Below, one piece after another: positions 1 to 64,000 of a stretch of DNA of 64,000 nt. The translations under genes were made by a program, and so were the position numbers. The stretch lies in the NCBI GenBank assembly GCA_021787985.1, contig JAJYLG010000008.1, positions 2,821-66,820 on the forward strand. The letters are read 5' to 3'. Numbering within the stretch: position 1 is the stretch's first letter; every line of letters begins with the position of its first letter. A model generated the notes under the pieces. The model had not been told where the DNA came from and did not search any database. It worked only from the letters and a program-made list of their open reading frames with translations. This DNA is from Chloroflexota bacterium. GTDB lineage: Bacteria; Chloroflexota; Dehalococcoidia; DSGV01.

Positions 1-1
1 C

Positions 2-646
2 GCGGACCTCAAGTACGTGCGGGAGAAGGGCGACGAGCAGGACTTCTCCTATCTGCAGCCGGAAGGCAGGCAGCCGGACGCGGGATTCGGCACCAGCTTC
101 AAGGAGATCCTGGAGTACATCCACAGCACGATCTCGGAGATCAAGCGGGCCAACAAGCCGTTCATCGCCGCCGTGAAGGGGGTGGCCGCCGCCGGAGGGT
201 TCGGGCTGGCGATGGCGTGCGACCTCGTGTACGCGTCCGACGACGCCGCGTTCGAGTGGGCGTACCGCAAGACCGGCCTGACGGGCGCCGAGAGCTCGAC
301 CTTCTTTCTGCCGCGGCTCGTCGGCCTGCGCAAGGCCATGGAGCTCGTGCTGTTGAACCCCCGACTGACGGCGGCCCAGGCGCTGGAGCTCGGCCTGGTC
401 AACGCGGTCTTCTCTCGCGCGACCTTCGACGCCTCGGTGATGGCGGTAGCCGAGAAGCTGGCCGAGGGACCGACACGCGCGCTGGGCATCGCCAAGACCT
501 TGATCCACTCGGCGGTGGCCGGTGACCGCCTCGACTACCACCTGGACTTGGAGCTGGAGCACCTGGCCCGCATCGCGGAGACGAGGGAGTTCGCCGAGGG
601 GCTCGACGCGTTTCTCGAGAAGCGCGAGCCGAAGTTCGACAGCTAG
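2..646 (+). CDS. Enoyl-CoA hydratase/isomerase (crotonase) family protein, 5' partial; HypX-like Tyr/Glu signature
   Basis: The frame is open from the window edge (ADLKYVREK...). Crotonase motifs IAAVKGVAAAGGFGLAMACD, LPRLVG and C-terminal EGLDAFLEKREPKF are present. Confidence 0.85.
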   Translation, partial: ADLKYVREKGDEQDFSYLQPEGRQPDAGFGTSFKEILEYIHSTISEIKRANKPFIAAVKGVAAAGGFGLAMACDLVYASDDAAFEWAYRKTGLTGAESSTFFLPRLVGLRKAMELVLLNPRLTAAQALELGLVNAVFSRATFDASVMAVAEKLAEGPTRALGIAKTLIHSAVAGDRLDYHLDLELEHLARIAETREFAEGLDAFLEKREPKFDS

Positions 647-692
647 TCGCTCGGTCGCGCGCGGCAGACCAGGGCGGGGAGCGGGTGCCACG

Positions 693-1787
693 ATGAAGCC
701 AGTGCGGCACGAGGCCGGGGGAAGCGAAAGCGGCGAGACACGGCAGCGAAGCCGGCTGTTTTTCGGCGACGAGCGAGTATCGATGGCGCACGGCAGCGGT
801 GGCCGGGCGAGCCACACGCTGGTCAACCGGCTCTTCCTCGAGCTCTTCCGCAATCCCCTGCTCGAGAAGCTGGATGACCAGGCCGTGTTCGCGCTGGACG
901 AGGACAGCGGTCCGCGACTCGCCCTCACCACCGATTCGTTCGTGATCCATCCGCTCTTCTTTCCGGGCGGCGACATCGGCAAGCTGGCGGTCCACGGCAC
1001 CATCAACGACCTCGCCATGTCCGGCGCACGTCCGCTGCACCTCTCGGCCGGCTTCATCCTCGAGGAGGGCTTGCCGCTCGGCGACCTGCAGCGCATCGCC
1101 GAGTCGATGGCCGAGGCCTGCGCCCGCTGCGGCGTGGCGATCGTGACCGGCGACACGAAAGTGGTGAACCGCGGCAAGGGCGATGGCGTCTTCATCAACA
1201 CGACGGGGATCGGAATCGTCCCAGATGGCGTGAGCATCTCCGCTTCCAACGCCCGGCCGGGTGACCGGGTGATCGTCAGCGGTCCCATCGGCGAGCACGG
1301 GGTCGCCATCATGATCGCCCGCGGTGGGCTGGACTTCGAGGCGGAGATCGCCAGCGACACGGCCGCGCTGCACTCGCTGGTGGGGACGATGCTCGCGGTG
1401 ACACCTCGCATCCACTGTTTGCGGGACCCGACGCGCGGCGGGGTGGCGACCGTGCTCAACGAGATCGCGGAGCGGTCGGAGGTAGGGATCGTCATCGACG
1501 AGGCCCGCGTCCCGGTCTCCGAGCCGGTCCGCAGCGCGTGCGAGGTGCTGGGCATCGACCCGCTCTACGTCGCCAACGAGGGCAAGCTGGTGGCGGTCGT
1601 GCCGGGCGACGTGGCCGAGGACGTCGTATCCGCCATGCGCCAATGCGATTGTGGGCTGGGACGGGAGGCAACCATCGTGGGTGAGGTGGTGGAAGAGCCG
1701 CGGCGGCGAGTGCTGCTGCGCACCGCGCTGGGGGGAACTCGCATCGTGGACATGCTCGTTGGCGACCCGCTCCCTCGCATCTGCTGA
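693..1787 (+). CDS. hypE: Hydrogenase maturation carbamoyl dehydratase HypE
   Basis: Motifs MAHGSGG, TTDSFVI.PLFFPGGDIGKLAVHGTINDL, GDTKVV and RDPTRGG, plus the diagnostic C-terminal PRIC. Start taken at ATG 693. Confidence 0.95.
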   Translation: MKPVRHEAGGSESGETRQRSRLFFGDERVSMAHGSGGRASHTLVNRLFLELFRNPLLEKLDDQAVFALDEDSGPRLALTTDSFVIHPLFFPGGDIGKLAVHGTINDLAMSGARPLHLSAGFILEEGLPLGDLQRIAESMAEACARCGVAIVTGDTKVVNRGKGDGVFINTTGIGIVPDGVSISASNARPGDRVIVSGPIGEHGVAIMIARGGLDFEAEIASDTAALHSLVGTMLAVTPRIHCLRDPTRGGVATVLNEIAERSEVGIVIDEARVPVSEPVRSACEVLGIDPLYVANEGKLVAVVPGDVAEDVVSAMRQCDCGLGREATIVGEVVEEPRRRVLLRTALGGTRIVDMLVGDPLPRIC

Positions 1788-1803
1788 TGGTGGTGCCCTT
1801 GCC

Positions 1804-2358
1804 GTGCTCAACGCATGTGGACCAGATGACCCTCGCGAGCCGCGGGTGCTCGTCGCCGGCATGGGGACCGTCCTGCGGAAGGACGACGGGTTCGGCGTGG
1901 CGGTGGTCCGTCACCTGATGGAGACCTGGCGGCCACGTCCCGCGAACGTCACGCTGGTCGACTGCGGGGCGGCTGGGATCAGCCTCGTGCAGGAGCTTCT
2001 GGACGGATACGACGCCCTGATCGTGGTGGACGCGGTGCGGCGCCACGGGCGTCCGGGAACGATCTACGTGCTGGAGCCGCGGGTCCAAGCGCTGATGGAG
2101 CGGGATGATTCCCTGCGCCAAGCGTCTCTCACGGACGCCCATCTGATGGAGCCGGGCCAGGTGTTCGCCGTCGCACACGGTCTGGGTGTGTTGCCGCCGT
2201 ACGTGCGCGTGGTGGGCTGCGAACCGGCCGAGGTCGATGAGGCCGAGATCGGCCTGTCGGCCAGCCTGCAGCACGCGCTCCGCCCGGCGGCGCACCGCGT
2301 CCGCGCGCTGGCGGAGGAGCTGGTCGCGCCGCCGCGGAGCGGTTCGTCCTCGGAGTAG
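1804..2358 (+). CDS. Hydrogenase maturation endopeptidase (HyaD/HybD family)
   Basis: RVLVAGMGTVLRKDDGFG, IVVDAV..G.PGTIY, DAH and VVGCEP motifs. The start (GTG 1804) is uncertain. Confidence 0.85.
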   Translation: MLNACGPDDPREPRVLVAGMGTVLRKDDGFGVAVVRHLMETWRPRPANVTLVDCGAAGISLVQELLDGYDALIVVDAVRRHGRPGTIYVLEPRVQALMERDDSLRQASLTDAHLMEPGQVFAVAHGLGVLPPYVRVVGCEPAEVDEAEIGLSASLQHALRPAAHRVRALAEELVAPPRSGSSSE

Positions 2359-2387
2359 CGCTGCGCGCCGCGACCAAGAACGGGCGG

Positions 2388-2408
2388 CGGCCGGTCACTG
2401 ACCGGCCG
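2388..2408. terminator. Inverted repeat between convergent genes (possible bidirectional terminator)
   Basis: CGGCCGGTCA-C-TGACCGGCCG is a perfect 10-bp inverted repeat. It has no U-tract. Confidence 0.45.
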
Positions 2409-2423
2409 GAGCTGTGGGTGGCG

Positions 2424-2801
2424 CTAACGCCCGAGGTGCGAGGGACAGGGCTCGCCGGCGTGCGCGGGGTCATGGCACCAGCACCCCGGGATGCACTCGC
2501 CGTGCGCCAGCCGGGTCATGTCACGAAAGGTATCTCGGAAGCGCATCGCCCCCTCGCGCTCGCCGCGTTCGGTCAGTCGATAACGCTCGTCCTCGCGTTT
2601 CAGGTCACCCTCTCGGGCGAGGCGGTCCATCTGTGCCTCGACTACGGCGACGTCCCCGGCAAGGAAACCGGCCAGCCCCTGGGCGTTCACCTCGCTGGCA
2701 AGCCCCTCGCCGCGAAGCCAGTACATCGCTTCCAGGATCTCGTCCCGCCAGAACAGGTCGTCGAGCGCGCCGTTGTCGTGCATCCGGCGTTCGCTCCTCA
2801 C
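2424..2801 (-). CDS. Hydrogenase-associated winged-helix-like protein with a C-terminal His/Cys cluster
   Basis: Helical core (FWRDEILEAMYWLRGEG...YRLTERG) and tail HGECIPGCWCHDPAH...CPSH. It overlaps the stop of the upstream protease, consistent with coupling. Confidence 0.7.
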   Translation of the reverse strand: MRSERRMHDNGALDDLFWRDEILEAMYWLRGEGLASEVNAQGLAGFLAGDVAVVEAQMDRLAREGDLKREDERYRLTERGEREGAMRFRDTFRDMTRLAHGECIPGCWCHDPAHAGEPCPSHLGR

Positions 2802-3424
2802 GGAAGGGGCGCGCCGGCGCGGGCGCGCTCAACCAGATCGCGCACGACGATCTGCGCGCGTTGCAGCGCCGCCTCGGCCGCCCGGCTGAGATCCGGACCC
2901 CAGTGCTGATCGGAGGGCTGTACCTCGACCGTCAGGGTGCGCCGCGGGAGCGCGTCGAAATGGTCGAGGATCATCAGGAGGTTCTCGAGGCTCACGACGC
3001 CGGTGACCGCCTCGCCGATACGCCGCTGTAGCTCGTCCGCCGATGGACGCCTCCCCCGCCACGGAGCAACAGTCACCGTGCCGGGTTCGAGGCCCCGGTC
3101 GACCGCGGCGAGGAATACCCCCACGCTGAAGCGGGCGACAGCCTGCAACTGGAACAGGACGTCGATCGGGCCGTAGCTCAGGTCTGCCACGACCACCTCT
3201 GGAGGCCAGTCAAGCCGCTGCAAGCGCTCGATCAGCAATGGGCCCGCGGACATGTCACGCAGATTCGTGTAACCCACTCCGCCCACCAGCACTCGCCGCC
3301 CGTCCCCGCCGGAAGAGTCGGTCGCTGGCGGCAGCGAAGACACGTCCGGTGCGAGCGGCTCGCCCGGGCTGAGGATGGCCGCGAGCGGGTTGAAGGTGCG
3401 CTCGATACGTCCGGCGGAGGGCAT
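2798..3424 (-). CDS. Divergent hydrogenase maturation protease-like protein
   Basis: RVLVGGVGYTNLRDMSAGP, DLSYGPID and VEVQP are HyaD-like. ATG 3424 lies 4 nt after the large-subunit stop. Confidence 0.75.
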   Translation of the reverse strand: MPSAGRIERTFNPLAAILSPGEPLAPDVSSLPPATDSSGGDGRRVLVGGVGYTNLRDMSAGPLLIERLQRLDWPPEVVVADLSYGPIDVLFQLQAVARFSVGVFLAAVDRGLEPGTVTVAPWRGRRPSADELQRRIGEAVTGVVSLENLLMILDHFDALPRRTLTVEVQPSDQHWGPDLSRAAEAALQRAQIVVRDLVERARAGAPLP

Positions 3425-3428
3425 GTCC

Positions 3429-5303
3429 CTATTCTTCCTCCAAGAGGCAGGCGCAGGTGTTGACCTCGCGGACGATCGCCCTATCGCCGGCAAAGACGTG
3501 GGTGGTGCAGGGCATGCACGGGTCGAAGCTGCGGATGGCACGCAGGATGTCGATCCCCTTGAAATCCTCCTGGCGGTCGAACCGCTCGATGACCGGCGTG
3601 CTGAGCACCGCTTCCTCGTAGGGTCCCGGATTCCCCCAGGGGTCCCGCGGCGAGGCGTTCAGGGTGGACGGGGTGATGATCTGGTAGTTGGTCACCACTC
3701 CCTTGTCCATGACGAGATGGTGGGTGAGGTAGCCGCGGCCGGCGCCCCAGAATCCGGCGCCGAGCCGCTGGTCGTTGGGCACGCGGTAGTCACGGCTTAC
3801 GGCAACGTCGCCGCGCTTCATCAGATCGTACGCCGCCATGAGGTTGCTGAGCGCCACCAGTGCCGTGTAGGCCACGGCGTACGCCCGCGCGCGGTTGCGC
3901 TCGATGGCATTCCACTCGTCCGGGATGTGCCACTCGAGCTCCGTCTCCGGCAGCCTGCCCTTCGGCACGACCATCTTGAGACTGTGGCCGGTGGACTCGA
4001 TGAACGGGTTCGCCGGCAGTTTCTGAGCCGCGGCCGTGGTCCACATCCGCACGTACACGCCGGCCTCCACCGCCACCCGGTCCCAGCGCGGCGCCGTGTC
4101 CCAGGTGTACTTCTCCTTCCAGCTCCGGCCGACGGGCTTCGGTCGTGTCTCCTTGTTCCACGGATGGAACGGGCTGAGCGGGTATCCGGCGGGATCCGTC
4201 GGGAATTTCTGCCCGCTCCAGTCTTCGTAATAGGAGTGCTCGACGAACTCCTCGAGGCCCGCGTTCATGGCGTGAAGGTTCGTCGTGACCAGCTCGCCGT
4301 CGCGCACGACGCCGGGGGTGTTCCATCGTCGCTCACCCCACTGGGCCGCGTGTTCGTAGACCGCGTCGTATGCCTCGTGGTGGTCCCAGATCCCGGCGTC
4401 GATCAGGTTCTTCGGTCGTGCGCCCACCTGGCGAAAGCGCGGCTCGACCGCGTAGAGGAAGTCGTACACGTCGTCCCACAGGGGCGCGACCTTCTTGGCG
4501 TAGTCGAGGATGTCGAACAGGCGGGACTGGTACTCGTTGAAGACGCGAAACGATATTGTCGTGCTGATGCCGCCGGGCACGATCGTCTGGGGGTGTGGGT
4601 ACTTGCCCCACACCAGCACCGTCATCTCCCGGGCCTTACGCGTGATCTCGAGCGCTTCCAGGTATAGGGAGCCGCTCAGCGGGTTGAGCGCCGCCATGAT
4701 GTCACCGATCGTGCCGAATCCGTGCACGGCGGCGTGCGGCGCGGCGGTGTGCTCGGCGCGCTCCCAGATCTCGGGGTTAGTGGCGCGAATCGCGGACTCG
4801 GAGTAGTCCGGTCCGCCGAGCAGGAAGAGGTGCAACGGGTTGTCGTAGAGGAACTCGGCCGTCTGCCCGAGATTGCGCACGACGATGCCCATCGGCGGCG
4901 GCTGCACACCGAAGGCCATCTCGATCGCCTCTGCCGAGCAGTTGGCGTGGACCCCACCGCAGACGCCGCACGCGCGGCTGCTGATGAAGATCGCGTCCCG
5001 CGGATCGCGCCCCTTGAGGATGACCTCGTAGCCGCGGAATAGGGTCGCCATCGCGTGCGCGTCGAGCACACGGCCCTCGTTCAGGTCGACGACCGCGTGG
5101 AACGCCAGGGCGCCGGCCACGCGCGTCACCGGGTCGATGCTCACCTCCTGGATGTGGCCGTTGCGGCGCAGCAACTCCTCGATGCGTTCCTGCTGGGTCG
5201 CCACCGTTGTCGTCGCGCGAACTCCATATGGGTCGGCGACGTTGGCCTTGAGGCGTGCTCTGCCGGACTCGTCGAACTCAATCGGCAGGTTCTTGAAGCA
5301 CAT
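3429..5303 (-). CDS. hylL: [NiFe]-hydrogenase large subunit, group 1 (probably 1l/Hyl)
   Basis: L1 motif SRACGVCGGVH, L2 motif DPCMPCTTH followed by a cleavable C-terminal extension, and a GGAGGAG RBS. The subgroup and symbol are inferred from gene architecture. Confidence 0.9.
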   Translation of the reverse strand: MCFKNLPIEFDESGRARLKANVADPYGVRATTTVATQQERIEELLRRNGHIQEVSIDPVTRVAGALAFHAVVDLNEGRVLDAHAMATLFRGYEVILKGRDPRDAIFISSRACGVCGGVHANCSAEAIEMAFGVQPPPMGIVVRNLGQTAEFLYDNPLHLFLLGGPDYSESAIRATNPEIWERAEHTAAPHAAVHGFGTIGDIMAALNPLSGSLYLEALEITRKAREMTVLVWGKYPHPQTIVPGGISTTISFRVFNEYQSRLFDILDYAKKVAPLWDDVYDFLYAVEPRFRQVGARPKNLIDAGIWDHHEAYDAVYEHAAQWGERRWNTPGVVRDGELVTTNLHAMNAGLEEFVEHSYYEDWSGQKFPTDPAGYPLSPFHPWNKETRPKPVGRSWKEKYTWDTAPRWDRVAVEAGVYVRMWTTAAAQKLPANPFIESTGHSLKMVVPKGRLPETELEWHIPDEWNAIERNRARAYAVAYTALVALSNLMAAYDLMKRGDVAVSRDYRVPNDQRLGAGFWGAGRGYLTHHLVMDKGVVTNYQIITPSTLNASPRDPWGNPGPYEEAVLSTPVIERFDRQEDFKGIDILRAIRSFDPCMPCTTHVFAGDRAIVREVNTCACLLEEE

Positions 5304-5327
5304 GGCGTCTCCTCCCCGTGTCCCGCG

Positions 5328-5621
5328 CTAGGGGGCTGTTCGCCCGGGCGCACCAGGCGGCAAGCGGTTGTTCAGCGACCGCAGGTTGGCAGTCAGGCCG
5401 TCGGCGCCCGTCGCGAGCGCTTCCAAGCCGCGCCGGAGCGGCGGCACCTGCCCCTCGAGGAGAGCGGTCTGACGGTCGATAGCCGCGACCCCCCAGACGA
5501 TCTTCGCGGCGGTAAGGCGGATGCGCTCCAGGGAGCGCCGTATCCGGTTCAGGGCCAGCGCCAGCAGCGCGAGGAAGAGAAGGAGGAGCACGGCCGAGAG
5601 GATCGCCAGGATCACCGTCAT
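5328..5621 (-). CDS. Single-pass membrane protein with coiled-coil tail (HylTM-like #4)
   Basis: N-terminal hydrophobic helix (VILAILSAVLLLLFLALLALAL), amphipathic tail and RBS AGGTGG. The ATG overlaps the upstream stop. Confidence 0.75.
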   Translation of the reverse strand: MTVILAILSAVLLLLFLALLALALNRIRRSLERIRLTAAKIVWGVAAIDRQTALLEGQVPPLRRGLEALATGADGLTANLRSLNNRLPPGAPGRTAP

Positions 5622-5923
5622 CTTGTCCCACCTTCGTTCACCAGGCCCGCGGTTCTCAGCCTCGCGCCCAGGTCGACGGCGACCTGCGCGATTCCGTCCG
5701 CCCCGACGCCGAGCCGCTGGGCGGTGCTCGCCAGGGGGCCGAGCTCCGGGAGCGCGGCCGAGTTGCGGCCGATGCCCTCAATTGAACGGAGCGCCGTTCG
5801 AGCCTGCAGGTCGATGGCTCGCAGGTGCACGACGATTCGGGTCACCATCAGCACCGCCACCAGCGTCAGCGGGAGCGCGGCCAGCAGCGCCACGAGCCAG
5901 ACAATCGCCGCCGTTAGGTTCAT
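5618..5923 (-). CDS. Single-pass membrane protein (HylTM-like #3)
   Basis: N-terminal TM helix, L..I...A...L.SI.GI..N pattern and RBS GAGGAG. Confidence 0.75.
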   Translation of the reverse strand: MNLTAAIVWLVALLAALPLTLVAVLMVTRIVVHLRAIDLQARTALRSIEGIGRNSAALPELGPLASTAQRLGVGADGIAQVAVDLGARLRTAGLVNEGGTR

Positions 5924-5933
5924 ATGCCGCTCC

Positions 5934-6230
5934 TCACGCTGCCGCCGAGCGGCTGCTGCCGGCGGCGTCCGGCTCGCCGCCGAGATCTCCGGACGTGGCC
6001 TCGAGGTCGGAGGCTACGCGACCGAGGGCCGCGTTCACCTGCCCGAGCTGCTCGTTGAGAGGCCGCGTCACATCTTCGACCACCGCCATCAGGCGCGAGA
6101 TCCGGACGAACGAGTCGCCTACCCTGCGCAGGTAGACGAGGATCGTCACCAGGCTGACCGCAAGCACGAGCGCGACAACGACCGCGTACACGAGCGAGAT
6201 GATCTGGACTACGAGGATGAACGTGTCCAC
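5934..6230 (-). CDS. Single-pass membrane protein (HylTM-like #2)
   Basis: GTG start after GGAGG, a TM helix, then LRRVGDSF.RISRLM.VVEDVTRPL...LGQVN. Confidence 0.75.
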   Translation of the reverse strand: MDTFILVVQIISLVYAVVVALVLAVSLVTILVYLRRVGDSFVRISRLMAVVEDVTRPLNEQLGQVNAALGRVASDLEATSGDLGGEPDAAGSSRSAAA

Positions 6231-6242
6231 AGCATCCTCCGG

Positions 6243-6539
6243 CTAGGACGGTCCCGGCCGCTGTGCCGCCAGCTTGTCATCGAGGGCGGCGGTCGCCGCG
6301 GCGATGGCAACCACCGCGGCGAGAATGCGGCCCGCGGTCTGATTCGTCTGCGCAAGGAGTGGGATGCTGGTCGTGTTCGACGCGATGCCCTTGCCAGCCT
6401 GCCACACCTCGAGGGCGTGGCGATCGATTCGCTCGGCCGCGCGCCAGATCGCGATCAGCAGCACGGCAACGACCAGCAGCACGACGACCGCGATGATGAG
6501 GATGATCCACCAGAACTGCGGGATGGTAGCGTCGGGCAT
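6243..6539 (-). CDS. Single-pass membrane protein (HylTM-like #1)
   Basis: RBS AGGAGG, TM helix FWWIILIIAVVVLLVVAVLLIAI, then RI...A.EVW..GKGIASNT. Confidence 0.75.
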   Translation of the reverse strand: MPDATIPQFWWIILIIAVVVLLVVAVLLIAIWRAAERIDRHALEVWQAGKGIASNTTSIPLLAQTNQTAGRILAAVVAIAAATAALDDKLAAQRPGPS

Positions 6540-6588
6540 GTGGGATTCCTCCTCCTCCCGTCCCGACCGTTCGCTCGCGCGAACGGTC

Positions 6589-7830
6589 CTACTCCGGCTT
6601 GGCGGCCGTGCCGTGACGCTGGCGCCGGTTGTAGAGGAACTCCAGCGTCCGGTCCACCACGGGCAGCTCGTACTCGGCGCCCCAGCCGCTGGGGATGCGC
6701 TTCTCCCGGTCCCAGCGGGTCGAGTGATTGCGGTCTCGCTGGGTCACTCTGCGAAGCGCGCGCACCAGCGCCCCGCCGGTCTTCGAGATGCTGCTGGACA
6801 CGAGGACGCCCGGTGCAGCCTTGTAGAAGGGCGCGAACTTGTCCGGGAAGCCCGGCATGGTGCAGCCGATGCAGACGCCCCCCGCGTGCATGCAGCCGCC
6901 GACGCCGTTGATGGCGCCTCGTGAGGTGATGTTGCAGTTCACCACGGGGCCCCAGCAGCCGATCTCGACCAGGCACTCGCGGTCGCCGGGGGAGTCGGCG
7001 AAGGTGCCCTCCTCGTAGTAGCCCGCGCGATTGCACTGGCGGTGGACCGTCTCGCTGAAGAGCCAGGCTGGTCGTCCCAGCTCGTCGAACTCCGGCACCG
7101 GTCCGAGGCCCTGCAAGAACAGCAGCACGGCGGCGACCGTCTCCGTGAAGTTGTCTCCGACCGGCGCGCAGCCCGGGATGTTGACGACCGGCAGGCCGAG
7201 CGCGCTGCGATACTCGGGTCCCAAGAAGTCCATCACACCCATCGCGCCCGTGGGATTGTGGTAGGCGGCGGGGATGCCGCCCCACGTGGCGCAGGTGCCG
7301 ATGGCGATGACCGCCGCCGCGCCCGGGGCCATGCGCTTGAGCCACGTCGCCGACGGCACGGCGCGGGCTTCACCTCGTGCCTCGTCGAGCTCCTCGCCCA
7401 CCGCCGACCAGTAGCCCTCACCGGCTCGCGCCTCGTCGGCAACCGAACCCTCGTAGACGACTACATAGGGGACGCCCAGCGTGCCTTCCGCCGCGCTGCG
7501 TGCGGCCCGCATGAACGGCTCGCCTGCCTCGACGTTGATCGCCGTGTGATGGAGGAAAACCTGCGGCAGCCCCGGCAACGTGCCCAGCAGCAGGTCCTCG
7601 ACGCGCGGCGCGGTCGCCCCGAGGACCGCGATGCTGCATCCGTCGCAGCTCATCCCCGCCAGCCAGAAAACGTGGACGGCGGTGTACGGACCGAGCAGGC
7701 TATCCTTGCCAAGCCGCTCCCGCGCCTGCCGCGCGATCTCCTCGGTGGTCGCGCCGGCAATGTTGCCGACCATCCCCATGCCGCGGCCCGGTGCGACCCC
7801 GACGGACGGTTTCTCCGTGGTCACCATCAC
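6589..7830 (-). CDS. hylS: [NiFe]-hydrogenase small subunit without a Tat signal
   Basis: Fe-S ligand motifs SCDGCS, GTCATWGG, PGCAP, HRQC, CL..IGC.GP..NC and GGC...GGVCIGC..PGFPD. RBS GAGGAGG. No RRxFLK motif. Confidence 0.9.
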   Translation of the reverse strand: MMVTTEKPSVGVAPGRGMGMVGNIAGATTEEIARQARERLGKDSLLGPYTAVHVFWLAGMSCDGCSIAVLGATAPRVEDLLLGTLPGLPQVFLHHTAINVEAGEPFMRAARSAAEGTLGVPYVVVYEGSVADEARAGEGYWSAVGEELDEARGEARAVPSATWLKRMAPGAAAVIAIGTCATWGGIPAAYHNPTGAMGVMDFLGPEYRSALGLPVVNIPGCAPVGDNFTETVAAVLLFLQGLGPVPEFDELGRPAWLFSETVHRQCNRAGYYEEGTFADSPGDRECLVEIGCWGPVVNCNITSRGAINGVGGCMHAGGVCIGCTMPGFPDKFAPFYKAAPGVLVSSSISKTGGALVRALRRVTQRDRNHSTRWDREKRIPSGWGAEYELPVVDRTLEFLYNRRQRHGTAAKPE

Positions 7831-7857
7831 CCGTGCTCCTCCTCCCCCCGCCGGCCG

Positions 7858-8643
7858 TCAGCGCGCGACTTCGCGCGTCAGCGTCTCGACCAGCGCGCCG
7901 ATAGCCCGCACCGCCGGCGCCGACGGCCGATAGTCAATCGCCGATCGATTCTCCCGATCGGCATCTTGAACGGACTCATCGAACGGGACCACCCCCGCCA
8001 CCGCCACGCCAAGGCGCTGGCTGTACTCGCGGATGGCGGCCTCGTCCCGTGGCGAACGGACCTTGTTCGCGACCGCGTGAACGCGAGGGAGACCCAGCCC
8101 GCGCGCCAGCGGCACCGTTCGCCCCATCGTCTCCAGCGCTCGGTAGTAGGGCTCCGTCACCACCAGCAGCGTGTCCACGTTGCGCACGGTGCCACGGCTG
8201 AGGTGCTCGATGGACGCTTCCATGTCGAGGATCGTCACCTCGTTGCGCGACGAGGACGGCAGCTCCGCGATCACGCCACGCACCGTGGCGTGCTGTCCGC
8301 ACAGTCAGCCCTTGCCCGCGCCCAGGAGGCCGGTCATAGAGAGCACTCGCATCCCGGCAGGACCGACCACGCCGTACTCCGACACGATCTCGTCGAAGGG
8401 ACGCCGCAGCCGCAGGCTGGCCCGCCCTTCTTCGTCTACCAGCTCGTCGAATATCGCTTCTCGGGGGACGCGGCGCAGCGCGCTGATCTGTTCTGGCGCC
8501 AAGCCGAGGGCCGCCGCCAGATTCGGATTCGGGTCATCGTCGAGGGCGTTGACGCGGTAGCCACGTTCGGCGAACACGCGCGCCATCGTGGCCGCCACCG
8601 TCGTCTTGCCGGCGCCGCCCTTCCCCGCGACGGCGATTCTCAC
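7858..8643 (-). CDS. cooC: CooC/AcsF-type Ni-insertion ATPase with in-frame UGA (predicted selenocysteine, U113-L-C115)
   Basis: The two ORF-track pieces (8305-8745 and 7858-8283) are one reading frame separated only by TGA 8305-8307. Motifs GKGGAGKTT, DDDPNPNL and DMEASIEHLSRGT are present. GTG start at 8643 follows GGGAGG, giving 261 codons. Confidence 0.85.
8272..8307 (-). other. Candidate bacterial SECIS element
   Basis: UGA, then 12 nt, then the perfect hairpin CACGCCACG-GUG-CGUGGCGUG (8272-8292). The apical loop starts with G about 20 nt after the UGA. Confidence 0.65.
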
Positions 8644-8817
8644 GCCCCGCTCTCCCTCCCAGCACGGCGAGCGATCATCGCTCCGGCCATGCGCTGGCGT
8701 GCGAGCGGCTCTCCCTCCGCTCCACCCTTCGCCCGGGTAGTCCACGGCCGCCCCGCACGCTGGGCGGTCAGGCGGCCGATGAGATGGACAACCGGGCGCC
8801 TCCCTCGGGATGCTCGC

Positions 8818-8846
8818 ATGTTAGTGCGGGATTTCCCATATTTCAA
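8818..8846 (-). promoter_or_regulatory. Sigma70-type promoter for the cooC-hydrogenase operon
   Basis: TTGAAA (8841-8846), 17-nt spacer, TAACAT (8818-8823), in a locally AT-richer patch. Confidence 0.6.
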
Positions 8847-8929
8847 GCCAGGGTCGGAGGACCGCCGCCTGCCCGCCGACTCCGGAAGCCGGCGGCGTTG
8901 GCCCGTACTCTCGTGCGGCTCGAAGCGAC

Positions 8930-10615
8930 TCAGCTTGCACCGCGGATTTGCGTTCCCACCGGCTGTCCCGTCACGAAGACTTGCTTGAAGCAGCCGTTCG
9001 TGCCGCTGCCGTACCAGCCATGGGCGAAGTACCAGGCATCCAGCACCGCCGCACGGTAGATCCAGTAGCCCGTCGGATAGTACAGGTCGATCGTGGGCAG
9101 GTCTTGGGCGAGGATGACCTGCATCCGGTCGACGATGGCCTTGCGCGCGGCCTCGTCGATGGTCGAGAGCTGCTGCGCGGCAAGGCTGTCGAACGTCGGA
9201 TTGGCGTAGCCGTGGACCCGGGTGAAGCTCTTGCTCTTGCTGTGACTGTCGAACTTCGCGCGCAGGCCATCGGGGTCGCCTCCCAGCCCGCCGAAGCCGA
9301 CCAGCGCAAGGTCGTAGCGACCCTGGGCCGCCGCGCTGTCGCGCGCTTGCCCGTCCATGACCTGCGGCGTGACCTGGATCCCGGCCGCTTTCAGGTAGGA
9401 CTGGAGCAGCTCGGCAACACGGATCGGATCGCTGTTGGCCAGGATCAGTGGGAAGCGCAGCGGGGTGCCCGTCGCGGTCTCCCGGACTCCATCGTGGTCG
9501 CGGTCGAGATAGCCGGCGTCGTCGAGGAGCCGCTGCGCCTTTGCCGTATCGAATGGGTACTGTGGCACCCGGGGGTTATGCCAGGGGCTGGTCGGCGCGA
9601 CCTGGCCGGGATTCCCGACCACCCCCTGGCCCTGGAGGAAGCGCGCGACCAGGTCGTCCAAGTTCAACGCGTAGCCGACCGCCTGCCGGAATCGGACGTC
9701 GGCCAGCGGACCGCCCTTCGCCATGTTGAAGAACAGCGCGAACGTCCATTCCAATGGCGAGCTGATTGTCTTGAATCTGTTGTCTCGCTTAAACGAATCG
9801 AGGACGCCCGGCGGGGCCGCCTGGTTGAACCCGAGGCCGCCGGCGTCGATCCCACCCTGCTGCAGCGCCAGCAGCTCGTTGGGGGCGGGCACCTGTTCGA
9901 TCCGCCGCACGTAGGGACGGCCGAGGAAGAAGCTATCGTTCGCTTCGAACAGATAGCTGCCCTGTGCTTCGTTGTACTGCTGCAGGCGATATGGCCCGGT
10001 TCCGACCGTGGCGCTCGGTGCGTCGAACTTGGTCGGGTCACTGACCGGTTCCCAGACGTGCCTGGGCAGGATGAACACCGACGTGGCGATCGACGGGATC
10101 AACGGCGCGTAGGGCTCCTTGAGGCGCAATCGGATCGAGGTCTCCGTCACCTTCTCGGCACCCGCGACCACCTGCAGGCTAGACGCCCACCATGGGGTCG
10201 GGTGCGCAGCCAGGTACTCGAAGGTGAAAACCACGTCGTCGGCCGTGAACGGTTGGCCGTCCTGCCACTTCACATCCGGGCGGAGGCTGAAGGTCCAGGC
10301 GCGCCCTCCCTGCTCCGGCGCCCAACTGGTCGCGAGCCACGGTATGACTCCGCGCGAGTCGTGCCACGCGAGGGTGTCGAAGACGTAGCTCGTGTTCACG
10401 TGTCCCGGACCGCGCGAGAACATGAACGGCGTGGGTCGCCCGTAGTCCCCGCCCGCCAGTCGCACTGTCGGCCGAGGGGCGGCCGTCGCGGTCGCGGTCA
10501 CGGCCTGCTGTGCCCCGCCGCTGCACGCATTGAGCAGCCAGGGGGCGGCGGCGACGATCCCGCCGGCGCCGGCCGCCCGCAACAATGCTCGCCTGGTCAG
10601 ACCTCGACTCGCCAT
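8930..10615 (-). CDS. ABC transporter substrate-binding protein, family 5 (Opp/Dpp/Nik), Tat lipoprotein
   Basis: TRRALL twin-arginine motif, lipobox LNAC, and LRPDVKWQDGQPFTADDVVFTF and VGTGPY family 5 motifs. Confidence 0.88.
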   Translation of the reverse strand: MASRGLTRRALLRAAGAGGIVAAAPWLLNACSGGAQQAVTATATAAPRPTVRLAGGDYGRPTPFMFSRGPGHVNTSYVFDTLAWHDSRGVIPWLATSWAPEQGGRAWTFSLRPDVKWQDGQPFTADDVVFTFEYLAAHPTPWWASSLQVVAGAEKVTETSIRLRLKEPYAPLIPSIATSVFILPRHVWEPVSDPTKFDAPSATVGTGPYRLQQYNEAQGSYLFEANDSFFLGRPYVRRIEQVPAPNELLALQQGGIDAGGLGFNQAAPPGVLDSFKRDNRFKTISSPLEWTFALFFNMAKGGPLADVRFRQAVGYALNLDDLVARFLQGQGVVGNPGQVAPTSPWHNPRVPQYPFDTAKAQRLLDDAGYLDRDHDGVRETATGTPLRFPLILANSDPIRVAELLQSYLKAAGIQVTPQVMDGQARDSAAAQGRYDLALVGFGGLGGDPDGLRAKFDSHSKSKSFTRVHGYANPTFDSLAAQQLSTIDEAARKAIVDRMQVILAQDLPTIDLYYPTGYWIYRAAVLDAWYFAHGWYGSGTNGCFKQVFVTGQPVGTQIRGAS

Positions 10616-10697
10616 GCCCCCTCGCCTCCGATCGCTCTTCCCATCGCGGAACCAGTCCGTCCGGCTCGATGCCCGAGCCGCCGGCGGATTCGCGCGC

Positions 10698-12620
10698 CTA
10701 CTCTTCCGCCGCCGCACCCGCCTGGATCTCGCGCCCCGAACCGGGCGGCTTCCAAGCAGGCAAACGGTCGTCCGCCGCCTCAGCCTCGACTGTCTCTGGG
10801 GCCGCGCGACCGTTCGCGCGCAACGCTTGGGACCTGGCGCCGGCAGCCGCGACGAGCAGCCGCCGCGTGTAGGGATGCCGCGGCTCGCTCACCACTTGCT
10901 CCGAGGGCCCGGCCTCCACGATCCGTCCGTGCTCCATGACGATCACGCGGTCGGCGACTTTACGGACCAGGGGTAGGTCGTGGGAGACGAGCAGGAGCGC
11001 GGTGCCGTGGTCGTTCTGGAGGTCCTTGAGCAGGCGCAACACGCGGGCTTGCTCGCTCGGGTCGAGCATCGAGGTCGGTTCGTCCGCCACGATGACCTTG
11101 GGGCGTACGACCAGGGCCCGCGCGATGGCAATGCGCTGCAACTGACCGCCTGACAGCTCGTGCACGCGCTTGGCCAGGAACTCCCGCGTCGTGGGCAGCC
11201 GGGCGGCGGCCAGCGCTGCCCGCGCCGTCTCGTCTCGTTCCGCGCGGTTCCCGATCCGCTGGATGTCGAGCGGCTCCCGCACCAGCTCGAGCGCAGTGAG
11301 GCGTGGGCTCAACGCCTCGTACGGGTCCTGGAAGATGAACTGCAGGAGTCGGCGCGCGGCTCTGCGCGCCTCCCCTCTCAGCGAATGGAGCGGCTGGCCC
11401 TGCAACTGCACGTCGCCCCGGTCCGGTTCGAGGAGGCCCACGATCATCCTGGCGAGCGTGGTCTTCCCGCTTCCCGTCTGGCCAACGACCGCGACCACCT
11501 CGCCCTCGCCCAGATGGAGGCTCGCGTCCTGCACGGCCTGCACCGGTGGGCCCGGGCCGTCGCGGAACGTCTTGCTGAGTCGCCGCGCCTCCAGCAGCAG
11601 GCGAAGACCGCCCAGGTGGCAGGCAACCAGCCGGTCGAGCTGGGGCATGAGCGCCGGGATCTCGGCCTGGCAGCGATCGATGGTTTGCGTGCAGCGCGGC
11701 GCGAACGCACAACCGGAAGGAGGGCACATGGGGTCGGGCGCTTCGCCGCGGATTCCCCAGAGGTCCTTCGAGCGCGTCATGGTGGGGTAGGCGTTGACCA
11801 GACCCCAGGTGTACGGATGGCGCGGGCTTTCGATCACGTCGTGAGCCTCGCCGACCTCCACTGCCCGTCCCGCGTAGAGCACGAGCGCGCGCTGCGCCAG
11901 TTGGCGCACGTCGTCGGGGTTGTGGGAGATCACCAGCATCGCGAGGTCGTGCTCCGCGTGCAGCCGCCGCAGAAGGTCGAGGATCGCCACGCGGGTAAAG
12001 GAGTCGAGGCCGCTGGTCGGCTCGTCGAGGATGAGAAGCGCCGGGGCGCCGGCGAGGGCCATCGCCAGCATGGCGCGCCTCTTCTCGCCTCCGCTGAGCT
12101 GATGGGGATAGTGGCCGAAGCGCTGGGCTGGCAGGCCGACCTCATCCCACGCGCGGAGCGCGCGCTCGCGAGCCGCGTCGCGGCGCAGACCGCGCCGCTC
12201 TTGGAGTGGCTCGATCAACTGGTCGCCTACCCGCTGTACCGGATCGAAGCCAGTGCCGCTCGCCTGCGCGACCAGCGCGATCTGCGACCAGCGGAATCGG
12301 TTCATGGCGCGGTCGTCGCGGAGCGGCAGTGGCGTCCCGCCGAATTCGACGACTCCCTCAACCTCCGCCGTGGGCACGAGGCCCAGCAGGGCAAGCGCCA
12401 GCGTGGTCTTGCCTGAACCCGATTCGCCGATGACTCCAAGGGTGTCGCCACGGCCGAGCTCGAACGTGACCCCGCGGAGCGCCGGGAGCATGAGGTCATT
12501 CGGCAGGCGGTAGCGCACGCTCAGCTCGCGAACCGCGAGCAACGACCGGTGCGCGACGGCGCCGTCCGTCGAGGGTCGCTCAGGCCCGCGTTTGCAGTCG
12601 GTCGACTCGTGCGTTTCCAT
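10698..12620 (-). CDS. Fused dual-domain ABC ATPase (OppD/OppF-like)
   Basis: Two Walker A motifs (GESGSGKT, GQTGSGKT), two LSGG signatures and a PSGC.F.PRC...ACH Cys motif. The start is uncertain. Confidence 0.88.
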   Translation of the reverse strand: METHESTDCKRGPERPSTDGAVAHRSLLAVRELSVRYRLPNDLMLPALRGVTFELGRGDTLGVIGESGSGKTTLALALLGLVPTAEVEGVVEFGGTPLPLRDDRAMNRFRWSQIALVAQASGTGFDPVQRVGDQLIEPLQERRGLRRDAARERALRAWDEVGLPAQRFGHYPHQLSGGEKRRAMLAMALAGAPALLILDEPTSGLDSFTRVAILDLLRRLHAEHDLAMLVISHNPDDVRQLAQRALVLYAGRAVEVGEAHDVIESPRHPYTWGLVNAYPTMTRSKDLWGIRGEAPDPMCPPSGCAFAPRCTQTIDRCQAEIPALMPQLDRLVACHLGGLRLLLEARRLSKTFRDGPGPPVQAVQDASLHLGEGEVVAVVGQTGSGKTTLARMIVGLLEPDRGDVQLQGQPLHSLRGEARRAARRLLQFIFQDPYEALSPRLTALELVREPLDIQRIGNRAERDETARAALAAARLPTTREFLAKRVHELSGGQLQRIAIARALVVRPKVIVADEPTSMLDPSEQARVLRLLKDLQNDHGTALLLVSHDLPLVRKVADRVIVMEHGRIVEAGPSEQVVSEPRHPYTRRLLVAAAGARSQALRANGRAAPETVEAEAADDRLPAWKPPGSGREIQAGAAAEE

Positions 12621-13464
12621 AGCGCTCCAGCGCGGTGCCCCACAGCGTGAACCCCACGACGAGCAGCGAGATGCAGGCTCCGGCGGGGAGGGCCCACCAC
12701 AACCAATAAGGCGTGAGGTAGATCCCGTCGAAGTTCAGCGCTGCACGGAGGACCCCTCCCCAGCTCTTGAGGGTCGGGTCGCCCAGGCCGAGAAAAGCCA
12801 GCCCGGCCTCCATCATCACGGCCCGTCCGGCCAGCGACACGAACGCGGCCGCGGCGACGGGCGTGACCGCCGGCAGCAGGTGGCGGCGCATCAGGTAGAA
12901 GTGGCTGCCTCCCAACAGGCGCGCGGACTTGACGTGAGCGCGCTCGCGCAAGGTCAGGACCTGGGCGCGGATCACCCGTGCGGGCCCGGCCCACATTACC
13001 AGCACGACCACCAGGATCACGCTGTTGAGCCCCGGCCCGAGAAAGGCGGCCAGGACGATCATCAGCGGAAGGTGCGGCACGGCCATGAAGACGTCCACGA
13101 CGCGCATCAGCAACGCGTCGAACCAACCGCCGACGGTCGCCGCGCTAACGCCGACGAGCAGCGCGAGCGCCAGGCTCAAGCCGGCTCCCAGGAGTGCGAC
13201 CGTCAAGGAGACGCGAGCGCCATAGATGAGCTCGCTCAGGATGTCCTGGCCGACATCGTTCGTGCCGAGCAGATACGCGCCGGTCGGGCGCAGCAGTGGC
13301 GCGGCGACGTACGCGGTCGGATGGTACGGCGCGACCAGTGGCGCGAGGACGGCCGTGGCCGCGAACCCGGCCACGATGCCGGCACCCAGCCACGCCGCGC
13401 TCAGGCGCAGCCGTCGTCGGGAGACGAGGGCGGGGCGTGGCAGCGGCGTCGCGAGGGAGCTCAT
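12580..13464 (-). CDS. ABC permease (OppC/DppC/NikC-like)
   Basis: LLGTNDVGQDILSELIYGARVSL, EAA-loop region and LAFLGLGDP...SWG. Confidence 0.9.
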   Translation of the reverse strand: MSSLATPLPRPALVSRRRLRLSAAWLGAGIVAGFAATAVLAPLVAPYHPTAYVAAPLLRPTGAYLLGTNDVGQDILSELIYGARVSLTVALLGAGLSLALALLVGVSAATVGGWFDALLMRVVDVFMAVPHLPLMIVLAAFLGPGLNSVILVVVLVMWAGPARVIRAQVLTLRERAHVKSARLLGGSHFYLMRRHLLPAVTPVAAAAFVSLAGRAVMMEAGLAFLGLGDPTLKSWGGVLRAALNFDGIYLTPYWLWWALPAGACISLLVVGFTLWGTALERYGNARVDRLQTRA

Positions 13465-14492
13465 CGGGTCCTCACGCGCGGGTCAAGCCGGGCATAGGCC
13501 AGGTCGGCGATCAAGTTGGCGGTGAGCACCGACACCGTGAAGACGAGGAAGACTCCCTGCAGCACGGGATAGTCCCGAGCGGAGACCGCCTGAAACGCCA
13601 GCGTGCCCATGCCGGGATAGGCGAACACCGCTTCGACGAAGATGGAGCCGGTCACGGCGAAACCGAGCTGGATCGAGAGCACGGTGACGAAGGGGAGCAG
13701 CGCGTTGCGCAAGGCATGACGGTACTTCAGGCTGCGGTCGGACAATCCTTTTGCCTTGGCCACGAGCATGAAATCGTCGCCCAGCACGGAGATGACGCTG
13801 TTGCGCATCAAGAGGAACTGGCCGCCCAGCATCTCGATCGTCAAGACCAGCGCCGGCAACGCCCAGTGGTGGAGCAGGTCGGCCAGCGCGCCCCACGGTG
13901 AGCGGTAGTGGGCGAACGGCGTCTGGGCGCCGGCGAGCGGGAACCAGCCGAGCCGGACGCTGAACAGCAGCAAGGCGAGCACGCCGAGGAAGAAAGCCGG
14001 GAGGGTCCGAATGCCGGCGAAGAGGACGATCAGGCCGCGGTCCAGCGGCGAGCCGCGATGCCAACCGGCGTGCAGGCCGGCGACCATGCTGACCAGTGAC
14101 GCCGCGAGCATGGCCGGGAAGATGAGCAGGACGGTCCAGAGGATGCGGTGCTGGATGAGCAGGCTCACGGGCGCATTCAGGCGAATGGACCAGCCGAGGT
14201 CCCCCGTGGCCAGGCCACGGAGGTACCTCCCGTATTGCACGATCAGCGACTGATCGAGCCCATAGTAGTGCGAGAGCGCGGCGCGGCTGGCCTGATCGCT
14301 GACGTAGAGGCTGCTCTCCGGGTCCTGCAACGCCGTGATCGGGTCTCCCGGCATCATCCGTGGCAAGGCGAAGTTCAGCGTGATGACGGCGAACAGCGTC
14401 AGCACGAAGGCCGCGCAGCGTCCGGCCAACCAGCGGGGAGGGCCGGTACGCTGCCACCGCATCCGTCGTGCCGCCCGTGCCACGGCTAGCAT
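13461..14492 (-). CDS. ABC permease (OppB/DppB/NikB-like)
   Basis: RMMPGDP, GLDQSLIVQYGRYL..L..GDLGWS, AKAKGLS and RDYPVLQG. Confidence 0.9.
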   Translation of the reverse strand: MLAVARAARRMRWQRTGPPRWLAGRCAAFVLTLFAVITLNFALPRMMPGDPITALQDPESSLYVSDQASRAALSHYYGLDQSLIVQYGRYLRGLATGDLGWSIRLNAPVSLLIQHRILWTVLLIFPAMLAASLVSMVAGLHAGWHRGSPLDRGLIVLFAGIRTLPAFFLGVLALLLFSVRLGWFPLAGAQTPFAHYRSPWGALADLLHHWALPALVLTIEMLGGQFLLMRNSVISVLGDDFMLVAKAKGLSDRSLKYRHALRNALLPFVTVLSIQLGFAVTGSIFVEAVFAYPGMGTLAFQAVSARDYPVLQGVFLVFTVSVLTANLIADLAYARLDPRVRTR

Positions 14493-14564
14493 CGCGTGCG
14501 GACCCCCCTCCTCCCCCGGCGCCTTCCGTTTGGCGCCTCCGGACTCACCTCGTGGAGCGGCCTG

Positions 14565-15191
14565 CTAGAGCCGTCGCGGCCAGCGAGAGTCCAGCCGTTC
14601 GAAGCACGGGATGCACAGCATCTGTCCGCGGAAGCGTCGCAGGCGCGTCTCCATCGTCATCTCTCCGCATCGCTCGCACGGGACGGACTCGTGGACGCGC
14701 GCGTGCGCCGGCACAACGGGCTCTGCCGCGCGGACCGCGTACAGCCGTTCCTCCGGAGCGTCCAGGACGGCTTGCGCTCGCTGCTGGTGGAGCGCCTGGA
14801 ACCGCGCTCGCTGCTCGGGTGTCGCCTCGCCGGCTCGCACCTTCGCGAACAGCGCGGACCATTCCGGGTCCGCCGGAAGCGCCTGTGGCAGGCTTACCAG
14901 CCGGATCGCCTTGCCATCGCTGCGGCGGATGAACGTGTAGGCGTTCTTGCCGTGATCCAGGTGGATCAGGTTGCCCTTGCCGAACGTGCAGCCGGTGAGG
15001 TACTGGATGGCGTCCACGGCGCACATGTCGGTCTCGACGACCGCCACCACCTCCTCGTCCGACGAGTGGGACCCGATCTCGCGCAAGGCGATCTGCGCGG
15101 CGCGGATACCGAGCGCCAAACCGGGGCACATGTGCCCGTGGAACCGGACGACCTCCGCGACCGCCGACGGGGCGTCGATTGCTCCCGCCAT
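14565..15191 (-). CDS. FmdE/FwdE-family protein with a C-terminal zinc finger
   Basis: FHGHMCPGLALG, VETDMCAVDAIQ..TGCTFGKGNL and C..CGE...E......LCIPC. ATG 15191 follows GGAGGAG. Confidence 0.88.
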   Translation of the reverse strand: MAGAIDAPSAVAEVVRFHGHMCPGLALGIRAAQIALREIGSHSSDEEVVAVVETDMCAVDAIQYLTGCTFGKGNLIHLDHGKNAYTFIRRSDGKAIRLVSLPQALPADPEWSALFAKVRAGEATPEQRARFQALHQQRAQAVLDAPEERLYAVRAAEPVVPAHARVHESVPCERCGEMTMETRLRRFRGQMLCIPCFERLDSRWPRRL

Positions 15192-15237
15192 CGCTCTCCT
15201 CCTCCCGCTCCCGCCGTCTTCCCCAGCGGGTCGACCG

Positions 15238-15537
15238 TCAGGCCGCGCAGTTGCAGTCGCCGCAGGCGCAGCGACCGTGGAAGAGCTCCCGCTCGAGCCT
15301 GGCCACGTCACGCAGCCTCTTGAGCTCCTCAGGTGCGAGCGCCGCCACAAGCGCCGGCACCAGGAGCAACAGGTCGACGAGGTGGGCGAAGTCGGGGCGG
15401 GCACCGCCCCACTCCCAGAGCGATATGGCCGACTGGTCAACGCCGACCATCCGCGCGAGCTCCGCCTGCGTCCAGCCGTGGGTGGCGCGCGCGGCGCGGA
15501 TCGCCGTCGCCAGGTCCGCTGTCTGCTGCGACATCAC
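15238..15537 (-). CDS. XRE-family HTH transcriptional regulator with a Cys-rich C-terminal tail
   Basis: IRAAR..HGWTQAELARMVGVDQSAISLWE.G..RP HTH. The protein ends in HGRCACGDCNCAA. Confidence 0.85.
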   Translation of the reverse strand: MMSQQTADLATAIRAARATHGWTQAELARMVGVDQSAISLWEWGGARPDFAHLVDLLLLVPALVAALAPEELKRLRDVARLERELFHGRCACGDCNCAA

Positions 15538-15572
15538 GCATCTCTCCCCTGCGCGAGCGCCAGCTCGGAGTT

Positions 15573-15629
15573 ATGAGTGGGCTCATGTTACGCACACGCG
15601 CGGCAGCGGGTCAAGCGCAAGTCAAGCGC
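15573..15629 (-). promoter_or_regulatory. Promoter and candidate operators for the XRE-fmdE-ABC operon
   Basis: TTGACC (15609-15614), 18-nt spacer, TAACAT (15585-15590). An ATGAG-N4-CTCAT palindrome lies at 15573-15586. GTCAAGCGC direct repeats lie at 15610 and 15621. Confidence 0.55.
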
Positions 15630-15841
15630 CTGACCGAGGCCACCTGACGGAGGAAGGAGGGACACGAGGCGCTCTCGCGCGCCTCGCGCGTAACACTCGG
15701 CCGGACGCTGGCGGTTTGGGCCAGCGGAGAGATGCCACAAGGAGGGGATGCGGCATGAGGAGAGGCCGGCGGTCTCGGACCGCGGCATGGAGCAAGGATT
15801 GAACGCCGGGCGACCCCGAACGTCAGCCTGAGGAGGTCGGC

Positions 15842-17482
15842 ATGGAATACCGAAGCCGCCGGCCGGGAGCGCAACCGTGGTTGCTCCTGCCGGCGCTTGC
15901 GCTGGTCCTGATCGTCGCGCTGCTTGCCGGGCCGGGTGGCGCTGGCTCCGGCAGAATTGGGGCGGCGGCGGATGGAACGCGGTCGCAGGGAACCAGCACA
16001 AACTTCATCACGGGCGTGCTGCCTCCGCCACCGCCCGGATCGACCGTCAACTACAATCTTGCCGGCGAACCACAGATCCGGGCAGCGGCCGACGGCAGCC
16101 TGTACATCTCCTCGGAGAACGGCCTGAGCGCGGGGACGGACGCTTGGAAGTCGACGGACGGTGGCCTGCAGTACTCGGCGCTGGCACAGCCGAACGCCAT
16201 CTCCAGCGCCAACACGAGCGCGAACAGCGGCTTTGCCCCCGGCGGGGGCGACACGGATCTTGCCATCGCACCGGTGAAGAACGGCCCGACGAGCAACGGC
16301 CAGTACAACGTGTATGTCGCCAGCTTGACGCTCGGGGACGTGACGGTGAGCGCCTCGCAGGACGGGGGCCTGACCTGGAGCTCGTCCGAGCTTGGCGCGA
16401 CGGTGCCGGCGGACGACCGAGAGTGGATCGCGGCCTACGACGCGAATATCTACTATCTTTCGTATCACAACATCGCCACGGGATTCCAGATTATCGTCAA
16501 CGAAGGCGCGCTCGTCAGCGGCGTGCCGACCACCGTGCAGACCTACTCCGCCATCAATCCGGCCCAGACCGACATCTACCTCGGGACGGCGGCGGACAAC
16601 GAGTTGGGCAACATCGCCGTCGACCCGACGAGCGGGGCGGTAGCTCAGATCTTCGTGGGCTGTCCTCCGAGCCCCACCGCCGTCGCGAGCTGCTCGAGCT
16701 TCAACACGGTGTACATGGCGGTCGGCACGCCTACGGGCGTGAACGCTGCCGGCCAGCCGATGCTCGCGTTCTGGGATTACATCGTCTACCAGGACTCGAA
16801 CCCGAACGCGAACTTCGCGAACCAGTTCCCGAACGTCGCCATCGACCGGGCGGGCAACATGTACGCGGCCTGGTCGGACGATCAGAACGTCTATGTCAGC
16901 TTTTCCCGGGACCACGGGAAGAGCTGGAGCGCGCCGCAGCGGGTGAATCAGGGCAGCGCGGTGACGGCTATCTTCCCGTGGATGGCGGCGGGCGACGCGG
17001 GCAAGGTGGACATCGTGTACTACGGTACGCCCGCGCCGCAGAATTACCAGACGTGCACGGCGGGCACGCCCGGCCAGTACGACTGCCAGAATGAGCCCTG
17101 GTACGTCTTCTTCGCGCAGGACCTGAACGCGGTTGGTGGCGGGCGCTGGCAGCAGCAGCAGGTCACCGGCGTCGTGCACTACGGCGGCGTATGTCAGGGT
17201 GGCGTCGGCTGCTCGTCCAACGGCAACGACAACCGCGATCTATACGACGACTTCGGCGTGGCAGTTAGCCCGACCACGGGACTCGCCTCCATCGCCTACA
17301 CGAGCGACCAGTGGGACGAGCTGCAGGGGACCGCCGACGCCGGGGCTTGCAGCGCGAGCCAGTCCAACACCGTGAGCTGCGTTCACACGGACTTCGCGAC
17401 GCAGGTCGGTGGTACTCCGATCTTGGGCGTCGCGGACAGCGCGCGCGCGTCGAGTCGGCGAGGACCGTACCGAGACCGCTAG
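15842..17482 (+). CDS. Secreted Asp-box/BNR (sialidase-like beta-propeller) protein
   Basis: Signal peptide, three Asp boxes (STDGGLQY, SQDGGLTW, SRDHGKSW), paired cysteines and RBS GGAGG. Confidence 0.75.
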   Translation: MEYRSRRPGAQPWLLLPALALVLIVALLAGPGGAGSGRIGAAADGTRSQGTSTNFITGVLPPPPPGSTVNYNLAGEPQIRAAADGSLYISSENGLSAGTDAWKSTDGGLQYSALAQPNAISSANTSANSGFAPGGGDTDLAIAPVKNGPTSNGQYNVYVASLTLGDVTVSASQDGGLTWSSSELGATVPADDREWIAAYDANIYYLSYHNIATGFQIIVNEGALVSGVPTTVQTYSAINPAQTDIYLGTAADNELGNIAVDPTSGAVAQIFVGCPPSPTAVASCSSFNTVYMAVGTPTGVNAAGQPMLAFWDYIVYQDSNPNANFANQFPNVAIDRAGNMYAAWSDDQNVYVSFSRDHGKSWSAPQRVNQGSAVTAIFPWMAAGDAGKVDIVYYGTPAPQNYQTCTAGTPGQYDCQNEPWYVFFAQDLNAVGGGRWQQQQVTGVVHYGGVCQGGVGCSSNGNDNRDLYDDFGVAVSPTTGLASIAYTSDQWDELQGTADAGACSASQSNTVSCVHTDFATQVGGTPILGVADSARASSRRGPYRDR

Positions 17483-17736
17483 GGAGGGCGAGCGAGGTCG
17501 GAGGCCGCGGGCGTGCCGCGGCCTCCGGCGCTGCCTAGCTCGAGTGATGGGGTGGGTCTTTGTGCCCCGATGGCACGGCGGCGCTCCCGGCGGGGCCCTT
17601 GTCGGCCCTTTGGGAAGTGGCACGGCTGGGGGAGTGTAACCGTGGGCCACGCGGCCGGTTTCCGTCAAGGCCGCCGCCGGACGTTCGCGGAGCCGCCGAG
17701 TAAGATGACGGTGGGTTTCGGTTTCGGGTTCGCCGC

Positions 17737-17821
17737 GCCGGGGTGGCGGAACTGGCAGACGCGGCAGACTTAAAATCTGCGGCCGGAAGGCATGCGGGTT
17801 CGAATCCCGCCCCCGGCACCA
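17737..17821 (+). tRNA. tRNA-Leu (anticodon TAA), CCA encoded
   Basis: Acceptor stem GCCGGGG/CCCCGGC, anticodon arm GCAGA-CTTAAAA-TCTGC, long variable arm, GGTTCGAATCC T-loop and 3' ACCA. Confidence 0.95.
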
Positions 17822-17832
17822 TCTCGCGACAA

Positions 17833-17853
17833 CCGGGCCGTTTTCCGGCCCGG
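17833..17853. terminator. Hairpin downstream of tRNA-Leu
   Basis: CCGGGCCG-TTTTC-CGGCCCGG forms an 8-bp stem. Confidence 0.4.
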
Positions 17854-18145
17854 GCCGCCGCGGAGCGTCGGCAGGCCGTAGCGCGCGTTGCCCCACGCTC
17901 CCTCCCCGGTTGCGTGAATCCCGCCTGATCCTGATCACTCGCTGTGGGGCGACGCCCTACAGCGGAGACGGAGGTTGCCCGACAGCGCGGACGGCCGATG
18001 TCCGCTCGCGTCCGGCATACTCGCTTGACAGCGGGCGGCACGATGGAGGCGAAAGACCAAGGCAGGGGGAGATGGTTGCGCCGCCGGCCGGCGGACCGTC
18101 CGGCCGGACCGCGGGCGATGGCGGCGCGCAGCGGGGGGAGGGCGG

Positions 18146-19228
18146 ATGAGCCGCGTCTGCTTCGAGGGGGTGACGAAGCGCTTCGGCGACGTCGTCGCGG
18201 TGGACGACCTGCGCCTGGAGGTCGCGGATCGCGAGTTCCTGGTGCTGGTCGGCCCGTCGGGCTGCGGTAAGACGACGGTTCTGCGGCTGGTCGCCGGCCT
18301 CGACGAGCCGGACGCCGGCCTCATCCACATCGGCGATCGCCTGGTGAACGGTGTGGAGCCAAAGGACCGGGACGTGGCGATGGTCTTCCAGAGCTACGCG
18401 TTGTACCCGCACATGACCGTGCGGCGGAACATGGAGTTCCCATTGCGCACGCGGCGGGTGCCGAAGGAGGAGCGCGCGCGCCTGGTAGGTGAGGCAGCGG
18501 AAACGCTCGGCCTGGTCGACCTGCTCGGTCGCAGGCCATCGCAGCTTTCCGGGGGGCAGCGCCAGCGCGTGGCGCTCGGCCGCGCGATCGTCCGGCGTCC
18601 CGCGGTCTTTCTGATGGACGAGCCGCTCTCCAACCTGGACGCAAAGCTACGCGCGCAGACACGCGCCGAGCTGATCGAGCTCCATCGGCGGCTTCAGACC
18701 ACCGTGCTCTACGTCACGCATGACCAGGTGGAAGCGATGACCATGGGCTCGCGCATCGCCGTGATGGACCGCGGCGCGCTGCAACAGGTGGGCCGGCCGC
18801 AGGAGGTCTACGAGCGGCCGGCGAACGTCTTCGTGGCGCAGTTCATCGGCAGCCCGCCGACGAACCTGGTGCGTGGCTCGGTGGAGCGGGAGGGCGAGAC
18901 GCTGGTCGTGCGGGTGCCGGGCGGCGTTGTGCCGCTCACTCCCGACCGCGCGGCCGTCGTGAGCGAGCGGTCGCTGGCCGAGGTGCTGGTGGGTGTCCGG
19001 CCGGAGCACCTCGCCGTCGATGCCGGGCCAGTGGCGGCGACCGTGCGTGTCGTGGTCTCTCTGGGGCACGAGCGACAAGGAGTGTTCGCGTTGGACGACG
19101 GGCAGCTCGTCGTGGCGCGGATGGCAACGGACGGGCCAGGACTCCGAGAGGGCGCCCGCGTGCAGTTGATGGCGCGGCCCGAGCATGTGCATCTGTTCGA
19201 CCCGGCGACCGGAACGCGGTTGGGATGA
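18146..19228 (+). CDS. ugpC: Carbohydrate/G3P ABC ATPase (UgpC/MalK family)
   Basis: GPSGCGKTT, VFQSYALYPHMTV, LSGGQRQRVALGRA, DEPLSNLDAKLR and a TOBE tail. Confidence 0.85.
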   Translation: MSRVCFEGVTKRFGDVVAVDDLRLEVADREFLVLVGPSGCGKTTVLRLVAGLDEPDAGLIHIGDRLVNGVEPKDRDVAMVFQSYALYPHMTVRRNMEFPLRTRRVPKEERARLVGEAAETLGLVDLLGRRPSQLSGGQRQRVALGRAIVRRPAVFLMDEPLSNLDAKLRAQTRAELIELHRRLQTTVLYVTHDQVEAMTMGSRIAVMDRGALQQVGRPQEVYERPANVFVAQFIGSPPTNLVRGSVEREGETLVVRVPGGVVPLTPDRAAVVSERSLAEVLVGVRPEHLAVDAGPVAATVRVVVSLGHERQGVFALDDGQLVVARMATDGPGLREGARVQLMARPEHVHLFDPATGTRLG

Positions 19229-20172
19229 TGGACGCGACCGGAGGGACGCCGACGGCCCGCGAGGCAGCATACCGCCGGCATGGGCTGTTCAGCCGGGCGC
19301 GGGTCCGCGAGTGGCTCTACGGGCTGGCGCTGCTCTCGCCGTCGTTCGCCTTGTTCGCGGTGTTCACCTTCTATCCGTTGGTGAAGGGCGCATACCTTGG
19401 CCTCTACCGCAGCGACCCGTTCGGGTTGCACCGGGTCTTCATCGGGTTCGACCAGTACCTGCATGTGCTGCGTTCCGGCGGCTTCCAGAGCAGCCTGGGG
19501 GTCACGTTCTGGTTCGCGGTGTACACGGTGCCGGCCGGGCTGGTCCTCGGCCTGGCGCTGGCGCTGCTCGCGCACCAGCGGCTGCGCGGGATGATCATCT
19601 ACCGCGCGGTTTTCTCCTCCACGCTCGCGTCGTCCGTCGCGGTGGCGTCGGTGATGTGGCTGACGCTGCTGAACCCGTCGGTCGGCATCCTGAACTACGG
19701 GCTGCGCGAGTCGGGCGTCGGCGCGATCCAGTGGCTGAACGACCCGCGCTGGGCGCTGCTGGCCGTCTCGCTGACGACGACCTGGCTCAACCTGAGCTTC
19801 ACCTTCATCGTCTTGCTGGCCGGGCTGCAGACGATCCCGGAGCAGATGTACGAGAGCGCGAAGATCGACGGCGCCGGGGCGTGGTCCAGATTCCGCAACG
19901 TCACGCTGCCGATGCTTTCGCCTACGATCTTCTTCTCGCTGGTGGTCCTCACGATCCGTGCATTCGAGTCGTTCGGCCAGATCGACATCCTGACGCAGGG
20001 CGGTCCGCTGAAGCGGACGAATGTGATCGTCTACTCCATCTACACGGAGGCCTTCAAGAATTTCAACGAGGGAGTGGCGGCGGCCCAGGCGATCTTCCTC
20101 TTCCTGATCATTCTGGTCCTCACGCTGGTGCAGTTCCGCTTCCTGGAACGGCGGGTGTTCTATGGCTCGTAG
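19225..20172 (+). CDS. ugpA: Carbohydrate/G3P ABC permease (UgpA-like)
   Basis: EAA loop LQTIPEQMYESAKIDGAG and multiple TM helices. Confidence 0.8.
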   Translation: MMDATGGTPTAREAAYRRHGLFSRARVREWLYGLALLSPSFALFAVFTFYPLVKGAYLGLYRSDPFGLHRVFIGFDQYLHVLRSGGFQSSLGVTFWFAVYTVPAGLVLGLALALLAHQRLRGMIIYRAVFSSTLASSVAVASVMWLTLLNPSVGILNYGLRESGVGAIQWLNDPRWALLAVSLTTTWLNLSFTFIVLLAGLQTIPEQMYESAKIDGAGAWSRFRNVTLPMLSPTIFFSLVVLTIRAFESFGQIDILTQGGPLKRTNVIVYSIYTEAFKNFNEGVAAAQAIFLFLIILVLTLVQFRFLERRVFYGS

Positions 20173-21025
20173 GGTTGTTCCGGCCATCCGCCCCGCAGGC
20201 TCGCGCCGGCGCGTCCTGGTCCGGGTCGGCCAGTACGCCCTGCTGACGCTAGCGGCGGCGCTGATCCTGGTGCCGGTCTACTTCTCCGTGGTCGATTCGC
20301 TGCTGCCGCCGGAGAAGATCTTCGCCTACCCACCGGCGCTCTGGATCACGCACCCGCAGTGGGACACCTACCGGCGGGCCTTCGAGACCGGCTCCCTAGG
20401 GCGATACCTCGTCAACAGCTTCGCCGTTTCCGCGGTCATCACGGCCGGGCAGGTGTTCACCTCGATCCTGGCGGCCTACGCCTTCGCCTTCCTGCGGTTC
20501 CCGCTGCGCAACTTCCTCTTCCTGGTCTTCCTCACCACCCTCATGGTGCCGGCCGAGGTGACCATCATCCCCAACTACCACACGGTCGCCACGCTGGGCT
20601 GGCTCGACTCGTACCAGGGGCTCACGGTGCCCTTCCTGGCGACCGCGTTCGGCACGTTCCTGCTACGGCAGGCGTTTCTCACGGTGCCGCGCGACCTGCG
20701 CGACGCGGCGGCGATCGACGGCTACGGCCACCTCGGCTTCGTGTGGCGGGTGGTTGTGCCGCTCTCGCGTCCGGTGATCGCCTCCCTCGCCGTCTTCTCC
20801 TTCTTGATGGCGTGGAACCAGTACCTGTGGCCGCTCCTCATCACGAACAGCGACGAGTACCGCACGGTGCAGATCGGGCTCAAAACGCTCGTTTCCCAGA
20901 ACCTCGACCAGTTCAACGTGGTCATGGCCGGGACCGTGGTCGCCGCGATCCCGATGTTCCTGCTCCTGGTGCTCTTCCAACGGCATCTCGTCCGCGGCCT
21001 GACCGCGGGCGCGATCAAGGGGTAA
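20162..21025 (+). CDS. ugpE: Carbohydrate/G3P ABC permease (UgpE-like)
   Basis: PRDLRDAAAIDG, AWNQYLWPLL and GLTAGAIKG. Confidence 0.8.
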   Translation: MARRVVPAIRPAGSRRRVLVRVGQYALLTLAAALILVPVYFSVVDSLLPPEKIFAYPPALWITHPQWDTYRRAFETGSLGRYLVNSFAVSAVITAGQVFTSILAAYAFAFLRFPLRNFLFLVFLTTLMVPAEVTIIPNYHTVATLGWLDSYQGLTVPFLATAFGTFLLRQAFLTVPRDLRDAAAIDGYGHLGFVWRVVVPLSRPVIASLAVFSFLMAWNQYLWPLLITNSDEYRTVQIGLKTLVSQNLDQFNVVMAGTVVAAIPMFLLLVLFQRHLVRGLTAGAIKG

Positions 21026-21030
21026 GGACG

Positions 21031-22443
21031 ATGAACCGGCTCTCATCTTGTGCGCTCCGACTGGCCGAGGTGCTGCTGGCCGTGGTCGTGGGGCTCGCGG
21101 CTGCCTCCTGCGGAGGTAGGGCCAAGCCCACGGCGACGCCGACCCCGACCCCGCCCCCCTGCCCGACCGGTCTGCTCGGCAACGTCACTTCACCGGTCGA
21201 TATCACCCTGTGGCACAGCATGACGGCGGCCAACCAGGACACGCTCGCCCGCCTGGTTGACCGGTTCAACGCAGCGCAGGACAAGGTCCGGGTCAAGCTC
21301 GTGTTCCAGGGGAGCTACACGGAGCTGCGGAACAAGTACGTGGCCGCGCTCAGCGGAGGCGAGCTGCCCGACGTGGTCCAGATGGAGGACATCTCCACGC
21401 AACTGATGATCGACAGCGGCAGCGCCGTGCCCGCCCAGTACTGCGTCGATGCCGATAAGTACGACCTATCGGATTTCCTACCGCGGGTGCTCGCCTACTG
21501 GACGGTCGAGGGCAAGCTCTGGGCGATGCCCTTCAACGTCTCGGTCCCGCTGCTCTACTACAACAAGACCGCGTTCGTGAAGGCGGGTCTCGATCCGAAC
21601 AAGGCGCCGGCCTCGCTCGCGGAGGTGCAGGCCGACTCGCAGAAGATCGTCTCTTCGGGTGCCGCGCGCCACGGGATCGCCCTCGAGCTCAGCCCGTTCT
21701 ACGTCGAGCACTGGTTCGCCGGCGCCGACCAGCCGCTCGTGGACAGCGACAACGGCCGTGCCGGCCGTGCGAGGAAGGTACTGTTCAACGGTCCGCTCGG
21801 GCTGCGGATCTTCACCTGGCTCCAGGAGATGGTCGCCAGCAAGCTCGCGCTTGACGTGGGACTCAACCCGCAGGGGTCGCAGCAGTATCTGGCGGTAGCG
21901 ACGGGCGACGCGGCGATGACGATCGGCACGTCGGCGGCGCTGGGATCAATCATGGCGGTGCTGCAGAGCGGGCAGTTCAAGGACGTGTCGATCGGGGTGG
22001 CGCCGCTGCCCGGCGTCAACGGCACCGGGGCAGTGCTGGTGGGTGGCGCCGCGCTGTGGGTCGTCGGCCGCTCCACGCCGGTCAAGCAGGAGGCGGCGCG
22101 CCGGTTCATTCGCTGGCTGCTCGAGCCACAACAGCTTGCCGAGTGGGCGGCAGGCACCGGCTACCTGCCGATCCGTAGGTCGGCGGTGGAGCTCCCGGCC
22201 ATCCAGCAGCTCTGGAGCAAGCTGCCGGAGTTCAAGACGGCCTACGACGAGCTGCTGGTCGGCGGCACGGGTGTGGCGAGTTCCGGGCCGGTGATCGGGG
22301 CGTATGGCCAGGTTCGTAACGCGATCGCCGGTGGGATGGAGGCGATGTGGGTCGGCGGGGCGACGCCGCAGGCGGCGCTGACGCAGGCCGCGAGCAACGC
22401 GGACGCCGCCATCGCCGACTACAACAGCCGCGTGGGCAGGTAG
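21031..22443 (+). CDS. ugpB: ABC substrate-binding lipoprotein (UgpB-like, family 1)
   Basis: Lipobox AASC, PT linker, ITLWHSM and MPFNVSVPLLYYNK. Start taken at ATG 21031. Confidence 0.8.
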   Translation: MNRLSSCALRLAEVLLAVVVGLAAASCGGRAKPTATPTPTPPPCPTGLLGNVTSPVDITLWHSMTAANQDTLARLVDRFNAAQDKVRVKLVFQGSYTELRNKYVAALSGGELPDVVQMEDISTQLMIDSGSAVPAQYCVDADKYDLSDFLPRVLAYWTVEGKLWAMPFNVSVPLLYYNKTAFVKAGLDPNKAPASLAEVQADSQKIVSSGAARHGIALELSPFYVEHWFAGADQPLVDSDNGRAGRARKVLFNGPLGLRIFTWLQEMVASKLALDVGLNPQGSQQYLAVATGDAAMTIGTSAALGSIMAVLQSGQFKDVSIGVAPLPGVNGTGAVLVGGAALWVVGRSTPVKQEAARRFIRWLLEPQQLAEWAAGTGYLPIRRSAVELPAIQQLWSKLPEFKTAYDELLVGGTGVASSGPVIGAYGQVRNAIAGGMEAMWVGGATPQAALTQAASNADAAIADYNSRVGR

Positions 22444-22687
22444 CGAACGGTCGCAATCCCGCGCGGGCGTTTTGCGCCGCCGCGCCGTGCGGCGCGGGCG
22501 GTGAGCTGGCCGAGCGGACCGCCCGCGAGGTGCGGTTTCGGGGTAACGCGCGGCTATTTGCCAGCGGTATGACGGGTAAACCGTGGTCGGCCACCGCCTC
22601 TTGGCCGTGTCGGGCTTCGGTTCTCTGCCGGACGAGCGGGGTTGTGCGACGGGATGTCGCCCCCGGTCCCGGCCTGGGAGGTGACCT

Positions 22688-23326
22688 ATGCGTCACGCAA
22701 GCCGATTCGTGCTGCTGCTCACTGCCTCCAGCGTCATCGCCCTCGGAGGGTATCTCGTTGCGCTGGCGTGGCTGCGCGGTGGCTCAAGGGTGCTCAGCAT
22801 CGGCGGACTCAACGCCAGCCTGGGCGTCAGCGGAGGCTCGCTGGCCCGGGGAGCGCTCACGGCGGCGGTTGCGGCGGTCAGTGGCCTGATCGTCGCGGCG
22901 ATCGTGACCGAGCTGCTCCCTCGGCGTGACGCCCGCCTGCGCTTGCGCGGACCCGACGGGCGCTGGCTGCCGGTGCCGCGCGCGACGGTGGAGGCGCGCC
23001 TTGCCGAAGACGCCCGTTCGGTGGCCCACGTGCTCGGCGCGACGGCCTGCGCTCGCGCGCGCCATGGGCGGGTGTCGGCAACGGTGACGGTGCAGGTGGA
23101 CCGCTACGCGGCGTTGCCGCGGCTCATCGACGAGATCCGGACGGCAATGCGGGAGGGCCTGCGGACACACGTGGGCGTCGAGCTGACGTCGCTGCCCGAC
23201 ATCGTGGCGCTCTACGAGGACCTGGGGGTGGAGCAGCGGCACACCAGAGTTTCGGAGCAGGTCGCCATGGCGCTCGCGGGCGAGGCGCCAGAGCCATCGC
23301 CCCTGGTCGCCGCGCGCGACCGGTAA
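22688..23326 (+). CDS. Alkaline shock response membrane anchor (AmaP/Asp23-Gls24-like)
   Basis: Two N-terminal TM helices followed by an Asp23-like domain (ATVEARL...VQV...L..L.DEIR..MREGL...VGV). Confidence 0.6.
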   Translation: MRHASRFVLLLTASSVIALGGYLVALAWLRGGSRVLSIGGLNASLGVSGGSLARGALTAAVAAVSGLIVAAIVTELLPRRDARLRLRGPDGRWLPVPRATVEARLAEDARSVAHVLGATACARARHGRVSATVTVQVDRYAALPRLIDEIRTAMREGLRTHVGVELTSLPDIVALYEDLGVEQRHTRVSEQVAMALAGEAPEPSPLVAARDR

Positions 23327-23374
23327 GACGCCGGCGCGCCGGCCCCGCGGCCGCGTCCCGGCGACTGAGCGGAG

Positions 23375-24307
23375 CTACGCCCGCAGCGCGGCGCGGAGGG
23401 CGGCAGCGACGTCGTCCACGGCGCGGCGGCCCTGGCTCAGCATCCCGCCGAGCTGGAAGAAGCCGTGGATCATGCCGTCATAGCGCTTGAGCGTGACCGG
23501 CACGCCGGACCCCGCGAGGCGTCCGGCGTACGCTTCGCCCTCGTCGCGCAGCGGGTCGAACTCGGCGGTGATCACCAGCGCCGGTGGCAGGCCGTGCAGG
23601 TCCGCGGCGCGCAACGGCGAGGCATAGGGCCGCTCACCGTCGGCCGGGCTGTGCAAGTAGTGGCTCCAGAACCACTCCATGCCGCTGCGGGTGAGCAGGT
23701 ATCCGTCGCCGTTGGCGCGGTATGATCCGGAGTCGAGGTTGAAGTCGGTCACCGGATAGATCAGGAGCTGGAAAGCGAGTCGCGGGCCGCCGCGGTCGCG
23801 CATGGCGAGCGCCACCGCGGCGGCCAAGTTGCCGCCGGCGCTGTCGCCGCCGATGGCGATGCGGTCGAGGTCCACGCCGAGCGCGTTGGCATTCTCGGCG
23901 ACCCAGCGCGTGGCCGCATAGCAGTCCTCCAGCGGGGTGGGGAACTTGTGCTCGGGCGCGAGCCGGTAGTCGACCGAGACGGCCACACATCCGGCGCGGT
24001 TCACCAGCGCGCGGACCGGCACATCGACCGTCTCCAGGTTGCCGATGACCCAGCCGCCGCCGTGGAGGTAGACGAGCACGGGCAACGCCCCGCGATCCGG
24101 CGGGCGGTAGACACGGACCGCGATCTGGCCCGCCGGCCCCGAGATGCGGCGGTCCTCGACGGACGCGACGGGCTCGGGCGGGCCCGCCAACTCGCGGAGC
24201 GCCTGGAAGCTCTCCCGCGCCTGCTCCACCGTCTGTTGCTCGACCGGCGGCGCCCCGGCTTGACGAAGCGCCTCGAGCAGGGCCGTTGCTTCAGGATCGA
24301 GCGGCAT
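23375..24307 (-). CDS. Alpha/beta hydrolase, HSL-family esterase/lipase
   Basis: HGGG oxyanion motif, GDSAGG nucleophile, EFDPLRDEG and MIHGF. Confidence 0.92.
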   Translation of the reverse strand: MPLDPEATALLEALRQAGAPPVEQQTVEQARESFQALRELAGPPEPVASVEDRRISGPAGQIAVRVYRPPDRGALPVLVYLHGGGWVIGNLETVDVPVRALVNRAGCVAVSVDYRLAPEHKFPTPLEDCYAATRWVAENANALGVDLDRIAIGGDSAGGNLAAAVALAMRDRGGPRLAFQLLIYPVTDFNLDSGSYRANGDGYLLTRSGMEWFWSHYLHSPADGERPYASPLRAADLHGLPPALVITAEFDPLRDEGEAYAGRLAGSGVPVTLKRYDGMIHGFFQLGGMLSQGRRAVDDVAAALRAALRA

Positions 24308-24369
24308 CGATCGTCCTTTCCTCCTCGATCGCCGGCGGCCCGGTCGTTCCGCTCACGACTGGGCGGCCG

Positions 24370-25317
24370 TCAATCGCGCCGGGCGGTGATGCGTTCCACC
24401 TCCTGGGCCTCATCGGCGGTCATCTTCCATTCCAGGGCGCGCACGTTCTGCTCGACCTGCTCTGGGGATGTCGCACCGGCGATCACCACGTCCACGGCCG
24501 GACGAGTGGCGAGCCACGCGAGGGCGATCTCCACCATCGGTCTGCCAGCCGATTCGGCGAAGCGCCGTACCGCCTCGACGACCTGCCAGTTGCGGTCTGT
24601 CAGGAACCGCGAGGCGTTGGGGCCGGAGAGCGCCAGCCGCGTGCCTGCGGGGAGCGGCTCGCCCTGGCGGTACTTGCCCGTGAGCAGTCCGGACGCCAGG
24701 GGGTAGTACGGGATCAGGCTCAGCCCGTACTTCTCGCAGACGGGCGTGAGCTCGCGCTCGACGCGTCGGTCGAGCAGGCTGTACTGGTCTTGCGTCGAGA
24801 CGAGCTTGGCTCCGTGGAACGCGCGCGCGGTCCACTGCGCCTCGACGACCTGCCAGGCGGGAAAGTTCGAGCAGCCGATGTAGCGCACATGCCCCGCCCG
24901 GACGAGGTCGTCCAGCGCCCGCATGGTCTCCTCGATCGGGGTGTGTGGATCCGGGAAGTGAATCTGGTAGAGGTCGATGTAGTCCGTCCGCAGCCGGCGC
25001 AGGCTGTCACGGCAGGCGTCCACGATGTGGCGGCGCGAGGCGCCCGTGCTGAGGGGGTCGTCGCCCATCGGGCTACCGACCTTGCTGGCCAGCACGACCT
25101 GGTGCCGGTGACCCTCGAGCGCCTGGCCGAGGTACTCCTCGCTGAGCCCCCGCGGCCCGTAGACGTCCGCTGTGTCGAAGAAGGTGACGCCCAGGCCGAG
25201 CGCACGCTCGACGATGGCGGCGGTAATGCGCGCGTCGCACCGCCGGCCGAAGTTGTTGCAGCCGAGGCCGGCGACCGAGGTCTTGAGCCCGGTCGCCCCG
25301 AGATTGCGGTGCTCCAT
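24370..25317 (-). CDS. Aldo/keto reductase
   Basis: GLGCNNFG, FFDTADVYG, LASK, LRTDYIDLYQIH and IGCSN. Start taken at ATG 25317. Confidence 0.92.
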   Translation of the reverse strand: MEHRNLGATGLKTSVAGLGCNNFGRRCDARITAAIVERALGLGVTFFDTADVYGPRGLSEEYLGQALEGHRHQVVLASKVGSPMGDDPLSTGASRRHIVDACRDSLRRLRTDYIDLYQIHFPDPHTPIEETMRALDDLVRAGHVRYIGCSNFPAWQVVEAQWTARAFHGAKLVSTQDQYSLLDRRVERELTPVCEKYGLSLIPYYPLASGLLTGKYRQGEPLPAGTRLALSGPNASRFLTDRNWQVVEAVRRFAESAGRPMVEIALAWLATRPAVDVVIAGATSPEQVEQNVRALEWKMTADEAQEVERITARRD

Positions 25318-25441
25318 CAGCGGCGATCTCCCAACGCACGGTCGCTGGCGTCCTCCGGACGGCAACCGCGACGGAGCACAGCGTACCATCCGCTGGCGGC
25401 GGGCGTGCCCGCGGCAGTCAGCCCGCGCACCGCCGCGGGGG

Positions 25442-26563
25442 TCAGAAGCCGCTGTCGGGCTGGTCGCCGCGACAGCGTGGGGTGGCGCGCACATAGCCGT
25501 TGCGCACGTACCACTCGGCCGCGGCGCGCAGCGCGGTTGCCGCCGGCCTGCTCTGATAGCCGAGCTCGGCGCGCGCACGGGACGTGTCGACCCACATGCG
25601 CATCCTCGCTTCGCGGGCCGCGGCGCGCGGGACTGCCGGTGGCCGGCGGAGCAGCGGGGCGAGCAGCCGCTCGTCCAGCTCGGCCGCGAGCAGCACGGTC
25701 GGATACGGCACGCGCAAGCGGGGGGCGCGCAGGCCCGTCTCGGCGGCGAGCAGTTGCATCGCCCGCCGCATGGTCACGTTGTCACCGCCCAGGATGTACC
25801 GTCGGCCGCTTTGTCCGCGTTCCAGGGCCAGGAGATGGCCTTCCGCGACGTCGCGCGCGTCCACCAGGTTGAAGCCGGCGGCCGCCAGGTAGCCGTACAT
25901 CCGCCCACGCAGGAAGCGCAGCACCATGGCGCCCGTGGGCGTCGGTCGCCAGTCCCACGGGCCGACCGGCGTCGTCGGGCAGACGATGACCACGTCCAGG
26001 CCGCGCTCGACCCAGCGGCGCGCCTCGGCTTCCGCCAGGACCTTGCTGCGAGCATAGGGGCCGGGTGCGGCTTGCGGGGACTGCAAGTCGCGCTCGTCCG
26101 CCAGGCGACCGTCCCGCGCCGGCCCGACGGTGGACACGCTGCTGGTGTAGACGACACGGCCGATGCCGAGCTCGGCGGCGGTCTGGAGGACGGTGCGGGT
26201 GCCGACGACGTTGTCGCGGACGAAGGCGTCCGGATGGCGGTCCCAGAGGGCGTAGCGGGCCGCCGCGTGGATCAGCGCGCCGCTGCCGCGGAGGGCGGCG
26301 CGCACCGCCGCCGCGTCGGTGATGTCGGCCCGGCGGAGGTCCACCGGCAGCCCGGCGAGGGTGTGAGCGGGGGCGGCTGGGTGCTCAACCACGCGGACTT
26401 CCCAGCCGCCTGCCAGCGCCCGCCGCACGATGTTCGTGCCGAGGAAGCCCGCGCCACCGGTCACGGCGAGCACACCCGGAGGTCCCGCTCCCGCGGCTCC
26501 TGTCAGCGCGGCCGGGGCCGCCGTCGGGTCCAGGTTGGGCGAGTCCAGGCTCGGTCCGGGCAC
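25442..26563 (-). CDS. NAD-dependent epimerase/dehydratase (HpnA/dihydroflavonol reductase-like)
   Basis: TGGAGFLG, HAAARY, YTSSVS, YARSK and PTTPVGP.D..PTPTG. The start is uncertain. Confidence 0.85.
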   Translation of the reverse strand: MPGPSLDSPNLDPTAAPAALTGAAGAGPPGVLAVTGGAGFLGTNIVRRALAGGWEVRVVEHPAAPAHTLAGLPVDLRRADITDAAAVRAALRGSGALIHAAARYALWDRHPDAFVRDNVVGTRTVLQTAAELGIGRVVYTSSVSTVGPARDGRLADERDLQSPQAAPGPYARSKVLAEAEARRWVERGLDVVIVCPTTPVGPWDWRPTPTGAMVLRFLRGRMYGYLAAAGFNLVDARDVAEGHLLALERGQSGRRYILGGDNVTMRRAMQLLAAETGLRAPRLRVPYPTVLLAAELDERLLAPLLRRPPAVPRAAAREARMRMWVDTSRARAELGYQSRPAATALRAAAEWYVRNGYVRATPRCRGDQPDSGF

Positions 26564-26633
26564 GGCTGAAGGCTAGAGAGCCCCGCTCGGGGTCGCAAGC
26601 CCCCTCGGCCGGGCTGTCGGCGCAAGCGCAAGG

Positions 26634-27110
26634 CTACTGCCCGCCGCCGCTACCAAAGGGAGTGCCCAAGCCTCGCGTCCCGTTCGTGCCCGGGGGTACG
26701 ACGGTGACCGCCGTCGCCTGGAACGAGCCGTCAGTCTGGGCTTGGCCCGTGATGACCACATCCTCGCCGGACTTCAACTGGTCTACCTGGCTCGTCTGGA
26801 GCTGCTCCACCCGTGGGCTGTGCGCGAGGTCGACCTTCGTCTGAGTGCCATCGGCGCTCTTCACCGTCATCGTCGTGCCGGAGACGGACTCGATGGTGCC
26901 GCTGACTCCGGCGCCTCCGAAGCGCCCCGTGCGCCCGGACGGACTCGACGCCCGCCCACTGCCGGCCTGATCCTGAGTCGTCGGGAGCACCTGCACGGTC
27001 TGCGCCTTCGCCGCGTGGGTGCGGCCGAAGAGGACACCGCCACCGAAGGCGATGCCTGCCGCCAGCCCCGCCACCGCGATCCATGTCAGGAATGTGCTCT
27101 TGCTTCGCAT
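26634..27110 (-). CDS. Membrane-anchored DUF5666-like protein associated with the exporter
   Basis: N-terminal TM helix, G/R-rich linker, GTIESVSGTTMTVK...LKSGEDVVITG OB-like repeat and RBS AGGAG. Confidence 0.6.
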   Translation of the reverse strand: MRSKSTFLTWIAVAGLAAGIAFGGGVLFGRTHAAKAQTVQVLPTTQDQAGSGRASSPSGRTGRFGGAGVSGTIESVSGTTMTVKSADGTQTKVDLAHSPRVEQLQTSQVDQLKSGEDVVITGQAQTDGSFQATAVTVVPPGTNGTRGLGTPFGSGGGQ

Positions 27111-27150
27111 CGTCGCTTCCTTCTCCTGAGTCCGTCTCACCGCTGCTCGG

Positions 27151-28410
27151 CTACTCGTAGCGGAGCGCCTGGATGGGGTCGAGGCGCGCCGCCCGTGTTG
27201 CCGGGTACATGCCGAAGAAAAGGCCGATCGCCACCGAGACCCCCACCGCCAGCAGCACGGAGCCGCCGGAGACCACGGTGTGGAGCGGTTGGCCGTTGAG
27301 TGACTTGCCGTCGATGAGCCGCGAGGCGAAGATGCCGACCGCGACGCCCACGATCCCGCCCGCCAGGCTCACCACCAGCGACTCGGTGAGGAACTGCGAC
27401 AGGATGTCGCGAGTGCGCGCGCCCACCGCCTTGCGAATGCCGATCTCGCGCGTCCGCTCGACCACGGAGACCAGCATGATATTCATGATCCCGATGCCGC
27501 CCACCAGCAGCGAGATCCCAGCGATGAAGCCGAGGACGATCGTCAGGTTGCGCGTCACCGACTCGTACGCGGCGCTCACGTCTTGCTGGGAGACGACGGT
27601 GAAGTCGGGCGTTGCGACCTGGTGGCGCGCGTCGAGCAGCGAGGTGATGCCCTGCTGCACCTGCGGTACCAGGGAGGCCCGCTGCGCCTGCACCGCGACC
27701 AGGTTCACGAGCTGCTCGCCGTTGGCGGCGCGCTGGCGGGAGAGGTATTGCGACAGGGAGCTGATCGGCATCAGTACCTGGTCGTCCACGTTGGCGATCC
27801 CGGTGCCGCCCTTGCTCCGCAGCACGCCGAGCACTCGAACGTGAAGCGAGGTCCGCGCCGCCGGGACGAAGATCAGCATCTGCTGGCCCACCGGATCGGC
27901 GCTGCCGAACACCTCCTGGGCAACCGTGGCGCCGAGCACGGCCACCGTCGAGCGCGATTGGACTTCCTGGTCGGTGAAGAACGATCCCTCGGCGAGGGAG
28001 GCATCGTACGCCTGGGCGTACTCGGCCGTGGTACCGACCAGCCGGGTAAAGGCGTTTCGACCCGTGCCCACGAGCTGCGCGCCCGTGAGGATCTCGGGCA
28101 CGACGGCGGATATCCCCTGGACCTGGGTCGGGTCCCCGATCGCCTGCGCATCCTGGATGGTGAGCGTTTGCGCGCTGCCGATGCCGCCACGGACGCCGCC
28201 GGTGTTGGTGGCGCCGGGCGTGATGAAGATCAGGTTCGTTCCAAGGCTCTGGATCTGGCGCTGCACGGTTACCTGCGCGCCGTTGCCGATGCTGATGAGC
28301 GCGATCACCGCGCCCACGCCGATCACGATGCCGAGGGTGGTCAGCGCCGTCCGCAACGCGTTCGCCGTCAGCGCGGCCAAGGAGACACGCAGCGTCTGGA
28401 GCGCGCTCAT
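27151..28410 (-). CDS. MacB/FtsX-family ABC permease
   Basis: [47 protein letters not shown] and [10 protein letters not shown]. Confidence 0.92.
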
Positions 28411-29090
28411 CGCGCCGCCTCCGCGCGCGCGTCCTGGACGACGCACCCGTCACGCAGCGCCACGACGCGATGTGCGCGTCCGGCGATCTCGGGCTCGTGC
28501 GTTACCACGACCAGGGTGATGCCACGCGCCCGGTTCATCTCCTCCAGCAGGTGCATGACCTCGTCCTTCTGGCCGCTGGCGAGGTTGCCGGTCGGCTCAT
28601 CCGCGAGGATGAAGCTAGGCTCGCTCACGATGGCACGGGCGATCGCCACGCGCTGCTGCTGCCCACCGGAGAGCTCGTTCGGCCGGTGATCGACGCGGTC
28701 GCCCAAGCCCACGGCGCGCAGCGCCTCGAGTGCCCGTGCTCGGGAGTCGGGGACGCGCTGATAGAGGAGCGGCAGCTCGACCTGCTCGACGGCGGGCACG
28801 CGCGGCAGCAGGTTGAACGACTGGAAGACGAAGCCGAGCTTGCGTCCGCGGACCGTCGCGAGCTCGTCGGGCGAGAGCGTGCTGACGTCCTGGCCGTCCA
28901 GCTCGTACGTGCCCTGGTCCGGCCGGTCGAGGCAGCCGAGCAGATTCATCAGCGTGCTCTTGCCGCTGCCGCTCGGGCCAGTGATGGCCAGGTACTCGCC
29001 GTTCTCCACGTCGAGCGAGACGTCGTCAAGGGCGCGGACCTCGGTTCCGCCCAGGTGGTAGATGCGCGAAACGTGGCTGAGCCGGATCAC
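28407..29090 (-). CDS. MacB/LolD-type ABC ATPase
   Basis: [31 protein letters not shown] and VTHE. Confidence 0.92.
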
Positions 29091-29092
29091 GA

Positions 29093-30889
29093 CTACCGCC
29101 TGCCCCGCCCGCCGATGCCGCCCAGACCGCCGACCCCGCCGACCGGTCCGATCAGATTCGGGATCCGGGACGGCTGGGCGGTGCCGCCGGTCAGCGGCGT
29201 TACCAGCACCAGGTCTCCCGGTGTCAGGCCGCTGAGCACCTGAATGTTCGTCCCATCGCTGATCCCGGTGGTGACCGTCACCGAGTGCATCGCGCCGCTG
29301 GGGTCGATGACGGTCACGGTCTCTCCCGCCGCGCTCCGCTGGACCGCTCGCACGGGGACCGTCAGCGCGTCTGCGACCGAGTTCACCGTCACCGACGCGT
29401 TCGCGGTCAGCCCCGACTGAAGCGTCACGCCCGGGTGGACGATGCTGACCGTGACCGGAAACGTGACCACTCCCTGACTGTTCGTTCCGGATGGCGTGAC
29501 CGTGGCAACCGTGCCCGAGAACGACTGCCCCGGCAGCGCGTCGAACGTCACCTGCACCGGCTGGCCGTCGTGAAGCTGGACGACGGACTCCTCATCTGCC
29601 GCACCGACGACCTGCGCGTGCGCCAGGTCGACCAGCTCGACCGCCTCGCCGTTGTTGGGCGGGACCGCGCCGACGACGGCGTTCACCGCCGCGACCACGC
29701 CGTCGAACGGCGCCCGGATCGTGTCCTCGGCGATCGAGCGTTGCGTGTCATCCACGTTCACTTGCGCGCTGTCGATCGCCGCCTGGGCTGCGGCAAGGTC
29801 GGCCGCAAGTGGACCGGCGCTGAGCTGCTGCAGCTTGGCTTGCGCGGCGGCAACACCGGACTTCGCCGAGCTTATCTGGGCCGCGGTCTGCTGAAGCTGT
29901 TGCGCCGTCGGCGGCTGGGTGAGGGCAGCGACGGCGGCGTTGGCCGAAGCGAGGTCCGCCTGCGCGGAGGCGAGCTGCGCCTGCTGGGCGGCGGCCGTGG
30001 CCGCTGATGGGTTGAGCAGCGCGTCCAGGGCGTCGTTCGCCGCCTGAACCTCCGCCTTGGCGTTCGTCACCTGCACCTGGGCCGACTGGACGTTGCGCTG
30101 TGCGGAGGGGCAATCGATGGGCGCCGGCTGGTACGTCGGCTGCTTGCTGCCGGGCAGCACCACGATCGGTGGGACATAACAATTCTGCTCCTGCTGCTGC
30201 GCGGCCTGCAGCGCGAGGTTGGCGTTGGTCAGGTCGCCGTTGGCCTTGGTGACCTGCTGCTTCGCGGCCGAGATCTGGGCTTGCGTTGGCCCGGCCGTGG
30301 CCTGCTGCGCGCTGAGCAGCGCGGCGCTCGCATGGGCGACGGCGGCCTGAGCGGCCGCCATCTGGCTGGGCGTGGGGCCAGCCTGCAGCGCCTGCAGGTT
30401 GGTGGTGGCCGAGTCGTAGGACGCCTGCGCCGCGACCAGCGCCTGCTCGGCCGCCTGGACATCGGCCGGGGCGGAGGTCTGCAACAGGTCAACCAGATGC
30501 CCGCGCGCCTGCACGACGCCGTCCTGGGCCTGCCGGAGCTTGCTCTGGAGCGAGGTCGGGTCGAGCTGAATGAGCGGGTCGCCCGCTTTGACCTGTTGCC
30601 CCGGGGTTACGTAGACTTTCGTGACGCGGTCGCTGGCAGGGAAGTTGATCTTGAGGTCCTGCCCGGGCTCGACATAACCCGTGAAGCTGACGGTCTGCGC
30701 GATCGTTCCCCGGCTCACGCGCGTCGCCTGGAGCGTCGGAAGGGACTGGGAGCCGTCGCCCTTGACCGTGTGGAATCCAACCCACCCCAGGGCGAAGGCG
30801 GCGGCGAACATCAAGATCGCGAGCAGCACGCGGCCAAGCGAACGACCGCGGAAAGGTACGGGACGCGCCACGGATGCGGGCGCACTCAT
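29093..30889 (-). CDS. Periplasmic adaptor/membrane fusion protein (MacA/HlyD-like) with a very long coiled coil
   Basis: TM anchor, lipoyl half-motifs (VYVTPGQQVKAGDPL and IRAPFDGVV), A/Q-rich hairpin and LSGLTPGD.V. Confidence 0.85.
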   Translation of the reverse strand: MSAPASVARPVPFRGRSLGRVLLAILMFAAAFALGWVGFHTVKGDGSQSLPTLQATRVSRGTIAQTVSFTGYVEPGQDLKINFPASDRVTKVYVTPGQQVKAGDPLIQLDPTSLQSKLRQAQDGVVQARGHLVDLLQTSAPADVQAAEQALVAAQASYDSATTNLQALQAGPTPSQMAAAQAAVAHASAALLSAQQATAGPTQAQISAAKQQVTKANGDLTNANLALQAAQQQEQNCYVPPIVVLPGSKQPTYQPAPIDCPSAQRNVQSAQVQVTNAKAEVQAANDALDALLNPSAATAAAQQAQLASAQADLASANAAVAALTQPPTAQQLQQTAAQISSAKSGVAAAQAKLQQLSAGPLAADLAAAQAAIDSAQVNVDDTQRSIAEDTIRAPFDGVVAAVNAVVGAVPPNNGEAVELVDLAHAQVVGAADEESVVQLHDGQPVQVTFDALPGQSFSGTVATVTPSGTNSQGVVTFPVTVSIVHPGVTLQSGLTANASVTVNSVADALTVPVRAVQRSAAGETVTVIDPSGAMHSVTVTTGISDGTNIQVLSGLTPGDLVLVTPLTGGTAQPSRIPNLIGPVGGVGGLGGIGGRGRR

Positions 30890-31041
30890 CGGCTACCTCC
30901 GGGAGCGAGCGAAGTTCACACGTACTCACTCTAGTACCCCCCGTGGGTGTTTTGCCGCAACTCAATTAAGCCTGTGTAAACGCGGTGTTATGCGGGTGCT
31001 GGCGGCGCCGTCGATCCCCCGCGACCAGGGCTCGGCCCGTC

Positions 31042-33162
31042 TCAGCCTGCGTCCCTGCTGCCTCCGGCCGCCTCGTGCGATGGGGCCGCGCCGAGCTTCT
31101 CGAGCGCGGCGCGCAACCGTGGCCGCTCCACCACCAGCAGGACACGGTCCCCCGGCAGCAGGAGCGTATCGCCGGAGGGGACCGATGCCCGGTCCCTGCG
31201 CAGGACGAGCACGGCCAGCGCTCCCGGCGGCAGCGCCAACGAGGCAAGGGTCGCCGGGGCCGGCCTGCCGTACGGCGCCTCGTAGAAGACGACGGCACGC
31301 CTGCGACGGGATGGGGCGCGCTCGCCTGTTGCGCGGACCTTCGCCTCGTAGGTTCTCAGAATTCGTTCGCGGGTGAGCACGCCGGCAAGCTTGCCTCGGT
31401 ACACCACCGGGATCACTGGGCTCGCGGCGGCGCCAGACCGCCGCAGCACGTCGTCCAGGTACTCATCGGGAGCTGCCGTGACGATGCCCTGGCGGCGGGT
31501 AAGCTCGCCCACCGCGCTCGCCTCGTCTGACTCCCCCGCCAGGCGCTCCAGGTCGGCGCGCGTGGCTACGCCGACCAGGCGCCCCTCCTCGTCTACCACG
31601 GGTAGCGCCAGGTAGTCGGAGGCTTCCATGACCTCGCGCAGCGCACCGGCCGACACGTTGCCGGCCACGCGCGGGTAGGAGACGGACATCACCTCGCGCA
31701 CGCGGGTCTCACGCAGCGGGTGGGGCATGGCGGAGCGCGGGGTTACGCCGAACCGCTTCAGCTCCGCGGTGTTGATCGAGTCGCGGCGCACCACTCGGGC
31801 CACGCCCACGCTCACGCCGGAGGCGAGCAGCAGGGGCAGCACCATGCGGTAGTCGCGCGTGATCTCGAAGATGAGCAACGTGCTGGTGATCGGCGCGTGC
31901 TCTTGGGCGGAGAGCACGGCCGCCATGCCCACCAGGGCATACGCGCCCGGCAAAGCGACGGACGGGCCCCAGACGAGGCTGGCCAGGTGCCCGAACGCGC
32001 CGCCTGTCATCGCGCCGATGAACAGACCCGGGGCAAAGAGTCCGCCCGAGCCGCCAGAGCCGAGGGTGACGCTGGTGGTTCCGATTTTGGCGAAGGCCAG
32101 AGCGAACATCAGCCAACCGCCGAACGCGCCCGCCAACGCCGTGCCGATCTCCGTGTAGCCACCGCCGAGCGGGTGCAGCGACCAGAGCGCGACCATTCCG
32201 ACGGCGAGGCCGCCCAGCATGGGTCGCAGCACCGGCTGCGGCACGAGCCGCGCGCTGACCCGCGGCACCGCCTCGAGCGCAGCGACGAAGAGCAGCGCCG
32301 CCAGGGCGGACAGGATGCCAAGCGGCACGAACAGAAGCAGCTCGCCGGGGTGCACCACTCCGTAGTCGGGCACGGAGAACGCGGGGTACTGCCCCTGGGT
32401 TGCCTGCGTCACGGCGCCCGCGGCGACGGTGGCCAGCACGACGATCGCGAACGACCGGAAGCCGAAGTCGGCCAGCAGCACCTCTCCGGCGAAGAATGCG
32501 CCGGCCAGCGGGGCGTTGAAGATGGCCGCGATGCCGGCCCCGCCGCCGGCGGCGACGAGCGCCGTGAGGTCGGTCGGGCGCAGGCGCAGGCGCCGGCCGA
32601 CGAAGCTCGCGGTGCCCGCGCCGATGCTTACGGCAGGGCCCTCGCGTCCGGCGCTACCCAGAAAGCCGATTGTCAGTGCGGAGGCGATCGTCTTGGTCAC
32701 GGTCACGCGCAGCGGGATCCGTCCGCCCCGGCGTTCGATCGCCAGCATGATCTCGGGCGTGCCGTGGCCGTGGGAATCGCGGGCGAACCAGTGGATCAGC
32801 AGGCCGGTGACGAGGCCGCCGACTGCGGGCAGGAGGATGTAGCTCGGGCGGTCGCCGGCGAAAAGAAAGGCGCGACGGACGTCGTCCACCGCCACCTGGT
32901 TGACCAGCCGCAGCAGCTCGACGAAGCCCCACACCGCCAGCGCCGCGACCGCGCCGATGAGCGGGGCCAGCAGCAGGACGGGAAGTGGAGCGCCCACGAT
33001 CTCCGCGGAACGCACGCGGGCCCACGCCGCGCGCGCCGCACCGGCTACGTCCGGTGGGTGGTGTGGCGTCCGCACGCCCCGAGCGCCTCGCAGTGGTTTG
33101 GCCGCGGTTGTTCGTGACACGGCGATCGCGTTCAGGTTCGGCGTTCGCCGCCCGCGATTCAA
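31042..33162 (-). CDS. CLC chloride channel/transporter with CBS domains and a C-terminal TrkA-C-like domain
   Basis: GHGTPE, GSAGREGP, GSGGLFAP, CBS pair and LVLRR.....PSGDT.L.PGD.VL. The start is uncertain. Confidence 0.88.
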   Translation of the reverse strand: MNRGRRTPNLNAIAVSRTTAAKPLRGARGVRTPHHPPDVAGAARAAWARVRSAEIVGAPLPVLLLAPLIGAVAALAVWGFVELLRLVNQVAVDDVRRAFLFAGDRPSYILLPAVGGLVTGLLIHWFARDSHGHGTPEIMLAIERRGGRIPLRVTVTKTIASALTIGFLGSAGREGPAVSIGAGTASFVGRRLRLRPTDLTALVAAGGGAGIAAIFNAPLAGAFFAGEVLLADFGFRSFAIVVLATVAAGAVTQATQGQYPAFSVPDYGVVHPGELLLFVPLGILSALAALLFVAALEAVPRVSARLVPQPVLRPMLGGLAVGMVALWSLHPLGGGYTEIGTALAGAFGGWLMFALAFAKIGTTSVTLGSGGSGGLFAPGLFIGAMTGGAFGHLASLVWGPSVALPGAYALVGMAAVLSAQEHAPITSTLLIFEITRDYRMVLPLLLASGVSVGVARVVRRDSINTAELKRFGVTPRSAMPHPLRETRVREVMSVSYPRVAGNVSAGALREVMEASDYLALPVVDEEGRLVGVATRADLERLAGESDEASAVGELTRRQGIVTAAPDEYLDDVLRRSGAAASPVIPVVYRGKLAGVLTRERILRTYEAKVRATGERAPSRRRRAVVFYEAPYGRPAPATLASLALPPGALAVLVLRRDRASVPSGDTLLLPGDRVLLVVERPRLRAALEKLGAAPSHEAAGGSRDAG

Positions 33163-33169
33163 GCGCGGG

Positions 33170-33664
33170 CTAGGCCGACCCTTGCTGCGGGAGCAGCCGG
33201 TCCGCGATCTCGCGCAGCAGGCGGAGCTGCTCGTCGTTCACGTCGTAGAGGTGCGACCAGGCGCGGTGGTCGGCCTCGTCCTTGATCCGGTCGCGCTCGG
33301 CGGCGCGGTTGGAGGCGGTGAGCATCGTGGGCACGAAGAGCGACTGCATGATGCCGCCGAGGATGAAGAAGAGGAACGGATAGGGGAACGGGTCGAACCC
33401 GCGGTTGTGGTCCACGGCGCTCTGCCAGAGTGACCACGCGCTCATGACGAGGCAGAGGAAGTAGAAGAACACCATCGTGCCGGCCAGGCCGACAAGGTGG
33501 TCTGCCAGCCAGCCGTTGAAGCGGGCGGCGGCAGGCCGCTCGGCCCGCATGCGCTGGATTACGCGTTGCGGGTGTACCAGCGCGGCGGTCTCGCTCTCGA
33601 GGCGGTCAACCAGCCGGCGGATGTCCTCCGGCGGGCGGTAGGGGTGGACGTTCACGGAGCTCAT
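33170..33664 (-). CDS. DUF1003-like membrane protein
   Basis: AARFNGWLAD..V..AGT..F, FDPFPYPFL and SNRAAERDR. Confidence 0.7.
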   Translation of the reverse strand: MSSVNVHPYRPPEDIRRLVDRLESETAALVHPQRVIQRMRAERPAAARFNGWLADHLVGLAGTMVFFYFLCLVMSAWSLWQSAVDHNRGFDPFPYPFLFFILGGIMQSLFVPTMLTASNRAAERDRIKDEADHRAWSHLYDVNDEQLRLLREIADRLLPQQGSA

Positions 33665-33745
33665 GCTGCGGCGCCTCCCTTCGCGGCGGACTCGGGGGAA
33701 GCGTAGCGGTTCGGCGGACGGGGAGGAATCTCAGGGCGGTGTCGC

Positions 33746-33940
33746 TCAGTGGCGGGAGGTCTCGCGCTGGGCCAGCCATCCCAGCCAGGCGCCAGCCGCG
33801 AGGATCAGGAGAGCCGAGGGGAGGAGCGCCCACGAGAGCGCCGAGTTGTCCGACACGTCGGCGAGCACGGCCGCGGCGATCATGCCGGCGCTTACCAGGG
33901 TCGCGACCATCAAGCCGAAGCGACGTCTTCGCGTGCTCAC
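33746..33940 (-). CDS. Small two-TM hypothetical protein
   Basis: 64 aa with two hydrophobic stretches, co-directional with its neighbours. Confidence 0.45.
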   Translation of the reverse strand: MSTRRRRFGLMVATLVSAGMIAAAVLADVSDNSALSWALLPSALLILAAGAWLGWLAQRETSRH

Positions 33941-34033
33941 GCTGCCCCCGGCCCGATACCTGGGCCGGCTTCAGCGTAAGAGAGCCGCGCCGCGGCAGCC
34001 TAAAGGACGGGTGGGTAGCTTATCAAGAAGGTG

Positions 34034-34729
34034 TCAGCTTTCGGGAGCGCGGAAGCGATAGCCGACGCCGAGCTCCGTCAGGATGTAGGTCGGGTTTGCC
34101 GGGTCGTCCTCGAGCTTGCGGCGGAGCTGCGCGATGAAGACGCGCAGGTAGTGGGTCTCGGCGACGTACTCGGGCCCCCACACCTCCCGCAGCAGCATGC
34201 GATGCGTCAGCACACGCCCGGCATGACGCGTCAGCAGCGCCAGCAGCTCGTACTCGGTGCGGGTGAGTCGCGCCTCTTCGCCCCGCAGAGTAACGATCCG
34301 GCGGTAGTAGTCGACCTCGATCTCGCCGCAGCGAAAGACGGAGGACTCGTCGTCGCTCGGCCGGTGGCGCAGCGCCGCCCTCAGCCGGGCGAGCAGCTCC
34401 GCCGTCCCGAAGGGCTTCACCAGGTAGTCGTCGGCGCCCAGGTCAAGGGCATCCACCTTGTCGCGCTCGTCACCCCGGACAGAAAGGACGATGATGGGGA
34501 CCGCGCTCCATTGGCGGATGCGGCGCGTCGCCTCGAAGCCATCGAGGGCTGGCATCATCAGGTCCATCAGCACGGCGTCCGGCCGCCGCAACGCTACCGC
34601 GTCGACGGCGCGGGAACCGTCCTCGGCCAGGACCACGTCGTAGCCGGCCTGGGTGAGGACACCACGCAACGCGCGGCGGATTGGGGCCTCATCGTCGGCG
34701 ACGAGCACGGTGGTTCTTCGGTCAGTCAT
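34034..34729 (-). CDS. OmpR-family response regulator (KdpE-like)
   Basis: VLVADDE, DLMMP (phospho-Asp), DYLVKPF, LT.TEY..L and YLRVFIAQLRRKLEDDP. Confidence 0.9.
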   Translation of the reverse strand: MTDRRTTVLVADDEAPIRRALRGVLTQAGYDVVLAEDGSRAVDAVALRRPDAVLMDLMMPALDGFEATRRIRQWSAVPIIVLSVRGDERDKVDALDLGADDYLVKPFGTAELLARLRAALRHRPSDDESSVFRCGEIEVDYYRRIVTLRGEEARLTRTEYELLALLTRHAGRVLTHRMLLREVWGPEYVAETHYLRVFIAQLRRKLEDDPANPTYILTELGVGYRFRAPES

Positions 34730-36222
34730 TCCATCTCCTCCGGGATCGCCGGCAGCTCTGGCTGAGGCAAACGGATGCGGAACAGGGTGCCTTCCCCAAT
34801 ACTACTCTCCACTTGGACGGTCGCGCCGTGCGCGTCCGCGATCGCCTTGACAATGCTCAGACCGAGGCCCGCACCCTCAGGCCGAGCCTGCCGTGCTGTC
34901 GAGCCCCGGTAGAAGCGCTCGAAGATCCGCTCCTGCTCGTCGGCCGAGATGCCGGGCCCCTGGTCGGCGACGGAGAAGATCGCGGCGTGCTCGGCGTGCC
35001 TTGCCTCAATGCGCACGGTCGTGCCGGGCGGCGAATAGAAGACGGCGTTTTCCACCAGATTGCCGAGGAGCTGGCGCATCAAACCGAAGTCGCACCAGAC
35101 GAGCGGCAGCGCGGGATCGATCGCGGGTTCGATGCGGTGCTGGGCACCGAGTCCGCCGCCCGCGGGCACGACCGACGCGATCAGGTCTGCCGGGTCCTGC
35201 CAGTCGCAGTCCGGTCGCAGCGCGCCGGACTCGATGCGCGACATGGAGAGCATGCTGCCGACCATGCGGTTCAGGCGGTCGGCCTGCTGCGAGATCGCGT
35301 TCGCGAGCTCGCCGCGGCTGGCGGCGTCGGTCTCGTCAGTCGCCAGCAGCTCCGCGTTGGCGCGGATCGACACGAGCGGCGTGCGCAGGTCGTGCGATAC
35401 CTGGCTGAGGAGTGCCGTCCGGAACTCTTCGCTGCGTCGCAGGCTCTCCGCCTCGGCGGCATCGCGTTCGAGCCGCTCGCGCTCCAGCTCGAGGGCCAGG
35501 AGCTGGGCGGTGCCCCTGAGTACCGTGTCGGTGAGGACGCCGCGCTCGGCCATCTTCTCCATGCCGCCCCACAGGCGCAGAACTCGCCGCGGTTCGCCCG
35601 GGACGACGGCGGTCACCGTCGGGATGGGCCCATCGGCGGCGGGCTCACGCTCGGCCGGGGAGATCTCGCCGGTCGCCAGTGGCGGATCGAGAGCGGCACG
35701 CTGCGCAGCGAAAATGCGGCGGATGGTTTCGAGCGGGCCGACGCCCGCGCCCCGGGAGGCGAGCAGCGTGGCCCCGAGCTCGGTGAGGAAATCGGCCTCG
35801 CGGCGGCCGCGCTCGGCCTCGATCGTGCGGACGCGAAGCTGCGCCGAGAGCTGGCCCGTCACGATCGCGGCCAGCAGGAAGGCGACGAGCGCCAGGATGT
35901 CGAGCTCGCCCGGCGTGCTGACTCCCGCGCTGAACGGCCGCAGGGAGAAGACCCACAACCAGGCGGCCGCCACCAGGGACGTGGCGAGCCCGGCGCCGAG
36001 GCCCCATACCACGGAGGCCACCAGCACGATCACGATGTAGCCGAGCGAAAGGTTGGCGTAGCGGACGCTTGCGCGGAACGGCTGCAGCGCCACTCCGAGC
36101 GCGACGATCGCCGGCAGTGTCGCCAGCGCGCCAGTCGCCCATGCGGGCATGCGCCGGATGAGCCGCAGCGCCAAGCGCCGCACTGCGAGCCCCTCGGTGC
36201 TGGGAGCGGTCGCTTCGATCAT
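34726..36222 (-). CDS. Sensor histidine kinase with a KdpD-like TM domain (DUF4118), lacking the KdpD N-terminal and Usp domains
   Basis: Four TM helices, SHDLRTPL H-box, NLVENA, DQGPGI and GLGLSI. Start taken at ATG 36222. Confidence 0.85.
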   Translation of the reverse strand: MIEATAPSTEGLAVRRLALRLIRRMPAWATGALATLPAIVALGVALQPFRASVRYANLSLGYIVIVLVASVVWGLGAGLATSLVAAAWLWVFSLRPFSAGVSTPGELDILALVAFLLAAIVTGQLSAQLRVRTIEAERGRREADFLTELGATLLASRGAGVGPLETIRRIFAAQRAALDPPLATGEISPAEREPAADGPIPTVTAVVPGEPRRVLRLWGGMEKMAERGVLTDTVLRGTAQLLALELERERLERDAAEAESLRRSEEFRTALLSQVSHDLRTPLVSIRANAELLATDETDAASRGELANAISQQADRLNRMVGSMLSMSRIESGALRPDCDWQDPADLIASVVPAGGGLGAQHRIEPAIDPALPLVWCDFGLMRQLLGNLVENAVFYSPPGTTVRIEARHAEHAAIFSVADQGPGISADEQERIFERFYRGSTARQARPEGAGLGLSIVKAIADAHGATVQVESSIGEGTLFRIRLPQPELPAIPEEME

Positions 36223-36428
36223 TGCGTGCCGTGCTGCCTCGGGCCGACCGGGCAGGCCAGGCTGTGGCGGGTCACGCGTACGCTCATGCCGAACTCGCCC
36301 TGCTGGCGAGCGGCACCCCGGCCGCGTCTGCCCTGCCATGCCGCCCTTTCACGGCCTTGCTCCCGCAGGCGACAGTATACGTGGTAGCGAGGAAGTTCGC
36401 TCGCCACGCGCGACCACCCTGGCCGCGG

Positions 36429-37340
36429 CTACTGCCCGCCCCGCGTGACGGTGAACGAGCTGCCGGCGAGGTCTCCCGCGCGCGCCAAAGTTACCCCGCC
36501 GCGCTGCAACGTGACGCGCATGACCCGCAGGTCCTCGAGAGAGGTCCAGCGCTGGCCGTACCGGACCTGGGCATTGGTGAACGTCACCGGGGCAAAATCC
36601 GGCAGCGAGTAGTAGGGCGGGCCGTTGTTGGCCGTCGCATTCGGTGACTCGACGATGAAGTCCGCGAACTCCTGGTCGGAGCGGAACGTGGCCGTCGTCT
36701 CGAAACTGCGGCCGCTGGTGAGGTCGCGCAGCGTCATGCGCCAGCGCTGCGGGCTGGCCTGCACGAGCTCCACGGTCGCCTCGATCTCGTCGCCGGGCGC
36801 CACCGCCACGGAGGTGAGGTTCCAATGGTTCGGCGGCAGCGTCTCCCACCAGACGATATGCTGGACCGAACGGTCCGGGAGGACCGAGGCGAGCGTGCCG
36901 ACCTGCACGATGTTGTTGTAGGTGGCGTCCCAGCCGCCGATGCCGACCCAGATGACGACGTGATCGTCCGGTGTGCCGCTCACGGTCGGTTCGGTCCAGC
37001 GGGAGCGGAAACCCGTTACGCCGTCCCCTGGCACCGTGTAGCCGCTCCAGTTCGGGCTGGTGCCTTGGTAGTCGGGTGGCCGTGCGCGCGGAGTGGCGGT
37101 CGGCGTGGGCGAGGGTGTCGGCGAGGGCGTTGGCGAGGGCGTTGGTGAGGGCGCTGGCGTCGCCGAACGGGTTGGGGCCGGGGTGAAGGTGGCGAACCCC
37201 GGCGGCGGGGTGGGCGGTCCCGACCGGCCGCCGCACGCGGCCAGCGCGGCCGCGGCGACGAGCGTGACGGCCGTACCGAGGACGCGGATTCTCGACGGTG
37301 CCTTCTTCGCGGCCGAGTGCGCAACGGTTCGGTTCGTCAC
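36429..37340 (-). CDS. G1-family (eqolisin) glutamic peptidase-like lipoprotein
   Basis: Lipobox LAAC, PT/PS linker, NWSGY, WVGIGG, VQVGT (catalytic Q) and ADFIVE (catalytic E). Start taken at GTG 37340. Confidence 0.75.
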   Translation of the reverse strand: MTNRTVAHSAAKKAPSRIRVLGTAVTLVAAAALAACGGRSGPPTPPPGFATFTPAPTRSATPAPSPTPSPTPSPTPSPTPTATPRARPPDYQGTSPNWSGYTVPGDGVTGFRSRWTEPTVSGTPDDHVVIWVGIGGWDATYNNIVQVGTLASVLPDRSVQHIVWWETLPPNHWNLTSVAVAPGDEIEATVELVQASPQRWRMTLRDLTSGRSFETTATFRSDQEFADFIVESPNATANNGPPYYSLPDFAPVTFTNAQVRYGQRWTSLEDLRVMRVTLQRGGVTLARAGDLAGSSFTVTRGGQ

Positions 37341-37425
37341 GTCGTTATCCCTATGGGTCCCCCGCACGCCGCGGTGTGCGGGGACGCTTACGGAAGCTTG
37401 ATGTCCCGCCGGCCTGACACGGCGG

Positions 37426-38796
37426 GTGACGCAGGTAGGCTGGATCGTGATGCATTCGAGAACCACCCGCGGCCAGGTTCGGCGCCGAGCGTTTCAGTGG
37501 ACGGTGGTGCTGTCCGCGGTCGCGGCGCTGAGCTGCTACCTGGCAGCATACGCGGTGTTGCACGTCGAGCACTGGTACGTGCCGTCCAACCCGCTCTCGC
37601 TGCCAGGACCGCTTGGCACCCTTCCCGGCGTGACGAAAGGTGACATCCCCGTCGGTCGGCGGGTGACGATAGCCCTGCTGGGCATGGACACGCGGCCCTC
37701 GGAGAAGGTGCACGACACGCGCAGCGACTCCCTGATGCTGCTGACGGTCGACCCCAAGACGAAAACCGGCGGGATCCTCAGCATCCCTCGCGACTCGTAC
37801 GTGAAGATCCCGGACCCGCGGCGCCGGGGCGGTTACCTCTGGGATCGGGTGAACACGGCCTTCGAGTACGGCTACATCTACCACTACTCGGGCGGCGGGC
37901 CGCAGCTCCTCAAGGACACCCTGATGCTGAATTACGGCATCAAGGTGGACTACTACGTCGTCGTCGACTGGCCCGCGTTCGTCAAGGTCGTGGACTCGGT
38001 CGGCGGCATCGATATCAAGGTCGACAAGTACCTGTACTCGGACCAGGTGCAGATCCCAGAGCTCCACCAGAACTGGGCGCGTTTCACGCCGGGGACCTAT
38101 CACATGGACGGGCAGACCGCGCTGGCATACGCGCGCATGCGGCCGGACAGCGACTTCGGGCGGATCGAGCGCCAGCAGCAGGTGCTCGTGGCGGTCGCCC
38201 ACAAGGCGCTGTCGCTCGGGCTGATCACCACGCCGACGAAGGTGCTGCAGCTCTACAAGGAGTACCAGAGCTCGGTGCAGACCGATCTGCCGGACGTGCA
38301 GGCGCCCGGCCTTGCGCAGCTCGGCCTCTCGATCGGGCTCGACAACCTGCGCCGTGGCTCGTTCGGTGACGGCGCGGTTGTCGGCTACGTCGGTCCCGGC
38401 TGCGCCGACCTGCTGCTGCCGCTGCCGCAGAAGTCCGGTGAGATCGCGGCACAGGTCTTCGACGACCCGTCGGTCGGCGAGACGGCCGGCCAGCACCTCG
38501 CGGCCCAGGGGTTCGGCAACCCGGCCAACTTCCGGGATTACTCCAGCGCGTGCAGCGGAACAGCGCCCGATAGCGGGAGCAGCCCCGGGCCGGTGCCGCG
38601 AACGCCGACGCCCTCCGCTACACCGCATCCGTCGGTGACGCCCACGCCAACGTCGACCGTGCACCCGTCTGTGACGCCCACGCGGACGCCGACGGCGAAG
38701 GCGACCGCGACGCCGACCGCGACGAAGTCGCGGGTCTTCCAGACCCCCATTGCGCCGGGGGCACAGGTCGGTGGGACAACGCCGGCTCGACGCTGA
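37426..38796 (+). CDS. LCP (LytR-CpsA-Psr) family glycopolymer transferase
   Basis: LLGMDTR, RSDSLML, SIPRDSYV, DGQTALAYARMR..SDFGRIERQQ and a PT-rich tail. Confidence 0.92.
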   Translation: MTQVGWIVMHSRTTRGQVRRRAFQWTVVLSAVAALSCYLAAYAVLHVEHWYVPSNPLSLPGPLGTLPGVTKGDIPVGRRVTIALLGMDTRPSEKVHDTRSDSLMLLTVDPKTKTGGILSIPRDSYVKIPDPRRRGGYLWDRVNTAFEYGYIYHYSGGGPQLLKDTLMLNYGIKVDYYVVVDWPAFVKVVDSVGGIDIKVDKYLYSDQVQIPELHQNWARFTPGTYHMDGQTALAYARMRPDSDFGRIERQQQVLVAVAHKALSLGLITTPTKVLQLYKEYQSSVQTDLPDVQAPGLAQLGLSIGLDNLRRGSFGDGAVVGYVGPGCADLLLPLPQKSGEIAAQVFDDPSVGETAGQHLAAQGFGNPANFRDYSSACSGTAPDSGSSPGPVPRTPTPSATPHPSVTPTPTSTVHPSVTPTRTPTAKATATPTATKSRVFQTPIAPGAQVGGTTPARR

Positions 38797-38822
38797 GGGG
38801 CGCAGCCGCGGCGCCTGCCCCC

Positions 38823-38842
38823 GCCCCCGCCTCCGCGGGGGC
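38823..38842. terminator. Hairpin between convergent genes
   Basis: GCCCCCGC-CTCC-GCGGGGGC forms an 8-bp stem. Confidence 0.35.
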
Positions 38843-38910
38843 GCGGCACCGGCCATCCCGGGTTGATCACTGGCCTCGGGGCGGGAGGAGCACGCGCCGA
38901 CCGGCGACGG

Positions 38911-40107
38911 TCAGTCCGTCGGCGGGGCGTCCACGTCGTGAGTGAGATACAGGACGAAGACATCGCCGGGGGCGATGCCCTCCAACGTCGCTGACTCACC
39001 CTGTGGGAAGAGCGCGAGCCAGTCGAGCCGGCCGTCGGCGGTCAGGACGGGCTGGAAGCAGGCGGTCCAGGCTTCGCCGTAGCGGGCGGTGAGGGCGCCA
39101 CGGAGATCCTGCGTCGTCGGCGCTTCCTCCCACGGCCACTCGGCCACGGTGAAGCCGGAGCCATGGGGCGGCCGAGGTGTGCTGCCCGACTCGGGCCACG
39201 TGGCGACGGTCGCCTGGCGGAGCGCCAGGGCGTAGACCTTGCCTCGTTCGAGCGCGGCCATGCTGCCCGAGGCGCCCCGCGGGAAGAGCCAGCGATAGGC
39301 CAGCGGGTCGGTGCCCGGCACGGGATAGGCGAGCGCCGACCAGGCGCCCGCCAGGCCGACCTGGTCGAGGGCGCGGCGTACACGGTCGGCCCCCGTGACA
39401 CGCTTCCCATGCCAGACGACGAAGCTCACGCCCTGAGCGAGCGGCAGCGCCCGCACCGGGGCAACGGTGGGCGTTGGCCGGGGTGTGCGCGTGCGCGTCG
39501 GCGTGGCGGTGCGGCGAGGCTTGGACGTGCGTGACGGCGTCGGGGACCTCGTCGTGGTTGGCGAGCGAGTCGCCGACGGCGAGACGGATGCGCCGACGGT
39601 GGGCGAGCCGGGCGGACCGGGCGTCGCCGCGGGCGTGTCCGTCGGACCGGGCGTGGCGGTCTCGGTCGGTGAAGGCGGCGGGGGCGGCGAGCAGGCCGCG
39701 AGGCTGAAGACGGCGAGGTCCGCCGGCAGCGGCAGCTCCTCGGGCCAGGCGCAGATCATGAGCTGAGCGCCCGGCTGCACGACGTCGAACACCAGCGGTT
39801 GTGGCAGCGTGGCCGCCGGCAATATCGTTTCCCAGGGCACCGCAACGCCGCTTCCCGGGTCGACGCTGACGTCGAACGCGCCCGGGTCCTCGGCCAGCGC
39901 GACCTCAACGGAGACGGTGCCGACGTTCTGCAGGTCCACCTGGTCGCCAGCGTGGACGAAGTGGACGCCGGGGTTGGCGTACGGACGCGCGTCGCCACGG
40001 ACCTGGATCGCGGCGGATGCGCCCTGGACCCGCCGACCGGCGGAAACGACGACGAGCGTCGCCACCAGCATCGCGAGCGCCCAGCCGCCGACGGACCGTT
40101 GCGCCAT
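38911..40107 (-). CDS. Secreted hypothetical protein with a Pro/Thr/Arg linker and a duplicated C-terminal module
   Basis: Signal peptide after ATG 40107, long P/T-rich linker and two similar segments of about 75 aa. Confidence 0.6.
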   Translation of the reverse strand: MAQRSVGGWALAMLVATLVVVSAGRRVQGASAAIQVRGDARPYANPGVHFVHAGDQVDLQNVGTVSVEVALAEDPGAFDVSVDPGSGVAVPWETILPAATLPQPLVFDVVQPGAQLMICAWPEELPLPADLAVFSLAACSPPPPPSPTETATPGPTDTPAATPGPPGSPTVGASVSPSATRSPTTTRSPTPSRTSKPRRTATPTRTRTPRPTPTVAPVRALPLAQGVSFVVWHGKRVTGADRVRRALDQVGLAGAWSALAYPVPGTDPLAYRWLFPRGASGSMAALERGKVYALALRQATVATWPESGSTPRPPHGSGFTVAEWPWEEAPTTQDLRGALTARYGEAWTACFQPVLTADGRLDWLALFPQGESATLEGIAPGDVFVLYLTHDVDAPPTD

Positions 40108-40338
40108 CGTCCTCGTCCCTTCAGCCGTAGCGATTAGTATGCGCAGCGATGACAGCAACGGCAACTGGTGTCCTCAGTGCAACTGAGTAGCGCGCGCGCT
40201 GCCTGGCCAAGTGGCGTCGGTTCGGCCACGGCTGGTCCGGGGTGACGCCGCGGGGCTCGGATCGGGGCACCGGTCGGAGGCGGCCGCGGCTTCCCGGCCA
40301 CGCGCGGCGAACGCAAGCGCGCCCTTCCTGACGCCATA

Positions 40339-40367
40339 TTGACGGTAGACGACCGAAAGGCCATACT
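40339..40367 (+). promoter_or_regulatory. Sigma70-type promoter upstream of the large surface protein
   Basis: TTGACG (40339-40344), 17-nt spacer, CATACT (40362-40367). Confidence 0.55.
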
Positions 40368-40469
40368 ACCGCCAATTGTGTGCCGTTGCCCGTTGGCGGA
40401 CGATTTCGACTGCGGAAGGCTGATGCGGCGGCTCGAGTCCCATCGCCGGAGATAGGAGGGCGGTACCCG

Positions 40470-43400
40470 ATGATGCGACCGCGATCCGCTGCCCGCTGGC
40501 TCGCGAGCACGCTCTTGCTGCTGTTAACGCCGATCGTTCTGACCGTCGCGGTCTCGCCCGGGACACTCGATGACTCGCGCCCTCCTGCGGATGCGGCTTC
40601 CCCGGCGCGTTCGCATCGGTCGAGCGCGACGGCCGCCGAGGTCGAGCTCTCCGTTCGTGCGGTCCAGGGGCCATCTGGCGGCCGCGTAGACGTTACCGAG
40701 GTCACTCCCGGTGACGAGCTGATCTGGGTGTTCGAAGCACGCTGGACCAATCCGGAGGTCACTCTGACACCGGTGTGCGATCCCCGCACCGGCAAGTGCT
40801 TCGCCTTCCCGATCTTCGACCTGTCCGGCGCGTTCTCAGCCTCACGCTACGACCTGCTGTGGTCGAACAGCGGCTCGGGACCGGGATGGTGCTTGGCAGC
40901 CAATGACATCCAGTGCTCCTCGCTCGTGGGGCTGCGTACCGGCGATCCCCGCACGCTGCTCGTGGGGCTCCGGGTCAAGGCCGGCTTGTGTGACTCGCTG
41001 TCCGTGACTCCGGCGGGGGTCGCCACCTCATGGTCGCCGCCGGTGCACTTCACCATCCTCCCTTCGCCAACCGTGGCGATCGCCGGGTGCGAGACGGCAA
41101 CGCCGACGCCCACGCCCACGCCCACGCCGACGCCGACGCCCACGCCGACGCCGACGCCCACACCACCGACACGAACCGTCCGCATCCAAGAGGTGACGAC
41201 GAGCCCCTCGCACCCCGCGCAGGCGTTCGCAGGTTCGGTTTCGCCCGGCGGCACGGACACCAGCTTCGATGTCTCGCTCGTGCAGGATGGCGCCTCGTCG
41301 GACGTCGAGACGCTCACCGTCAGCGCGGACGCGCAGACGGTCGCCGAGACGGTGCCCGACAACTGGGCGCTCGACGGCTACGCGGTCAAGCCAGATCCCG
41401 ACGGCACCGCGACCTGCTCGACCACGGATAGCTACACCCAGACCGCCGGGGCGGCCGCCGTCCCGCAGGGCGTTAACAGCTATCTGGTGTGCATCCTGGA
41501 CCGATACCTGGGCCACGAGGAGATTACGCTCGCGAAGCTGTGGGCGGACGGCGTCCCGGCCACGCTGCAGCCGGGCGAGAGCGTCGGCTTCGCCATCCGG
41601 CTGAAGTACACGGCCGTCGGTGGCGGCCTGCCGACGACCGTCAACCTTCGCGACGTGCTCGACGACCTCGACCGTCACGTGACGCTTGCGGCTGTCGAAA
41701 CCTCCAGCCTGCCGTCCGGCGTGACCACCGACTGCACGCTGGCCAACATCGCGACTCCCGGCGGCTGCACCGTCGACCTGCCCGCCGGCAGCGGCGGCGC
41801 CGACATCAACCTCACGGCGACGGTCGACGATACCCCCTTGGAGGCAAGCGGGATCTGCGGCCAGGCGTCCAACCGCGCGCGCGTCATCGCCGCGGACGAG
41901 CCTGGCTCCAAGACCAGCCCATCCGCCGAGATCGTGGCTGGCGACCAGGTGGCGACTCCAAGGCCGATCGCCTGCCTGCCGCTGAAGGCAGCCAAGACAG
42001 CGGACCGCACGAGCGCGCATCAGGACCAGGAGCTGCAGTTCGCCGTCACGGTGAGCAACCCGAACTCGTTCCCCGTTCCGGGAGTCCACGTCGTCGACGC
42101 GGTCGACCCGCGCGCCGCTGTCAGCTCCGTGACGACCGATGCCGGCCCCTGCGCCAACGGCCCGGGTTTCATCGGCCAGAGCGTCGACTGCGAGGTGATC
42201 GTTCCGGCCGACGGGAGCGTCGACGTCATCGTCGCCGCGACGGTGAGCCTTGCCGCCGGCGAGCCCGACTGCGCTGCTATCGACAACACGGCCCTGGTTC
42301 AGGGCCCGCTGACCCCGGGTCCGGAGACCGAGGGGCTCCTCGCCCGTGTGATCCCGAGCGGCCTCCGGACCTCCTTGAAGCAGCCGGTGGCCATTCAGTG
42401 CGCCGATCTCGCGGTCAGCAAGGCTGGGCCGACGGTTCCGCAGCCGGTGGGGACGCCTTTCACCTACACCATCACGGTGGCGAACACCGGCGACGCCCCC
42501 GGCTCCGTCACCGTCAACGACGCCGTGGGGGCGCCCTTCGTGCTGGTGAGCTCCGATGACAACGGCAGCGCGCCCGGTGGCAGCCCCTGGTGCTCGGGAA
42601 CGAGCTGCGCGGCGACCGTCGCCGTCCCGGCCGGCGGCACGGTCGAGCTCACCGTCACTGTCCAGGTCTACGAGACACCCAACGCCGACGGCGCCTGCGA
42701 CGCCGTGACCGACATGGCCACCCTGAATGTGCCCGGCGGCGGGACCGCCATCAGCACCCCCGCTGCCCAGACCACCACCGCGATCCTTTGCGCCGTGGCC
42801 GGCGCCGAGCTCGCCATCGAGAAGACCGCCGACCGGCAAACCGCCGAGTGGGGCGAGCAGGTCAGCTACAGTATCACCATCAGCAACAGCGGCACGGGCG
42901 CCGGCGACGTCGTGGTGGTAGACGCTCTCGACGCCCGCCTCACCGGCGCCCGGCTCGCAGCTCCGGAGGACTGCACCGACCGCGCGCCCGGCGACCCCTG
43001 GACCGGCCGGTGCACCGTCCACTTCACCGGCGGAACGACCAATGAGATCCGTACCGTTACGCTCGTGGCGAGCCTGGTCACCGCTCCACCGCGCGACGCG
43101 GAGGGCGACTACTCCTGTGGTCCGGTGCTCAACTCCGCCACCATGCTCGTCGGCGACCAGCCTACCGGCGCGCTTGGTCAGGCGACCGTTGCGCCTGTCT
43201 GCGACCCCCTCACCCTGACCAAGACGGCCGAGCCCGCCTCGGTCGGCCACGGCGACACGCTGACCTTCGCCATCACCGTCGGCAACGGCAACGCCTTCCC
43301 CGTCAGCGGGCTGCGCGTCAGTGACACGCTCGACCCGCGCGCTGTCGTCGCCGCCGTGGCGACCGATGCCGGCCCTTGCGCCAACGGCCCCGGCTTCTCC

Positions 43401-44264
43401 GGCCAGGCGGTCGACTGCGAGACTGACGTCCCGGCCCACGGCTCCCGCACCCTCACCGTCACCGCCCGGGTCGACTTGGCCCGTCCTTCCGGGGAGGGGG
43501 GCGACCCCTGCGGCGCCATCGCCAACGCGGCCCGGCTGCACGACCCCGTCGCCGGTCTGGACCTGGCTGCCGATCTCAGCTCGACGGTGTCCATCTCGTG
43601 CCGGCCCGGCCAACTGAGCATCGTCAAGTCCGGTCCAGCCCGCGGCCAGGGCGGCGATCGTCTCATGTACACCCTCTTTGTCGCCAACCACGGCGACAAC
43701 GCCGTGGGCGCTACCGTCTATGACCCGCTCGACCCGCGGCTGGTACTGCTCGGCCTCAGCGGGAGCGGCGCCGCCGCCGGCTGCTCCGCTCTGCCCTGCG
43801 GCTTCACCCTCCAGGGACACGCCCAGGCGACGCTCACCCTCTCTGTTCGCGTCAACCCGGGGGCCTGCAACGCCCTGGCCAACGTCGCCCACGCCGTCGT
43901 GCCCGGACAGGGAGCCGCCGCCTCCAACACGGTCACCACCGTCCTGCCGCCCTGTCCGCGCACTCCGACGGGCACGCCCACGTCCGCTCCGACACGCACG
44001 CCAGCGCCGAGTCGAACCGCCATATCGACGCCGCCCGTCGTTCCCGGTGGCGTGGTGAGCACGCCGACGCCTGTGGCCTCGGACCCGCCCGGGTCCCCCG
44101 TCCCCGACCCGACGTCTGAAGCGCGGGGCATCATCCAGCCGCCCGACACCGGTGGCGGTCCGTTCCCCGGCGGCCGGACGGCCGCGAGCTGGCTCCTCCT
44201 CGCGCTCGCCGGCCTGACGCTGGCCGCCGCGGGCGTCCTCTTCCGACGGCATGGAGCACGATGA
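40470..44264 (+). CDS. Large cell-surface protein with DUF11-type repeats and a PPDTG sorting-signal-like C-terminus
   Basis: RBS AGGAGG, signal peptide, several K....G..L.Y/F.I.V.N...V.D.LD repeats, and PPDTGG followed by a TM helix and RRHGAR. Confidence 0.8.
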   Translation: MMRPRSAARWLASTLLLLLTPIVLTVAVSPGTLDDSRPPADAASPARSHRSSATAAEVELSVRAVQGPSGGRVDVTEVTPGDELIWVFEARWTNPEVTLTPVCDPRTGKCFAFPIFDLSGAFSASRYDLLWSNSGSGPGWCLAANDIQCSSLVGLRTGDPRTLLVGLRVKAGLCDSLSVTPAGVATSWSPPVHFTILPSPTVAIAGCETATPTPTPTPTPTPTPTPTPTPTPPTRTVRIQEVTTSPSHPAQAFAGSVSPGGTDTSFDVSLVQDGASSDVETLTVSADAQTVAETVPDNWALDGYAVKPDPDGTATCSTTDSYTQTAGAAAVPQGVNSYLVCILDRYLGHEEITLAKLWADGVPATLQPGESVGFAIRLKYTAVGGGLPTTVNLRDVLDDLDRHVTLAAVETSSLPSGVTTDCTLANIATPGGCTVDLPAGSGGADINLTATVDDTPLEASGICGQASNRARVIAADEPGSKTSPSAEIVAGDQVATPRPIACLPLKAAKTADRTSAHQDQELQFAVTVSNPNSFPVPGVHVVDAVDPRAAVSSVTTDAGPCANGPGFIGQSVDCEVIVPADGSVDVIVAATVSLAAGEPDCAAIDNTALVQGPLTPGPETEGLLARVIPSGLRTSLKQPVAIQCADLAVSKAGPTVPQPVGTPFTYTITVANTGDAPGSVTVNDAVGAPFVLVSSDDNGSAPGGSPWCSGTSCAATVAVPAGGTVELTVTVQVYETPNADGACDAVTDMATLNVPGGGTAISTPAAQTTTAILCAVAGAELAIEKTADRQTAEWGEQVSYSITISNSGTGAGDVVVVDALDARLTGARLAAPEDCTDRAPGDPWTGRCTVHFTGGTTNEIRTVTLVASLVTAPPRDAEGDYSCGPVLNSATMLVGDQPTGALGQATVAPVCDPLTLTKTAEPASVGHGDTLTFAITVGNGNAFPVSGLRVSDTLDPRAVVAAVATDAGPCANGPGFSGQAVDCETDVPAHGSRTLTVTARVDLARPSGEGGDPCGAIANAARLHDPVAGLDLAADLSSTVSISCRPGQLSIVKSGPARGQGGDRLMYTLFVANHGDNAVGATVYDPLDPRLVLLGLSGSGAAAGCSALPCGFTLQGHAQATLTLSVRVNPGACNALANVAHAVVPGQGAAASNTVTTVLPPCPRTPTGTPTSAPTRTPAPSRTAISTPPVVPGGVVSTPTPVASDPPGSPVPDPTSEARGIIQPPDTGGGPFPGGRTAASWLLLALAGLTLAAAGVLFRRHGAR
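41100..41168 (+). repeat. In-frame hexamer repeat ACGCC(C/G) encoding a (TP)n linker
   Basis: About 11 tandem copies visible in the sequence. Confidence 0.85.
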
Positions 44265-44294
44265 GAGGGGAAGGACAGCCGTGGAGGAGATCTC

Positions 44295-44642
44295 ATGCGC
44301 GCGCTCTGTCTGGTGCAAGAGTTGATGTCGCGGGAACGTGTCCACGCCGCCTGCGCCGCCGCTGGCTGGCAGTGTGCGGATGGCGACGCGCCACAGGTGC
44401 GGTGGGACGGGATCGACGTCGTATTTGCCGACCTCGGCGAGGAGAACGCATGGGTGCGCGAGACGCTGGCGACACGGCCGCCCGCGGTTCGGCTGTTCGC
44501 GTGGTACCCGCACGTGCGTGGCGACCTGCGCGAGGCCGGACGCGTGCTGCGGGCCGATGTGATCGTGCCGCGTTCCCGCTTCTTCCGTGACCCGCTGCCG
44601 CTCTTGCGGTCGGTTACGGCGGGCGAGACGATCGCGGACTAG
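44295..44642 (+). CDS. Small degenerate receiver-like (CheY-fold) protein
   Basis: RBS GGAGGAG, DVVFADL and AD.IVPRSRFF. The canonical DD and K residues are missing. Confidence 0.55.
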   Translation: MRALCLVQELMSRERVHAACAAAGWQCADGDAPQVRWDGIDVVFADLGEENAWVRETLATRPPAVRLFAWYPHVRGDLREAGRVLRADVIVPRSRFFRDPLPLLRSVTAGETIAD

Positions 44643-44647
44643 GCGGG

Positions 44648-46324
44648 CTACGCGGCGCCGTCCGCCTCCGAGAACGCCACGAACGCTCCCACGATGTCAC
44701 CGGCGTCGCTTCGGAGCGGCGTGCCCCAGCCGAGCAGCCGTCGGCCGCTGGCGGGCACGCGCACGAGCGCACGCGTCACTTGGATGCCCATCTCGGCCGC
44801 CATCACGGCCGGGTGGCGCTCGCGCGGGAGCGGCTCACCGCTCGGGCCGGACAGCTCGATCTCGCTGCAGTGGAGTCCCAGCAGATCATGCAGGGACAGG
44901 GCGAGCAAGGGCTCGGTCGCGCGGCTGCAGTCGACCACGCATCCGGTCTCGTCGAAGACGAGCAGGCCGGTCGGCATCCAGTCGAAGAGCGCGAGGCGCT
45001 CGGCGGCGAGATGGGCTTGCTCCTCGTGCTCACGCCAACGTTCGTACTCCGCCGTCGCGTCCTCGAGCAGCAGCAGACCGCCGGCGATGGAGTTGTCCGC
45101 GGCGGTCAGCGGTCGCCCACGAACGCGCACTACGGCCTGCGGGCGGGAAGTGAGCCGCAACATCTGGTTCTCCACGCGCTCGCCGTTCAGGACGCGGCGG
45201 CAGGGGCGCTCGGCCGGAGGGATGGGCGTGCCGTCCAGGTGAAGGTGGATGGATATCTCGTCCACATGGCGTCCCAGCAGGTCGGCGGCGTTCAGACCTG
45301 CGACCGTGACGACGGCCTGGTTCACGTCCCGCACCACGCCGTCGGGGCCCACCAGGAGGACGCCCACGGGCAGGGCGTCAAGCAGGTTGGCCCGCTCCTG
45401 CTGCAGCCGCAGGACCTCGCGCAGCGTGTGCTCACGGTCGCGCTCCTCGGTGACGTCGCGCAGCACGGTGACCGCGCCGATGATGTTGCCGTCCGCGCCT
45501 CGGAGCGGGGTGCTGACCGAGTGCCACGTGCGGCACGGATCGTCCGCGTAGCGGTACAGGCCGACCGCCGGCGACTCGCCCCGCAAGGCCCGGAAGGTCG
45601 CGTATCGGGCGGGCGGGAGCGGCTCGCCGGAGTCCGGGTCGATGTGGGTGCTGCGGCCCGGCAGGTAGTTGAGCCCCTCGATCGTGGATCGCGGCCGCGC
45701 GCGGAGCTGCTCATAGGCGGCGTTGCAGTCCCGGAACGCGCCGTTGGCGTCGACCACGAACACGGGATCCGCGATGGCGTCAAAGAGGGCCTGCTGCGCG
45801 GCCTCTCGCTGGTGGGCGACGATGACGGCGGCCGTGTACTCGGCCAGGACGATCATGCGCCGAACATCGTCCGGCGAGATCGTGCGGTGCGAACGGGCGG
45901 CCGCCAGCATGACGCCCAGGCGCGCCTCGTCCAGCACGAGGGAAACGCCCACGCCGCTGGCCAGACGCTCGCGTCGGACGACCGCGTAGCGCTCGCGGGC
46001 AACGGCGGTCGTCAGGTCCGGCAGGACGAGCGCCGGCGCAGCTCCGGCGATGTCGTGCGCCAGCGTCAGCTCGGCCGCGCCGCCCGCGGACGGCGGCTGG
46101 GCGAGCAGCGAGCCGGCGACGCCGTACCCGCGTGTCTCTGACAGCGCCGCGTCCGTGAGGACGACCTCGCAATACTCCCACCCGGAGATGCGCAGCGCGC
46201 GGTCGGCCAGGCGCGAGAGCTCGAGACGCGCGCCGGCGGCACGACGGCCCTGCCCGTCGGCCATGTCCTCGGGATCCGCGGGCGAGTCGCGGCTCGCACG
46301 AAGCCCGTCATCGTGCTTGTTCAT
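44648..46324 (-). CDS. GAF + multi-PAS sensory protein without an output domain
   Basis: GAF-like N-terminus, then three PAS/PAC units (IADPVFVVDANG, LPVGVLLVGPDG, MPTGLLVFDETG). The protein ends at the last PAC. Confidence 0.75.
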   Translation of the reverse strand: MNKHDDGLRASRDSPADPEDMADGQGRRAAGARLELSRLADRALRISGWEYCEVVLTDAALSETRGYGVAGSLLAQPPSAGGAAELTLAHDIAGAAPALVLPDLTTAVARERYAVVRRERLASGVGVSLVLDEARLGVMLAAARSHRTISPDDVRRMIVLAEYTAAVIVAHQREAAQQALFDAIADPVFVVDANGAFRDCNAAYEQLRARPRSTIEGLNYLPGRSTHIDPDSGEPLPPARYATFRALRGESPAVGLYRYADDPCRTWHSVSTPLRGADGNIIGAVTVLRDVTEERDREHTLREVLRLQQERANLLDALPVGVLLVGPDGVVRDVNQAVVTVAGLNAADLLGRHVDEISIHLHLDGTPIPPAERPCRRVLNGERVENQMLRLTSRPQAVVRVRGRPLTAADNSIAGGLLLLEDATAEYERWREHEEQAHLAAERLALFDWMPTGLLVFDETGCVVDCSRATEPLLALSLHDLLGLHCSEIELSGPSGEPLPRERHPAVMAAEMGIQVTRALVRVPASGRRLLGWGTPLRSDAGDIVGAFVAFSEADGAA

Positions 46325-46504
46325 CCGCAATGCAACCACCGGGAACGCGGCGCGGCGACGCCGGCGGGCGCCCGTTCCCTCCTCATCGATCATCGGTCGC
46401 CACGCGCCCAGCCGTAGGCCGGGGCCCCGCCCGCGGCGGGCAGGCGGGCGCCGGTACCCGGCGGCAGGTATGCTGGAGGCGATGCACGGCAGCGGGGGCG
46501 CGAA

Positions 46505-47986
46505 GTGACGACGGTCGCGACCGACTACGAGGTGGTCATCGGGCTGGAGGTGCATGCGCAGCTCCTCACCCGCAGCAAGATGTTCTGCGGCTGTAGCGCC
46601 GAGTACTCGGCCGCGCCGCCCAACACGCACGTCTGCCCGGTGTGTCTGGGAATGCCGGGCGTGCTGCCGGTCATCAATCGTCGCGCTGTCGAGCTGACGA
46701 TCATGACCGCGCTCGCGCTGGACTGCGAGATCCCGGAGCAGAGCAAGTTCGACCGCAAGAACTACCATTACCCGGACCTGATGAAGGGCTACCAGGTCTC
46801 GCAGTACGATCTGCCGCTCAGCCGTGACGGGTGGCTGACGATCGAGACGGAGGAAGGCGAGCGGAGGGTCGGGGTCACGCGGGTGCACCTGGAGGAGGAC
46901 ACCGCGCGGCTCACGCACGTGGACGGGCCCGACGGGAGCTTCTCCTTGGTGGACGTGAACCGTTCCGGTGTGCCGTTGATGGAGATCGTCTCCGAGCCGG
47001 ACATGCGCTCGCCCGAGGAGGCGCGGCTCTACCTGGTGAAGCTGCGCCAGGTGCTGCGCTACGCGGGCGTGAGCCTGGCCAACATGGAGGAGGGCAACTT
47101 CCGCTGCGACGCCAACGTCAGCCTGCGGCCGCGCGGGTCGTCCTCCTTGGGCGTCAAGGTCGAGGTCAAGAACATGAACTCCTTCCGCTCGGTGCAGCGC
47201 GCCCTGGAGTACGAGGTGGAGCGCCAGACGCGCCTGCTGGACGGCGGCGAGGCGGTCGTGCAGGAGACGCGAGGCTGGGTGGAGTCCGAGGGCAAGACCG
47301 TGTCGCAGCGGTCGAAGGAGTACGCGCACGATTACCGGTACTTCCCTGAGCCGGACCTTCCGCCGATGCAGGTCAACCGGGAGCTGGTATCCCGACTCCG
47401 TGCTGCCCTGCCCGAGCTGCCGGACGAGAAGCGCCGGCGGTTCGAGGAGGCGTACGGGCTGACCCGGTACGAGGCAGAGCTGCTGGTCGAGTCGCGGGCG
47501 CGGGCCGACTACCACGAGGCGGCCGTGGCGGCCTCTGGCTTGCGCGGCGACGCTCGCCTGCAGCGCGCGAAGCAGGTCGCGAACTGGATGCTGGGCGACA
47601 TGGCCCGGCTGCAGAACGCGCAGAACGTTGACATCGAGGCGGTCCGCATCCAGCCGGAGCAGCTCGGCCAGCTCGTCGCAATGGTGGAAGGCGGGCAGAT
47701 CACCGGCCGCAGCGCCAAGGCGGTGTTCGAGCGGATGTGGCGCGAAGGCCGGTCGCCGCACGAGATCGTGGCGGAGGAAGGGCTGGCGCAGATCTCGGGC
47801 GTGGACGAGTTGCGTGGTATTGTTGAGCGGGTGATCGCGGCCAGCGACAGGGCCGTCGCCGACTATCGGGCGGGGAAGACGGAGGCGGTACAGTTCCTCG
47901 TCGGCCAGGTCATGAAACAGACCAAGGGGCGGGCCAATCCCGGGACGGTGCGGGATCTCCTGCTGGAGATCCTGCAGAACGGGTAG
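46505..47986 (+). CDS. gatB: Asp-tRNA(Asn)/Glu-tRNA(Gln) amidotransferase subunit B
   Basis: VIGLEVHAQL.T.SK.FC, RKNYHYPDL, HLEED, EVKNMNS and YRYFPEPDL. Confidence 0.97.
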   Translation: MTTVATDYEVVIGLEVHAQLLTRSKMFCGCSAEYSAAPPNTHVCPVCLGMPGVLPVINRRAVELTIMTALALDCEIPEQSKFDRKNYHYPDLMKGYQVSQYDLPLSRDGWLTIETEEGERRVGVTRVHLEEDTARLTHVDGPDGSFSLVDVNRSGVPLMEIVSEPDMRSPEEARLYLVKLRQVLRYAGVSLANMEEGNFRCDANVSLRPRGSSSLGVKVEVKNMNSFRSVQRALEYEVERQTRLLDGGEAVVQETRGWVESEGKTVSQRSKEYAHDYRYFPEPDLPPMQVNRELVSRLRAALPELPDEKRRRFEEAYGLTRYEAELLVESRARADYHEAAVAASGLRGDARLQRAKQVANWMLGDMARLQNAQNVDIEAVRIQPEQLGQLVAMVEGGQITGRSAKAVFERMWREGRSPHEIVAEEGLAQISGVDELRGIVERVIAASDRAVADYRAGKTEAVQFLVGQVMKQTKGRANPGTVRDLLLEILQNG

Positions 47987-48154
47987 CAGCTCCGGTCGGA
48001 TGACCGGTCATACGGAGGGGTACCATCCGCCGTTCACAGTGCGAGAACCGTGCGGCGCGCGTGCCGACCTGCCGAGAGGCGCACGGCGGGAGCGCCACGC
48101 GAGCCGGTGCGCCGCTGGGCCTTGCGGCGTCGACCCGGGGTACGTGACGGGCTG

Positions 48155-49513
48155 ATGGAGACGCAGGCTCCCGTGAGCAACGGGAGGTCGCGGGACTGGC
48201 GCATGCTCCTCTGGCTGCGTCCGGGGATGCACGTCAAGCGCTGGCTGCTGCTGCTCTTCCTGGGCGTCGTACTGATGGGCCTCGGAGTGGCCTACCTGCT
48301 TCGCGAGGCCTACCTCACCTACACCTTCCCGGGCGTCGCCTACTACCTCACCATCCAATTCATCCCGCGCTTCCTTCGCGGACTGATCTTCGCCGTGCTC
48401 AGCGTGGCGATGATCGGCACGGCGGTTTGGAAGCTGAACCACTCCTTGCTGGAGGCAGTGCAGGGCTACCGCGGCGGCGCCAGCCTGGTCGACAGGGTGT
48501 ACACCTACCGGTTCCGCAACCAGGGCCCGCGTGTCGTGGTCATCGGCGGCGGCACCGGTCTCTCCACGCTGCTCCGTGGGCTGAAGCAGTACACGACCAA
48601 TCTCACCACCATCGTCACGGTCGCCGATGACGGCGGTTCCAGCGGCCGGCTGCGGCGCGACATGGGCGTGCTGCCGCCGGGTGACATCCGCAAGAACATC
48701 GCCGCGCTGGCCGACGAGGAACAGCTCATGACGCGGCTCTTCCAGTACCGCTTCGATGAGGGCAGCGGCGACCTGGAGGGCCACTCGTTCGGCAACCTGT
48801 TCATCGTGGCCATGACCGCGGTCACCGGCTCGTTCGAGGAGGCGGTGCGCGCTACCAGCCGCGTGCTCAACGTGCGCGGCACGATCCTGCCGAGCACGCT
48901 CGAGGACCTGACGTTGGTGGCGGAGGTGGAGGGCGTGGGGACCGTGCGCGGTGAGTCCGCGATCACGGAGCGGGGCGGGCGCGTGAAGGCGATCCGCATC
49001 GAGCCGGCGGACGCGGAGGCGAACCAGGAGGCGGTGCAGGCGCTCTTGGCGGCGGACATGATCATCGTCGGTCCGGGCAGCCTCTACACGAGCGTGCTGC
49101 CCAACTTCCTGGTGCGTGGCGTCCGCGACGCCGCCATGGCCTCGCCGGCGTTCAAGGCCTACGTCTGCAACGTGGCGACGCAGCATGGCGAGACGGACCG
49201 CTTCGGCGTGGCCGACCATCTGGGGGTGCTGGAGCGCGAGGTGGGCAAGCATTTCTTCAACGCGGTGCTGGCGAACAGCAACCTGGTGGACGAGCTGCCG
49301 CCGCAGTGGCACAGCGAGCCGGTGCGGCCGGATCCCGGCCCGGTCCGCGGAACACCGGTGGTGCTGGCGGACGTGGTCAGCGACCAGAACCGCTACCGGC
49401 ATGACCCCGACAAGCTTGCGACCGCCCTCATGCAGCTTTACGATGTTCGAGTCCGTGTGCCGCTCCTCGCCCCGACGAGCGCGGAGCCGCAGGCTATGGC
49501 AATGACCAGGTGA
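48155..49513 (+). CDS. yvcK: YvcK/GlmR (CofD-like) protein with an N-terminal TM domain
   Basis: GGGTGLS.LLRGLK, DDGGSSGRLR, PPGDIR, GHSFGNL and GPGSLYTS. Start taken at ATG 48155. Confidence 0.88.
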   Translation: METQAPVSNGRSRDWRMLLWLRPGMHVKRWLLLLFLGVVLMGLGVAYLLREAYLTYTFPGVAYYLTIQFIPRFLRGLIFAVLSVAMIGTAVWKLNHSLLEAVQGYRGGASLVDRVYTYRFRNQGPRVVVIGGGTGLSTLLRGLKQYTTNLTTIVTVADDGGSSGRLRRDMGVLPPGDIRKNIAALADEEQLMTRLFQYRFDEGSGDLEGHSFGNLFIVAMTAVTGSFEEAVRATSRVLNVRGTILPSTLEDLTLVAEVEGVGTVRGESAITERGGRVKAIRIEPADAEANQEAVQALLAADMIIVGPGSLYTSVLPNFLVRGVRDAAMASPAFKAYVCNVATQHGETDRFGVADHLGVLEREVGKHFFNAVLANSNLVDELPPQWHSEPVRPDPGPVRGTPVVLADVVSDQNRYRHDPDKLATALMQLYDVRVRVPLLAPTSAEPQAMAMTR

Positions 49514-49517
49514 ACCG

Positions 49518-49742
49518 ATGACCTTCCGTGACGCCGTTAACATCGGCATGATCCTCATTTCCGCGCTGCTTGTCGGCGTGGTGCTGCTGCAACTGAAGGG
49601 AAACACCCTGAGCGGCATGCTCGGAGGTTCCGGCTCGATGTATCGCACGCGGCGCGGCGTGGAGAAGACCCTGCTCCAGGTCACGGTGGTCCTGGTCGTC
49701 GTGCTCGTGATCCTGGCGGTAGTCACCGTCCGGGCTCACTGA
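49518..49742 (+). CDS. secG: Preprotein translocase subunit SecG
   Basis: Two TM helices around LLQ.KG..LSG..GG....YRTRRGVEKTL. Confidence 0.88.
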   Translation: MTFRDAVNIGMILISALLVGVVLLQLKGNTLSGMLGGSGSMYRTRRGVEKTLLQVTVVLVVVLVILAVVTVRAH

Positions 49743-49747
49743 GCGGT

Positions 49748-51415
49748 TTGACCGCCAGGTCCCGAAGTCCCCGATACCCTTCGCTCCAGCGCGAGACCCG
49801 TCGCCGCGGATGGCTGCTCCTGCTGGCCGCGGGCGTCGCAGCGGCCGCGCTCGGCGGGATCTGGTGGTTCGGTCTGCGGGCGCCTGGTGACCGGCCCGCG
49901 TTTGGCGGCACCTACGTCGAAGCGGAAATTGGTCAGGCGCGTCGGGTGAACCCGCTCTATGCGTCGTTCAACCAGGCGGACCAAGATCTCGCCGCCCTGG
50001 TGTTCAGCGGTCTCGTGCGCATGGGCGCCCATGGTGAGGTGCTTCCCGGCATCGCCGAGCGCTGGGACATCAATGCGGACGCCACCGAGTTCACCTTCCA
50101 CCTCCGGCGCAACGCGCTGTGGCAGGACGGCAAGCCGGTGACGGCCGATGACGTGGTCTTCACCGCCGCCCTGCTGGGCTCGCCGGACTACGCGGGGGAC
50201 CCGGCACTTCAGCAGGTCTGGCGCGGGGCCACCGCGGTGAAGATCGACGAGTACACCGTGCGCTTCGTCCTCAAGCAGCCGTTCGCGCCGTTCCTGGCGT
50301 ACTGCTCCATCGGGCTGCTGCCGCGCCACCTGCTGGAAGGGATGTCCGCCTCCCGCCTCGCGGACGCAGGGTTCAATCGCCAACCCGTGGGAAGCGGGCC
50401 GTACCGCCTCGTCGCGCTCGATTCCGCGCACGCGGTGCTCGAGGCGGTCTCCGGGTACTATCTCGGCGGTCCCTACATCAAGACGATCGAGATCCGCTTC
50501 TTCCGCGACCCCCGTGAGGCGATGAACGCCGTCTTGCGGAAAGAGGCCGATGGCGCGCTGCTGCCCCCGGTCTTCCAGGCGAACGAGTGGGCGGCGCTGG
50601 CCGCCCGGCAGGACGTCAGGCTGCTCCGCGAGACGCGGACCAACTCGCTCGTCCTCTACCTGAACAACGGCCAGCCGCCGTTCACCGATAGCCGTGTTCG
50701 CCAGGCGCTCTCGCTGGCCATCGACCGCGGCCGCGTCGCGGACCTGGCCGCCGGCGGTCGGGCGACGCCGAGCGATCTGCCCATTCCCCCCGGCGCCTGG
50801 GCGGCGCCGGCCGAAGCCGTCGCGCCGTCGGCGGACCCCGCGCGCGCGAAATCGCTGCTGGCTGAGGCCGGCTGGACGCCCGGCCCGGACGGGACGCTGA
50901 CCCGCCAGGGGAAGGCGATCGAGTTCACGCTGGTGGCGAACAACGATCCCGGCCGCGTCGCCGCGGCCACGGAGGTCGCGCGCCAGCTCGCCGTCATCGG
51001 CGTGAAGGTGCAGGTGGCCACCGCCGGCGCCACCGAGGTGCTGCGTGACTTCATCGCGCCGCGCAGGTATGAGGCCGTCCTGTATGGTTGGGACCCAGGG
51101 ATCGACCCTGATCCCTACCCGGCCTGGGACAGCGCGCGGGATACGCCGGACGGCGGAAACGTGGCACGCTACCACAACAGCGAGGTCGACCGGCTGCTGG
51201 AGCGCGCGCGGCAGACACCCGACCAGGCCGCCCGGCGCTCGTTGTACGACCAGTTCGTGGCGCGTTTCCGGGCCGACGCACCCTCGATCGTGCTCTACTA
51301 CGCGCAGGACACGTACCTGCTCCGGCGCGATATCCACGGGATCGAGCCCGCGGTCCTCGCGCAGCCGTCCGCCCGCTTCTGGGACGTCGCCGACTGGTAC
51401 GTGAAGACGAGGTGA
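49748..51415 (+). CDS. Peptide ABC transporter substrate-binding protein (family 5)
   Basis: N-terminal TM helix, GG.YVEA.IG...RVNP, WQDGKPVTADDV.FT and PVGSGPY. Confidence 0.88.
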   Translation: MTARSRSPRYPSLQRETRRRGWLLLLAAGVAAAALGGIWWFGLRAPGDRPAFGGTYVEAEIGQARRVNPLYASFNQADQDLAALVFSGLVRMGAHGEVLPGIAERWDINADATEFTFHLRRNALWQDGKPVTADDVVFTAALLGSPDYAGDPALQQVWRGATAVKIDEYTVRFVLKQPFAPFLAYCSIGLLPRHLLEGMSASRLADAGFNRQPVGSGPYRLVALDSAHAVLEAVSGYYLGGPYIKTIEIRFFRDPREAMNAVLRKEADGALLPPVFQANEWAALAARQDVRLLRETRTNSLVLYLNNGQPPFTDSRVRQALSLAIDRGRVADLAAGGRATPSDLPIPPGAWAAPAEAVAPSADPARAKSLLAEAGWTPGPDGTLTRQGKAIEFTLVANNDPGRVAAATEVARQLAVIGVKVQVATAGATEVLRDFIAPRRYEAVLYGWDPGIDPDPYPAWDSARDTPDGGNVARYHNSEVDRLLERARQTPDQAARRSLYDQFVARFRADAPSIVLYYAQDTYLLRRDIHGIEPAVLAQPSARFWDVADWYVKTR

Positions 51416-51421
51416 TCGTCG

Positions 51422-52261
51422 ATGTCGCGACCGGTCATCACGTTGCTTACCGACTTCGGGACGCGTGACGCCTACGTCGCGGCCATGCGCGGCGTCCTGC
51501 TGGCCCTGGCGCCGGAGTCGCTGCCGGTGGACATCACCCACCACGTCCCGCCGCAGGATGTGCTCGTCGGCTCGCTGGTCGCGGCGCAGGCGTGGCCGTA
51601 TTTCCCGCAGGGCTCCGTCCACGTAGCGGTGGTCGACCCGGGCGTCGGCACCGCGCGCGCTTCGCTGGCGGTCGAAGCCGGTGGCTCGTGGTTCGTCGGT
51701 CCAGACAACGGCCTGCTCTCGCCCGCCGTGCCGGTGGGCTCGCGGCCGCAGGGGGACCCGACCGTCGCGGCCGTCTGTCCGCTGCCCGAGGGTGTCCGCC
51801 TGTGGCGGATCGATCACGGGCGGCTGTCCCCCGGACGGCCGGTGAGCTCGACGTTCCAGGGACGTGATGTCTTCGCGCCCGCGGCGGCCCGACTGGCACG
51901 CGGCGAACCGGCGGACGCCTTCGCCGCGCCGGCCGACCGACTGTGGTGCTTCCCCGTGCCACAGGCGCGGCGCAGCGTGCGCGGCGTCCTCTCCGGGGTG
52001 GTCCTCTACATCGACCACTTCGGGAACGCGGTCACCAGCATCCGGGAGGAGCAGCTCGTCGCAGGGCTCACCGTCGAGGCGCTGGCGCGTGACCTGGGTG
52101 CGCCGGTGCGCACCTTCGGCGACCTGCACCCCGGGCAGCCGGGGGCGCTGGTCGGCAGCGCCGGCTTCCTCGAAGTGGTCATGCGGGACGGGAGCGCCGC
52201 CGCGGCCCTCGGCATCGGCCGCGGCGACGTGGTCGTCTGCCGGCCGCTGGAGCGGCGATGA
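51422..52261 (+). CDS. SAM hydrolase/halogenase (DUF62) family protein
   Basis: LLTDFG..D, VVDPGVGT.R, GPDNG, STFQGRDVF and YIDHFGN. Confidence 0.88.
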   Translation: MSRPVITLLTDFGTRDAYVAAMRGVLLALAPESLPVDITHHVPPQDVLVGSLVAAQAWPYFPQGSVHVAVVDPGVGTARASLAVEAGGSWFVGPDNGLLSPAVPVGSRPQGDPTVAAVCPLPEGVRLWRIDHGRLSPGRPVSSTFQGRDVFAPAAARLARGEPADAFAAPADRLWCFPVPQARRSVRGVLSGVVLYIDHFGNAVTSIREEQLVAGLTVEALARDLGAPVRTFGDLHPGQPGALVGSAGFLEVVMRDGSAAAALGIGRGDVVVCRPLERR

Positions 52262-53220
52262 CGCGCGTCGTCTTCATGGGCTCCGACCCGTTTTCGCTCC
52301 CCACGTTGCGCGCGCTGCTGGAGTCCGGCTATGAGGTCGTGGCGGCGTATACGCAGCCGTCCAAGCCCGCGGGCCGTGGGCGACGCTCGCTGCCCACGCC
52401 CGTACAGGCTGAGGCCGAGCTTCAGGGGCTGCCCGTCCGCACGCCGGTGACGCTGCGCGACGGCGCCGAGGTGGCGGCGCTGCGTGCGCTGGCCCCCGAC
52501 CTCATCGTCGTCGCCGCCTACGGCCAGATCCTCCGTCCGGCCGTGCTCCACCTGCCGCGCCACGGCTGCATCAACGTGCACGCCTCGCTGCTACCGCGCT
52601 GGCGCGGGGCGGCGCCGGTGGCCGCCGCTATCGCCGCAGGCGATGAGGAGACGGGCGTCTCGATCATGCTGATGGATCCGGGTCTGGACACTGGCCCGGT
52701 GCTCGCGCAGCGCTCCGAGCGTATCCTGCCGGACGACACGACCGCCTCAGTGTCGGAGCGACTGGCAAGGCTTGGTGGTGCGCTACTGATGGAAGTCTTG
52801 CCGGGCTGGCTCAAGGGGGAGCTCGCACCACGGCCGCAGGACGACGCGCGCGCCACGCATGCGCCGCGGCTCAGCCGTGGGGACGGCGAGCTCGACCTGG
52901 CGCGCCCGGCGGCCGAGCTCGAGCGGGCGGTGCGAGCGCTCCACCCGTGGCCGGGCGCGTGGCTCCGGTACGATGGGATCGGGCTGCGGGTGTTGCGCGC
53001 CCTGGCGATTGACGGCTCGGCCGACCCGGGCGCGGTGGTCACGCCGGCGCCGGCAGGGGGGCGGCTGGCGGCGTTTGCGGTCGGGACGGGCAGCGGGTTG
53101 CTGGTGCCGCTCCAGGTGCAGCGTGAGGGACGCAGGCCCGCGACCGCGGCCGAGTGGGCGCGTGGCGAGCGGGCGTTCTCGTCGCTGCGCTTCCAGCCTG
53201 GGCCCGGAAAGGATGCGTGA
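52258..53220 (+). CDS. fmt: Methionyl-tRNA formyltransferase
   Basis: VVFMGS, TQP.KPAGRG, VAAYG.IL and NVHASLLPRWRGAAP. Confidence 0.95.
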   Translation: MTRVVFMGSDPFSLPTLRALLESGYEVVAAYTQPSKPAGRGRRSLPTPVQAEAELQGLPVRTPVTLRDGAEVAALRALAPDLIVVAAYGQILRPAVLHLPRHGCINVHASLLPRWRGAAPVAAAIAAGDEETGVSIMLMDPGLDTGPVLAQRSERILPDDTTASVSERLARLGGALLMEVLPGWLKGELAPRPQDDARATHAPRLSRGDGELDLARPAAELERAVRALHPWPGAWLRYDGIGLRVLRALAIDGSADPGAVVTPAPAGGRLAAFAVGTGSGLLVPLQVQREGRRPATAAEWARGERAFSSLRFQPGPGKDA

Positions 53221-54325
53221 TCCGGTGACGGTGCCGGCCTTCCCTTCCATCTGGGGGCTCGACGACGAAGAGCTCCGGCGGCGTGTGGTCGCGGCGGGGC
53301 TCGATGCGTATCGCGCGCGTCAGCTCCGCGCCTTCACGCTGCGACACCCTGGCGAGGTGGCGACCGACAGCAGCGTGCTTGGGCCGCGGGTGGGCGCGCG
53401 GCTGAGCGCGGTCGTCGACCTCGCGCTGCCGCCCGAGATCGCCCAGCAGCGCAGCGCCGATGGACAGACCGTGAAGTCGCTCCTGCGTCTCGCCGACGGG
53501 GTGACCGTCGAGGCGGTGCTGATGTGCTATTCGCCGGAGGCGGGCAAGCGCGAGCGGCGCACGTTGTGCGTATCGACCCAGGCGGGCTGCGCAATGGGCT
53601 GTGTCTTCTGCGCTACCGGACAGCAGGGACTGGTAAGGGACCTCGACGCCGCGGAGATCGTGGCGCAGGTGACTCACGCGATGCGGCTGCCCGCATCTCG
53701 CGGCCGGTGCCCGACGAACGTGGTCTTCATGGGCATGGGCGAGCCGCTGGCCAACTACCGCGCCACGGTTCGCGCCGTGCGACTGCTGGGCGAGGTGCTC
53801 GGTCTCGGTGAGCGCCGCATCACCCTGTCGACCGTCGGCCTCGTGCCGGCCATGCGTCGCCTGGCGCGCGAGGGGTTGCGGGTCGGGCTGGCAGTGTCGC
53901 TGCACAGCCCGGACGACGCGCTGCGGCGGGAGCTGGTGCCGACGGCGCGGTTCGGCGTGCGCGAGATCCTCGATGCGGCGGACGAGTACACGACGCGGAC
54001 CGGTCGCCGCTACTCGGTCGAGTACGTGCTGATCGAGGGGAGAAACGATTCGTTGCACCTTGCCGGCCGGCTGGCGGACCTGCTGCGCGGGCGCACGTGC
54101 CACGTCAACCTCATCCCGTGGAACTCCGTGCCTGGTCTGCGGGGAGGGCGGCCGTCGCGCAAGCGTACGCTCGCGTTCGAGGCGGCACTGAGCGGACGGG
54201 GCGTCAACGTGACCGTGCGGGTGGAAAAGGGCGTGGAGATCGCGGCCGGGTGCGGGCAGCTCCGCGGGCAAGAAGCAGGCCGGTCCGCCGAAGGCGGACG
54301 GGCGCCGGCCTTCCCGATCTCCTGA
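53213..54325 (+). CDS. rlmN: 23S rRNA/tRNA m2A methyltransferase RlmN (radical SAM)
   Basis: CVSTQAGCAMGCVFC, FMGMGEP, SLH and AAGCGQL. Start taken at ATG 53213. Confidence 0.92.
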   Translation: MRDPVTVPAFPSIWGLDDEELRRRVVAAGLDAYRARQLRAFTLRHPGEVATDSSVLGPRVGARLSAVVDLALPPEIAQQRSADGQTVKSLLRLADGVTVEAVLMCYSPEAGKRERRTLCVSTQAGCAMGCVFCATGQQGLVRDLDAAEIVAQVTHAMRLPASRGRCPTNVVFMGMGEPLANYRATVRAVRLLGEVLGLGERRITLSTVGLVPAMRRLAREGLRVGLAVSLHSPDDALRRELVPTARFGVREILDAADEYTTRTGRRYSVEYVLIEGRNDSLHLAGRLADLLRGRTCHVNLIPWNSVPGLRGGRPSRKRTLAFEAALSGRGVNVTVRVEKGVEIAAGCGQLRGQEAGRSAEGGRAPAFPIS

Positions 54326-54332
54326 CGCGGGG

Positions 54333-54977
54333 CTACTCGGCCTCTTCCCCCTCCGCCCGCTTCCGTTCGACGCGCGCCGGCTCGGCCATCTCCTCGGGCG
54401 CGGCCTCGACCTCCTCAGCCGCGATGCCAGTGGTGATGCGGGCGACCACCAGCGCGGGGTCGGTCAGCAGCGCCACCCCGGGCGGGACGCGCAGGTCGCG
54501 CACATGGATCATCGCGTCTGGCGAATCGAGGGTCGTCACGTCGACTTGGATGTGTTGCGGGATGTCACCCGGCAGGCACTCCACCTCCACGGCGGAGAGG
54601 CTGTGGAAGACGGTCAGGTCGGCGGCGGCTGCCGGCGCCTCGCCCACGAAGGCCAGCGGCACCTCGAGGCGCATCTTCTCCTGCATGGAGACAGCCTGGA
54701 AGTCGATGTGGAGCAGGTCGTCGGTCGCCGGGTCGCGGGCGATCTCGCGCACGACCGCGTGTATCGGCTGGCCGTCGCCGGCGATGCGGAGCTCGATGAG
54801 CGAGGTGCGCGCCACGTGGCGGAGCGACCGCAGGAGCTGGTCCGTCTTTACCTGGACGGCGCGCGACTCAAACCGGTGCCCATAGACGTGGCCCGGGGTG
54901 ATGCCCGCGCGGCGCAGGTGGCGGACTCGCTTGCCGAGCACCACGCGCGGCTCGACGTCGAGAGTGATAGCTGCCAT
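54333..54977 (-). CDS. rplY: 50S ribosomal protein L25/Ctc
   Basis: R.V.GK....LRR.G..PG.VYG, HIDFQ and EVECLPGDIP..I.VD. Confidence 0.93.
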   Translation of the reverse strand: MAAITLDVEPRVVLGKRVRHLRRAGITPGHVYGHRFESRAVQVKTDQLLRSLRHVARTSLIELRIAGDGQPIHAVVREIARDPATDDLLHIDFQAVSMQEKMRLEVPLAFVGEAPAAAADLTVFHSLSAVEVECLPGDIPQHIQVDVTTLDSPDAMIHVRDLRVPPGVALLTDPALVVARITTGIAAEEVEAAPEEMAEPARVERKRAEGEEAE

Positions 54978-55025
54978 GGTGGGCGTGACCTCCGTGATAT
55001 TGGGCAGGATGAGTGTGGGGAGCCG

Positions 55026-55403
55026 TCAGGCGAGCGTGCGTCGCAGCCAGCGAAGCGCGGCCCGCGCCAGGAAGTACCCCGCGCCGAAGGCGAGCGCGCC
55101 GCGCATGTCGAAGAGCGCGCGCACGTCGCCGCGCGAACGCAGCGACACGACGACCAGCGCACGCGTCTGTGTGCACTCGACCTCGCGCGCCGCCAGCACG
55201 CCGACGTTGCTCGATTCCACCCGCGCATAGCCGGCACGAACCAGCCCCGCCGCGCTCCCCGTGAGCCGAGCGTGCTCGGCGGCGAGCTGGCGCACCGCGC
55301 TTGCCTCGGCGTGCACGTCCTCCCCGTGGACCTCGCGCACCGCCGAGGCGCGAACTTCGACTCGCTCCGCGCCTGCGCCGCCGATGCTGCCGTTGTGGTT
55401 CAC
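55026..55403 (-). CDS. Hypothetical protein with repetitive V/A beta-strand pattern and a C-terminal TM helix
   Basis: GTG 55403 after a purine-rich RBS, repeated V....SAV..V.A motif and a hydrophobic C-terminus. Confidence 0.5.
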   Translation of the reverse strand: MNHNGSIGGAGAERVEVRASAVREVHGEDVHAEASAVRQLAAEHARLTGSAAGLVRAGYARVESSNVGVLAAREVECTQTRALVVVSLRSRGDVRALFDMRGALAFGAGYFLARAALRWLRRTLA

Positions 55404-55573
55404 GACTCGTCCTGCTTCCGGCTGACCGCGGCCACGGGCGACTCCGCGCGGCCGGCAGACTGTGGGCAATGTACCGGACACGGTGACGGCCGGTCAAACG
55501 GCTGGCGTCCGCGCAGCGGGGACGCGGGACGTCGGCTGCGCGGACCGATGGTCTATCTGGCTGACGACCGAGC

Positions 55574-56932
55574 TCAGAGCGCCGCGCGGACGGCGAGGAC
55601 CGCGTCGCGGGTCACCTCCACCACGCGGTCCACCTCGTCGGGCTCGATGATCAGCGGCGGGGCGAAGCAGATCGCCTCGTTGCGATGGCGCGTGATGACG
55701 CCGCGGGCGCGCATCTCCGCGACGACCCTGGCGCCCACGCCACCGGGCGGGTCGAAAGGCGCGCCGCTGGCCTTGTCACGGACCAGCCCGACGGCGGCCA
55801 GCAGGCCGAGCCCGCGCACGTCGCCGACGATGTCGATGTCGTCGAGCGACTTCAGCCCGTTGAGCAGCCGCTCGCCCATCCGGGCAGCGTTCTCGGCCAG
55901 GCGTTCTTCCTTGAGGATCTGGAGGTGGCGCAACGCCACCGCGCACGACACCGGGTGACCCGACGCCGTGAACGTGTGCATGAACTTGAGGCTCGGTGGC
56001 GCCGACACCATCGCCTCCAGAATGCGGTCGGAGACGAAGGTGGCGCCCAGCGGCGTATAGCCGGAGTTGATGCCCTTGGCCACGCTCATCAGGTCCGGCT
56101 CGATGCCCCAGCGGGTCAGGGCGAACCAGTCGCCCGTGCGCCCGAAGCCGGTGATCACCTCATCCGCGATCAAGAGGATGTCGTGGCGGTCGCACAGGTC
56201 GCGCAGCGCGCGCCAGTAGTCCGGCGGCGGCGGGATCACGCCGCCCGCGCCCTGCACCGGCTCCGCGATGACGGCCGCGATCGTGTCCGCGCCCTCACGC
56301 TCGATGATCGCTTCGATGGAGCGGACGGCGCGTGCGGTGCGATCGCCCCAACCGCGGTCGAGCTGAGCGCGATACTCCCAGGGCGCCTCGGCCTGGAAGA
56401 AACCCGGCATCACCGGACTGAAGTACTCGTGGTAGACCGGCATGCCGGTGGCGCTCATGGTCGCGAACGTGACGCCGTGGTAGGAATCGACCCGCGAGAT
56501 GAACTTGGTCTTGGTTGGCTTTCCGAGCAGCTTCCAGTAGAAGCGCGCGACCTTGAAAGCGCTCTCGTTCGCCTCGCCGCCTCCCGAGCTGAAGAAGACC
56601 GCGTTGAGCGAAGGGTAGGTCACCTCAGCGAGCGCCGCGGCGAGCCGGATCGACGGCTCATTCGCGTAGCCGGTGTAGCTGGACGTGAACGCGACCGCGC
56701 GCATCTGCTCGGCCGCCGCCTCGGCGAGCTCCCGTCGGCCGTGCCCGACGTTGACGTTCCAGAGCGAGGAGAGGCCATCGATGTAGCGGCGGCCTTCCGT
56801 GTCGTAGAGGTAGATCCCTTCGCCGCGCTCGAAGATCAGGGCGTTCCTCTGGGCCTCCCGATGCCAAAGTGGATGGATGAGGTGGGCCAGGTCGAGATCT
56901 TGGAGCTCCTGGTAGCGAGTCGAGGTCGTCAA
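55574..56932 (-). CDS. Class III PLP aminotransferase
   Basis: YIDGLSSLWNVNVGHG, AEPVQGAGG, ADEVITGFGRTG and AKG (PLP Lys). The start (TTG 56932) is uncertain. Confidence 0.9.
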   Translation of the reverse strand: MTTSTRYQELQDLDLAHLIHPLWHREAQRNALIFERGEGIYLYDTEGRRYIDGLSSLWNVNVGHGRRELAEAAAEQMRAVAFTSSYTGYANEPSIRLAAALAEVTYPSLNAVFFSSGGGEANESAFKVARFYWKLLGKPTKTKFISRVDSYHGVTFATMSATGMPVYHEYFSPVMPGFFQAEAPWEYRAQLDRGWGDRTARAVRSIEAIIEREGADTIAAVIAEPVQGAGGVIPPPPDYWRALRDLCDRHDILLIADEVITGFGRTGDWFALTRWGIEPDLMSVAKGINSGYTPLGATFVSDRILEAMVSAPPSLKFMHTFTASGHPVSCAVALRHLQILKEERLAENAARMGERLLNGLKSLDDIDIVGDVRGLGLLAAVGLVRDKASGAPFDPPGGVGARVVAEMRARGVITRHRNEAICFAPPLIIEPDEVDRVVEVTRDAVLAVRAAL

Positions 56933-57230
56933 TGCCTGCCCCCGGTGAGAGCGGGCGGCGAAACCGCCCGCCCGAGTTGGCTCCATTCTCCCACCCGGCC
57001 GGCCGTGGGCTCAAACCGCGGTGCGACAGGCCGCACGCGCAGCGTGCCGCAGCCCGGGGGGGCGGGTCCGGTATTGACCAGGTTCGCGCATGGGACGCCG
57101 ACGAATAGGCCACCCCTATCGAGGGCATCACAACTAGCGATTGGCTGCTGCGGGCGCACGAACGCTACGCTCGTTGTGGACGCCGGTTCTCGACGCCACT
57201 TGCCATGAGCGGCATCCCGGAGGCGACACC

Positions 57231-58301
57231 GTGAAAGCGGTCGTGTTTGACCAGCATGGCGGGCCTGAGGTCCTGCACCACAGCGAGGTTCCGGAGCCCG
57301 AGCTGACGCCCAATGAGGTGATCGTCAAGGTTCGGGCGGCAGCCTGCAACTTCAACGACATCTGGGCACGCCGCGGGCTTCCGGGCATGAAGGTGATCCT
57401 GCCGCACGTGTCGGGTTCGGATGTCGCTGGCGAAGTCGTAGCCGTCGGCTCGGAGGTCGGTCAGGGGGACCGGGCCACAGGCTTCAACAACCTGCCGATC
57501 AAGGTCGGCGATGAGGTCGTGGTGCACTGCGGGCTGTCCTGCCGGGTGTGTGAGGCGTGCACGCGTGGCGACGAGTTCTTTTGCAAACAGTTCAAGATCT
57601 GGGGCTTCCAGACCGGTCCGCTCGACGGCGGCCATGCCGAGTACATTCGCATCCCGGCGGCAAACCTGCTGCCCAAGCCGAAGAACCTCTCCTGGGAGGC
57701 TGCGGCCTCGATCCCACTGGTGCTGGTAACCGTGTGGCGCATGCTGGTCACCCGCGCCCGCATCCGGCCGAACGACTCGGTGCTCATCTGGGGCGCGGCG
57801 GGGGGCCTGGGCTCGATGGCGGTCCAGATCGCGCGACTGTTCAACGCCCATCCGATCGCCGTGATCGGCAGCAGTAAGAAGGAGGAGTTCGTCCGCTGCC
57901 TGGGCGCGGAGCACGTGATCGACCGCTCGCGCGAGAGCGTGCCCGAGGCGGTCAAGCGCATCACCGACCGGCGTGGCGTCGACATCGTGTTCGAGCACAC
58001 CGGCGCTGAGACCTGGCAGGATGGCGTACAGTCGCTGCGCTGGGGCGGCACCCTGGTCACCTGTGGCGCCACCACCGGCTTCATCGGCCAGACCGACATC
58101 CGCTTCTTGTGGAACAAGCAGATGAATCTCCTCGGCTCCCACCTCGGAAACAAGGGCGAGCTGATCGACGCGATGAAGTTCGTGGAGTCGGGACACATTC
58201 GGCCGGTCGTGCATCGCACGCTGCCGCTGAGGGATGCCGCCGAGGCCCAGCGGATCATGGAGAATGCGGAGGTGCAGGGCAAGCTCGTCCTCGTGCCCTG
58301 A
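57231..58301 (+). CDS. Zn-binding medium-chain dehydrogenase/enoyl-CoA reductase-like protein
   Basis: GroES domain, structural Zn motif C..C..C......C, CNFND in place of the catalytic-Zn CHSD, and [11 protein letters not shown] 57231 follows GGAGG. Confidence 0.85.
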
Positions 58302-58323
58302 CCGCTTGCCGCGAGGTGGCTCC

Positions 58324-60000
58324 ATGAACGACGGCCGTGAGCTGGAACGGATCGACCGGGCGCTGCACGCCTGGGAAGAGGGGACGCTGGGGAAAGCGCT
58401 GGGCCGCTCGCCCGAGCGACAGGAGCGGTTCGCGACGTCGAGCGTGGAGGCACGGCGGCTCTACACGCCCCTGGACACGGCGGAGGTCGACTACTCGCGC
58501 GACATCGGCTTTCCCGGTGAGTATCCCTACACGCGCGGCATCCAGCCGACGATGTATCGCGGCCGGCTGTGGACGATGCGCCAGTACGCCGGATACGGCA
58601 CGGCTGAGGAGTCGAACCAACGCTTCCGCTACCTGCTCTCGCAAGGACAGACTGGCCTCTCCGTGGCGTTCGACCTGCCGACACAGCTCGGCTACGACAG
58701 CGACGATCCGATCGCGGCGGATGAGGTCGGCCAGGTCGGTGTCGCCATCGACTCCCTGGCCGACATGGAGACGCTCTTCGCCGGCATCCCGCTGGACCGC
58801 GTCTCCACCTCGATGACGATCAACGCGCCGGCGCCGATCCTGGTGGCGATGTACGTGGCCGTCGGAAAGAAGCAGGGCGTCCGCCCGGACCAGCTCGACG
58901 GAACAGCCCAGAATGACGTGCTCAAGGAGTACGTGGCGCGCGGGACGTACATCTACCCGCCGCGAGCGTCGCTCCGCCTCGCCGGGGACCTGATCGCCTA
59001 CTGCGCGCGGGACGTGCCGAAGTTCAACAGCATCTCCATCTCTGGCTACCACATCCGCGACGCCGGCTCGACCGCCGTGCAAGAGATCGCCTTCACCTTC
59101 GCCAACGCGCTCGAGTACATCGTCGCCGCACAGCGCGCGGGCGCGGATGTGGACGGGTTCGCGCCGCGGATTTCGTGGATCTTCAACACGCATAACCACT
59201 TCTTCGAGGAGGTGGCCAAGTACCGGGCGCTGCGCCGACTGTGGGCCCGGATCATGCGTGAGCGCGTCGGTGCGAAAGACCCTCGCTCGTGGATGCTGCG
59301 CACGCACAGCCAGACCGGTGGCTCGACGCTGATGGCACAGCAGCCGGAGAACAACATCGTGCGCGCGGCGATCCAGGCGCTGGCGGCCGTGCTGGGCGGT
59401 GTGCAGTCGATCGCGCTGTCGTGCTACGACGAAGCGCTGGCGCTGCCCACCGAGGAGGCGCAGCGGATTGCCCTGCGCACGCAGCAGGTCATCGCGCACG
59501 AGTCCGGCGCCGCCGACGTGGTGGACCCGCTGGGCGGCTCGTGGTACGTGGAGCGGCTGACGTCCGAGCTGGAACAGGGCGCGGAGGCGCTGATGGCGGA
59601 GATCGAGTCGATGGGCGGCGCCGTCGCCGTCATCGAGTCCGGCTGGATGCAGCGGCAGATCCAGGACGCCGCCTATCGCTACCAGCAGGCGATCGAGGCC
59701 GGAGGCCAGGTGATCGTCGGCGTGAACCGGTACCGGGTGGAGTCGGAGGAGGCGAAGATCATCTTTCGCGTCGACCCACGGCTGCGCGACGCCCAGTTGG
59801 AGCGTCTGCGGCGGCTGCGGGGGGAGCGCGATGGGACGGCCGCGGGGGCCGCGCTGGCGCGGCTCGAGGAAGCCTGCCGGGACGAGGGCAATGTGATGCC
59901 CGCGATCCTCGAGGCGGTCGAGGCGTACGCCACGCTGGGCGAGATCAGCGGCGCGATGCGCCGGGTGTTCGGCGAGTACCGGGCACCAGTGGCCGTATGA
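58324..60000 (+). CDS. B12-dependent acyl-CoA mutase, substrate-binding (large) subunit
   Basis: [55 protein letters not shown] and DPLGGS. There is no DxH cobalamin-binding domain. Confidence 0.9.
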
Positions 60001-60058
60001 GCGAGGGGGACTGACGCCAGCCCGTGCGTAGGGCCGGCGTGGAGCAGGAGGTAGGTCG

Positions 60059-60808
60059 ATGGGACCGCTGACAGGCAAGGTCGCGGTGGTCACCGGTGCA
60101 TCTCGAGGGCTCGGTCGCTCGATCGCGTTCGAGCTGGCGAGCAGCGGTGCGCAGGTAGCCGTCAACTACAACACGAGCGCCGAGCCTGCCATGGAGGTCG
60201 CGCGCTGCATCAGCTCCGACGGGTCGCGCGCCGTCACGGTCCAGGCCGACGTGTCGCGCGAGGAGGACGTCCGCCGCATGGTGGACGAGGTGGTTCAGGA
60301 GTTCGGCGGGGTGGACATCCTGGTGAACAACGCGGGTATCAACCGCGACCGGACGCTGCGCAAGATGACTTCTGCTGAGTGGCACGAAGTCATGCGCACG
60401 AACCTGGACTCGGTCTTCTACTGCACGCAGGCGGTGGTCCCGCACATGAGCCAGCGCGGCGGGGGCGTCGTGGTCAACATGTCGAGCATCATCGGCCGGA
60501 TGGGCAATGTCGGGCAGGCGAACTACGCCGCCTCGAAGGCCGGCATGATCGGCTTCACCAAGGCGGCGGCGCGCGAGCTGGCGCGCGATAACATCCGCGT
60601 GGTGGCGGTGTGCCCCGGCTTCGTCGAGACGGACATGCTCGCCGGCGTGCCGGAGCAGGCCCGCGAGCGGCTGCTGACACAGGTGCCGCTGGGCCGGTTT
60701 GGGAAGCCGGGGGACGTGGCGCGGCTGGTCCGCTTCCTGTGCAGCGAGGCCGGTTGGATGACCGGCGCGATCCTCGACCTGAACGGCGGACACTACATCC
60801 CGAGCTGA
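60059..60808 (+). CDS. SDR oxidoreductase, PhaB/FabG-like (acetoacetyl-CoA reductase-like)
   Basis: TGASRGLG, NNAGINRD..LRKM, GQANYAASK and PGF.ETDM. Confidence 0.88.
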   Translation: MGPLTGKVAVVTGASRGLGRSIAFELASSGAQVAVNYNTSAEPAMEVARCISSDGSRAVTVQADVSREEDVRRMVDEVVQEFGGVDILVNNAGINRDRTLRKMTSAEWHEVMRTNLDSVFYCTQAVVPHMSQRGGGVVVNMSSIIGRMGNVGQANYAASKAGMIGFTKAAARELARDNIRVVAVCPGFVETDMLAGVPEQARERLLTQVPLGRFGKPGDVARLVRFLCSEAGWMTGAILDLNGGHYIPS

Positions 60809-60907
60809 CATCGGGGGGGAGGGGTGAGCGCGCGGGGGTACGCCTTCTCCAGCCGGCCCCCGCGCGCTACCTTTGCCGTGGGCCGATTGCCCCGATCGGA
60901 GGCGCAG

Positions 60908-61906
60908 ATGACCACCGTCGAACAGGCCGCCAGCTCGCCTGCGCGCTCGTTCCGGCGCGAGCTGCCCACCGTCCGCGCGGCCGTCATCCAGGCGGAGTCG
61001 CCATTCCTGGACATCGATGCCGGCGTGGAGAAGGCGTGTCGGCTGATCGAGGAGGCACGTCGAGGCGGGGCGCGCGTGATCGCCTTCCCGGAGACCTGGC
61101 TGCCTGGCTATCCGTTCTGGCTGTGGACCGAGCGCACGATCTCCTCCGGCCTCTTCCTCGACTTGTTCGAGAACGCCGTCGAGATCCCCGGCCGGGTGAC
61201 CGAGACGCTCGGCGAGGCAGCGCGGCGCGCCGGAGCGTGGACCGTCATCGGAGTGAACGAGCGAACGACACTGGTCCCGGGAACGCTCTACAATACCCAG
61301 CTCTTCCTCGCGCCGGACGGCTCGGTCGCGCTGGCGCGGCGCAAGGTGATGCCGACGCACGTGGAGCGCACCGTGTGGGGCTGGGGTGGCGCCGAGGGGT
61401 TGCGGGTGCTCGACACGCCCGCCGGCCGGCTCGGCGGGCTCATCTGCTGGGAGCACGAGATGCCACTGGTGCGCCAGGCGTTGCACGAGCAGGGCGAGCA
61501 GGTGCACGTCGCCGCCTGGCCGGCGATGCGCAGCCAGAACAAGCACATCGACTTCGGCTGTCGGCAGTACGCCTTCGAGGGCGCCTGCTTCGTCCTGGTT
61601 GCGGGCGGACTGTTCGACCCCGCTCGCTGGGAAGGACGGTTCGGGCAGCAGACCGGTCGCGCGGCGGCCAACGGCGGCTCGGCGATCATCGCGCCATCGG
61701 GCGAGTACCTGGCGGGGCCGGTCTACGATGCAGAGGTGGTGCTGTACGCGGACCTGGACCTGCGGATGTGCGCACAGCACAAGTACTGGGTGGACGTGGC
61801 CGGTCACTACCATCGCCCCGACCTGCTGCGGCTCGACTGGCCCGCGGGCCGGCCGTACGAGGGCGGGACGCGTCCGGAGGTGGAGGAGCCGGCGGACGAG
61901 GAGTGA
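60908..61906 (+). CDS. Nitrilase (carbon-nitrogen hydrolase)
   Basis: E-K-C triad in FPETW.PGYP, RRKVMPT..ER and LICWEH, plus DVAGHY.RPD. The start may be GTG 60824. Confidence 0.88.
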   Translation: MTTVEQAASSPARSFRRELPTVRAAVIQAESPFLDIDAGVEKACRLIEEARRGGARVIAFPETWLPGYPFWLWTERTISSGLFLDLFENAVEIPGRVTETLGEAARRAGAWTVIGVNERTTLVPGTLYNTQLFLAPDGSVALARRKVMPTHVERTVWGWGGAEGLRVLDTPAGRLGGLICWEHEMPLVRQALHEQGEQVHVAAWPAMRSQNKHIDFGCRQYAFEGACFVLVAGGLFDPARWEGRFGQQTGRAAANGGSAIIAPSGEYLAGPVYDAEVVLYADLDLRMCAQHKYWVDVAGHYHRPDLLRLDWPAGRPYEGGTRPEVEEPADEE

Positions 61907-61963
61907 GCCCGGCCTGCCGTGCGCGGAGGGGAGGCGCAGTCAGGCGACATAAGGAGGATACAC

Positions 61964-63148
61964 GTGAACGAAGCCGTCATCGTTAGCGCGGCGCGGACGC
62001 CGATCGGCACCTTCGGCGGTGTCTTCACCGACGTTCCGGCCACGACGCTGGGCGAGGTGGCCATCCGCGCGGCCCTGGAGCGCGCCGAGGTCGAGCCGTC
62101 AGCGGTCGACGAGGTGATCATGGGCAACGTCCTGCAGGCGGGCCTGGGGATGAACCCGGCACGGCAGGCGGCGCTGGCGGCAGGTATCCCCGACTCGGTC
62201 CCGGCGATGACGATCAACTTCGTCTGCGGCTCGGGTTTGCGCGCCGTCGCGCTGGCGGCGCAGGCGATCCGGCAGGGCGACGCTGAGATCGTGGTGGCCG
62301 GCGGTATGGAGAACATGAGCCGCGCGCCGTACCTGCTACAGAACGCGCGCTTCGGCTACCGAATGAACGACGGCACGCTCCACGACAGCATGACCACGGA
62401 TGGTTTGACCTGCGCCCTGGAGCACTGCCACATGGGCGTCACTGCCGAGAACGTGGCGGCCGACTGGGGCGTGAGCCGCGAGGACCAGGACGCCTTCGCC
62501 CTCGAAAGCCAGCGACGGGCCGCCGCGGCCTGGGAGGCGGGCCGCTTCGCCGACGAGGTCGTGCCGGTGACCGTGCCCGGCCGCAAAGGCAGTATGACCG
62601 TGGACCGTGACGAGCATCCGCGACCGCAGACGTCGCGAGAGGCGCTCGCCGGCCTGCGGTCCGCGTTCAAGCGGGACGGTACGGTGACGGCCGGGAACGC
62701 TTCGGGGATCAACGATGGCGCCGCTGCGACGGTAGTCATGTCGCGCGCGCGGGCCGTTGAACTGGGGCTGAAGCCGCTGGCTGTCATCCGGTCGTACGCC
62801 TGGGCGGGCGTGGCGCCCCGGGTGATGGGCATCGGTCCGGTGCCGGCGACGCGCAAGGCGCTGGCTCGCGCGGAGATCAGCGCCGAGGACCTGGACCTGG
62901 TCGAGGCGAACGAGGCCTTCGCCGCCCAGTCGGTGGTGGTCGCCCGTGAGCTCGGGCTGGACGCGGCCAAGCTGAACGTCAACGGCGGGGCGATCGCGCT
63001 GGGGCATCCGATCGGGGCTAGCGGCGCGCGCATTCTGACGACGTTGCTGTACGAGATGAAGCGCCGCAACGCGCACCTGGGGCTGGCGACGCTCTGCATC
63101 GGCGGCGGCATGGGCATCGCCATGGTCGTGCAGAACGGCGACCATTGA
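61964..63148 (+). CDS. Acetyl-CoA C-acetyltransferase (thiolase)
   Basis: [19 protein letters not shown] and LCIGGG. GTG start follows AAGGAGG. Confidence 0.93.
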
Positions 63149-63176
63149 CCCCGGGGAGGGGGACAACAAGCGCTGG

Positions 63177-63998
63177 TTAGCCGCGAGGCGCCGCGAAGCC
63201 GCGGTCGCGCAGCGCGCGTTCGAGCTCCGTACGGTCGTCCCAAGGGTGGGCAGTCTCAGCGAAGATGAGCGTGGGCTCGCGGCCCTTGCCGGCCAGCAGC
63301 ACCAGGTCACCGGGCCGCGCGCGGCGTAGCGCCTCGACGATCGCGGCGCGCCGGTCGGCGATCTTGACGTAATCGACGCGCTCCCGGCGCCCGCCCGCCT
63401 CCATCGCCGCGGCGATGCGATGGATGATCGCCATCCGGTCCTCCGTCCGTGGATTCTCGTCGGTGAGCACGGCGAAGTCGGCCAGCTCGGCGGCCACGGC
63501 GCCCATGCCGTCGCGGCGCGCGGGGTCGCGCTCGCCGGCGCAGCCGAAGACCACGATGAGCCGCGACCGGGTGAGCGGCCGCAGGGTGGCGAGCGCCTGG
63601 CGGAAGGAGTCGGCGGTCGAGGCGGCATCGACCACGCAGGTGAACGGCTGCCCCAGGTCGATGATCTCCATCCGGCCGGGCGAGCCGGGGAACGCGCCGA
63701 TCGCGTCGGACACGGTTTCCCACGGCAGGCCGAGCGCCAGCCCGGTCGCCATCGTGGCGAGCGCGTTCTCCACGTTGAAACGGCCGAGCAGCCGCGTACG
63801 CACCTCGCGACGGGTCCCGCGCCAGGCGACGGTGAAGCGGGCGCCGGCCGCGCTGAGCTGTGGCTCGTCGGCCGCCAGATCGGCGGCGAGGCCGATGCCG
63901 TACGTCAGCGCTGGGCGGGAGGTCGCCGAACGCATGCGCGGCCACCACGGGCTGGCCGCGTTGCCGATGGCGAGACGCGGCCACGGCTTCGCCGACGG
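63177..63998 (-). CDS. murE: Mur ligase, MurE-like, 5' partial
   Basis: [30 protein letters not shown] and LLAGKG.E. The frame stays open to the window edge. Confidence 0.75.
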
Positions 63999-64000
63999 CG

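Follow-up and report, generated by a model that had tools for sequence, protein, structure and literature searches.

The window analysed here, a stretch of DNA of 64,000 nucleotides (G000:C152:2821-66820 in the source genome), opens inside a crotonase gene that is read in frame 2 of the plus strand from base 2 to the stop codon at 644–646. The translated fragment was attributed to the Pfam family ECH_1 (E = 2.4e-38, 132 bits, cut-off 27). The original prediction, made from the window alone, had placed the N-terminus of the protein outside it, and this part was recovered from the contig, which was available for a further 2.8 kb upstream (locus L004). The full gene, designated hyp-ECH, is located at G000:C152:2636-3466 and encodes a protein of 275 aa; its ATG start codon at 2636 lies 185 bases upstream of the window.

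The genes at this locus follow the order hypF-hypC-hypD-ECH-hypE-protease, and hypF is cut by the contig end. The crotonase gene is separated by 25 bp from the stop codon of hypD and, as had been predicted, by 46 bp from the next gene on the same strand, which starts with an ATG at 693 and carries the AIRS and AIRS_C domains (Table 1). The protein encoded by this hypE shares 43–58% identity with the HypE proteins of all the related loci. The upstream sequence had been proposed as the place to look for a formyltransferase; no formyltransferase domain or gene was found in the 2.8 kb upstream of the crotonase or fused to it. ECH_1 is the sole domain of the protein, which thus stands alone between HypD and HypE. 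Among solved structures, the one nearest to the hydrogenase large subunit of the window was 5AA5 (E = 3e-152), an O2-insensitive R. eutropha enzyme that belongs to group 1h. The hyp-ECH sequence was found only in the source DNA metagenome, obtained from mine drainage, and no match was detected in RNA runs.

Table 1. Features of the hyp-ECH locus in the window
Feature	Position in the window	Strand	Basis or remarks
hyp-ECH (P0001), 3' three-quarters, codons 62–275 and stop codon	1..646	+	ORF, ECH_1
AAAGGFGLA, residues 124–132, second oxyanion-hole motif	185..211	+	Invariant residues A124–G128 and G130
Tyr150 codon TAC	263..265	+	Position of canonical hydratase Glu164; HypX Tyr439 (C. necator) / Tyr416 (A. 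aeolicus)
Glu159 codon GAG	290..292	+	Equivalent of HypX Glu449/Glu426; the preceding Ala158 is at the position of the PaaG catalytic Asp
hypE, carbamoyl dehydratase of CN-ligand synthesis	693..1787	+	Pfam AIRS and AIRS_C
Hydrogenase maturation endopeptidase, HycI/HupD type; start approximate	1804..2358	+	Pfam HycI, E = 3e-16
[NiFe]-hydrogenase large subunit, served by this hyp cluster	3429..5303	-	Pfam NiFeSe_Hases
[NiFe]-hydrogenase small subunit	6589..7830	-	Pfam Oxidored_q6 and NiFe_hyd_SSU_C

The profile score, the fold of the AlphaFold 2 (AF2) model and the presence of two oxyanion-hole motifs place hyp-ECH in the crotonase superfamily (Pfam ECH_1, PF00378). Automatic annotation describes the protein as 2-(1,2-epoxy-1,2-dihydrophenyl)acetyl-CoA isomerase, and many of its relatives are likewise labelled PaaG by automatic annotation, including that of JGI. 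According to this annotation, it would be an ordinary PaaG-like or beta-oxidation crotonase located beside hypE by chance. The best NCBIfam matches agree with such a reading, being generic ECH, 'oxepin-CoA hydrolase alt' and PaaG, and the PDB matches are also of the PaaG/ECH type (E = 1e-37 to 3e-39). The best of them were PaaG (4FZW_C, 3HRX, 6SL9) and GK2038 (2EJ5), with a TM score of ~0.82 and 33–34% identity, and these proteins have the same length and C-terminal helical domain as hyp-ECH. A Foldseek search with the AF2 model returned only ECH/PaaG crotonases among its top 50 matches (TM 0.8–0.84), and HypX was absent from them. The pLDDT of the model was 80.6; the loop of residues 152–162, which holds Glu159, scored below 50, and the model is unreliable for active-site geometry.

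However, all the NCBIfam scores were far below the curated cut-offs; for PaaG (TIGR02280), the score was 174.4 against a cut-off of 345.15. PaaG is a 1,2-epoxyphenylacetyl-CoA isomerase with the catalytic residue Asp136, which aligns with Ala158 of hyp-ECH, the acid being found one residue later, at Glu159. The protein does not fit a canonical enoyl-CoA hydratase (ECHS1/crotonase) either: the positions of the hydratase residues Glu144 and Glu164 (motifs GGGCE and QPE) are occupied by Gly130 and Tyr150, while the canonical paralogues of the same genome have glutamate at both. Unlike PaaG, hyp-ECH contains ~20 extra residues at positions 70–95 with an invariant FKEILEYIHSTISEI helix, and it is always found in a hyp context and never in a paa one.

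Relatives of hyp-ECH form a sharply bounded family, with an identity of 58–76% across at least five phyla followed by a drop to 34% or less. In a one-genome-per-species collection, 26 loci with a relative at 58–71% identity were found, two of which are probably contig-end halves of one gene, and the next best matches did not exceed 34%. A database search that included metagenomes revealed thousands of proteins at 67–76% identity from Gemmatimonadota, Acidobacteriota and 'Deltaproteobacteria' MAGs. The carriers also include Nitrospiria, Melainabacteria, Acidiferrales, Thermoanaerobaculia and Gemmatimonadales. Co-occurrence of the orthologues with hyp genes, which the original prediction had put forward as a check, was complete: a tblastn search with Hyp proteins showed that all 26 family loci lie in hyp clusters, compared with none of 24 loci of distant crotonases, and all four of the metagenome contexts (4/4) were also inside hyp clusters. 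Two locus orders were observed, namely hypC-hypD-[FT]-ECH-hypE and hypD-hypE-[FT]-ECH-hypB, where FT is a formyltransferase gene. No paa or fatty-acid genes were found beside the family loci. This synteny effectively refutes the reading of hyp-ECH as an ordinary crotonase, which we regard as highly improbable.

In its own phylum, the orthologue was present in one of 301 sampled genomes, that is, in the source genome alone, which suggests that the crotonase gene travels horizontally with the hyp genes. The hyp/hydrogenase island of the source genome was probably acquired in this way. A compact four-gene unit, hypC-hypD-ECH-hypE, was observed in a Melainabacteria MAG (L011:4679-8069) between unrelated flanking genes (TPR, cytidylyltransferase, patatin), and therefore the crotonase moves with the HypCDE core alone. 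Two contigs (L027 and L031) of one Thermoanaerobaculia MAG, DASUSN01, each contain a full hypF-C-D-E-FT-ECH-hypB cluster; the hyp/FT/ECH module is thus duplicated in this genome or bin. At the Acidiferrales locus, the large subunit encoded at L008:1156-2742 is periplasmic, of group 1 and Desulfovibrio-like (1H2A, E = 2e-162), and it is accompanied by cytochrome b. The family serves different hydrogenase classes, since this enzyme is Desulfovibrio-like whereas the large subunit of the window is 5AA5-like.

The original prediction had pointed to an AY...GAE...LPRLVG segment with a Tyr and a Glu of the HypX type, and both codons were found as described (Table 1), within FEWAYRKTGLTGAESSTFFLPRLVG. 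All 144 family members compared retain Tyr150 and Glu159, and the whole FEWAY.KTGLTGAESST block and the oxyanion-hole motifs FCSGADL and AAAGGFG are likewise invariant. Among ~60 crotonase paralogues from the source genome and the distant loci, the pair occurs only in hyp-ECH and HypX. An exhaustive search of 1.8 billion representatives gave a similar result: among the best 150, each of the 26 sequences with the Tyr/Glu pair also bears the family motif. The use of the Tyr as a HypX-like marker did not survive this comparison. The nearest other crotonases among these 150 representatives (38–45% identical) mostly have an AY...PDG form, with Tyr, Asp158 and Gly159; the Tyr is therefore inherited from a wider crotonase group and is not diagnostic alone, so that only Glu159 and Ala158 are distinctive. 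The change that defines the family is the replacement of Asp158 by Ala together with Glu159, which corresponds to the HypX register (GAE vs. GSE).

The AY...PDG crotonases are PRK05981-like or oxepin_alt-like and share with hyp-ECH the Tyr at position 150 and the LPRxVG helix. Unlike hyp-ECH, they have Asp158-Gly159 and no FEW motif, and P0255, a near relative that lacks the acid and the only one with its context read, is not hyp-linked. The nearest paralogue of hyp-ECH in its own genome (208 bits with the family HMM) is a crotonase of this type; it is encoded outside the window, on the minus strand (C11:25595-26404), and contains FTMAYTRAGLAPDGSSTYFLPRIVG. Its AY...PDG form is a probable ancestral state of the Ala158/Glu159 form.

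HypX, or HoxX (C. necator pHG1, R. leguminosarum, A. aeolicus; PDB 6J0P and related entries), is the CO-ligand synthase that depends on N10-formyl-THF and acts in the aerobic maturation of [NiFe]-hydrogenases. Tyr439/Glu449 of the C. necator protein and Tyr416/Glu426 of the A. aeolicus protein were proposed as the decarbonylation residues, and the mutants are HypX-minus (PMC6802093). In C. necator HypX (P0121, pHG1), the two residues are located within NPHYKNMGNLYGSEYWTYLLPQRVG. Alignment with HypX and PaaG had been suggested as a way to check the pair. A BLASTP comparison of hyp-ECH with HypX (28% identity, E = 2e-15) and a profile–profile alignment using hhalign (probability 99.1%, E = 1e-18, 233 columns, one gap between the two residues) both matched Tyr150 with Tyr439 and Glu159 with Glu449. 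Like HypX, hyp-ECH is encoded in a hyp cluster beside hypD and hypE, has the crotonase fold with both oxyanion-hole motifs and has lost both hydratase glutamates. Fused HypX was found in none of the 10 genomes tested that carry hyp-ECH, and in most of these genomes hyp-ECH matched the HypX C-domain better than any of the numerous paralogues did.

At the same time, hyp-ECH is a separate protein of 275 aa and not the C-terminal half of a fusion of ~570–600 aa; its identity to the HypX C-domain is only 27–28%, it is much closer to PaaG/ECH proteins, and it keeps the normal C-terminal helices of trimeric or hexameric crotonases. In the maximum likelihood tree (LG+C20), eight HypX C-domains, that of A. 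aeolicus included, joined the hyp-ECH family, with support of 100/97 for the joint clade and 97/92 for a position of the HypX domains inside it. The HypX stem was 5.1 substitutions per site long, and in AU tests a tree with HypX placed outside this clade was not rejected (p = 0.22), nor was the monophyly of hyp-ECH without HypX (p = 0.58). From these comparisons, hyp-ECH appears to be an analogue of HypX rather than its orthologue, outside the HypX family as defined by the fusion, and it may represent the kind of protein from which the HypX C-domain arose. The proposal of a split or stand-alone HypX-type decarbonylase was supported: the protein is stand-alone and hyp-linked, and its Tyr/Glu pair aligns with that of HypX. 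It needs two corrections, namely that the Tyr is not diagnostic and that the protein is not a piece of HypX and is closer to PaaG/ECH.

The genomic evidence, together with the published work on HypX, makes it moderately probable that hyp-ECH is a dedicated [NiFe]-hydrogenase maturation enzyme, likely a formyl-CoA decarbonylase that makes the CO ligand. The oxyanion hole of the one-domain crotonase would bind a C1-acyl-CoA, most probably formyl-CoA, and polarise the thioester. Tyr150 and Glu159 would then act as in HypX to give CO and CoA-SH, and the iron on HypC-HypD would take up this CO as the carbonyl ligand of the Fe(CN)2CO unit. HypX itself is constitutively loaded with CoA and associates with HypC and HypD in a 1:1:1 complex (PMC6802093). 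This binding, and the embedding of the crotonase gene in hypC-hypD-ECH-hypE, provide an interaction precedent for the decarbonylase reading. The same facts would also suit a structural role at HypC-HypD, non-catalytic or based on CoA binding, in which a protein that has kept the crotonase fold would, for example, scaffold or protect the Fe(CN)2CO intermediate and not turn over a thioester. Such a role is considered improbable, because the oxyanion-hole motifs and the Tyr/Glu pair remain invariant at ~65–75% overall identity across phyla, which is the conservation pattern of an active enzyme, and because the formyltransferase neighbour described below implies a flow of substrate.

Like the fused HypX, most relatives of hyp-ECH have a formyl-THF-type transferase encoded immediately alongside. 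Its gene lies directly upstream of the crotonase gene in 19 of the 26 loci, often overlapping it; 18 of these loci were found using tblastn, and in the remaining one (L013) the contig end truncates the formyltransferase. This partner is usually PurN-like (TIGR00639, E = 2e-22) and not similar to the N-domain of HypX (BLASTP against HypX, E = 0.1), and it has a conserved C-terminal motif of its own, AYAYAQREWMM. A different arrangement was found at L060:224-2968, where hypE is followed by a gene for a 291-aa protein with Formyl_trans_N and Formyl_trans_C domains and then by P0249, a divergent hyp-ECH member (45% identical, motif FEWAYWKTALTSAEGS). The L060 transferase shows 28% identity to HypX-N (E = 8e-13) and belongs to the Fmt/FDH type, as does the HypX N-domain itself. 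This locus represents a second kind of split arrangement in which an Fmt-type transferase replaces the PurN-type one. Recruitment to this place has therefore involved two formyl-THF-type transferases that are not related to each other.

The formyltransferases of five Thermoanaerobaculia loci (L021, L024, L025, L027 and L028) are 180–189 aa long and lack ~35–70 residues of the N-terminal subdomain compared with the versions of 260–300 aa, and some Thermoanaerobaculia formyltransferases also lack an 8-residue loop after NVHDSDL. In the L033 formyltransferase, the catalytic N-x-H motif reads S-x-R. A search for fused transferase–crotonase proteins in the long library representatives yielded ECH domains only, and the long sequences are therefore probably miscalled ORFs.

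In a two-protein system, the upstream formyltransferase presumably makes formyl-CoA from N10-formyl-THF, and the pair would be the counterpart of the fused HypX. In HypX, the tethered CoA swings between the two domains within one cavity. Such an internal transfer is impossible in the stand-alone form, and two separate proteins would have to form a complex or rely on free formyl-CoA. The source genome differs further from the HypX systems in that no partner was found in it: orthologues of both hyp-linked transferases were absent genome-wide from the source genome and six other genomes, one of which has a contig of 4 Mb, while the positive controls gave E values of 1e-72 to 1e-89. Formyl-CoA must therefore come from elsewhere in these seven genomes, and the existence of such crotonase-only genomes suggests that formyl-CoA can be sufficient when it is free or supplied in some other way. 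A search for formyl-CoA transferase Frc (TIGR03253) gave no match above the cut-off in any of them. No other conserved neighbours were found at the crotonase-only loci, where only unrelated genes were present (methyltransferase, VIT1, GGDEF, TPR, patatin).

The HMM of the PurN-like family detected only three sequences in the source genome: Fmt, at window 52258-53220, and two ORFs, one of them PurN-like (C10) and the other Fmt-like (C134). The first of the three, on the plus strand, is the sole formyltransferase in the window; it is an ordinary methionyl-tRNA formyltransferase, and it accounts for the weak matches of both hyp-linked transferase types. The sequence outside the window at C134:2690-3604, on the minus strand, encodes a stand-alone Fmt/FDH-N-type formyltransferase of 305 aa (IQYHPSLLPRHRG...GIDTGP), and it adjoins an M20 peptidase gene and not hyp genes. 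It was found to be 41% identical to the hyp-linked transferase of L060 (E = 1e-65) and was the best match to the HypX N-domain in its own genome. It is a possible supplier of formyl-CoA in trans in the source genome. A transferase of the C134 type was also considered as a general explanation of the crotonase-only genomes and was rejected, since the other six have only Fmt-level matches; in the absence of a complementary pattern there, the C134 transferase is a lead for the source genome only.

The supply of substrate in the seven genomes, with neither a dedicated formyltransferase nor a bona fide Frc, counts against the decarbonylase reading. So do the closer overall similarity to PaaG/ECH crotonases, the presence of Tyr150 in the nearest non-hyp crotonases, the AU result for HypX and the Desulfovibrio-like hydrogenases of some clusters. 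The lack of a formyl-CoA-making partner in the seven genomes also speaks for hyp-ECH as a hyp-dedicated crotonase with other chemistry: it could act on a different small acyl-CoA, pass a C1 unit from CoA to the HypCD iron without free CO, or hydrolyse or proof-read a thioester side-product. The strict hyp linkage shows a role in maturation and not the reaction itself, the family arose from the AY...PDG crotonases, a group without an assigned function, and the invariant residues Glu147 and Trp148 of the FEW motif have no counterpart in HypX. However, the two residues that HypX needs stand in exactly the same register in hyp-ECH, and in some three-quarters of the species the gene immediately upstream, which often overlaps the crotonase gene, encodes a formyltransferase. 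The presence of two unrelated formyltransferase types at that place points specifically to a formyl group being processed, and other chemistry is therefore regarded as rather unlikely.

No enzyme other than HypX is known to synthesise the CO ligand of [NiFe]-hydrogenases, and all descriptions of HypX concern a fusion of two domains, for the most part from Proteobacteria and Aquificae. Full-text searches of the literature library did not reveal a stand-alone or split HypX, and in the texts found HypX is treated only as a two-domain protein. The hyp-ECH family thus appears to be undescribed; it would be a HypX-type CO-ligand route in a one-protein or two-protein form. Classical HypX is associated with O2-tolerant hydrogenases, whereas some hyp-ECH clusters encode the Desulfovibrio-like group 1 hydrogenases with cytochrome b mentioned above. 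A broader scenario can be put forward tentatively, as possible though doubtful. In many soil and sediment phyla and groups (Acidobacteriota, Gemmatimonadota, Nitrospirota, Melainabacteria and the mine-drainage source bacterium), a minimal crotonase of one domain may produce the CO ligand from formyl-CoA that is free or supplied in another way. The formyltransferase would then be an optional component that was repeatedly gained, swapped (PurN-type or Fmt-type) and lost, and the fused HypX would be a late and fast-evolving derivative. Being found also in clusters for Desulfovibrio-like group 1 hydrogenases, the family could, on this view, belong to the long-sought carbonyl-ligand route that does not depend on HypX.

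Abundant uncultured soil phyla without HypX carry the hyp-ECH gene in their hyp operons. If its product is a formyl-CoA decarbonylase, this would explain the maturation of hydrogenases in those trace-gas oxidisers that carry it. The decarbonylase step would be separated from formyl transfer, and each of them could be tested alone, while the crotonase-only genomes would point to a source of formyl-CoA besides a dedicated formyl-THF transferase. In this case, hyp-ECH would also be a compact part for the heterologous production of O2-tolerant hydrogenases.

Follow-up and report, generated by a model that had tools for sequence, protein, structure and literature searches.

A further intact group 1l-type [NiFe]-hydrogenase gene cluster in a Chloroflexota bacterium

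Which kind of hydrogenase is encoded at positions 2424-8846 of this 64,000-nt stretch of Chloroflexota DNA (hereafter the window), and what may the enzyme do? A sequence-only reading had seen here a complete operon of a group 1l-like enzyme, read from one promoter-like site, as a candidate for trace H2 oxidation. The locus is an intact cluster of a group 1l-type hydrogenase, an O2-tolerant, H2-oxidizing type that is published but biochemically uncharacterized. It adds one more member to a very abundant family and is not a new kind, even if part of the accessory genes is unusual. All genes that had been named (cooC, small subunit, four TM genes, large subunit, protease and wHTH gene) are present where they had been placed, on the minus strand. 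The relevant features are:

8846..8818, minus strand: promoter-like site, TTGAAA-17 nt-TAACAT, sigma-70-like
8643..7858, minus strand: CooC-like ATPase, 261 codons with an in-frame TGA; P-loop ATPase match in Pfam/NCBIfam
8272..8292, minus strand: SECIS-like hairpin in the CooC-like gene, with covariation among orthologs
7830..6589, minus strand: HylS small subunit, 413 aa; PF14720, PF01058
6539..6243, 6230..5934, 5923..5618 and 5621..5328, minus strand: four HylTM-type genes, 98, 98, 101 and 97 aa
5303..3429, minus strand: HylL large subunit, 624 aa; PF00374 at 246 bits
3424..2798, minus strand: protease-like gene, 208 aa; TIGR00072 at 47.7 bits
2801..2424, minus strand: wHTH gene, 125 aa, shortened to 119 aa if the ATG at 2783 is the start
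1804..2358, plus strand: canonical HupD/HybD-type maturation endopeptidase, TIGR00072 at 107 bits; convergent with the operon
783..1787, plus strand: HypE, near the right end of a hypF-hypC-hypD-crotonase-hypE-hupD string

The operon genes are close-packed between 8643 and 2424 with intergenic gaps of -4 to 49 nt, and all nine open reading frames are intact and translationally coupled. In this respect the operon is complete, but the sole protease with intact metal ligands lies beyond 2424-8846, on the opposite strand beside hypE. This canonical endopeptidase has D, D and H ligands in 60 out of 60 orthologs and is adjoined by hypF, hypC, hypD and hypE, in a gene string that starts left of the window; hypA and hypB were not seen. 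The promoter-like site, which lies around 175 nt ahead of the start codon of the CooC-like gene, is indeed the sole one in 2200..9100, although it is weak evidence for a promoter as 0.5 such sites are expected by chance in that interval. The operon sequence could be traced to only one sequencing run, a mine-drainage DNA metagenome. Synteny of all nine operon genes is kept across phyla. The CooC-like ATPase, the protease-like protein, the wHTH protein and the second protease recur beside the hydrogenase in nearly all of 80 related loci from at least seven phyla. The accessory set had been called unusually rich, a description that does not hold: the locus is poorer than usual, with four TM genes in place of five, no tri-Cys TM protein and no HylE.

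The class of the enzyme is given by its large subunit. In three trees HylL falls in a 1l-like clade with an SH-aLRT support of 98, with 100/98, and with 100/99 once wider representatives are included. This clade comprises at least 80 species, including Antarctic MAG sequences classed as group 1l by Ortiz et al. The group 1l anchor consists of the Mackay Glacier genes L020, L064 and L071, assigned to 1l by elimination as far as Tables S7/S5 of Ortiz et al. indicate; the type sequence, HylL of Hymenobacter roseosalivarius (SMB94678), stands outside the trees, so that 1l is anchored via Antarctic MAG genes alone. Five group 1h references and one 1h-like representative form their own 100/100 clade, apart from that of HylL. 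HylL shares 83% identity with its counterpart in a Thermomicrobiaceae MAG; seven genes of Mackay Glacier MAGs reach 61-66%, compared to 41-45% for group 1h (41-43% for plasmid-borne group 1h genes). The four Ni-Fe cysteines are kept (C112/C115 in RACGVCGGVH, C596/C599 in DPCMPCTTH602), and a tail of 22 aa, ending ...REVNTCAC..., follows His602. A place of the predicted enzyme in the group 1l-type clade, and not in 1h, 1c, 1d or 2a, is thus supported, and the assignment draws on the 100/99 trees, on the CDGC motif, on the TM genes set between those of the subunits, and on the missing Tat signal and cytochrome b.

The sequence-only reading of the small subunit is largely borne out. Its proximal motif is C62-D-G-C65, while four group 1h enzymes have CDGD at that position. 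The twin-arginine motif is absent from HylS in an alignment where Escherichia coli HybO shows RRDFMK, and a Pfam/NCBIfam search of the locus found no cytochrome b family. HylS retains 11 Cys and one His, sufficient for three clusters, with four Cys at the proximal site. A Cys had also been proposed in place of the Pro of the medial site. The extra Cys itself stands, as the one in GVGGC is aligned to the additional Cys of the medial cluster in HofK (PDB 5AA5) and in [NiFeSe] small subunits, but its position is approximate: in the alignment with HybO a 2-residue indel intervenes, and the Cys precedes the W-P of the 3Fe site by two residues. The C-terminal extension, of 1l type and around 30 aa long, keeps the conserved first segment (PSGWG...FxY) and misses the distal 35-45 aa of most clade members.

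Between hylS and hylL, 1286 bp accommodate the four HylTM-type genes. Each of the four proteins has one N-terminal TM helix and no Cys, and they occur in the order A-B-A-B. The number of interposed TM genes within the 1l-like clade is five, four, two or zero, depending on the locus. Loci with five such genes have a tri-Cys HylTM to which TMa is orthologous, though TMa is without the CPGCPxC tail. HylE, found in 68 of the 80 related loci, gives no tblastn match in the 64-kb window (top profile-HMM match: E 0.016); it is also missing from L090 and from L003, the latter a member of the same 11-member subclade as the window. With neither HylE nor a Cys-bearing TM protein, the electron exit route proposed below has no obvious cofactor carrier.

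The gene that had been read as cooC does encode a CooC-type ATPase (E 5e-30 against CooC1, PDB 3KJE), even if the protein scores below the cutoff of every NCBIfam model, but its frame is broken at codon 113 by a TGA (8307..8305). In the alignment with CooC1 the TGA falls where the CxC metal motif has its first Cys. At this position orthologs have TGA (n = 42) or TGC/TGT (n = 13) and never TAA or TAG, and the frame is conserved downstream; an independent Logan contig is identical across the TGA stretch. A hairpin starts 12 nt 3' of the UGA (stem CACGCCAC / GUGGCGUG, loop GGUGC). It has at least five contiguous pairs in 43 out of 43 TGA genes and at most three in 13 out of 13 Cys genes. Pairs 24-34, 25-33 and 21-37 covary, and the covariation exceeds that of 500 out of 500 shuffles and of every slid register. 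No Rfam family matches this hairpin, and the 64-kb window contains no tRNA-Sec. Based on the exchange of TGA and Cys codons among orthologs and the covarying hairpin, the TGA probably encodes selenocysteine, which would give a U-x-C metal site.

The protease of the operon is a homolog in degenerate form. Its TIGR00072 score is right at the cutoff, the HybD ligands E16, D62 and H93 are replaced by M, A and T/G, and none of 76 orthologs keeps even one of the metal ligands. This ligand-less homolog is probably a non-catalytic assembly factor. The wHTH fold, named earlier, is confirmed by an AlphaFold model (pLDDT 85.5) with MntR/IdeR/MarR as best compact matches, and the C-terminal motif H-x-E-C-x-P-x-C-x-C is invariant.

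Taken together, the locus very likely encodes a cytoplasm-facing, membrane-associated, O2-tolerant H2-uptake [NiFe]-hydrogenase of group 1l (Hyl), in a Chloroflexota-type sublineage. HylSL would oxidize H2 in the cytoplasm and pass the electrons along three [4Fe-4S] clusters. The four HylTM proteins may anchor the distal-cluster end to the membrane, from where, with no cytochrome b involved, electrons would enter the quinone pool and the aerobic respiratory chain. Maturation is expected to proceed via the hypCDEF genes of the convergent strand, with the canonical protease HupD removing the 22-aa HylL tail after His602. The CooC-type ATPase, its metal site read as Sec-x-Cys, would supply nickel, and the ligand-less protease homolog and the wHTH/Cys-His protein may act as chaperone and metal-responsive regulator, respectively. 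A high affinity for H2 is a candidate property of the enzyme. This scheme has its counterpart in the published group 1l model (10.1101/2020.08.06.239558, Supplementary Note 1; PMC13554262).

Two alternatives concern the class. A group 1h (Hhy/Hof-type) high-affinity hydrogenase mislabelled as 1l would fit the by far top solved-structure match to 5AA5 (511 bits, compared to at most 166 for all other solved structures), and both groups are without a Tat signal and with an extra medial-cluster Cys. Against the separate 100/100 clade of the 1h references at 41-45% identity, the CDGC motif, the subunit genes that lie apart, and the absence of DUF5947 and DUF6084 from the window and the 80 loci, we give such a mislabelling hardly any chance. 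The other alternative is that the Chloroflexota subclade of the window constitutes a separate sister subgroup of 1l, or the 'group 1m' of Ray et al. 2022. In two trees this subclade is sister to all other sampled clade members and not nested among them, and in the tree with wider representatives the unlabelled lineages P0126 and P0130 are placed between 1l and 1h. Moreover, a tri-Cys TM protein, a fifth TM gene and a long HylS tail are lacking, the window and L003 are without HylE, and 1m clusters also hold a CooC-type ATPase, a BirA-like (wHTH) gene and small TM proteins (PMC9561532). Nonetheless, only a short branch (0.07-0.14, compared to at least 0.45 to any other lineage) splits the subclade off, and the whole 1l-like clade is a single cluster at 50% identity; the top representative reaches 923 bits, followed by one at 560 bits. 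All 80 clade members, but not 1h, have MCFKNLPIEFD at the N-terminus and the TCAC tail. Group 1m, known from Actinobacteriota only, is defined by the adjacency of its subunit genes, whereas in the window four TM genes split them. A separate subgroup, or 1m, is improbable, and membership of group 1l itself remains the preferred reading.

The other two alternatives concern function. The in-frame stop in cooC, the loss of E16, D62 and H93 in the protease-like gene and the missing hylE could be loss-of-function lesions of a decaying cluster. This is very improbable, given that 42 orthologs from several phyla share the TGA, with no TAA or TAG at this site in any ortholog and with a covarying hairpin downstream of the TGA, that the ligand-less protease is conserved in 76 out of 76 orthologs, and that the nine frames are intact and coupled. 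More weight, albeit clearly the lesser share, goes to a true group 1l enzyme that does not scavenge trace H2, be it due to a lower affinity, condition-specific expression, or growth on local H2 in mine-drainage sediments. The evidence on H2 uptake by group 1l is mixed. No affinity value exists for any purified group 1l enzyme, the group is termed 'uncharacterized' and 'implicated in mixotrophic growth' (PMC13554262), and R. biformata and M. algicola carry group 1l and took up no H2 in three weeks (PMC10305171); the sample is also a mine-drainage metagenome and not an oligotrophic desert soil. On the contrary, for H. roseosalivarius, which has the same enzyme type, oxidation of atmospheric H2 is reported to have been validated by experiment (PMC13554262), soil H2 uptake is tracked by group 1l abundance in the cited studies, and the closest solved relative is O2-insensitive.

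For the accessory ATPase, the known counterpart is CooC1 of Carboxydothermus hydrogenoformans (PDB 3KJE/3KJG/3KJH/3KJI), a Ni-binding ATPase of CO dehydrogenase maturation. Over 220 aligned residues both proteins have the P-loop GKGGxGKT and a metal motif at the same position. At the first position of CxC, however, CooC1 has Cys where the window has UGA, and the gene of the window accompanies a hydrogenase and not a CO dehydrogenase. Similar accessory genes surround the group 1m hydrogenase hhmSL of Actinobacteriota MAGs, which comes with a CooC-type ATPase, a BirA-like wHTH protein, a HybD peptidase, an FeS-assembly protein and small single-TM proteins and has 5AA5 as best modelling template (PMC9561532). 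Its subunit genes are adjacent and known from Actinobacteriota only, and it is this published description that sets the window apart, as the trees contain no hhmL.

The best solved-structure relative is the group 1h enzyme HofKG/HhySL of Cupriavidus necator H16 (PDB 5AA5), with 44% identity in the large and 49% in the small subunit. Like the predicted enzyme of the window it is cytoplasmic, has the extra medial Cys (three [4Fe-4S] clusters) and belongs to the O2-insensitive uptake type. Group 1h differs in the Asp ligand of CDGD and in its gene order, with adjacent subunit genes followed by NifU/HhyE, DUF5947 and DUF6084 and without TM genes; NifU, too, was not found at the locus of the window. 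HylL further differs from group 1h by MCFKNLPIEFD at the N-terminus and by the TCAC tail, neither of which occurs in 1h.

The closest system is the published group 1l of Hymenobacter roseosalivarius and Antarctic MAGs, arranged as HylS-HylTM1-5-HylL-HylE-HupD (10.1101/2020.08.06.239558; PMC13554262). It comprises five TM genes compared to four in the window, a tri-Cys tail on a TM protein, an extension of HylS relative to group 1h of around 100 aa instead of around 30 aa, and HylE in the cluster, while the window represents a Chloroflexota-type sister sublineage from mine drainage. Yet both share the four-Cys proximal cluster, the lack of a Tat signal and of a cytochrome b, single-pass TM genes between the subunit genes, a CbiA/CooC-type gene, a wHTH (PadR-like) gene nearby and a HupD protease, and HylL of the window belongs to the same clade as the group 1l MAG sequences of Ortiz et al.

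Nine closely spaced genes, all on the minus strand, follow a single sigma-70-like site at 8846..8818 (one such site found versus 0.5 expected by chance). Their subunits, TM genes and ATPase were located much as the sequence-only reading had seen them.

Genes of the hydrogenase operon
8643..7858, minus strand, CooC-type ATPase
7830..6589, minus strand, HylS (small subunit)
6539..5328, minus strand, four ORFs of 97-101 amino acids, each having a single TM helix at its N-terminus and no Cys
5303..3429, minus strand, HylL (large subunit)
3424..2798, minus strand, endopeptidase-like gene with its true start at ATG 3424
2801..2424, minus strand, winged-helix (wHTH) gene

Pfam and NCBIfam confirm the hydrogenase subunits and the P-loop ATPase, and neither returns a cytochrome b family match among the operon genes. 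The Ni-Fe ligands of HylL are intact (C112 and C115 in RACGVCGGVH; C596, C599 and H602 in DPCMPCTTH, after which a 22-amino-acid tail follows). HylS lacks a twin-arginine motif, carries C62-D-G-C65 and contains 11 Cys and one His. The G+C content of the operon region is 66-72%. The sole public run that contains the window sequence is a mine-drainage metagenome, and a Logan contig, an independent assembly of this run, is identical to the window across 7800..8900, including the in-frame TGA described below.

Among solved structures, the enzyme is closest to 5AA5, the group 1h hydrogenase HofKG of C. necator (511 bits versus at most 166 for every other), with 44% identity for the large and 49% for the small subunit. 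HylL shares 41-43% identity with plasmid-borne group 1h genes; the plasmid search returned 1h, 1d, 1c and 2a references and none of group 1l. With one genome scanned per species, at least 570 relatives emerged, of which the best 80 (59-83% identity) were taken for locus comparison. They stem from Chloroflexota, Acidobacteriota, Gemmatimonadota, Actinomycetota, Armatimonadota, Methylomirabilota and other phyla. With 2a, 1d and 1c references as outgroups, the window falls within the clade of these 80 relatives in three trees (SH-aLRT 98; 100/98; and 100/99 with wider representatives, at 50% identity, included), while five group 1h references group apart from it in a clade supported at 100/100. 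Together with an identity of 41-45% and a different operon layout, this led us to reject a group 1h identity. In the representative library, the whole window clade is a single cluster, with 923 bits for the best representative and 560 bits (at most 45% identity) for the next. A sister family of large-subunit-like proteins at 41-45% identity (P0122, P0128 and P0131), some with FKNLPIE-like N-termini, has lost the Ni-Fe cysteines (e.g., RSSGPGSGAH for RxCGxCxxxH) and ends in ...IRSFD; by their sequences, these proteins look like non-catalytic paralogs.

The name of the clade is anchored by elimination. Seven of its members are genes of Mackay Glacier MAGs, and all group 1 hydrogenases of those MAGs are either 1h or 1l, with the group 1h genes of the Acidobacteriota MAGs given in Table S7 (Ortiz et al., 10.1101/2020.08.06.239558). 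The contigs of three related loci (L020, L064 and L071) are missing from the group 1h genes in that table, yet their MAGs are counted as hydrogenase-positive; these loci are therefore group 1l. Anchored in this way, through Antarctic MAG genes, the assignment of HylL to group 1l, as proposed from sequence alone, is supported. Group 1m is set apart by description only: its subunit genes are adjacent by definition (Ray et al. 2022, PMC9561532), while those of the window are not. A homologous-protein search found relatives in at least 2625 clusters at 90% identity, the matches listed all having at least 62% identity. The locus is a further member of a known, very abundant family.

Within the clade, the window belongs to a subclade of 11 Chloroflexota members that includes the remaining four-TM loci and is sister to all other members sampled. 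Outside this subclade, five, two or no TM genes are interposed, which makes the layout labile within the clade. The four genes of the window occur in the order A-B-A-B. Of these, TMa is orthologous to the protein that bears CPGCPxC in five-gene loci, but this tail is missing from TMa. The HylS C-terminal extension (approximately 30 amino acids) keeps the first conserved segment and misses the distal 35-45 amino acids. Two Acidobacteriota-rich subclades have adjacent subunit genes, with the TM genes upstream between cooC and hylS (L017, L030, L031, L045, L050, L064, L038, L047, L052, L058, L061, L067, L068 and L079). This layout resembles the published description of group 1m, although it is nested in the 1l-like clade.

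The cooC-like gene is to be annotated as a single reading frame, not as two fragments, with a TGA at codon 113 (8305-8307). This codon aligns with the first Cys in the CxC by which CooC1 (3KJE) binds Ni. At the same site, orthologs carry TGA (42) or TGC/TGT (13) and never another stop codon. A hairpin lies 12 nt 3' of the TGA (8272-8292); it has at least five contiguous pairs in 43/43 TGA genes and at most three in 13/13 Cys genes, and its pairing partners covary at synonymous third positions. The position-specific stem alone separates the two sorts of genes, whereas the minimum free energy of the whole region fails to do so in this GC-rich DNA. An in-frame TGA, Cys orthologs and a covarying hairpin form the computational signature typical of selenoproteins, and from its sequence the CooC-type ATPase is probably one. 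None of the SECIS families in Rfam matches the hairpin, no NCBIfam model scores above its cutoff for the ATPase, and a whole-word literature search brought up no account of a CooC with Sec. In a Chloroflexota MAG (L077, 11824-12558), a second CooC-like paralog carries two in-frame TGA codons followed by a palindromic hairpin. Its G-U-P-U-C-G, compared with G-C-P-C-C-G in the L024 paralog, may represent a double-selenocysteine motif.

The accessory set had been called unusually rich, but it is a normal one: tblastn against the 80 loci places CooC-like, protease-like, wHTH and second-protease genes beside the hydrogenase in nearly every sufficiently long locus. The gene 3' of hylL had been labelled as the protease and does score at the TIGR00072 cutoff. 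Its product, however, has M, A and T/G where E16, D62 and H93 of HybD (structure numbering) stand, residues that we take to be the metal ligands, and all three are lost in each of its 76 orthologs, which makes it a conserved pseudo-protease. The other protease, encoded on the plus strand at 1804..2358, has D, D and H ligands in 60/60 orthologs. This amends the annotation: the gene 3' of hylL is not the active protease. The wHTH protein has a confident predicted fold (pLDDT 85.5) that superposes best on MntR/IdeR/DtxR and MarR DNA-binding domains, with weak E-values of 4e-3 to 3e-2, and ends in an invariant H-x-E-C-x-P-x-C-x-C motif.

HypCDEF and hupD genes adjoin the operon: to its left, on the contig that continues the window, the order is hypF, hypC, hypD, crotonase, hypE and hupD, convergent with the operon. 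Neither hypA nor hypB turned up in the window or the 80 loci. The crotonase is a stand-alone ECH_1 gene (window 2-646; 6655-7485 on the continuing contig L090), and its place between hypD and hypE recurred in none of the 80 loci. An Opp/Dpp/Nik-type ABC importer (8930-14492; SBP_bac_5, a fused double ATPase and two permeases) lies on the same strand as cooC and ends 287 bp upstream of it. It is a putative nickel supplier, and 18 of the 80 loci have comparable SBP genes at 28-39% identity. Neither the crotonase nor the SBP_bac_5 transporter is a conserved neighbor in these loci, and both were rejected as parts of the system.

The cleavable extension of hydrogenase large subunits is normally unconserved. 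In HylL it holds a CxC (...REVNTCAC..., 3429-3494), which, like the N-terminal MCFKNLPIEFD (5271-5303), is present in 80/80 clade members compared, the best 80 of at least 570. One tentative and, in our estimate, rather unlikely proposal is that group 1l delivers nickel without HypA/HypB. The CooC-type ATPase would provide a predicted Sec-x-Cys metal site, the invariant Cys-x-Cys of the HylL tail would take part, and the ligand-less endopeptidase homolog would hold this tail rather than cut it. The three parts are clade-specific and all visible at the window locus. If true, a very abundant soil H2-oxidizing enzyme would need selenium for its assembly. The interest of the locus lies chiefly in these conserved, under-described maturation genes.

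Among the H2-uptake hydrogenases of Antarctic desert soils, group 1l reportedly dominates, and to our knowledge no member has been purified to date. At the window locus, the catalytic core is intact and has ligands for three clusters, the enzyme's location is cytoplasmic, and four single-pass membrane proteins are co-encoded. Judging from group 1h biochemistry and the AlphaFold model published for group 1l, an (HylSL)2 core would be tethered by the HylTM helices and pass electrons to quinone and then to O2. As HylE is missing and no TM protein bears a Cys, a carrier from the distal cluster to quinone is not evident in the four-TM sublineage; under the tentative proposal above, this HylE-less, Cys-free sublineage would also need an electron exit unlike that of the published model. 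For high H2 affinity, as proposed from sequence alone, the enzyme is a candidate. One group 1l isolate is reported as an atmospheric H2 oxidizer (PMC13554262), and two isolates encoding group 1l consumed no H2 (PMC10305171).

Set against the published feature list of group 1l (Ortiz et al., 10.1101/2020.08.06.239558, Supplementary Note 1), the window shares the four-Cys proximal site, the lack of a Tat signal, the TM genes between the subunits and the associated HupD protease. It has four TM genes instead of five and, unlike the published cluster, no HylE. This NifU plus Rieske-like protein occurs in 68 of the 80 related loci (e.g., L001, 10914-11819; L036, 10469-11425), where its first Rieske motif is without the usual His (ACPG/ACGE). 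It is absent from the whole 64-kb window, from the Logan contig extending it and also beside the related locus L003. That the operon is complete, as had been stated, is not supported; the canonical protease lies on the other strand. Group 1h operons have adjacent subunit genes and, after them, NifU/HhyE, DUF5947, DUF6084, a hypothetical gene and a protease; none of the 1h-specific accessory genes occurs in the window or the 80 loci, and the large-subunit tails of group 1h (MYVGxGKT...) are without Cys, unlike those of the window clade. By this locus, group 1l can dispense with a fifth TM gene, a tri-Cys tail, a long tail on HylS and a linked HylE, all of them published "hallmarks". The CDGC proximal motif, the MCFKNLPIEFD N-terminus and the TCAC tail are invariant clade-wide, and the CooC-type ATPase, the ligand-less protease homolog and the wHTH/Cys-His protein are constant in nearly every locus. 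Knowing which features are dispensable and which are invariant eases the choice of a minimal gene set for heterologous expression, and to group 1l the locus contributes a compact, Chloroflexota-type version from mine drainage.

Follow-up and report, generated by a model that had tools for sequence, protein, structure and literature searches.

Four single-TM HylTM proteins of two alternating families as a candidate membrane stalk of a Tat-less, group 1l-type [NiFe]-hydrogenase in a Chloroflexota bacterium

The window analyzed here is a stretch of 64,000 nucleotides from a Chloroflexota bacterium (GenBank JAJYLG010000008.1, positions 2,821 to 66,820), in which a [NiFe]-hydrogenase operon is read from the minus strand. 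At the head of the operon lies the gene for a CooC-type P-loop ATPase (cooC, 7858..8745), which contains a single in-frame stop. A sigma-70-like promoter match on the same strand (8818..8846), the sole such match in the interval 2300–9300, lies upstream of it, and no minus-strand terminator-like site was found inside the operon. The small-subunit gene hylS (6589..7830; 413 aa; PF14720, 3.8e-22; PF01058, 3.4e-19) and the large-subunit gene hylL (3429..5303; 624 aa; PF00374, 1.4e-72) are accompanied, on the same strand, by genes for a hydrogenase maturation endopeptidase (2798..3400; TIGR00072 at 48.6 bits, the cut-off being 47.45) and for a conserved 125-aa protein with a weak winged-helix match (2424..2801), which is found after hylL in almost every related locus. 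Between hylS and hylL, in the same orientation and translationally coupled, lie exactly four genes for small proteins with a predicted transmembrane (TM) helix: TM1 (6243..6539, 98 aa, ATG start), TM2 (5934..6230, 98 aa, GTG start), TM3 (5618..5923, 101 aa, ATG start), and TM4 (5328..5621, 97 aa, ATG start), all on the minus strand. The cassette is separated from hylS by 49 nt and from hylL by 24 nt; its internal gaps are 12, 10, and −4 nt, the start of TM4 overlapping TM3 by ATGA. An earlier note on this DNA had placed four genes of 97–101 aa, each with its own ribosome-binding site, at 5328–6539, and both points hold exactly, since a GGAGG-like Shine-Dalgarno sequence lies 5–8 nt upstream of each start.

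That these are real genes and not chance open reading frames in GC-rich DNA follows from their base composition, from the selection acting on them, and from their orthologues in 54/54 related loci. The GC3 values of TM1–TM4 (0.84–0.88) approach those of hylS and hylL (0.89–0.90), with GC2 at 0.43–0.51, and comparison with the closest locus gave dN/dS ratios of 0.26–0.44, read with the dS values saturated. As a separate observation, TM1 and TM2 share a reading frame, which would allow a fusion via TAG read-through to be folded as a pseudo-multimer. This route was rejected, since linking the cytoplasmic C-terminus of the first protein to an N-out TM helix would invert the second helix and make the model uninformative.

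HylS carries no RRxFxK twin-arginine motif, and its C-terminal tail is short, ending soon past the FLY motif. HylL is the single [NiFe] large subunit in a 95.6%-complete genome. Its best PDB match is the group 1h enzyme 5AA5 (E 3.3e-152), it shares 60–83% identity with the large subunits from loci in which five TM genes are interposed, and it clusters in the tree with loci showing the 1l hallmark gene order. The enzyme is thus of the group 1h/1l type, and probably 1l. TM1–TM4 are its HylTM accessory proteins, which agrees with the earlier suggestion of HylTM-type genes serving a Tat-less enzyme. No cytochrome b or Rieske gene was found in the operon, and no PF01292 match in the 64-kb window; the genome holds three PF01292 matches on other contigs (C181, C55, and C92), the best scoring 92.6 bits, and the replacement of cytochrome b put forward in the earlier note is conjectural.

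Each of the four proteins has one strongly hydrophobic 19-aa N-terminal window, in which the Kyte-Doolittle mean is 3.79, 2.95, 2.73, and 3.20 for TM1–TM4, respectively. There is no Lys or Arg before the TM helix and there are three to five Arg after it, which therefore predicts an N-out/C-in topology for all four. The TM helix spans approximately residues 10–31 in TM1, followed by heptads, and residues 5–30 in TM2, followed by a/d heptads, and in all four soluble parts the hydrophobic residues recur with a periodicity of 3.4–3.5 over approximately 60 residues. The AlphaFold2 models, which are of monomers and have pTM values of 0.36–0.38, consist of long helices: residues 6–55 and 60–92 in TM1 (pLDDT 79.8), with the sole break at the NT motif, and a single helix of residues 2–86 in TM4 (pLDDT 83.1). 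A Foldseek search of the PDB with the TM1 model gave no match. Cys is absent from all four proteins, and no cofactor motifs were found in them; because the only His residues are H41 in TM1 and H33 in TM3, with none in TM2 or TM4, there are no conserved heme ligands.

Profile comparisons resolved the four proteins into two families, by sequence, arranged in the order I-II-I-II, with TM1 and TM3 as class I and TM2 and TM4 as class II. The TM1 and TM3 orthogroups were joined by hhalign with 99.2% probability (E 1.4e-19) and those of TM2 and TM4 with 99.4% (E 1.5e-21), and profiles of class I and class II aligned collinearly with 94–95% (E ~1e-7). The same division was obtained with HMMs of the five-gene proteins, designated a–e and made from 31 five-gene loci, whose cross-scores group them as {a,b,d} and {c,e}. 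TM1 is of the ‘b’ type (93 bits), TM2 of the ‘e’ type (50 bits), and TM4 of the ‘c’ type (46 bits); TM3, the most divergent of the four, is of a ‘d/a’ type, with only 23 bits to a and 20 bits to d. Conservation is highest in one cytoplasmic stretch, G-K-x-I-A-x-N-T in class I and G-V-R-A-I-E-x-x-T in class II; the invariant residues are W46, G49-K50, I52-A53, and N55-T56 in TM1 and G44, V45, A47, I48, and T52 in TM4. No NCBIfam family matched any of the four proteins. The earlier description of a TM helix followed by a common amphipathic pattern is thus borne out by the hydrophobic windows, the periodicity, and the profile-profile links among all four, but the term “four paralogues” needs refinement: all four are indeed linked, and they are better described as two alternating families than as four equals.

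The core positions of the first four heptads were examined in 24 orthologues per protein. The d positions are Ile or Val in all four proteins, with the single exception of position 44 of TM3 (Thr/Ala). At the a positions, class I has small residues (A35, A42, G49, and T56 in TM1, and equivalent sites in TM3), whereas class II has L34, L41, L48, and T55 in TM2 and L31, L38, V45, and T52 in TM4. The Thr of the fourth a layer is kept in 24/24, 23/24, 21/24, and 24/24 orthologues of TM1, TM2, TM3, and TM4, respectively. Class II shows a clean a/d repeat across eight to nine heptads, exemplified by TM4 with Leu/Val at a and Ile at d; in class I, the register shifts downstream of the NT motif, and the distal half is possibly not a simple bundle. 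Of the seven heptad phases, class II has only two that are hydrophobic and class I two to three, the remainder being polar or charged. The combination of Leu at a and Ile at d corresponds to the GCN4-pLI pattern, which Harbury et al. in 1993 reportedly found to favor parallel four-helix bundles. Provided that the chains pack in parallel and in register, as this argument presupposes, the matching of large and small residues along a narrow a/d stripe indicates an obligate, tightly packed parallel hetero-oligomer. The four proteins have the sequence features expected of a parallel hetero-oligomeric coiled coil with N-terminal TM anchors, in keeping with the helical bundle proposed in the earlier note.

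Related loci with at least 3.3 kb of sequence upstream of hylL all carried such genes in the hyl operon (54/54), in sets of two, four, or five. The two-gene form (I + II) occurs in Thermomicrobiales, and, because two-gene and five-gene forms exist, the number of helices can vary. The position of the cassette within the operon varies relative to hylS and hylL, in many loci adjoining cooC, and across the clade neighboring genes frequently overlap (−1 and −4 nt). The tail H-x4-CxxCxxC is present on the ‘b’ protein in 27/35 five-gene loci, and this His/Cys3 motif is confined to the five-gene form; HylS tail length and TM gene number showed no clean correlation. In two phylum samples totaling 502 genomes, a class II match was present in 16, and in 14 of these it lay within approximately 5 kb of a 1l-type hylL; in one of the two remaining genomes the match was weak (E 7.9e-5). 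An array beside coxL was seen in none of the 16. One five-gene array, in another genome, lies distant from any hydrogenase gene. In the genome of the window itself, the TM1 and TM4 orthogroup profiles found no match at E ≤ 0.01 outside the hyl locus. The linkage to hylSL is thus nearly absolute, and at the related loci it is obligatory.

HylTM proteins were named in 2020/21, and an AlphaFold model of 2026 presents them as a membrane scaffold, with the distal cluster placed near the TM region; the five-chain HylTM1–5 model was described as “tube-like” and tied to quinone reduction (PMC13554262). The idea of the earlier note, that of an anchor with a role toward quinone, had thus already been put forward for the five-gene form. 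Like the published proteins, those of the window are small, single-TM, and encoded beside hylS/hylL of a Tat-less, high-affinity-type hydrogenase; they are homologous to the five-gene sets, and a scaffold role is proposed for both. They differ in several respects: there are four genes instead of five, the additional class I gene ‘a’ being absent from the locus and from the genome; the genes run b-e-d-c and not a-b-c-d-e; the ‘b’ protein has no H-x4-CxxCxxC tail; and the HylS tail is shorter.

We consider it probable, at roughly 65%, that TM1–TM4 form a HylTM stalk which ties the cytoplasm-facing, Tat-less group 1l-type hydrogenase to the membrane as a closed heteromeric coiled coil. Each protein would be bitopic, N-out/C-in, with a TM helix of approximately 22 residues continuing into a heptad helix of approximately 60 residues (~90 Å). 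Because the genes are translationally coupled, a 1:1:1:1 assembly may be expected, giving a parallel, in-register heteromeric coiled coil. In its four membrane-proximal heptads, every chain would contribute Ile/Val to the d layers, and the a layers would pair class II Leu with class I Ala/Gly up to a fourth layer of four Thr, resulting in a closed and sterically matched core. The four TM helices together would make up the membrane anchor, and the conserved stretch of both classes, with the distal half of the helices, would probably dock on HylS/HylL. In such an arrangement, the distal FeS cluster may be held at the inner membrane face, where menaquinone could be reduced by it.

The stalk could instead be a substrate channel and not merely a tether, that is, a hollow, hydrophobic-lined tube carrying menaquinone out of the bilayer to an acceptor site beside the distal FeS cluster, at a height of tens of angstroms over the membrane. 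The model for this is HucM of the Mycobacterium smegmatis Huc enzyme (group 2a, PDB 7UTD; PMC10017518), likewise an additional small helical subunit, which forms a coiled-coil stalk of ~90 Å by which a cytoplasmic uptake hydrogenase that tolerates O2 is joined to the membrane in place of a cytochrome b. The cytoplasmic helix of TM1–TM4 is similar in length to the 94 Å bridged by the HucM tube (PMC10017518), the HylTM1–5 model has the tube-like form mentioned above, and the operon encodes neither cytochrome b nor a Rieske protein. In addition, the class II profile resembles designed multi-helix coiled coils and barrels in a PDB profile search, at the level of pattern and not of homology, and the invariant polar layer (Thr with Asn/Glu), which lies approximately 26 residues away from the membrane, might serve as a binding site for a quinone head group. 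Pentameric coiled coils can hold a narrow hydrophobic pore. A tube wide enough for menaquinone, however, needs a broader hydrophobic face than the two phases of class II and the two to three of class I; canonical four-helix coiled coils have no pore, and both two-gene and four-gene forms exist. Since the Leu/Ala matching at a with Ile at d, the Thr layer, and the narrow a/d stripe fit a closed core, a wide quinone tube like that of HucM is disfavored, at least close to the membrane. At the level of sequence, the TM1 and TM4 orthogroup profiles found no Huc chain (7UTD/7UUR/7UUS) in the PDB at E ≤ 10, but designed coiled coils only. HucM is one protein used four times, peripheral and without a TM helix, which lines its tube with hydrophobic residues and scaffolds an 833-kDa octamer, whereas the locus of the window encodes four distinct chains, all of them integral to the membrane, whose a/d core is narrow and whose enzyme could simply sit on the bilayer. 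The comparison with a HucM-like quinone conduit, as made in the earlier note, thus found no direct support, and such a function appears unlikely here.

Two further readings dispense with a structural role in the mature enzyme or with a hydrogenase function altogether. As assembly or targeting factors, the four proteins would have a transient function, for instance in keeping HylS/HylL at the membrane during maturation or in organizing CooC- and protease-dependent metal insertion. The proximity of the mobile cassette to cooC in many loci, the orphan array away from hydrogenase genes, and the lack of Cys and cofactor motifs would suit such a role, which we nevertheless regard as very improbable: a place between the structural genes with translational coupling suggests stoichiometric subunits, and a chaperone would hardly need four distinct chains, each conserved in its own right, with a matched core. 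Nor is [NiFe] maturation through the Hyp system known to require such proteins, which counts against this role. The proteins might finally be generic membrane coiled coils of the DUF948 type (PF06103; YoxC, FacZ) that serve regulation or the envelope and owe their link to the hydrogenase to gene neighborhood only. FacZ is laid out alike, its N-terminal TM helix being followed by a helical part (PMC10914604), some homologues are labeled ‘YoxC’ in IMG, and sub-threshold matches to the DUF948 model occurred in 5/24 TM2 and 7/24 TM4 orthologues (best E 1.7e-5). The model is unspecific, however, with weak matches in 13/14 control genomes, and DUF948 members are stand-alone proteins that do not form arrays. 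TM2 reached 19.2 bits and TM1, TM3, and TM4 no score, the best value genome-wide being 18.4 bits, far below the curated cut-off of 37.2 bits, so that membership was rejected. With the nearly absolute hylSL linkage as well, a mere neighborhood effect is scarcely credible.

The proposed tethering stalk can also be set against other hydrogenases. The cytochrome b subunits of membrane-bound group 1 enzymes (HyaC/HoxZ, PF01292) presumably share its task of linking the distal cluster of the small subunit to the quinone pool, but they are four-TM di-heme proteins, whereas each HylTM protein has a single TM helix and no conserved heme ligands. A further comparison is with the group 1m clusters, in which two single-TM proteins of 82–92 aa, a CooC-type ATPase, and an endopeptidase accompany a high-affinity hydrogenase and recall the two-gene Thermomicrobiales form, although hhmS and hhmL are adjacent there (PMC9561532).

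What is new here is the I-II alternation, the cassette of two, four, or five genes moving within the operon, and the matched core with its invariant Thr layer. A bolder and quite improbable extension would make HylTM a modular two-family heteromeric system whose copy number was reset repeatedly (I-II, I-II-I-II, I-I-II-I-II), with the cofactor-free four-gene form as the sole link between a cytoplasmic high-affinity hydrogenase and menaquinone, and with the Thr layer and the G-K-x-I-A-x-N-T motif, ~40 Å above the membrane, as the quinone head-group site. If true, this would amount to a protein-only replacement of cytochrome b, and the Huc principle would have been invented a second time, independently.

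What had been five uncharacterized TM ORFs can now be put as specific, testable statements about families, a matched core, a Thr layer, and natural variants. The minimal two-gene, the cysteine-free four-gene, and the His/Cys3-containing five-gene forms are such variants, by which a tether and a quinone conduit may be separated, and the core and Thr-layer residues point to mutation targets for the same distinction. H2 scavenging in Antarctic and other desert soils is reported to be dominated by group 1l hydrogenases, and the operon encodes no candidates other than the HylTM proteins for passing the electrons of these cytoplasmic enzymes to the respiratory chain.

This locus carries a cofactor-free, four-gene variant of the already-known HylTM module. 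In the window, a single minus-strand operon comprises a cooC-type ATPase gene (7858-8745), hylS (6589-7830), TM1 (6243-6539, 98 aa), TM2 (5934-6230, 98 aa, GTG start), TM3 (5618-5923, 101 aa), TM4 (5328-5621, 97 aa), hylL (3429-5303), a maturation endopeptidase gene (about 2798-3400) and the gene of a conserved protein of 125 aa that gives no more than a weak winged-helix match (2424-2801). As the earlier note had described, the four small genes encode 97-101 aa and each has its own RBS. These sites are GGAGG-like. TM1 and TM2 lie 12 nt apart, TM2 and TM3 10 nt, and TM3 and TM4 overlap by 4 nt (ATGA); 49 nt separate hylS from TM1, and 24 nt separate TM4 from hylL. Within 2300-9300, the sole promoter-like match precedes cooC, and the operon contains no terminator-like site on the minus strand. 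TM1-TM4 are real genes and not chance ORFs: their GC3 (0.84-0.88) and GC2 (0.43-0.51) resemble those of hylS and hylL, dN/dS against the nearest relative, the hyl locus L002, is 0.26-0.44 (with saturated dS), and orthologues span at least seven phyla.

The cooC-type P-loop ATPase gene is interrupted by one in-frame stop codon (8305-8307); such a gene adjoins the TM cassette in many loci. In nearly all related loci, whatever their architecture, the 125-aa protein is conserved and its gene follows hylL. Beside the operon, the plus strand (522-2358) has two ORFs recognized from sequence alone, one HypE-like and the other a second endopeptidase-like one.

No family for TM1-TM4 was found in Pfam or NCBIfam. 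Their published counterpart is HylTM, and the hypothesis of the earlier note is the one published for the five-gene form. The literature names HylTM genes, which the note calls known but uncharacterised, and a literature search returned no experimental work on any HylTM protein. HylL is the sole [NiFe] large subunit of this Chloroflexota-type genome (completeness 95.6%); its closest solved structure is the group 1h enzyme 5AA5 (E 3.3e-152), with Huc far off (4e-34). HylS of the window's clade ends about 10 residues past a conserved FFY/FLY motif (C-terminus, 6589-6700); most five-gene loci (L020, L075 and others were compared) have 33-49 further residues there, which in the largest clade carry the motif PGR..PG..E..FWG..RPG...DY.

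The hylS, hylL and small TM genes were mapped in 80 loci with HylL 59-83% identical to that of the window, and small TM genes were present in all 54 loci whose sequence extends 3.3 kb or more upstream of hylL. Five genes lie between hylS and hylL in 28 loci (Gemmatimonadota, Acidobacteriota, Chloroflexota and others), four in 10 (the window's clade, Chloroflexota/Thermomicrobiota) and two in 2 (Thermomicrobiales); four genes precede hylS, directly or with cooC between, in 13 (mostly Acidobacteriota) and occupy the opposite strand in one actinomycetotal locus. Because its internal order is constant wherever it is located, the four-gene set moves as a cassette. On the HylL tree, the window belongs to a clade of 11 loci with full support, 10 with the four genes between hylS and hylL and one a truncated contig that bears this same set; in the sister clade the four genes lie upstream of hylS.

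Across two samples of the phylum (201 and 301 genomes), matches to the class II profile (TM2/TM4) at E <= 1e-4 occurred in 16 genomes besides the window's own, and in 14 of these the match lies within ~5 kb of a 1l-type hylL; the other two comprised an orphan five-gene array and a weak match. No array adjacent to CO dehydrogenase genes was observed in these samples. In the window's genome, every match to the TM1 or TM4 orthogroup profile at E <= 0.01 falls at this locus. A complete five-gene HylTM-like array, CPGCPNC tail included, was observed in the same phylum (L093:6643-8279, on G119:C35) flanked by the genes of a LysR-type regulator and of a membrane protein of 554 aa with repeats; the array adjoins no hydrogenase or coxL gene, and the 1h-like hydrogenase (42% identical) and bona fide coxL of that genome are on other contigs.

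The four proteins had been proposed as paralogues; profile comparison bears this out, all four being distant paralogues that divide into two classes, TM1/TM3 (I) and TM2/TM4 (II). Both conclusions follow from cross-scores and profile comparisons. HMMs built for each position (a-e) of the five-gene loci cross-score as {a,b,d} and {c,e}, and the window proteins match b (TM1, 93 bits), e (TM2, 50 bits), a/d (TM3, 23 and 20 bits) and c (TM4, 46 bits). Among the four orthogroup alignments (A3-A6, 24 sequences each), TM1 and TM3 match at 99.2% (E 1.4e-19) and TM2 and TM4 at 99.4% (E 1.5e-21), against 94-95% (E about 1e-7, collinear over full length) for cross-class pairs. The gene order is I-II-I-II in four-gene, I-I-II-I-II in five-gene and I-II in two-gene forms. 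At 50% identity, a library of 1.8 billion proteins yields 629 representatives of class II alone, nearly all of 85-120 aa.

The class I b protein ends in H-A-x-x-C-P-G-C-P-A-C-V in 27/35 five-gene loci (for example, the second TM genes L075:6777-7109, L023:3597-3920 and L017:6720-7049). This His + CxxCxxC tail, for which no mention was found in the accessible published HylTM text, may be a site for a metal or FeS cluster at the stalk's cytoplasmic tip; none of the four-gene or two-gene forms has it, and TM1-TM4 contain no Cys. In four-gene loci, the class II proteins (e.g., L009:7711-7998) usually bear a C-terminal S-A-D-x-H-L motif with a conserved His; window TM4 (5328-5621) has S-L-N-N-R-L instead, and TM2 likewise lacks that His.

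The proposed single N-terminal TM helix is borne out by one very hydrophobic N-terminal stretch per protein (mean hydropathy 2.7-3.8 over 19 residues). Because no K/R precedes it and 3-5 Arg follow it, the positive-inside rule predicts an N-out/C-in topology. No twin-arginine motif was found in the HylS sequence, and the hydrogenase therefore faces the cytoplasm. The common amphipathic pattern was likewise recovered, the soluble parts having a hydrophobic periodicity of 3.4-3.5 over ~60 residues. With orthogroup alignments, AF2 modelled TM4 as a single uninterrupted helix spanning residues 2-86 (pLDDT 83.1) and TM1 as helices 6-55 and 60-92 (pLDDT 79.8); the break between these two has low confidence and coincides exactly with the conserved N55-T56 motif. 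The a/d repeat of class II is clean over 8-9 heptads, and just two phases are hydrophobic; in class I the register shifts past the NT motif.

In the four membrane-proximal heptads, counted among 24 orthologues per protein, the d positions are Ile/Val in TM1, TM2 and TM4 and Ile in TM3, except position 44 (Thr/Ala). The a positions are A35, A42, G49 and T56 in TM1 (23, 23, 24 and 24 of 24), the equivalent 34, 41, 48 and 55 in TM3, Leu, Leu, Leu and T55 in TM2, and Leu, Leu/Ile, Val and T52 in TM4. Thr occupies the fourth a layer in all four proteins (24, 23, 21 and 24 of 24), equally far from the TM helix in each (~26 residues or ~40 A). Harbury and colleagues (1993) reportedly found with GCN4-pLI that Leu at a combined with beta-branched d residues drives parallel four-helix bundles, and heteromeric assembly is classically enforced by large/small pairing within a core layer. 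TM1-TM4 would pack in parallel and in register as an I-II-I-II bundle whose core is closed and whose register is probably set by the Thr layer.

Such a stalk could be a tether or a hollow quinone conduit. In HucM, the only characterised analogue, four copies of the protein build a tube with a wholly hydrophobic lining, and menaquinone is proposed to travel 94 A along it (PMC10017518). TM1-TM4 share with HucM the length scale and an operon without cytochrome b, which the earlier note proposed the stalk to replace; the genome's one clear PF01292 gene (hydrogenase-type cytochrome b; G000:C181:55264-55788, 92.6 bits) is on a contig other than that of its only hydrogenase. The published five-chain HylTM model is termed tube-like (PMC13554262). 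However, profile searches found no similarity of TM1-TM4 to HucM, which has no TM helix, whereas TM1-TM4 are integral membrane proteins with a narrow hydrophobic stripe and polar other faces. For these reasons a conduit appears unlikely, and a tether with a closed core is favoured from sequence features (probability about 0.65). The class II profile also matches, at E 3e-16, designed bundles and barrels of coiled coils, a match that reflects the heptad pattern only.

The earlier note's observation is borne out. Of its proposal of a membrane stalk or quinone conduit, the heptad and TM features stand and the hollow conduit is less favoured; the interpretation is supported in part and largely published already. 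The residue-level predictions make the route of group 1l hydrogenases to the quinone pool more directly testable.

Follow-up and report, generated by a model that had tools for sequence, protein, structure and literature searches.

A candidate selenocysteine-containing CooC-type ATPase encoded beside a [NiFe]-hydrogenase operon of a Chloroflexota bacterium

In the stretch of Chloroflexota DNA analysed here (64,000 nucleotides, in the following called the window), a gene for a P-loop ATPase carries an in-frame TGA triplet at the position of a metal-binding cysteine; the question raised by this locus is whether the triplet ends the protein, damages the gene, or is decoded, and, if the latter, as which amino acid and in the service of which metalloenzyme. 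Taken as a whole, the probable answer is one full-length CooC-type ATPase of 261 residues in which UGA-113 is decoded as selenocysteine (Sec) and which serves as a nickel chaperone for hydrogenase maturation. The parts of this answer differ in strength: from comparison of the sequences, recoding at UGA-113 is very probable and insertion of Sec, rather than of another amino acid, is inferred with only slightly less confidence, while a role in supplying nickel to hydrogenase, for which both metal and client are deduced from homology and gene neighbourhood, is moderately likely. The two features at the centre of the question are:

7858..8643, minus strand: gene for a CooC-type (MinD/SIMIBI class) P-loop ATPase; 261 codons, GTG start, TGA stop, in-frame TGA at codon 113
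8305..8307, minus strand: in-frame TGA (codon 113), proposed to encode selenocysteine; in the alignment it takes the place of the leading Cys in the Cys-x-Cys metal site

Translation of positions 7858-8643 of the minus strand with TGA read as U yields 261 residues followed by the terminal TGA, the context of U113 being LLGAGKG-U-L-C-GQHATVRGV; on the plus strand, positions 8305-8307 read “tca”. The table-11 open reading frames 8305-8745 and 7858-8283 lie in the same frame, and the start MRIAVAGKGG of the ATPase agrees with that of 118 database relatives. The initial annotation, which had described a single frame with TGA at codon 113 of 261, was thus correct in its coordinates, as the translation confirms; the strand, which it had not given, is the minus strand. 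The Logan assembly of the source run, a metagenome from mine drainage with a word depth of about 12, has no differences over positions 7800-8700; it was made independently, so that an assembly artefact can be dismissed as the origin of the TGA, and the sequencing error which had been named as a possible refutation is likewise not seen.

The same TGA recurs in relatives. Searches with the N-terminal half matched 348 database clusters, and among the best 120 of these, 118 have exactly 112 amino acids with G-A-G-[KRQ]-G as their last residues and so are cut at the same codon; in all, database entries that break off there number in the hundreds. This also bears out the expectation that standard pipelines would split the gene: the gene caller reports two open reading frames here, and the relatives are truncated at the identical place. 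Where the contigs of such 112-residue entries were read at this codon (loci L001-L003 and L164), TGA was found in four out of four, and wherever the contig is long enough the frame continues to a full-length protein. Within the family (family 1), the column of TGA-113 in 140 genes among the 163 loci listed has TGA in 78, TGC in 51, TGT in 11, and neither TAA nor TAG in any; the 163 loci come from genomes and metagenomes but not from the window's own genome, and counts of species drawn from them are at least-values. Among the loci listed, TGA forms occur in metagenome-assembled genomes labelled Chloroflexota, Actinomycetota, Acidobacteriota, Rokubacteria, Dormibacterota, SAR324, and Verrucomicrobiota, which leaves no room for a TGA peculiar to one strain.

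Conservation extends to both sides of the triplet, as had been proposed for a check of Cys against TGA at this column. The cysteine two codons past the TGA is invariant (74 of 74 TGA forms), from which it follows that translation must pass through the TGA. Identity to ten members of the same clade, eight TGA and two Cys forms, is 58-74% before the TGA and 55-68% after it, and in comparison with these ten dN is far lower than dS on either side of the TGA. Full-length homologues retrieved carry G-C-[IL]-C at the site in 120 out of 120 cases. In the tree, the sequence of the window falls within a well-supported clade of nine TGA and three Cys forms, and the family as a whole requires at least 7-10 switches between Sec and Cys. 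The column is most likely a Sec/Cys pair in an ATPase family that appears to be widespread among soil bacteria.

Downstream of the TGA, within the coding sequence, the message can form a small hairpin:

8272..8292, minus strand: SECIS-like hairpin, CACGCCACG-GUG-CGUGGCGUG; 9-bp perfect stem, GUG loop, beginning 12 nt after the UGA

Bacterial SECIS elements are stem-loops a short way past the UGA whose small apical loop has G as its first base, and the hairpin in the ATPase gene (9-bp stem, GUG loop, 12 nt past the UGA) shows these properties; it is present in both the minimum-free-energy and the centroid fold, and the distance from UGA to the loop, which is small and begins with G, is about 21 nt. 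Across the 74 TGA forms, 77% of the hairpin cells are paired and 69 cells have changed on both sides, versus 23 in shuffled alignments; this covariation exceeds all 500 shuffles (0/500) as well as all slid registers. The 61 Cys forms, with 53% of cells paired, cannot be told from the shuffles, and at least six of eight hairpin pairs are kept in 60 of 73 TGA forms versus 14 of 61 Cys forms. Compensatory sets include Ala-GCC/Gly-GGC, Ala-GCU/Ser-AGC, Ala-GCG/Arg-CGC, and Thr-ACC/Gly-GGU. The G-U of the loop is invariant among the 74 TGA forms; since it and part of the stem overlap the conserved codons of H-A-x-V-R-G, protein constraint contributes to the pattern, but the control with the Cys forms argues that it is not the whole cause. 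The element is short and its conservation limited to the upper stem, and neither a bulged U nor a conserved lower stem was found in it. A longer, two-helix structure predicted in the window was rejected as a conserved feature, its lower stem being paired in 55% of cells. The folding energy (z about -0.4) is not exceptional, which in a sequence of 70% G+C is uninformative. The TGA is thus followed by a SECIS-like hairpin that covaries in TGA forms only, and the proposal of a probable selenoprotein gains support from the Cys/TGA column, the conservation on both sides of it, and this covariation.

The assignment to the CooC type, and the placement of the UGA on the first metal ligand, have held up as well. 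In a phmmer search of the PDB, CooC1 (3kje) ranks top (E 1.1e-29, residues 2-224, identity about 28%), and the alignment places U113 and C115 opposite Cys112 and Cys114 in its “GGSQCYC”. An AF2 model of the ATPase (pLDDT 91, pTM 0.90) retrieves the same structure as the top Foldseek match in the PDB (E 2e-15, TM 0.73-0.75), so that sequence and fold agree. Pfam matches are of the CbiA/ParA/NifH type, and the weaker matches include related SIMIBI ATPases (Mrp/NBP35, NifH-like). The deviant Walker A motif GKGGAGKT (residues 7-14) is invariant in the family alignments. No CobW/HypB/UreG domain was matched in Pfam or NCBIfam, and the protein is thus not HypB, a G3E GTPase; NCBIfam is without a dedicated model for the Sec-CooC family.

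How else might the TGA be understood? As a nonsense mutation or a sequencing or assembly error, it would mark a pseudogene of this strain, for which it could be said that TGC and TGA are a single base change apart and that the standard gene call breaks the gene into fragments. The identical independent assembly at a depth of about 12, the same TGA in 78 related genes that span seven phyla or more, an intact downstream half under purifying selection, and a hairpin specific to the TGA forms leave this explanation a negligible chance; it is effectively refuted. Only marginally better placed, and very improbable, is a genuine conserved stop that separates an N-terminal P-loop half from a C-terminal half restarted at GTG 8283, be it as a split gene or by programmed termination and reinitiation. 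Such a GTG does lie eight codons downstream (open reading frame 7858-8283), and gene callers give two open reading frames in all relatives. However, a true stop would be expected to vary to TAA or TAG, which was seen in none of the 78; the stretch from the TGA to any restart shows conservation at the protein level (x-C-x-x-H; the Cys is unchanged in 74 of 74); the break would hit a metal ligand exactly and so abolish the motif; and the Cys forms of the same clades are single proteins.

Unlikely, too, if less so than a conserved stop, is readthrough of the UGA with a residue other than Sec, either Cys or Trp by hairpin-stimulated near-cognate suppression or Cys carried on tRNA(Sec) under selenium shortage. 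It is a general property of hairpins downstream of a stop codon that they can promote readthrough. Against this, the position of the hairpin (about 21 nt from UGA to loop) and its small loop starting with G agree with what is seen in bacterial SECIS elements, the residue replaced by the UGA is always Cys, which is the signature of a Sec/Cys pair, and TGA is an ordinary stop codon of the genome that ends the ATPase gene itself. A selenoprotein with another duty is the alternative to which we give most weight, although it too is improbable: the ATPase might serve a different metal centre (Fe-S, Zn, Co), gate the neighbouring importer, or act on a Ni-CODH encoded elsewhere. The related SIMIBI ATPases among the weaker matches handle Fe-S clusters, and HypE and a maturation protease show that at least part of a conventional Hyp pathway exists here. 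Speaking for nickel and hydrogenase instead are CooC1 as the best match in both sequence and fold with the metal motif in register, the location of the ATPase gene, which immediately precedes the small subunit gene in 26 of 46 informative TGA-form loci and in further loci has HylL, HupD, HypE, or HypD nearby, and the fact that nothing resembling cooS or acsB was seen in the window.

The neighbourhood on which the proposed hydrogenase role rests is as follows:

774-1787 (approximate), plus strand: HypE (NCBIfam TIGR02124 hypE, 462 bits versus a cut-off of 252)
1849-2358 (approximate), plus strand: HupD-type hydrogenase maturation protease (TIGR00072, 106 bits versus a cut-off of 47)
3429..5303, minus strand: [NiFe]-hydrogenase large subunit (Pfam NiFeSe_Hases, E 1e-72; C-terminal motif DPCMPC)
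5328..6539, minus strand: four consecutive paralogous HylTM-like open reading frames of 97-101 aa (6243-6539, 5934-6230, 5618-5923, 5328-5621), each with a hydrophobic N-terminal stretch as read from the translations
6589..7830, minus strand: [NiFe]-hydrogenase small subunit (Pfam Oxidored_q6 and NiFe_hyd_SSU_C; NCBIfam small-subunit models below their cut-offs)
8818..8846, minus strand: sigma-70-like promoter match TTGAAA-17-TAACAT, a consensus match only, in the 286-nt gap upstream of the ATPase gene (1 site versus 0.1 expected)
8930..14492, minus strand: Nik/Opp-type ABC importer (two permeases, a fused double ATPase, and a family-5 solute-binding protein)

The small subunit gene begins 27 nt past the stop codon of the ATPase gene, and the genes for HypE and the protease (774..2358, plus strand) converge on the hydrogenase operon. 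Of the initial annotation's statement that the ATPase gene heads this operon, the part concerning a hydrogenase operon directly downstream stands, whereas its position at the head is qualified by a Nik-like ABC operon that lies 286 nt upstream on the same strand. The hydrogenase context as such is real and recurs: with enough flanking sequence to judge in 46 TGA-form loci, the small subunit is directly downstream of the ATPase in 26, the ATPase gene lies near HylL, HupD, HypE, or HypD in others, and linkage to hydrogenase genes is found in relatives of at least seven phyla. The fused ATPase of the importer scores above the NCBIfam cut-offs for nikD and nikE, its binding protein and permeases match the NikA/B/C models below the cut-offs, and similar ABC genes adjoin the Sec-CooC genes of loci L165 and L167. 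HypA and HypB were not seen in the neighbourhoods examined; as this screen used motif regular expressions without a positive control and few Pfam-annotated loci, it is weak evidence, and the genes may lie elsewhere.

From its gene arrangement the hydrogenase operon would be classed as group 1l-like. The published group 1l cluster is defined by five short transmembrane genes between HylS and HylL; here, too, short transmembrane open reading frames separate the small and large subunit genes, in a setting of aerobic soil-type bacteria, but they are four and not five. A run of short open reading frames is arranged likewise in loci L001, L166, and L167. The cysteines in the C-terminal DPCMPC of the large subunit indicate that it is not a [NiFeSe] enzyme.

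In the 64 kb of the window, neither Sec machinery nor a further gene running across a TGA was found; an AIR-synthase-like gene (504-1787), considered as SelD, was rejected because it is HypE, and the same-frame pairs of open reading frames across a TGA at 49541-52261 (plus), 54333-55493 (minus), and 40332-44642 (plus) are ordinary adjacent genes, with no Pfam domain spanning the TGA. Rfam and ARAGORN returned only a tRNA-Leu from the window, and no tRNA-Sec was present in any of the other loci fetched.

For the Sec-containing nickel chaperone, the following course of events can be envisaged. The hairpin 12 nt past the UGA would recruit a SelB-type factor together with its Sec-tRNA(Sec); a position within the coding sequence is the ordinary arrangement for a bacterial SECIS element. 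Binding of ATP at GKGGAGKT would then drive homodimerisation, by analogy to CooC1, and the U113-x-C115 loops of both subunits would join in a single interface site offering two selenolates and two thiolates to Ni(II), to be released to the client upon ATP hydrolysis. With the importer upstream and genes of an O2-tolerant group 1l-like hydrogenase immediately downstream as supply route and client, nickel would pass from the Nik-type ABC importer via the Sec-CooC chaperone to the hydrogenase large subunit. That termination at the UGA might tie hydrogenase expression to the selenium supply is pure speculation. Tentatively, and with the odds rather against it, the scheme might be extended to many aerobic soil bacteria, in which a Sec-CooC ATPase with its adjacent Nik-type importer, and not HypA/HypB, would insert nickel into the high-affinity, O2-tolerant hydrogenases of groups 1l and 1h; atmospheric H2 oxidation would then depend on selenium, and Sec would be an adaptation to handling nickel in the presence of oxygen.

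If confirmed, a widespread family would be added to the bacterial selenoproteome, with selenium located in a nickel chaperone and not in a redox enzyme, and soil hydrogenases consuming atmospheric H2 would have a candidate for a missing maturation factor. As annotation pipelines split or cut the Sec-CooC genes, surveys of hydrogenase accessory proteins and of selenium use both miss the family. Literature searches for a Sec-containing CooC brought up nothing relevant; ATPases of the CooC, MinD, or P-loop type are absent from the family table of a 2026 selenoprotein review (PMC13188914), and the published group 1l descriptions consulted mention neither a CooC-like gene nor selenocysteine.

The closest known system is CooC1 of Carboxydothermus hydrogenoformans (PDB 3KJE/3KJG/3KJH/3KJI), the ATP-dependent nickel insertion factor of Ni,Fe-CO dehydrogenase, whose Cys-x-Cys motif acts as a metal chelator where the two subunits of the dimer meet (PMC3792862). 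Both proteins share the deviant Walker A GKGGxGKT and a metal motif in register, and a metal site at the interface with ATP-driven dimerisation would be expected here by analogy (PMC3792862). They differ in that the first ligand is UGA-encoded (predicted Sec) and not Cys, and in that the genomic partners are a [NiFe]-hydrogenase and a Nik-type importer instead of cooS/acs; with no cooS/acsB-like gene seen in the 64-kb window and with hydrogenase neighbours, the protein would work in a CooC-like manner without being a strict CODH maturation factor. A precedent for a MinD-class protein, and not a G3E GTPase, in nickel insertion into [NiFe]-hydrogenase is the ATPase-type HypB (Mrp/MinD family) of Thermococcus kodakarensis (PDB 3VX3, 5AUN-5AUQ), for which no nickel site has been reported (PMC7055735). 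3vx3 is among the PDB matches of the ATPase (E 3e-6), the similarity being limited to the P-loop region (residues 4-52); unlike it, the ATPase described here has a U-x-C site of the CooC type, and no HypA partner was seen nearby. Canonical HypB and UreG belong to a different NTPase family, the G3E GTPases, but share the logic of a homodimer that depends on nucleotide, holds Cys ligands between its subunits, and hands nickel on to the client (PMC3792862). Replacement of soft-metal-binding Cys by Sec, as proposed here, is found in [NiFeSe]-hydrogenases and in predicted Sec-containing metal-handling proteins (CopZ-like, YHS domain, P-type ATPase) (PMC13188914). In [NiFeSe]-hydrogenase, selenium coordinates nickel directly (PMC13188914); here, by contrast, it would reside in the accessory chaperone, while the hydrogenase itself is a Cys enzyme.

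Translated with TGA as selenocysteine (U), the minus-strand frame at 7858–8643 gives 261 residues from a GTG start to a TGA end, with one internal TGA only, at codon 113 (8305–8307, minus strand; context L-L-G-A-G-K-G-U-L-C-G-Q-H-A-T-V-R-G-V). The open reading frames placed here by a standard caller, 8305–8745 and 7858–8283, share one frame; the initial annotation had read the two fragments this way, with the TGA at codon 113 and the strand (minus) left unstated, and the translation agrees. The base call is reproducible, as Logan's separate assembly of the source run, a mine drainage metagenome, has 0 differences over 7800–8700 (word depth about 12), though the underlying reads are probably the same. 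For the GatB encoded in the window, the nearest named relatives come from Dehalococcoidia and Chloroflexi MAGs and share only 64–70% identity with it, so the host belongs to a poorly sampled part of the Chloroflexota. The surroundings of the gene are as follows:

14565–15440, minus strand: FmdE-domain protein with a DksA/TraR-type zinc finger at its C-terminus (no NCBIfam match), heading the Nik-like ABC operon
8930–14492, minus strand: Nik/Opp-type ABC importer (two permeases, a fused double ATPase, a family-5 binding protein)
8846–8818, minus strand: one promoter-like match in the 286-nt gap between importer and ATPase gene
7858–8643, minus strand: CooC-type ATPase gene, after the 286-nt gap
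6589–7830, minus strand: [NiFe]-hydrogenase small subunit, 27 nt past the ATPase gene
5328–6539, minus strand: four paralogous ORFs of 97–101 aa, each with a hydrophobic N-terminal stretch (from the translations)
3429–5303, minus strand: hydrogenase large subunit, C-terminal motif DPCMPC
774–2358, plus strand: HypE and HupD-type protease, converging on the hydrogenase operon

The fused ATPase of the importer scores above the NCBIfam cut-offs for nikD and nikE, and its remaining parts match Nik models below the cut-offs. The hydrogenase itself is not a selenoenzyme, since the C-terminal motif of its large subunit is DPCMPC. Directly downstream of the large-subunit gene, 2424–3428 (minus strand) has no match in Pfam or NCBIfam; in L001, one of the homologous loci from other genomes and metagenomes (L numbers), this place is taken by two ORFs (209 and 123 aa) that lack annotation. 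A crotonase/enoyl-CoA hydratase-family gene (2–646, plus strand) lies just upstream of hypE and is also convergent with the hydrogenase operon. None of selA, selB, selC and selD is encoded in the 64-kb window.

Pfam matches of the ATPase are to P-loop proteins of the CbiA/ParA/NifH type, and no NCBIfam model reached its cut-off. In a PDB sequence search, CooC1 of Carboxydothermus hydrogenoformans (3kje) was best by far (E 1.1e-29, residues 2–224); this ATPase supplies nickel to CO dehydrogenase. The alignment sets U113 and C115 opposite Cys112 and Cys114 of its "GGSQCYC", so that the UGA does fall on the first metal ligand of a CooC1-type CxC, as had been proposed. An AlphaFold2 model, with 55 Cys homologues as input, has a mean pLDDT of 91 and a pTM of 0.90, confidence dropping only at residues 101–120, the U-x-C loop; a PDB structure search with this model again returned 3kje at the top, with FleN, MinD, FlhG and NifH behind.

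Five observations concur in indicating that the TGA is not an accident. When the read-through protein was searched, all 120 full-length homologues had G-C-[IL]-C at the site, while a search with the first 112 residues only matched 348 clusters; among the best 120 of these (65–76% identity), 118 have a length of exactly 112 residues and G-A-G-[KRQ]-G as their C-terminus, which means that gene callers cut these entries at the same codon. TGA stands at this codon in each of the four contigs that were retrieved for 112-aa entries and examined at the position (L001–L003, L164), and the frame runs on to a complete protein wherever enough sequence follows. Scanning contigs from metagenomes and from one genome per species yielded at least 163 loci. 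With membership in family 1, the CooC-like family of the studied gene, defined by the motif G-[U/C]-x-C-x-x-H, the column reads TGA in at least 78, TGC in at least 51 and TGT in at least 11 genes among the matches listed (140 genes), and TAA or TAG in none of these 140. Thus Cys and TGA both occur at this column, with conservation on both sides of the TGA, and a TGA peculiar to one strain or due to a sequencing error does not fit at least 78 relatives that share it, nor the identical Logan assembly. The MAGs that carry TGA forms are labelled Thermomicrobiales, Ktedonobacterales, Limnocylindria, Chloroflexia, Rubrobacteraceae, Acidobacteriota (several), Rokubacteria, Dormibacterota, SAR324 and Verrucomicrobia.

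Termination at the TGA, or a restart at the next GTG, would not explain why the Cys two codons past the TGA and the following His are invariant in 74 of 74 TGA-form sequences. Against ten members of its clade, the window protein is 58–74% identical before the TGA and 55–68% after it; both halves show saturated synonymous differences and a non-synonymous divergence of 0.2–0.4. In a maximum-likelihood tree of 158 proteins it falls within a well-supported clade comprising 9 TGA and 3 Cys forms, itself part of a larger clade with 34 and 7, respectively, and family 1 requires at least 7–10 switches between the Sec and Cys states. The conserved downstream half, the distribution over clades and the repeated switches thus indicate that the TGA state is old, widespread and repeatedly exchanged with Cys, the classical behaviour of a Sec/Cys pair. 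At seven loci (L008, L011, L019, L097, L104, L107, L119) a single hydrogenase is preceded by two family-1 genes in close proximity, typically a TGA form with a Cys form (for example H-G-G-x-G-C-L-C-G-E-H-I-T-V-R-D beside H-A-G-K-G-U-L-C-S-T-H-A-T-V-R-G); in the tree the tandem Cys copies are a sister clade to the TGA copies.

Twelve nt past the UGA, at 8272–8292 (minus strand), lies the hairpin CACGCCACG-GUG-CGUGGCGUG, whose 9-bp stem is fully paired and capped by a GUG loop; it is present in both the minimum-energy and the centroid fold of a 141-nt context. As the folding energy of the region is unremarkable for 70% G+C, the hairpin was tested comparatively, in alignments of 74 TGA forms and 61 Cys forms which could be kept gapless because the stretch from the TGA to the hairpin region is free of indels. 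At least 6 of the 8 outer pairs are kept in 60 of 73 TGA forms versus 14 of 61 Cys forms, and 77.3% versus 53% of cells are paired, a value matched by 0 of 500 shuffles for the TGA forms and by 339 of 500 for the Cys forms. Cells changed on both sides number 69 in the TGA forms (shuffle mean 23) versus 28 (24) in the 61 Cys forms, where covariation is no better than in shuffles. Sliding the register by 1–3 columns leaves only 22–48% of TGA-form cells paired; a few of the TGA forms failing the fixed register have, by inspection, an equivalent hairpin shifted by 1–3 nt. The compensatory sets (Ala-GCC with Gly-GGC, Ala-GCU with Ser-AGC, Ala-GCG with Arg-CGC, Thr-ACC with Gly-GGU, Ser-UCC with Gly-GGG) span codon and amino-acid boundaries. 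Conservation in the TGA forms is confined to this upper helix and does not extend to the lower helix predicted in the window. The first two loop bases, G and U, are invariant, although they also serve as positions 1 and 2 of a conserved Val codon. Bacterial SECIS elements have their apical loop roughly 16–37 nt from the UGA and a G at the loop start; the candidate hairpin matches this pattern in position and form.

A second CooC-like paralogue family, mostly from Actinomycetota, carries the motif P-G-[U/C]-x-[U/C]-C-G (L045, L064, L067, L068, L070, L071, L074, L088, L100, L139, L147), often with two in-frame TGA two codons apart (U-P-U-C, U-L-U-C), and often shares hydrogenase neighbourhoods with family-1 genes. 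Among the matches listed, its codon pairs are TGA-TGA in at least 11, Cys-TGA in at least 7 and Cys-Cys in at least 10 cases. The gene of cultured Blastococcus saxobsidens DSM 44509 (L075:6001–6740, NZ_POQT01000006.1) has TAG (G-C-P-TAG-C-G) where its family-2 relatives have TGA or TGC; its frame is otherwise intact and full-length, and a pseudogene or a sequencing problem may account for the TAG.

The linkage to hydrogenase genes recurs. Among the matches listed, 46 TGA-form loci extend 1.5 kb or more downstream, and in 26 of these the small subunit follows directly on the same strand; other TGA-form loci adjoin the large subunit, HupD or HypE. The Pfam-annotated neighbourhoods of L001, L165, L166 and L167 have the same linkage, with a family-5 ABC importer in two and neither HypA nor HypB annotated in any of the four. 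Motif searches found HypD in 27 and HypA/HypB in 0 of 165 loci among the matches listed, which is a hint only, as this screen lacked a positive control. The set of genes around the chaperone varies: in L167 a TrmO_N-domain gene (8404–8925) follows the Sec-CooC gene ahead of the hydrogenase, and in L165 extra HycI-like protease genes (11035–12580) lie between the two.

In the mechanism we propose, a SelB-type factor would bind the hairpin and bring Sec-tRNA(Sec) to UGA-113. By analogy to CooC1, ATP-dependent homodimerisation would join two U-x-C loops into one four-coordinate site of two selenolates and two thiolates, which would take up Ni(II) and let it go on ATP hydrolysis, nickel from the adjacent ABC importer thereby passing to the large subunit of the hydrogenase. 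Two precedents lend the scheme plausibility: in Thermococcus kodakarensis a MinD-class ATPase, the ATPase-type HypB, takes part in hydrogenase nickel insertion (PMC7055735), and in [NiFeSe]-hydrogenases selenium directly ligates nickel (PMC13188914). Nickel specificity and the hydrogenase as client we infer from homology and synteny. Selenium could plausibly offer a lower pKa, faster exchange of ligands and, in aerobes, easier recovery after oxidation; hydrogenase expression may also be tied to selenium supply through termination at the UGA, a link put forward in the initial annotation.

No CooC-, MinD-, ParA-, CbiA- or P-loop-type ATPase is listed in the family table of a 2026 review of the prokaryotic selenoproteome, where the sole "ATPase" is a P-type cation pump and the sole "CO dehydrogenase" entry is HgcA (PMC13188914); nor is one named in the main text of the BSepDB paper. 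A full-text literature search for CooC with selenocysteine or selenoprotein returned nothing relevant, and NCBIfam release 20 has no dedicated model. Neither selenocysteine nor a CooC-like gene comes up in two papers on group 1l hydrogenases, for which oxidation of atmospheric H2 has been proposed. Within the literature searched, Sec-CooC is thus a probable selenoprotein family and a putative accessory factor of aerobic hydrogenases that have not been described before; as the recoding mechanism and the protein fold are both of known kinds, it is a variation on these. The hallmark of group 1l is short transmembrane ORFs between the subunit genes, five in the cluster of Hymenobacter roseosalivarius; the ORFs in the window are HylTM-like and likewise lie between the subunits, but number four.
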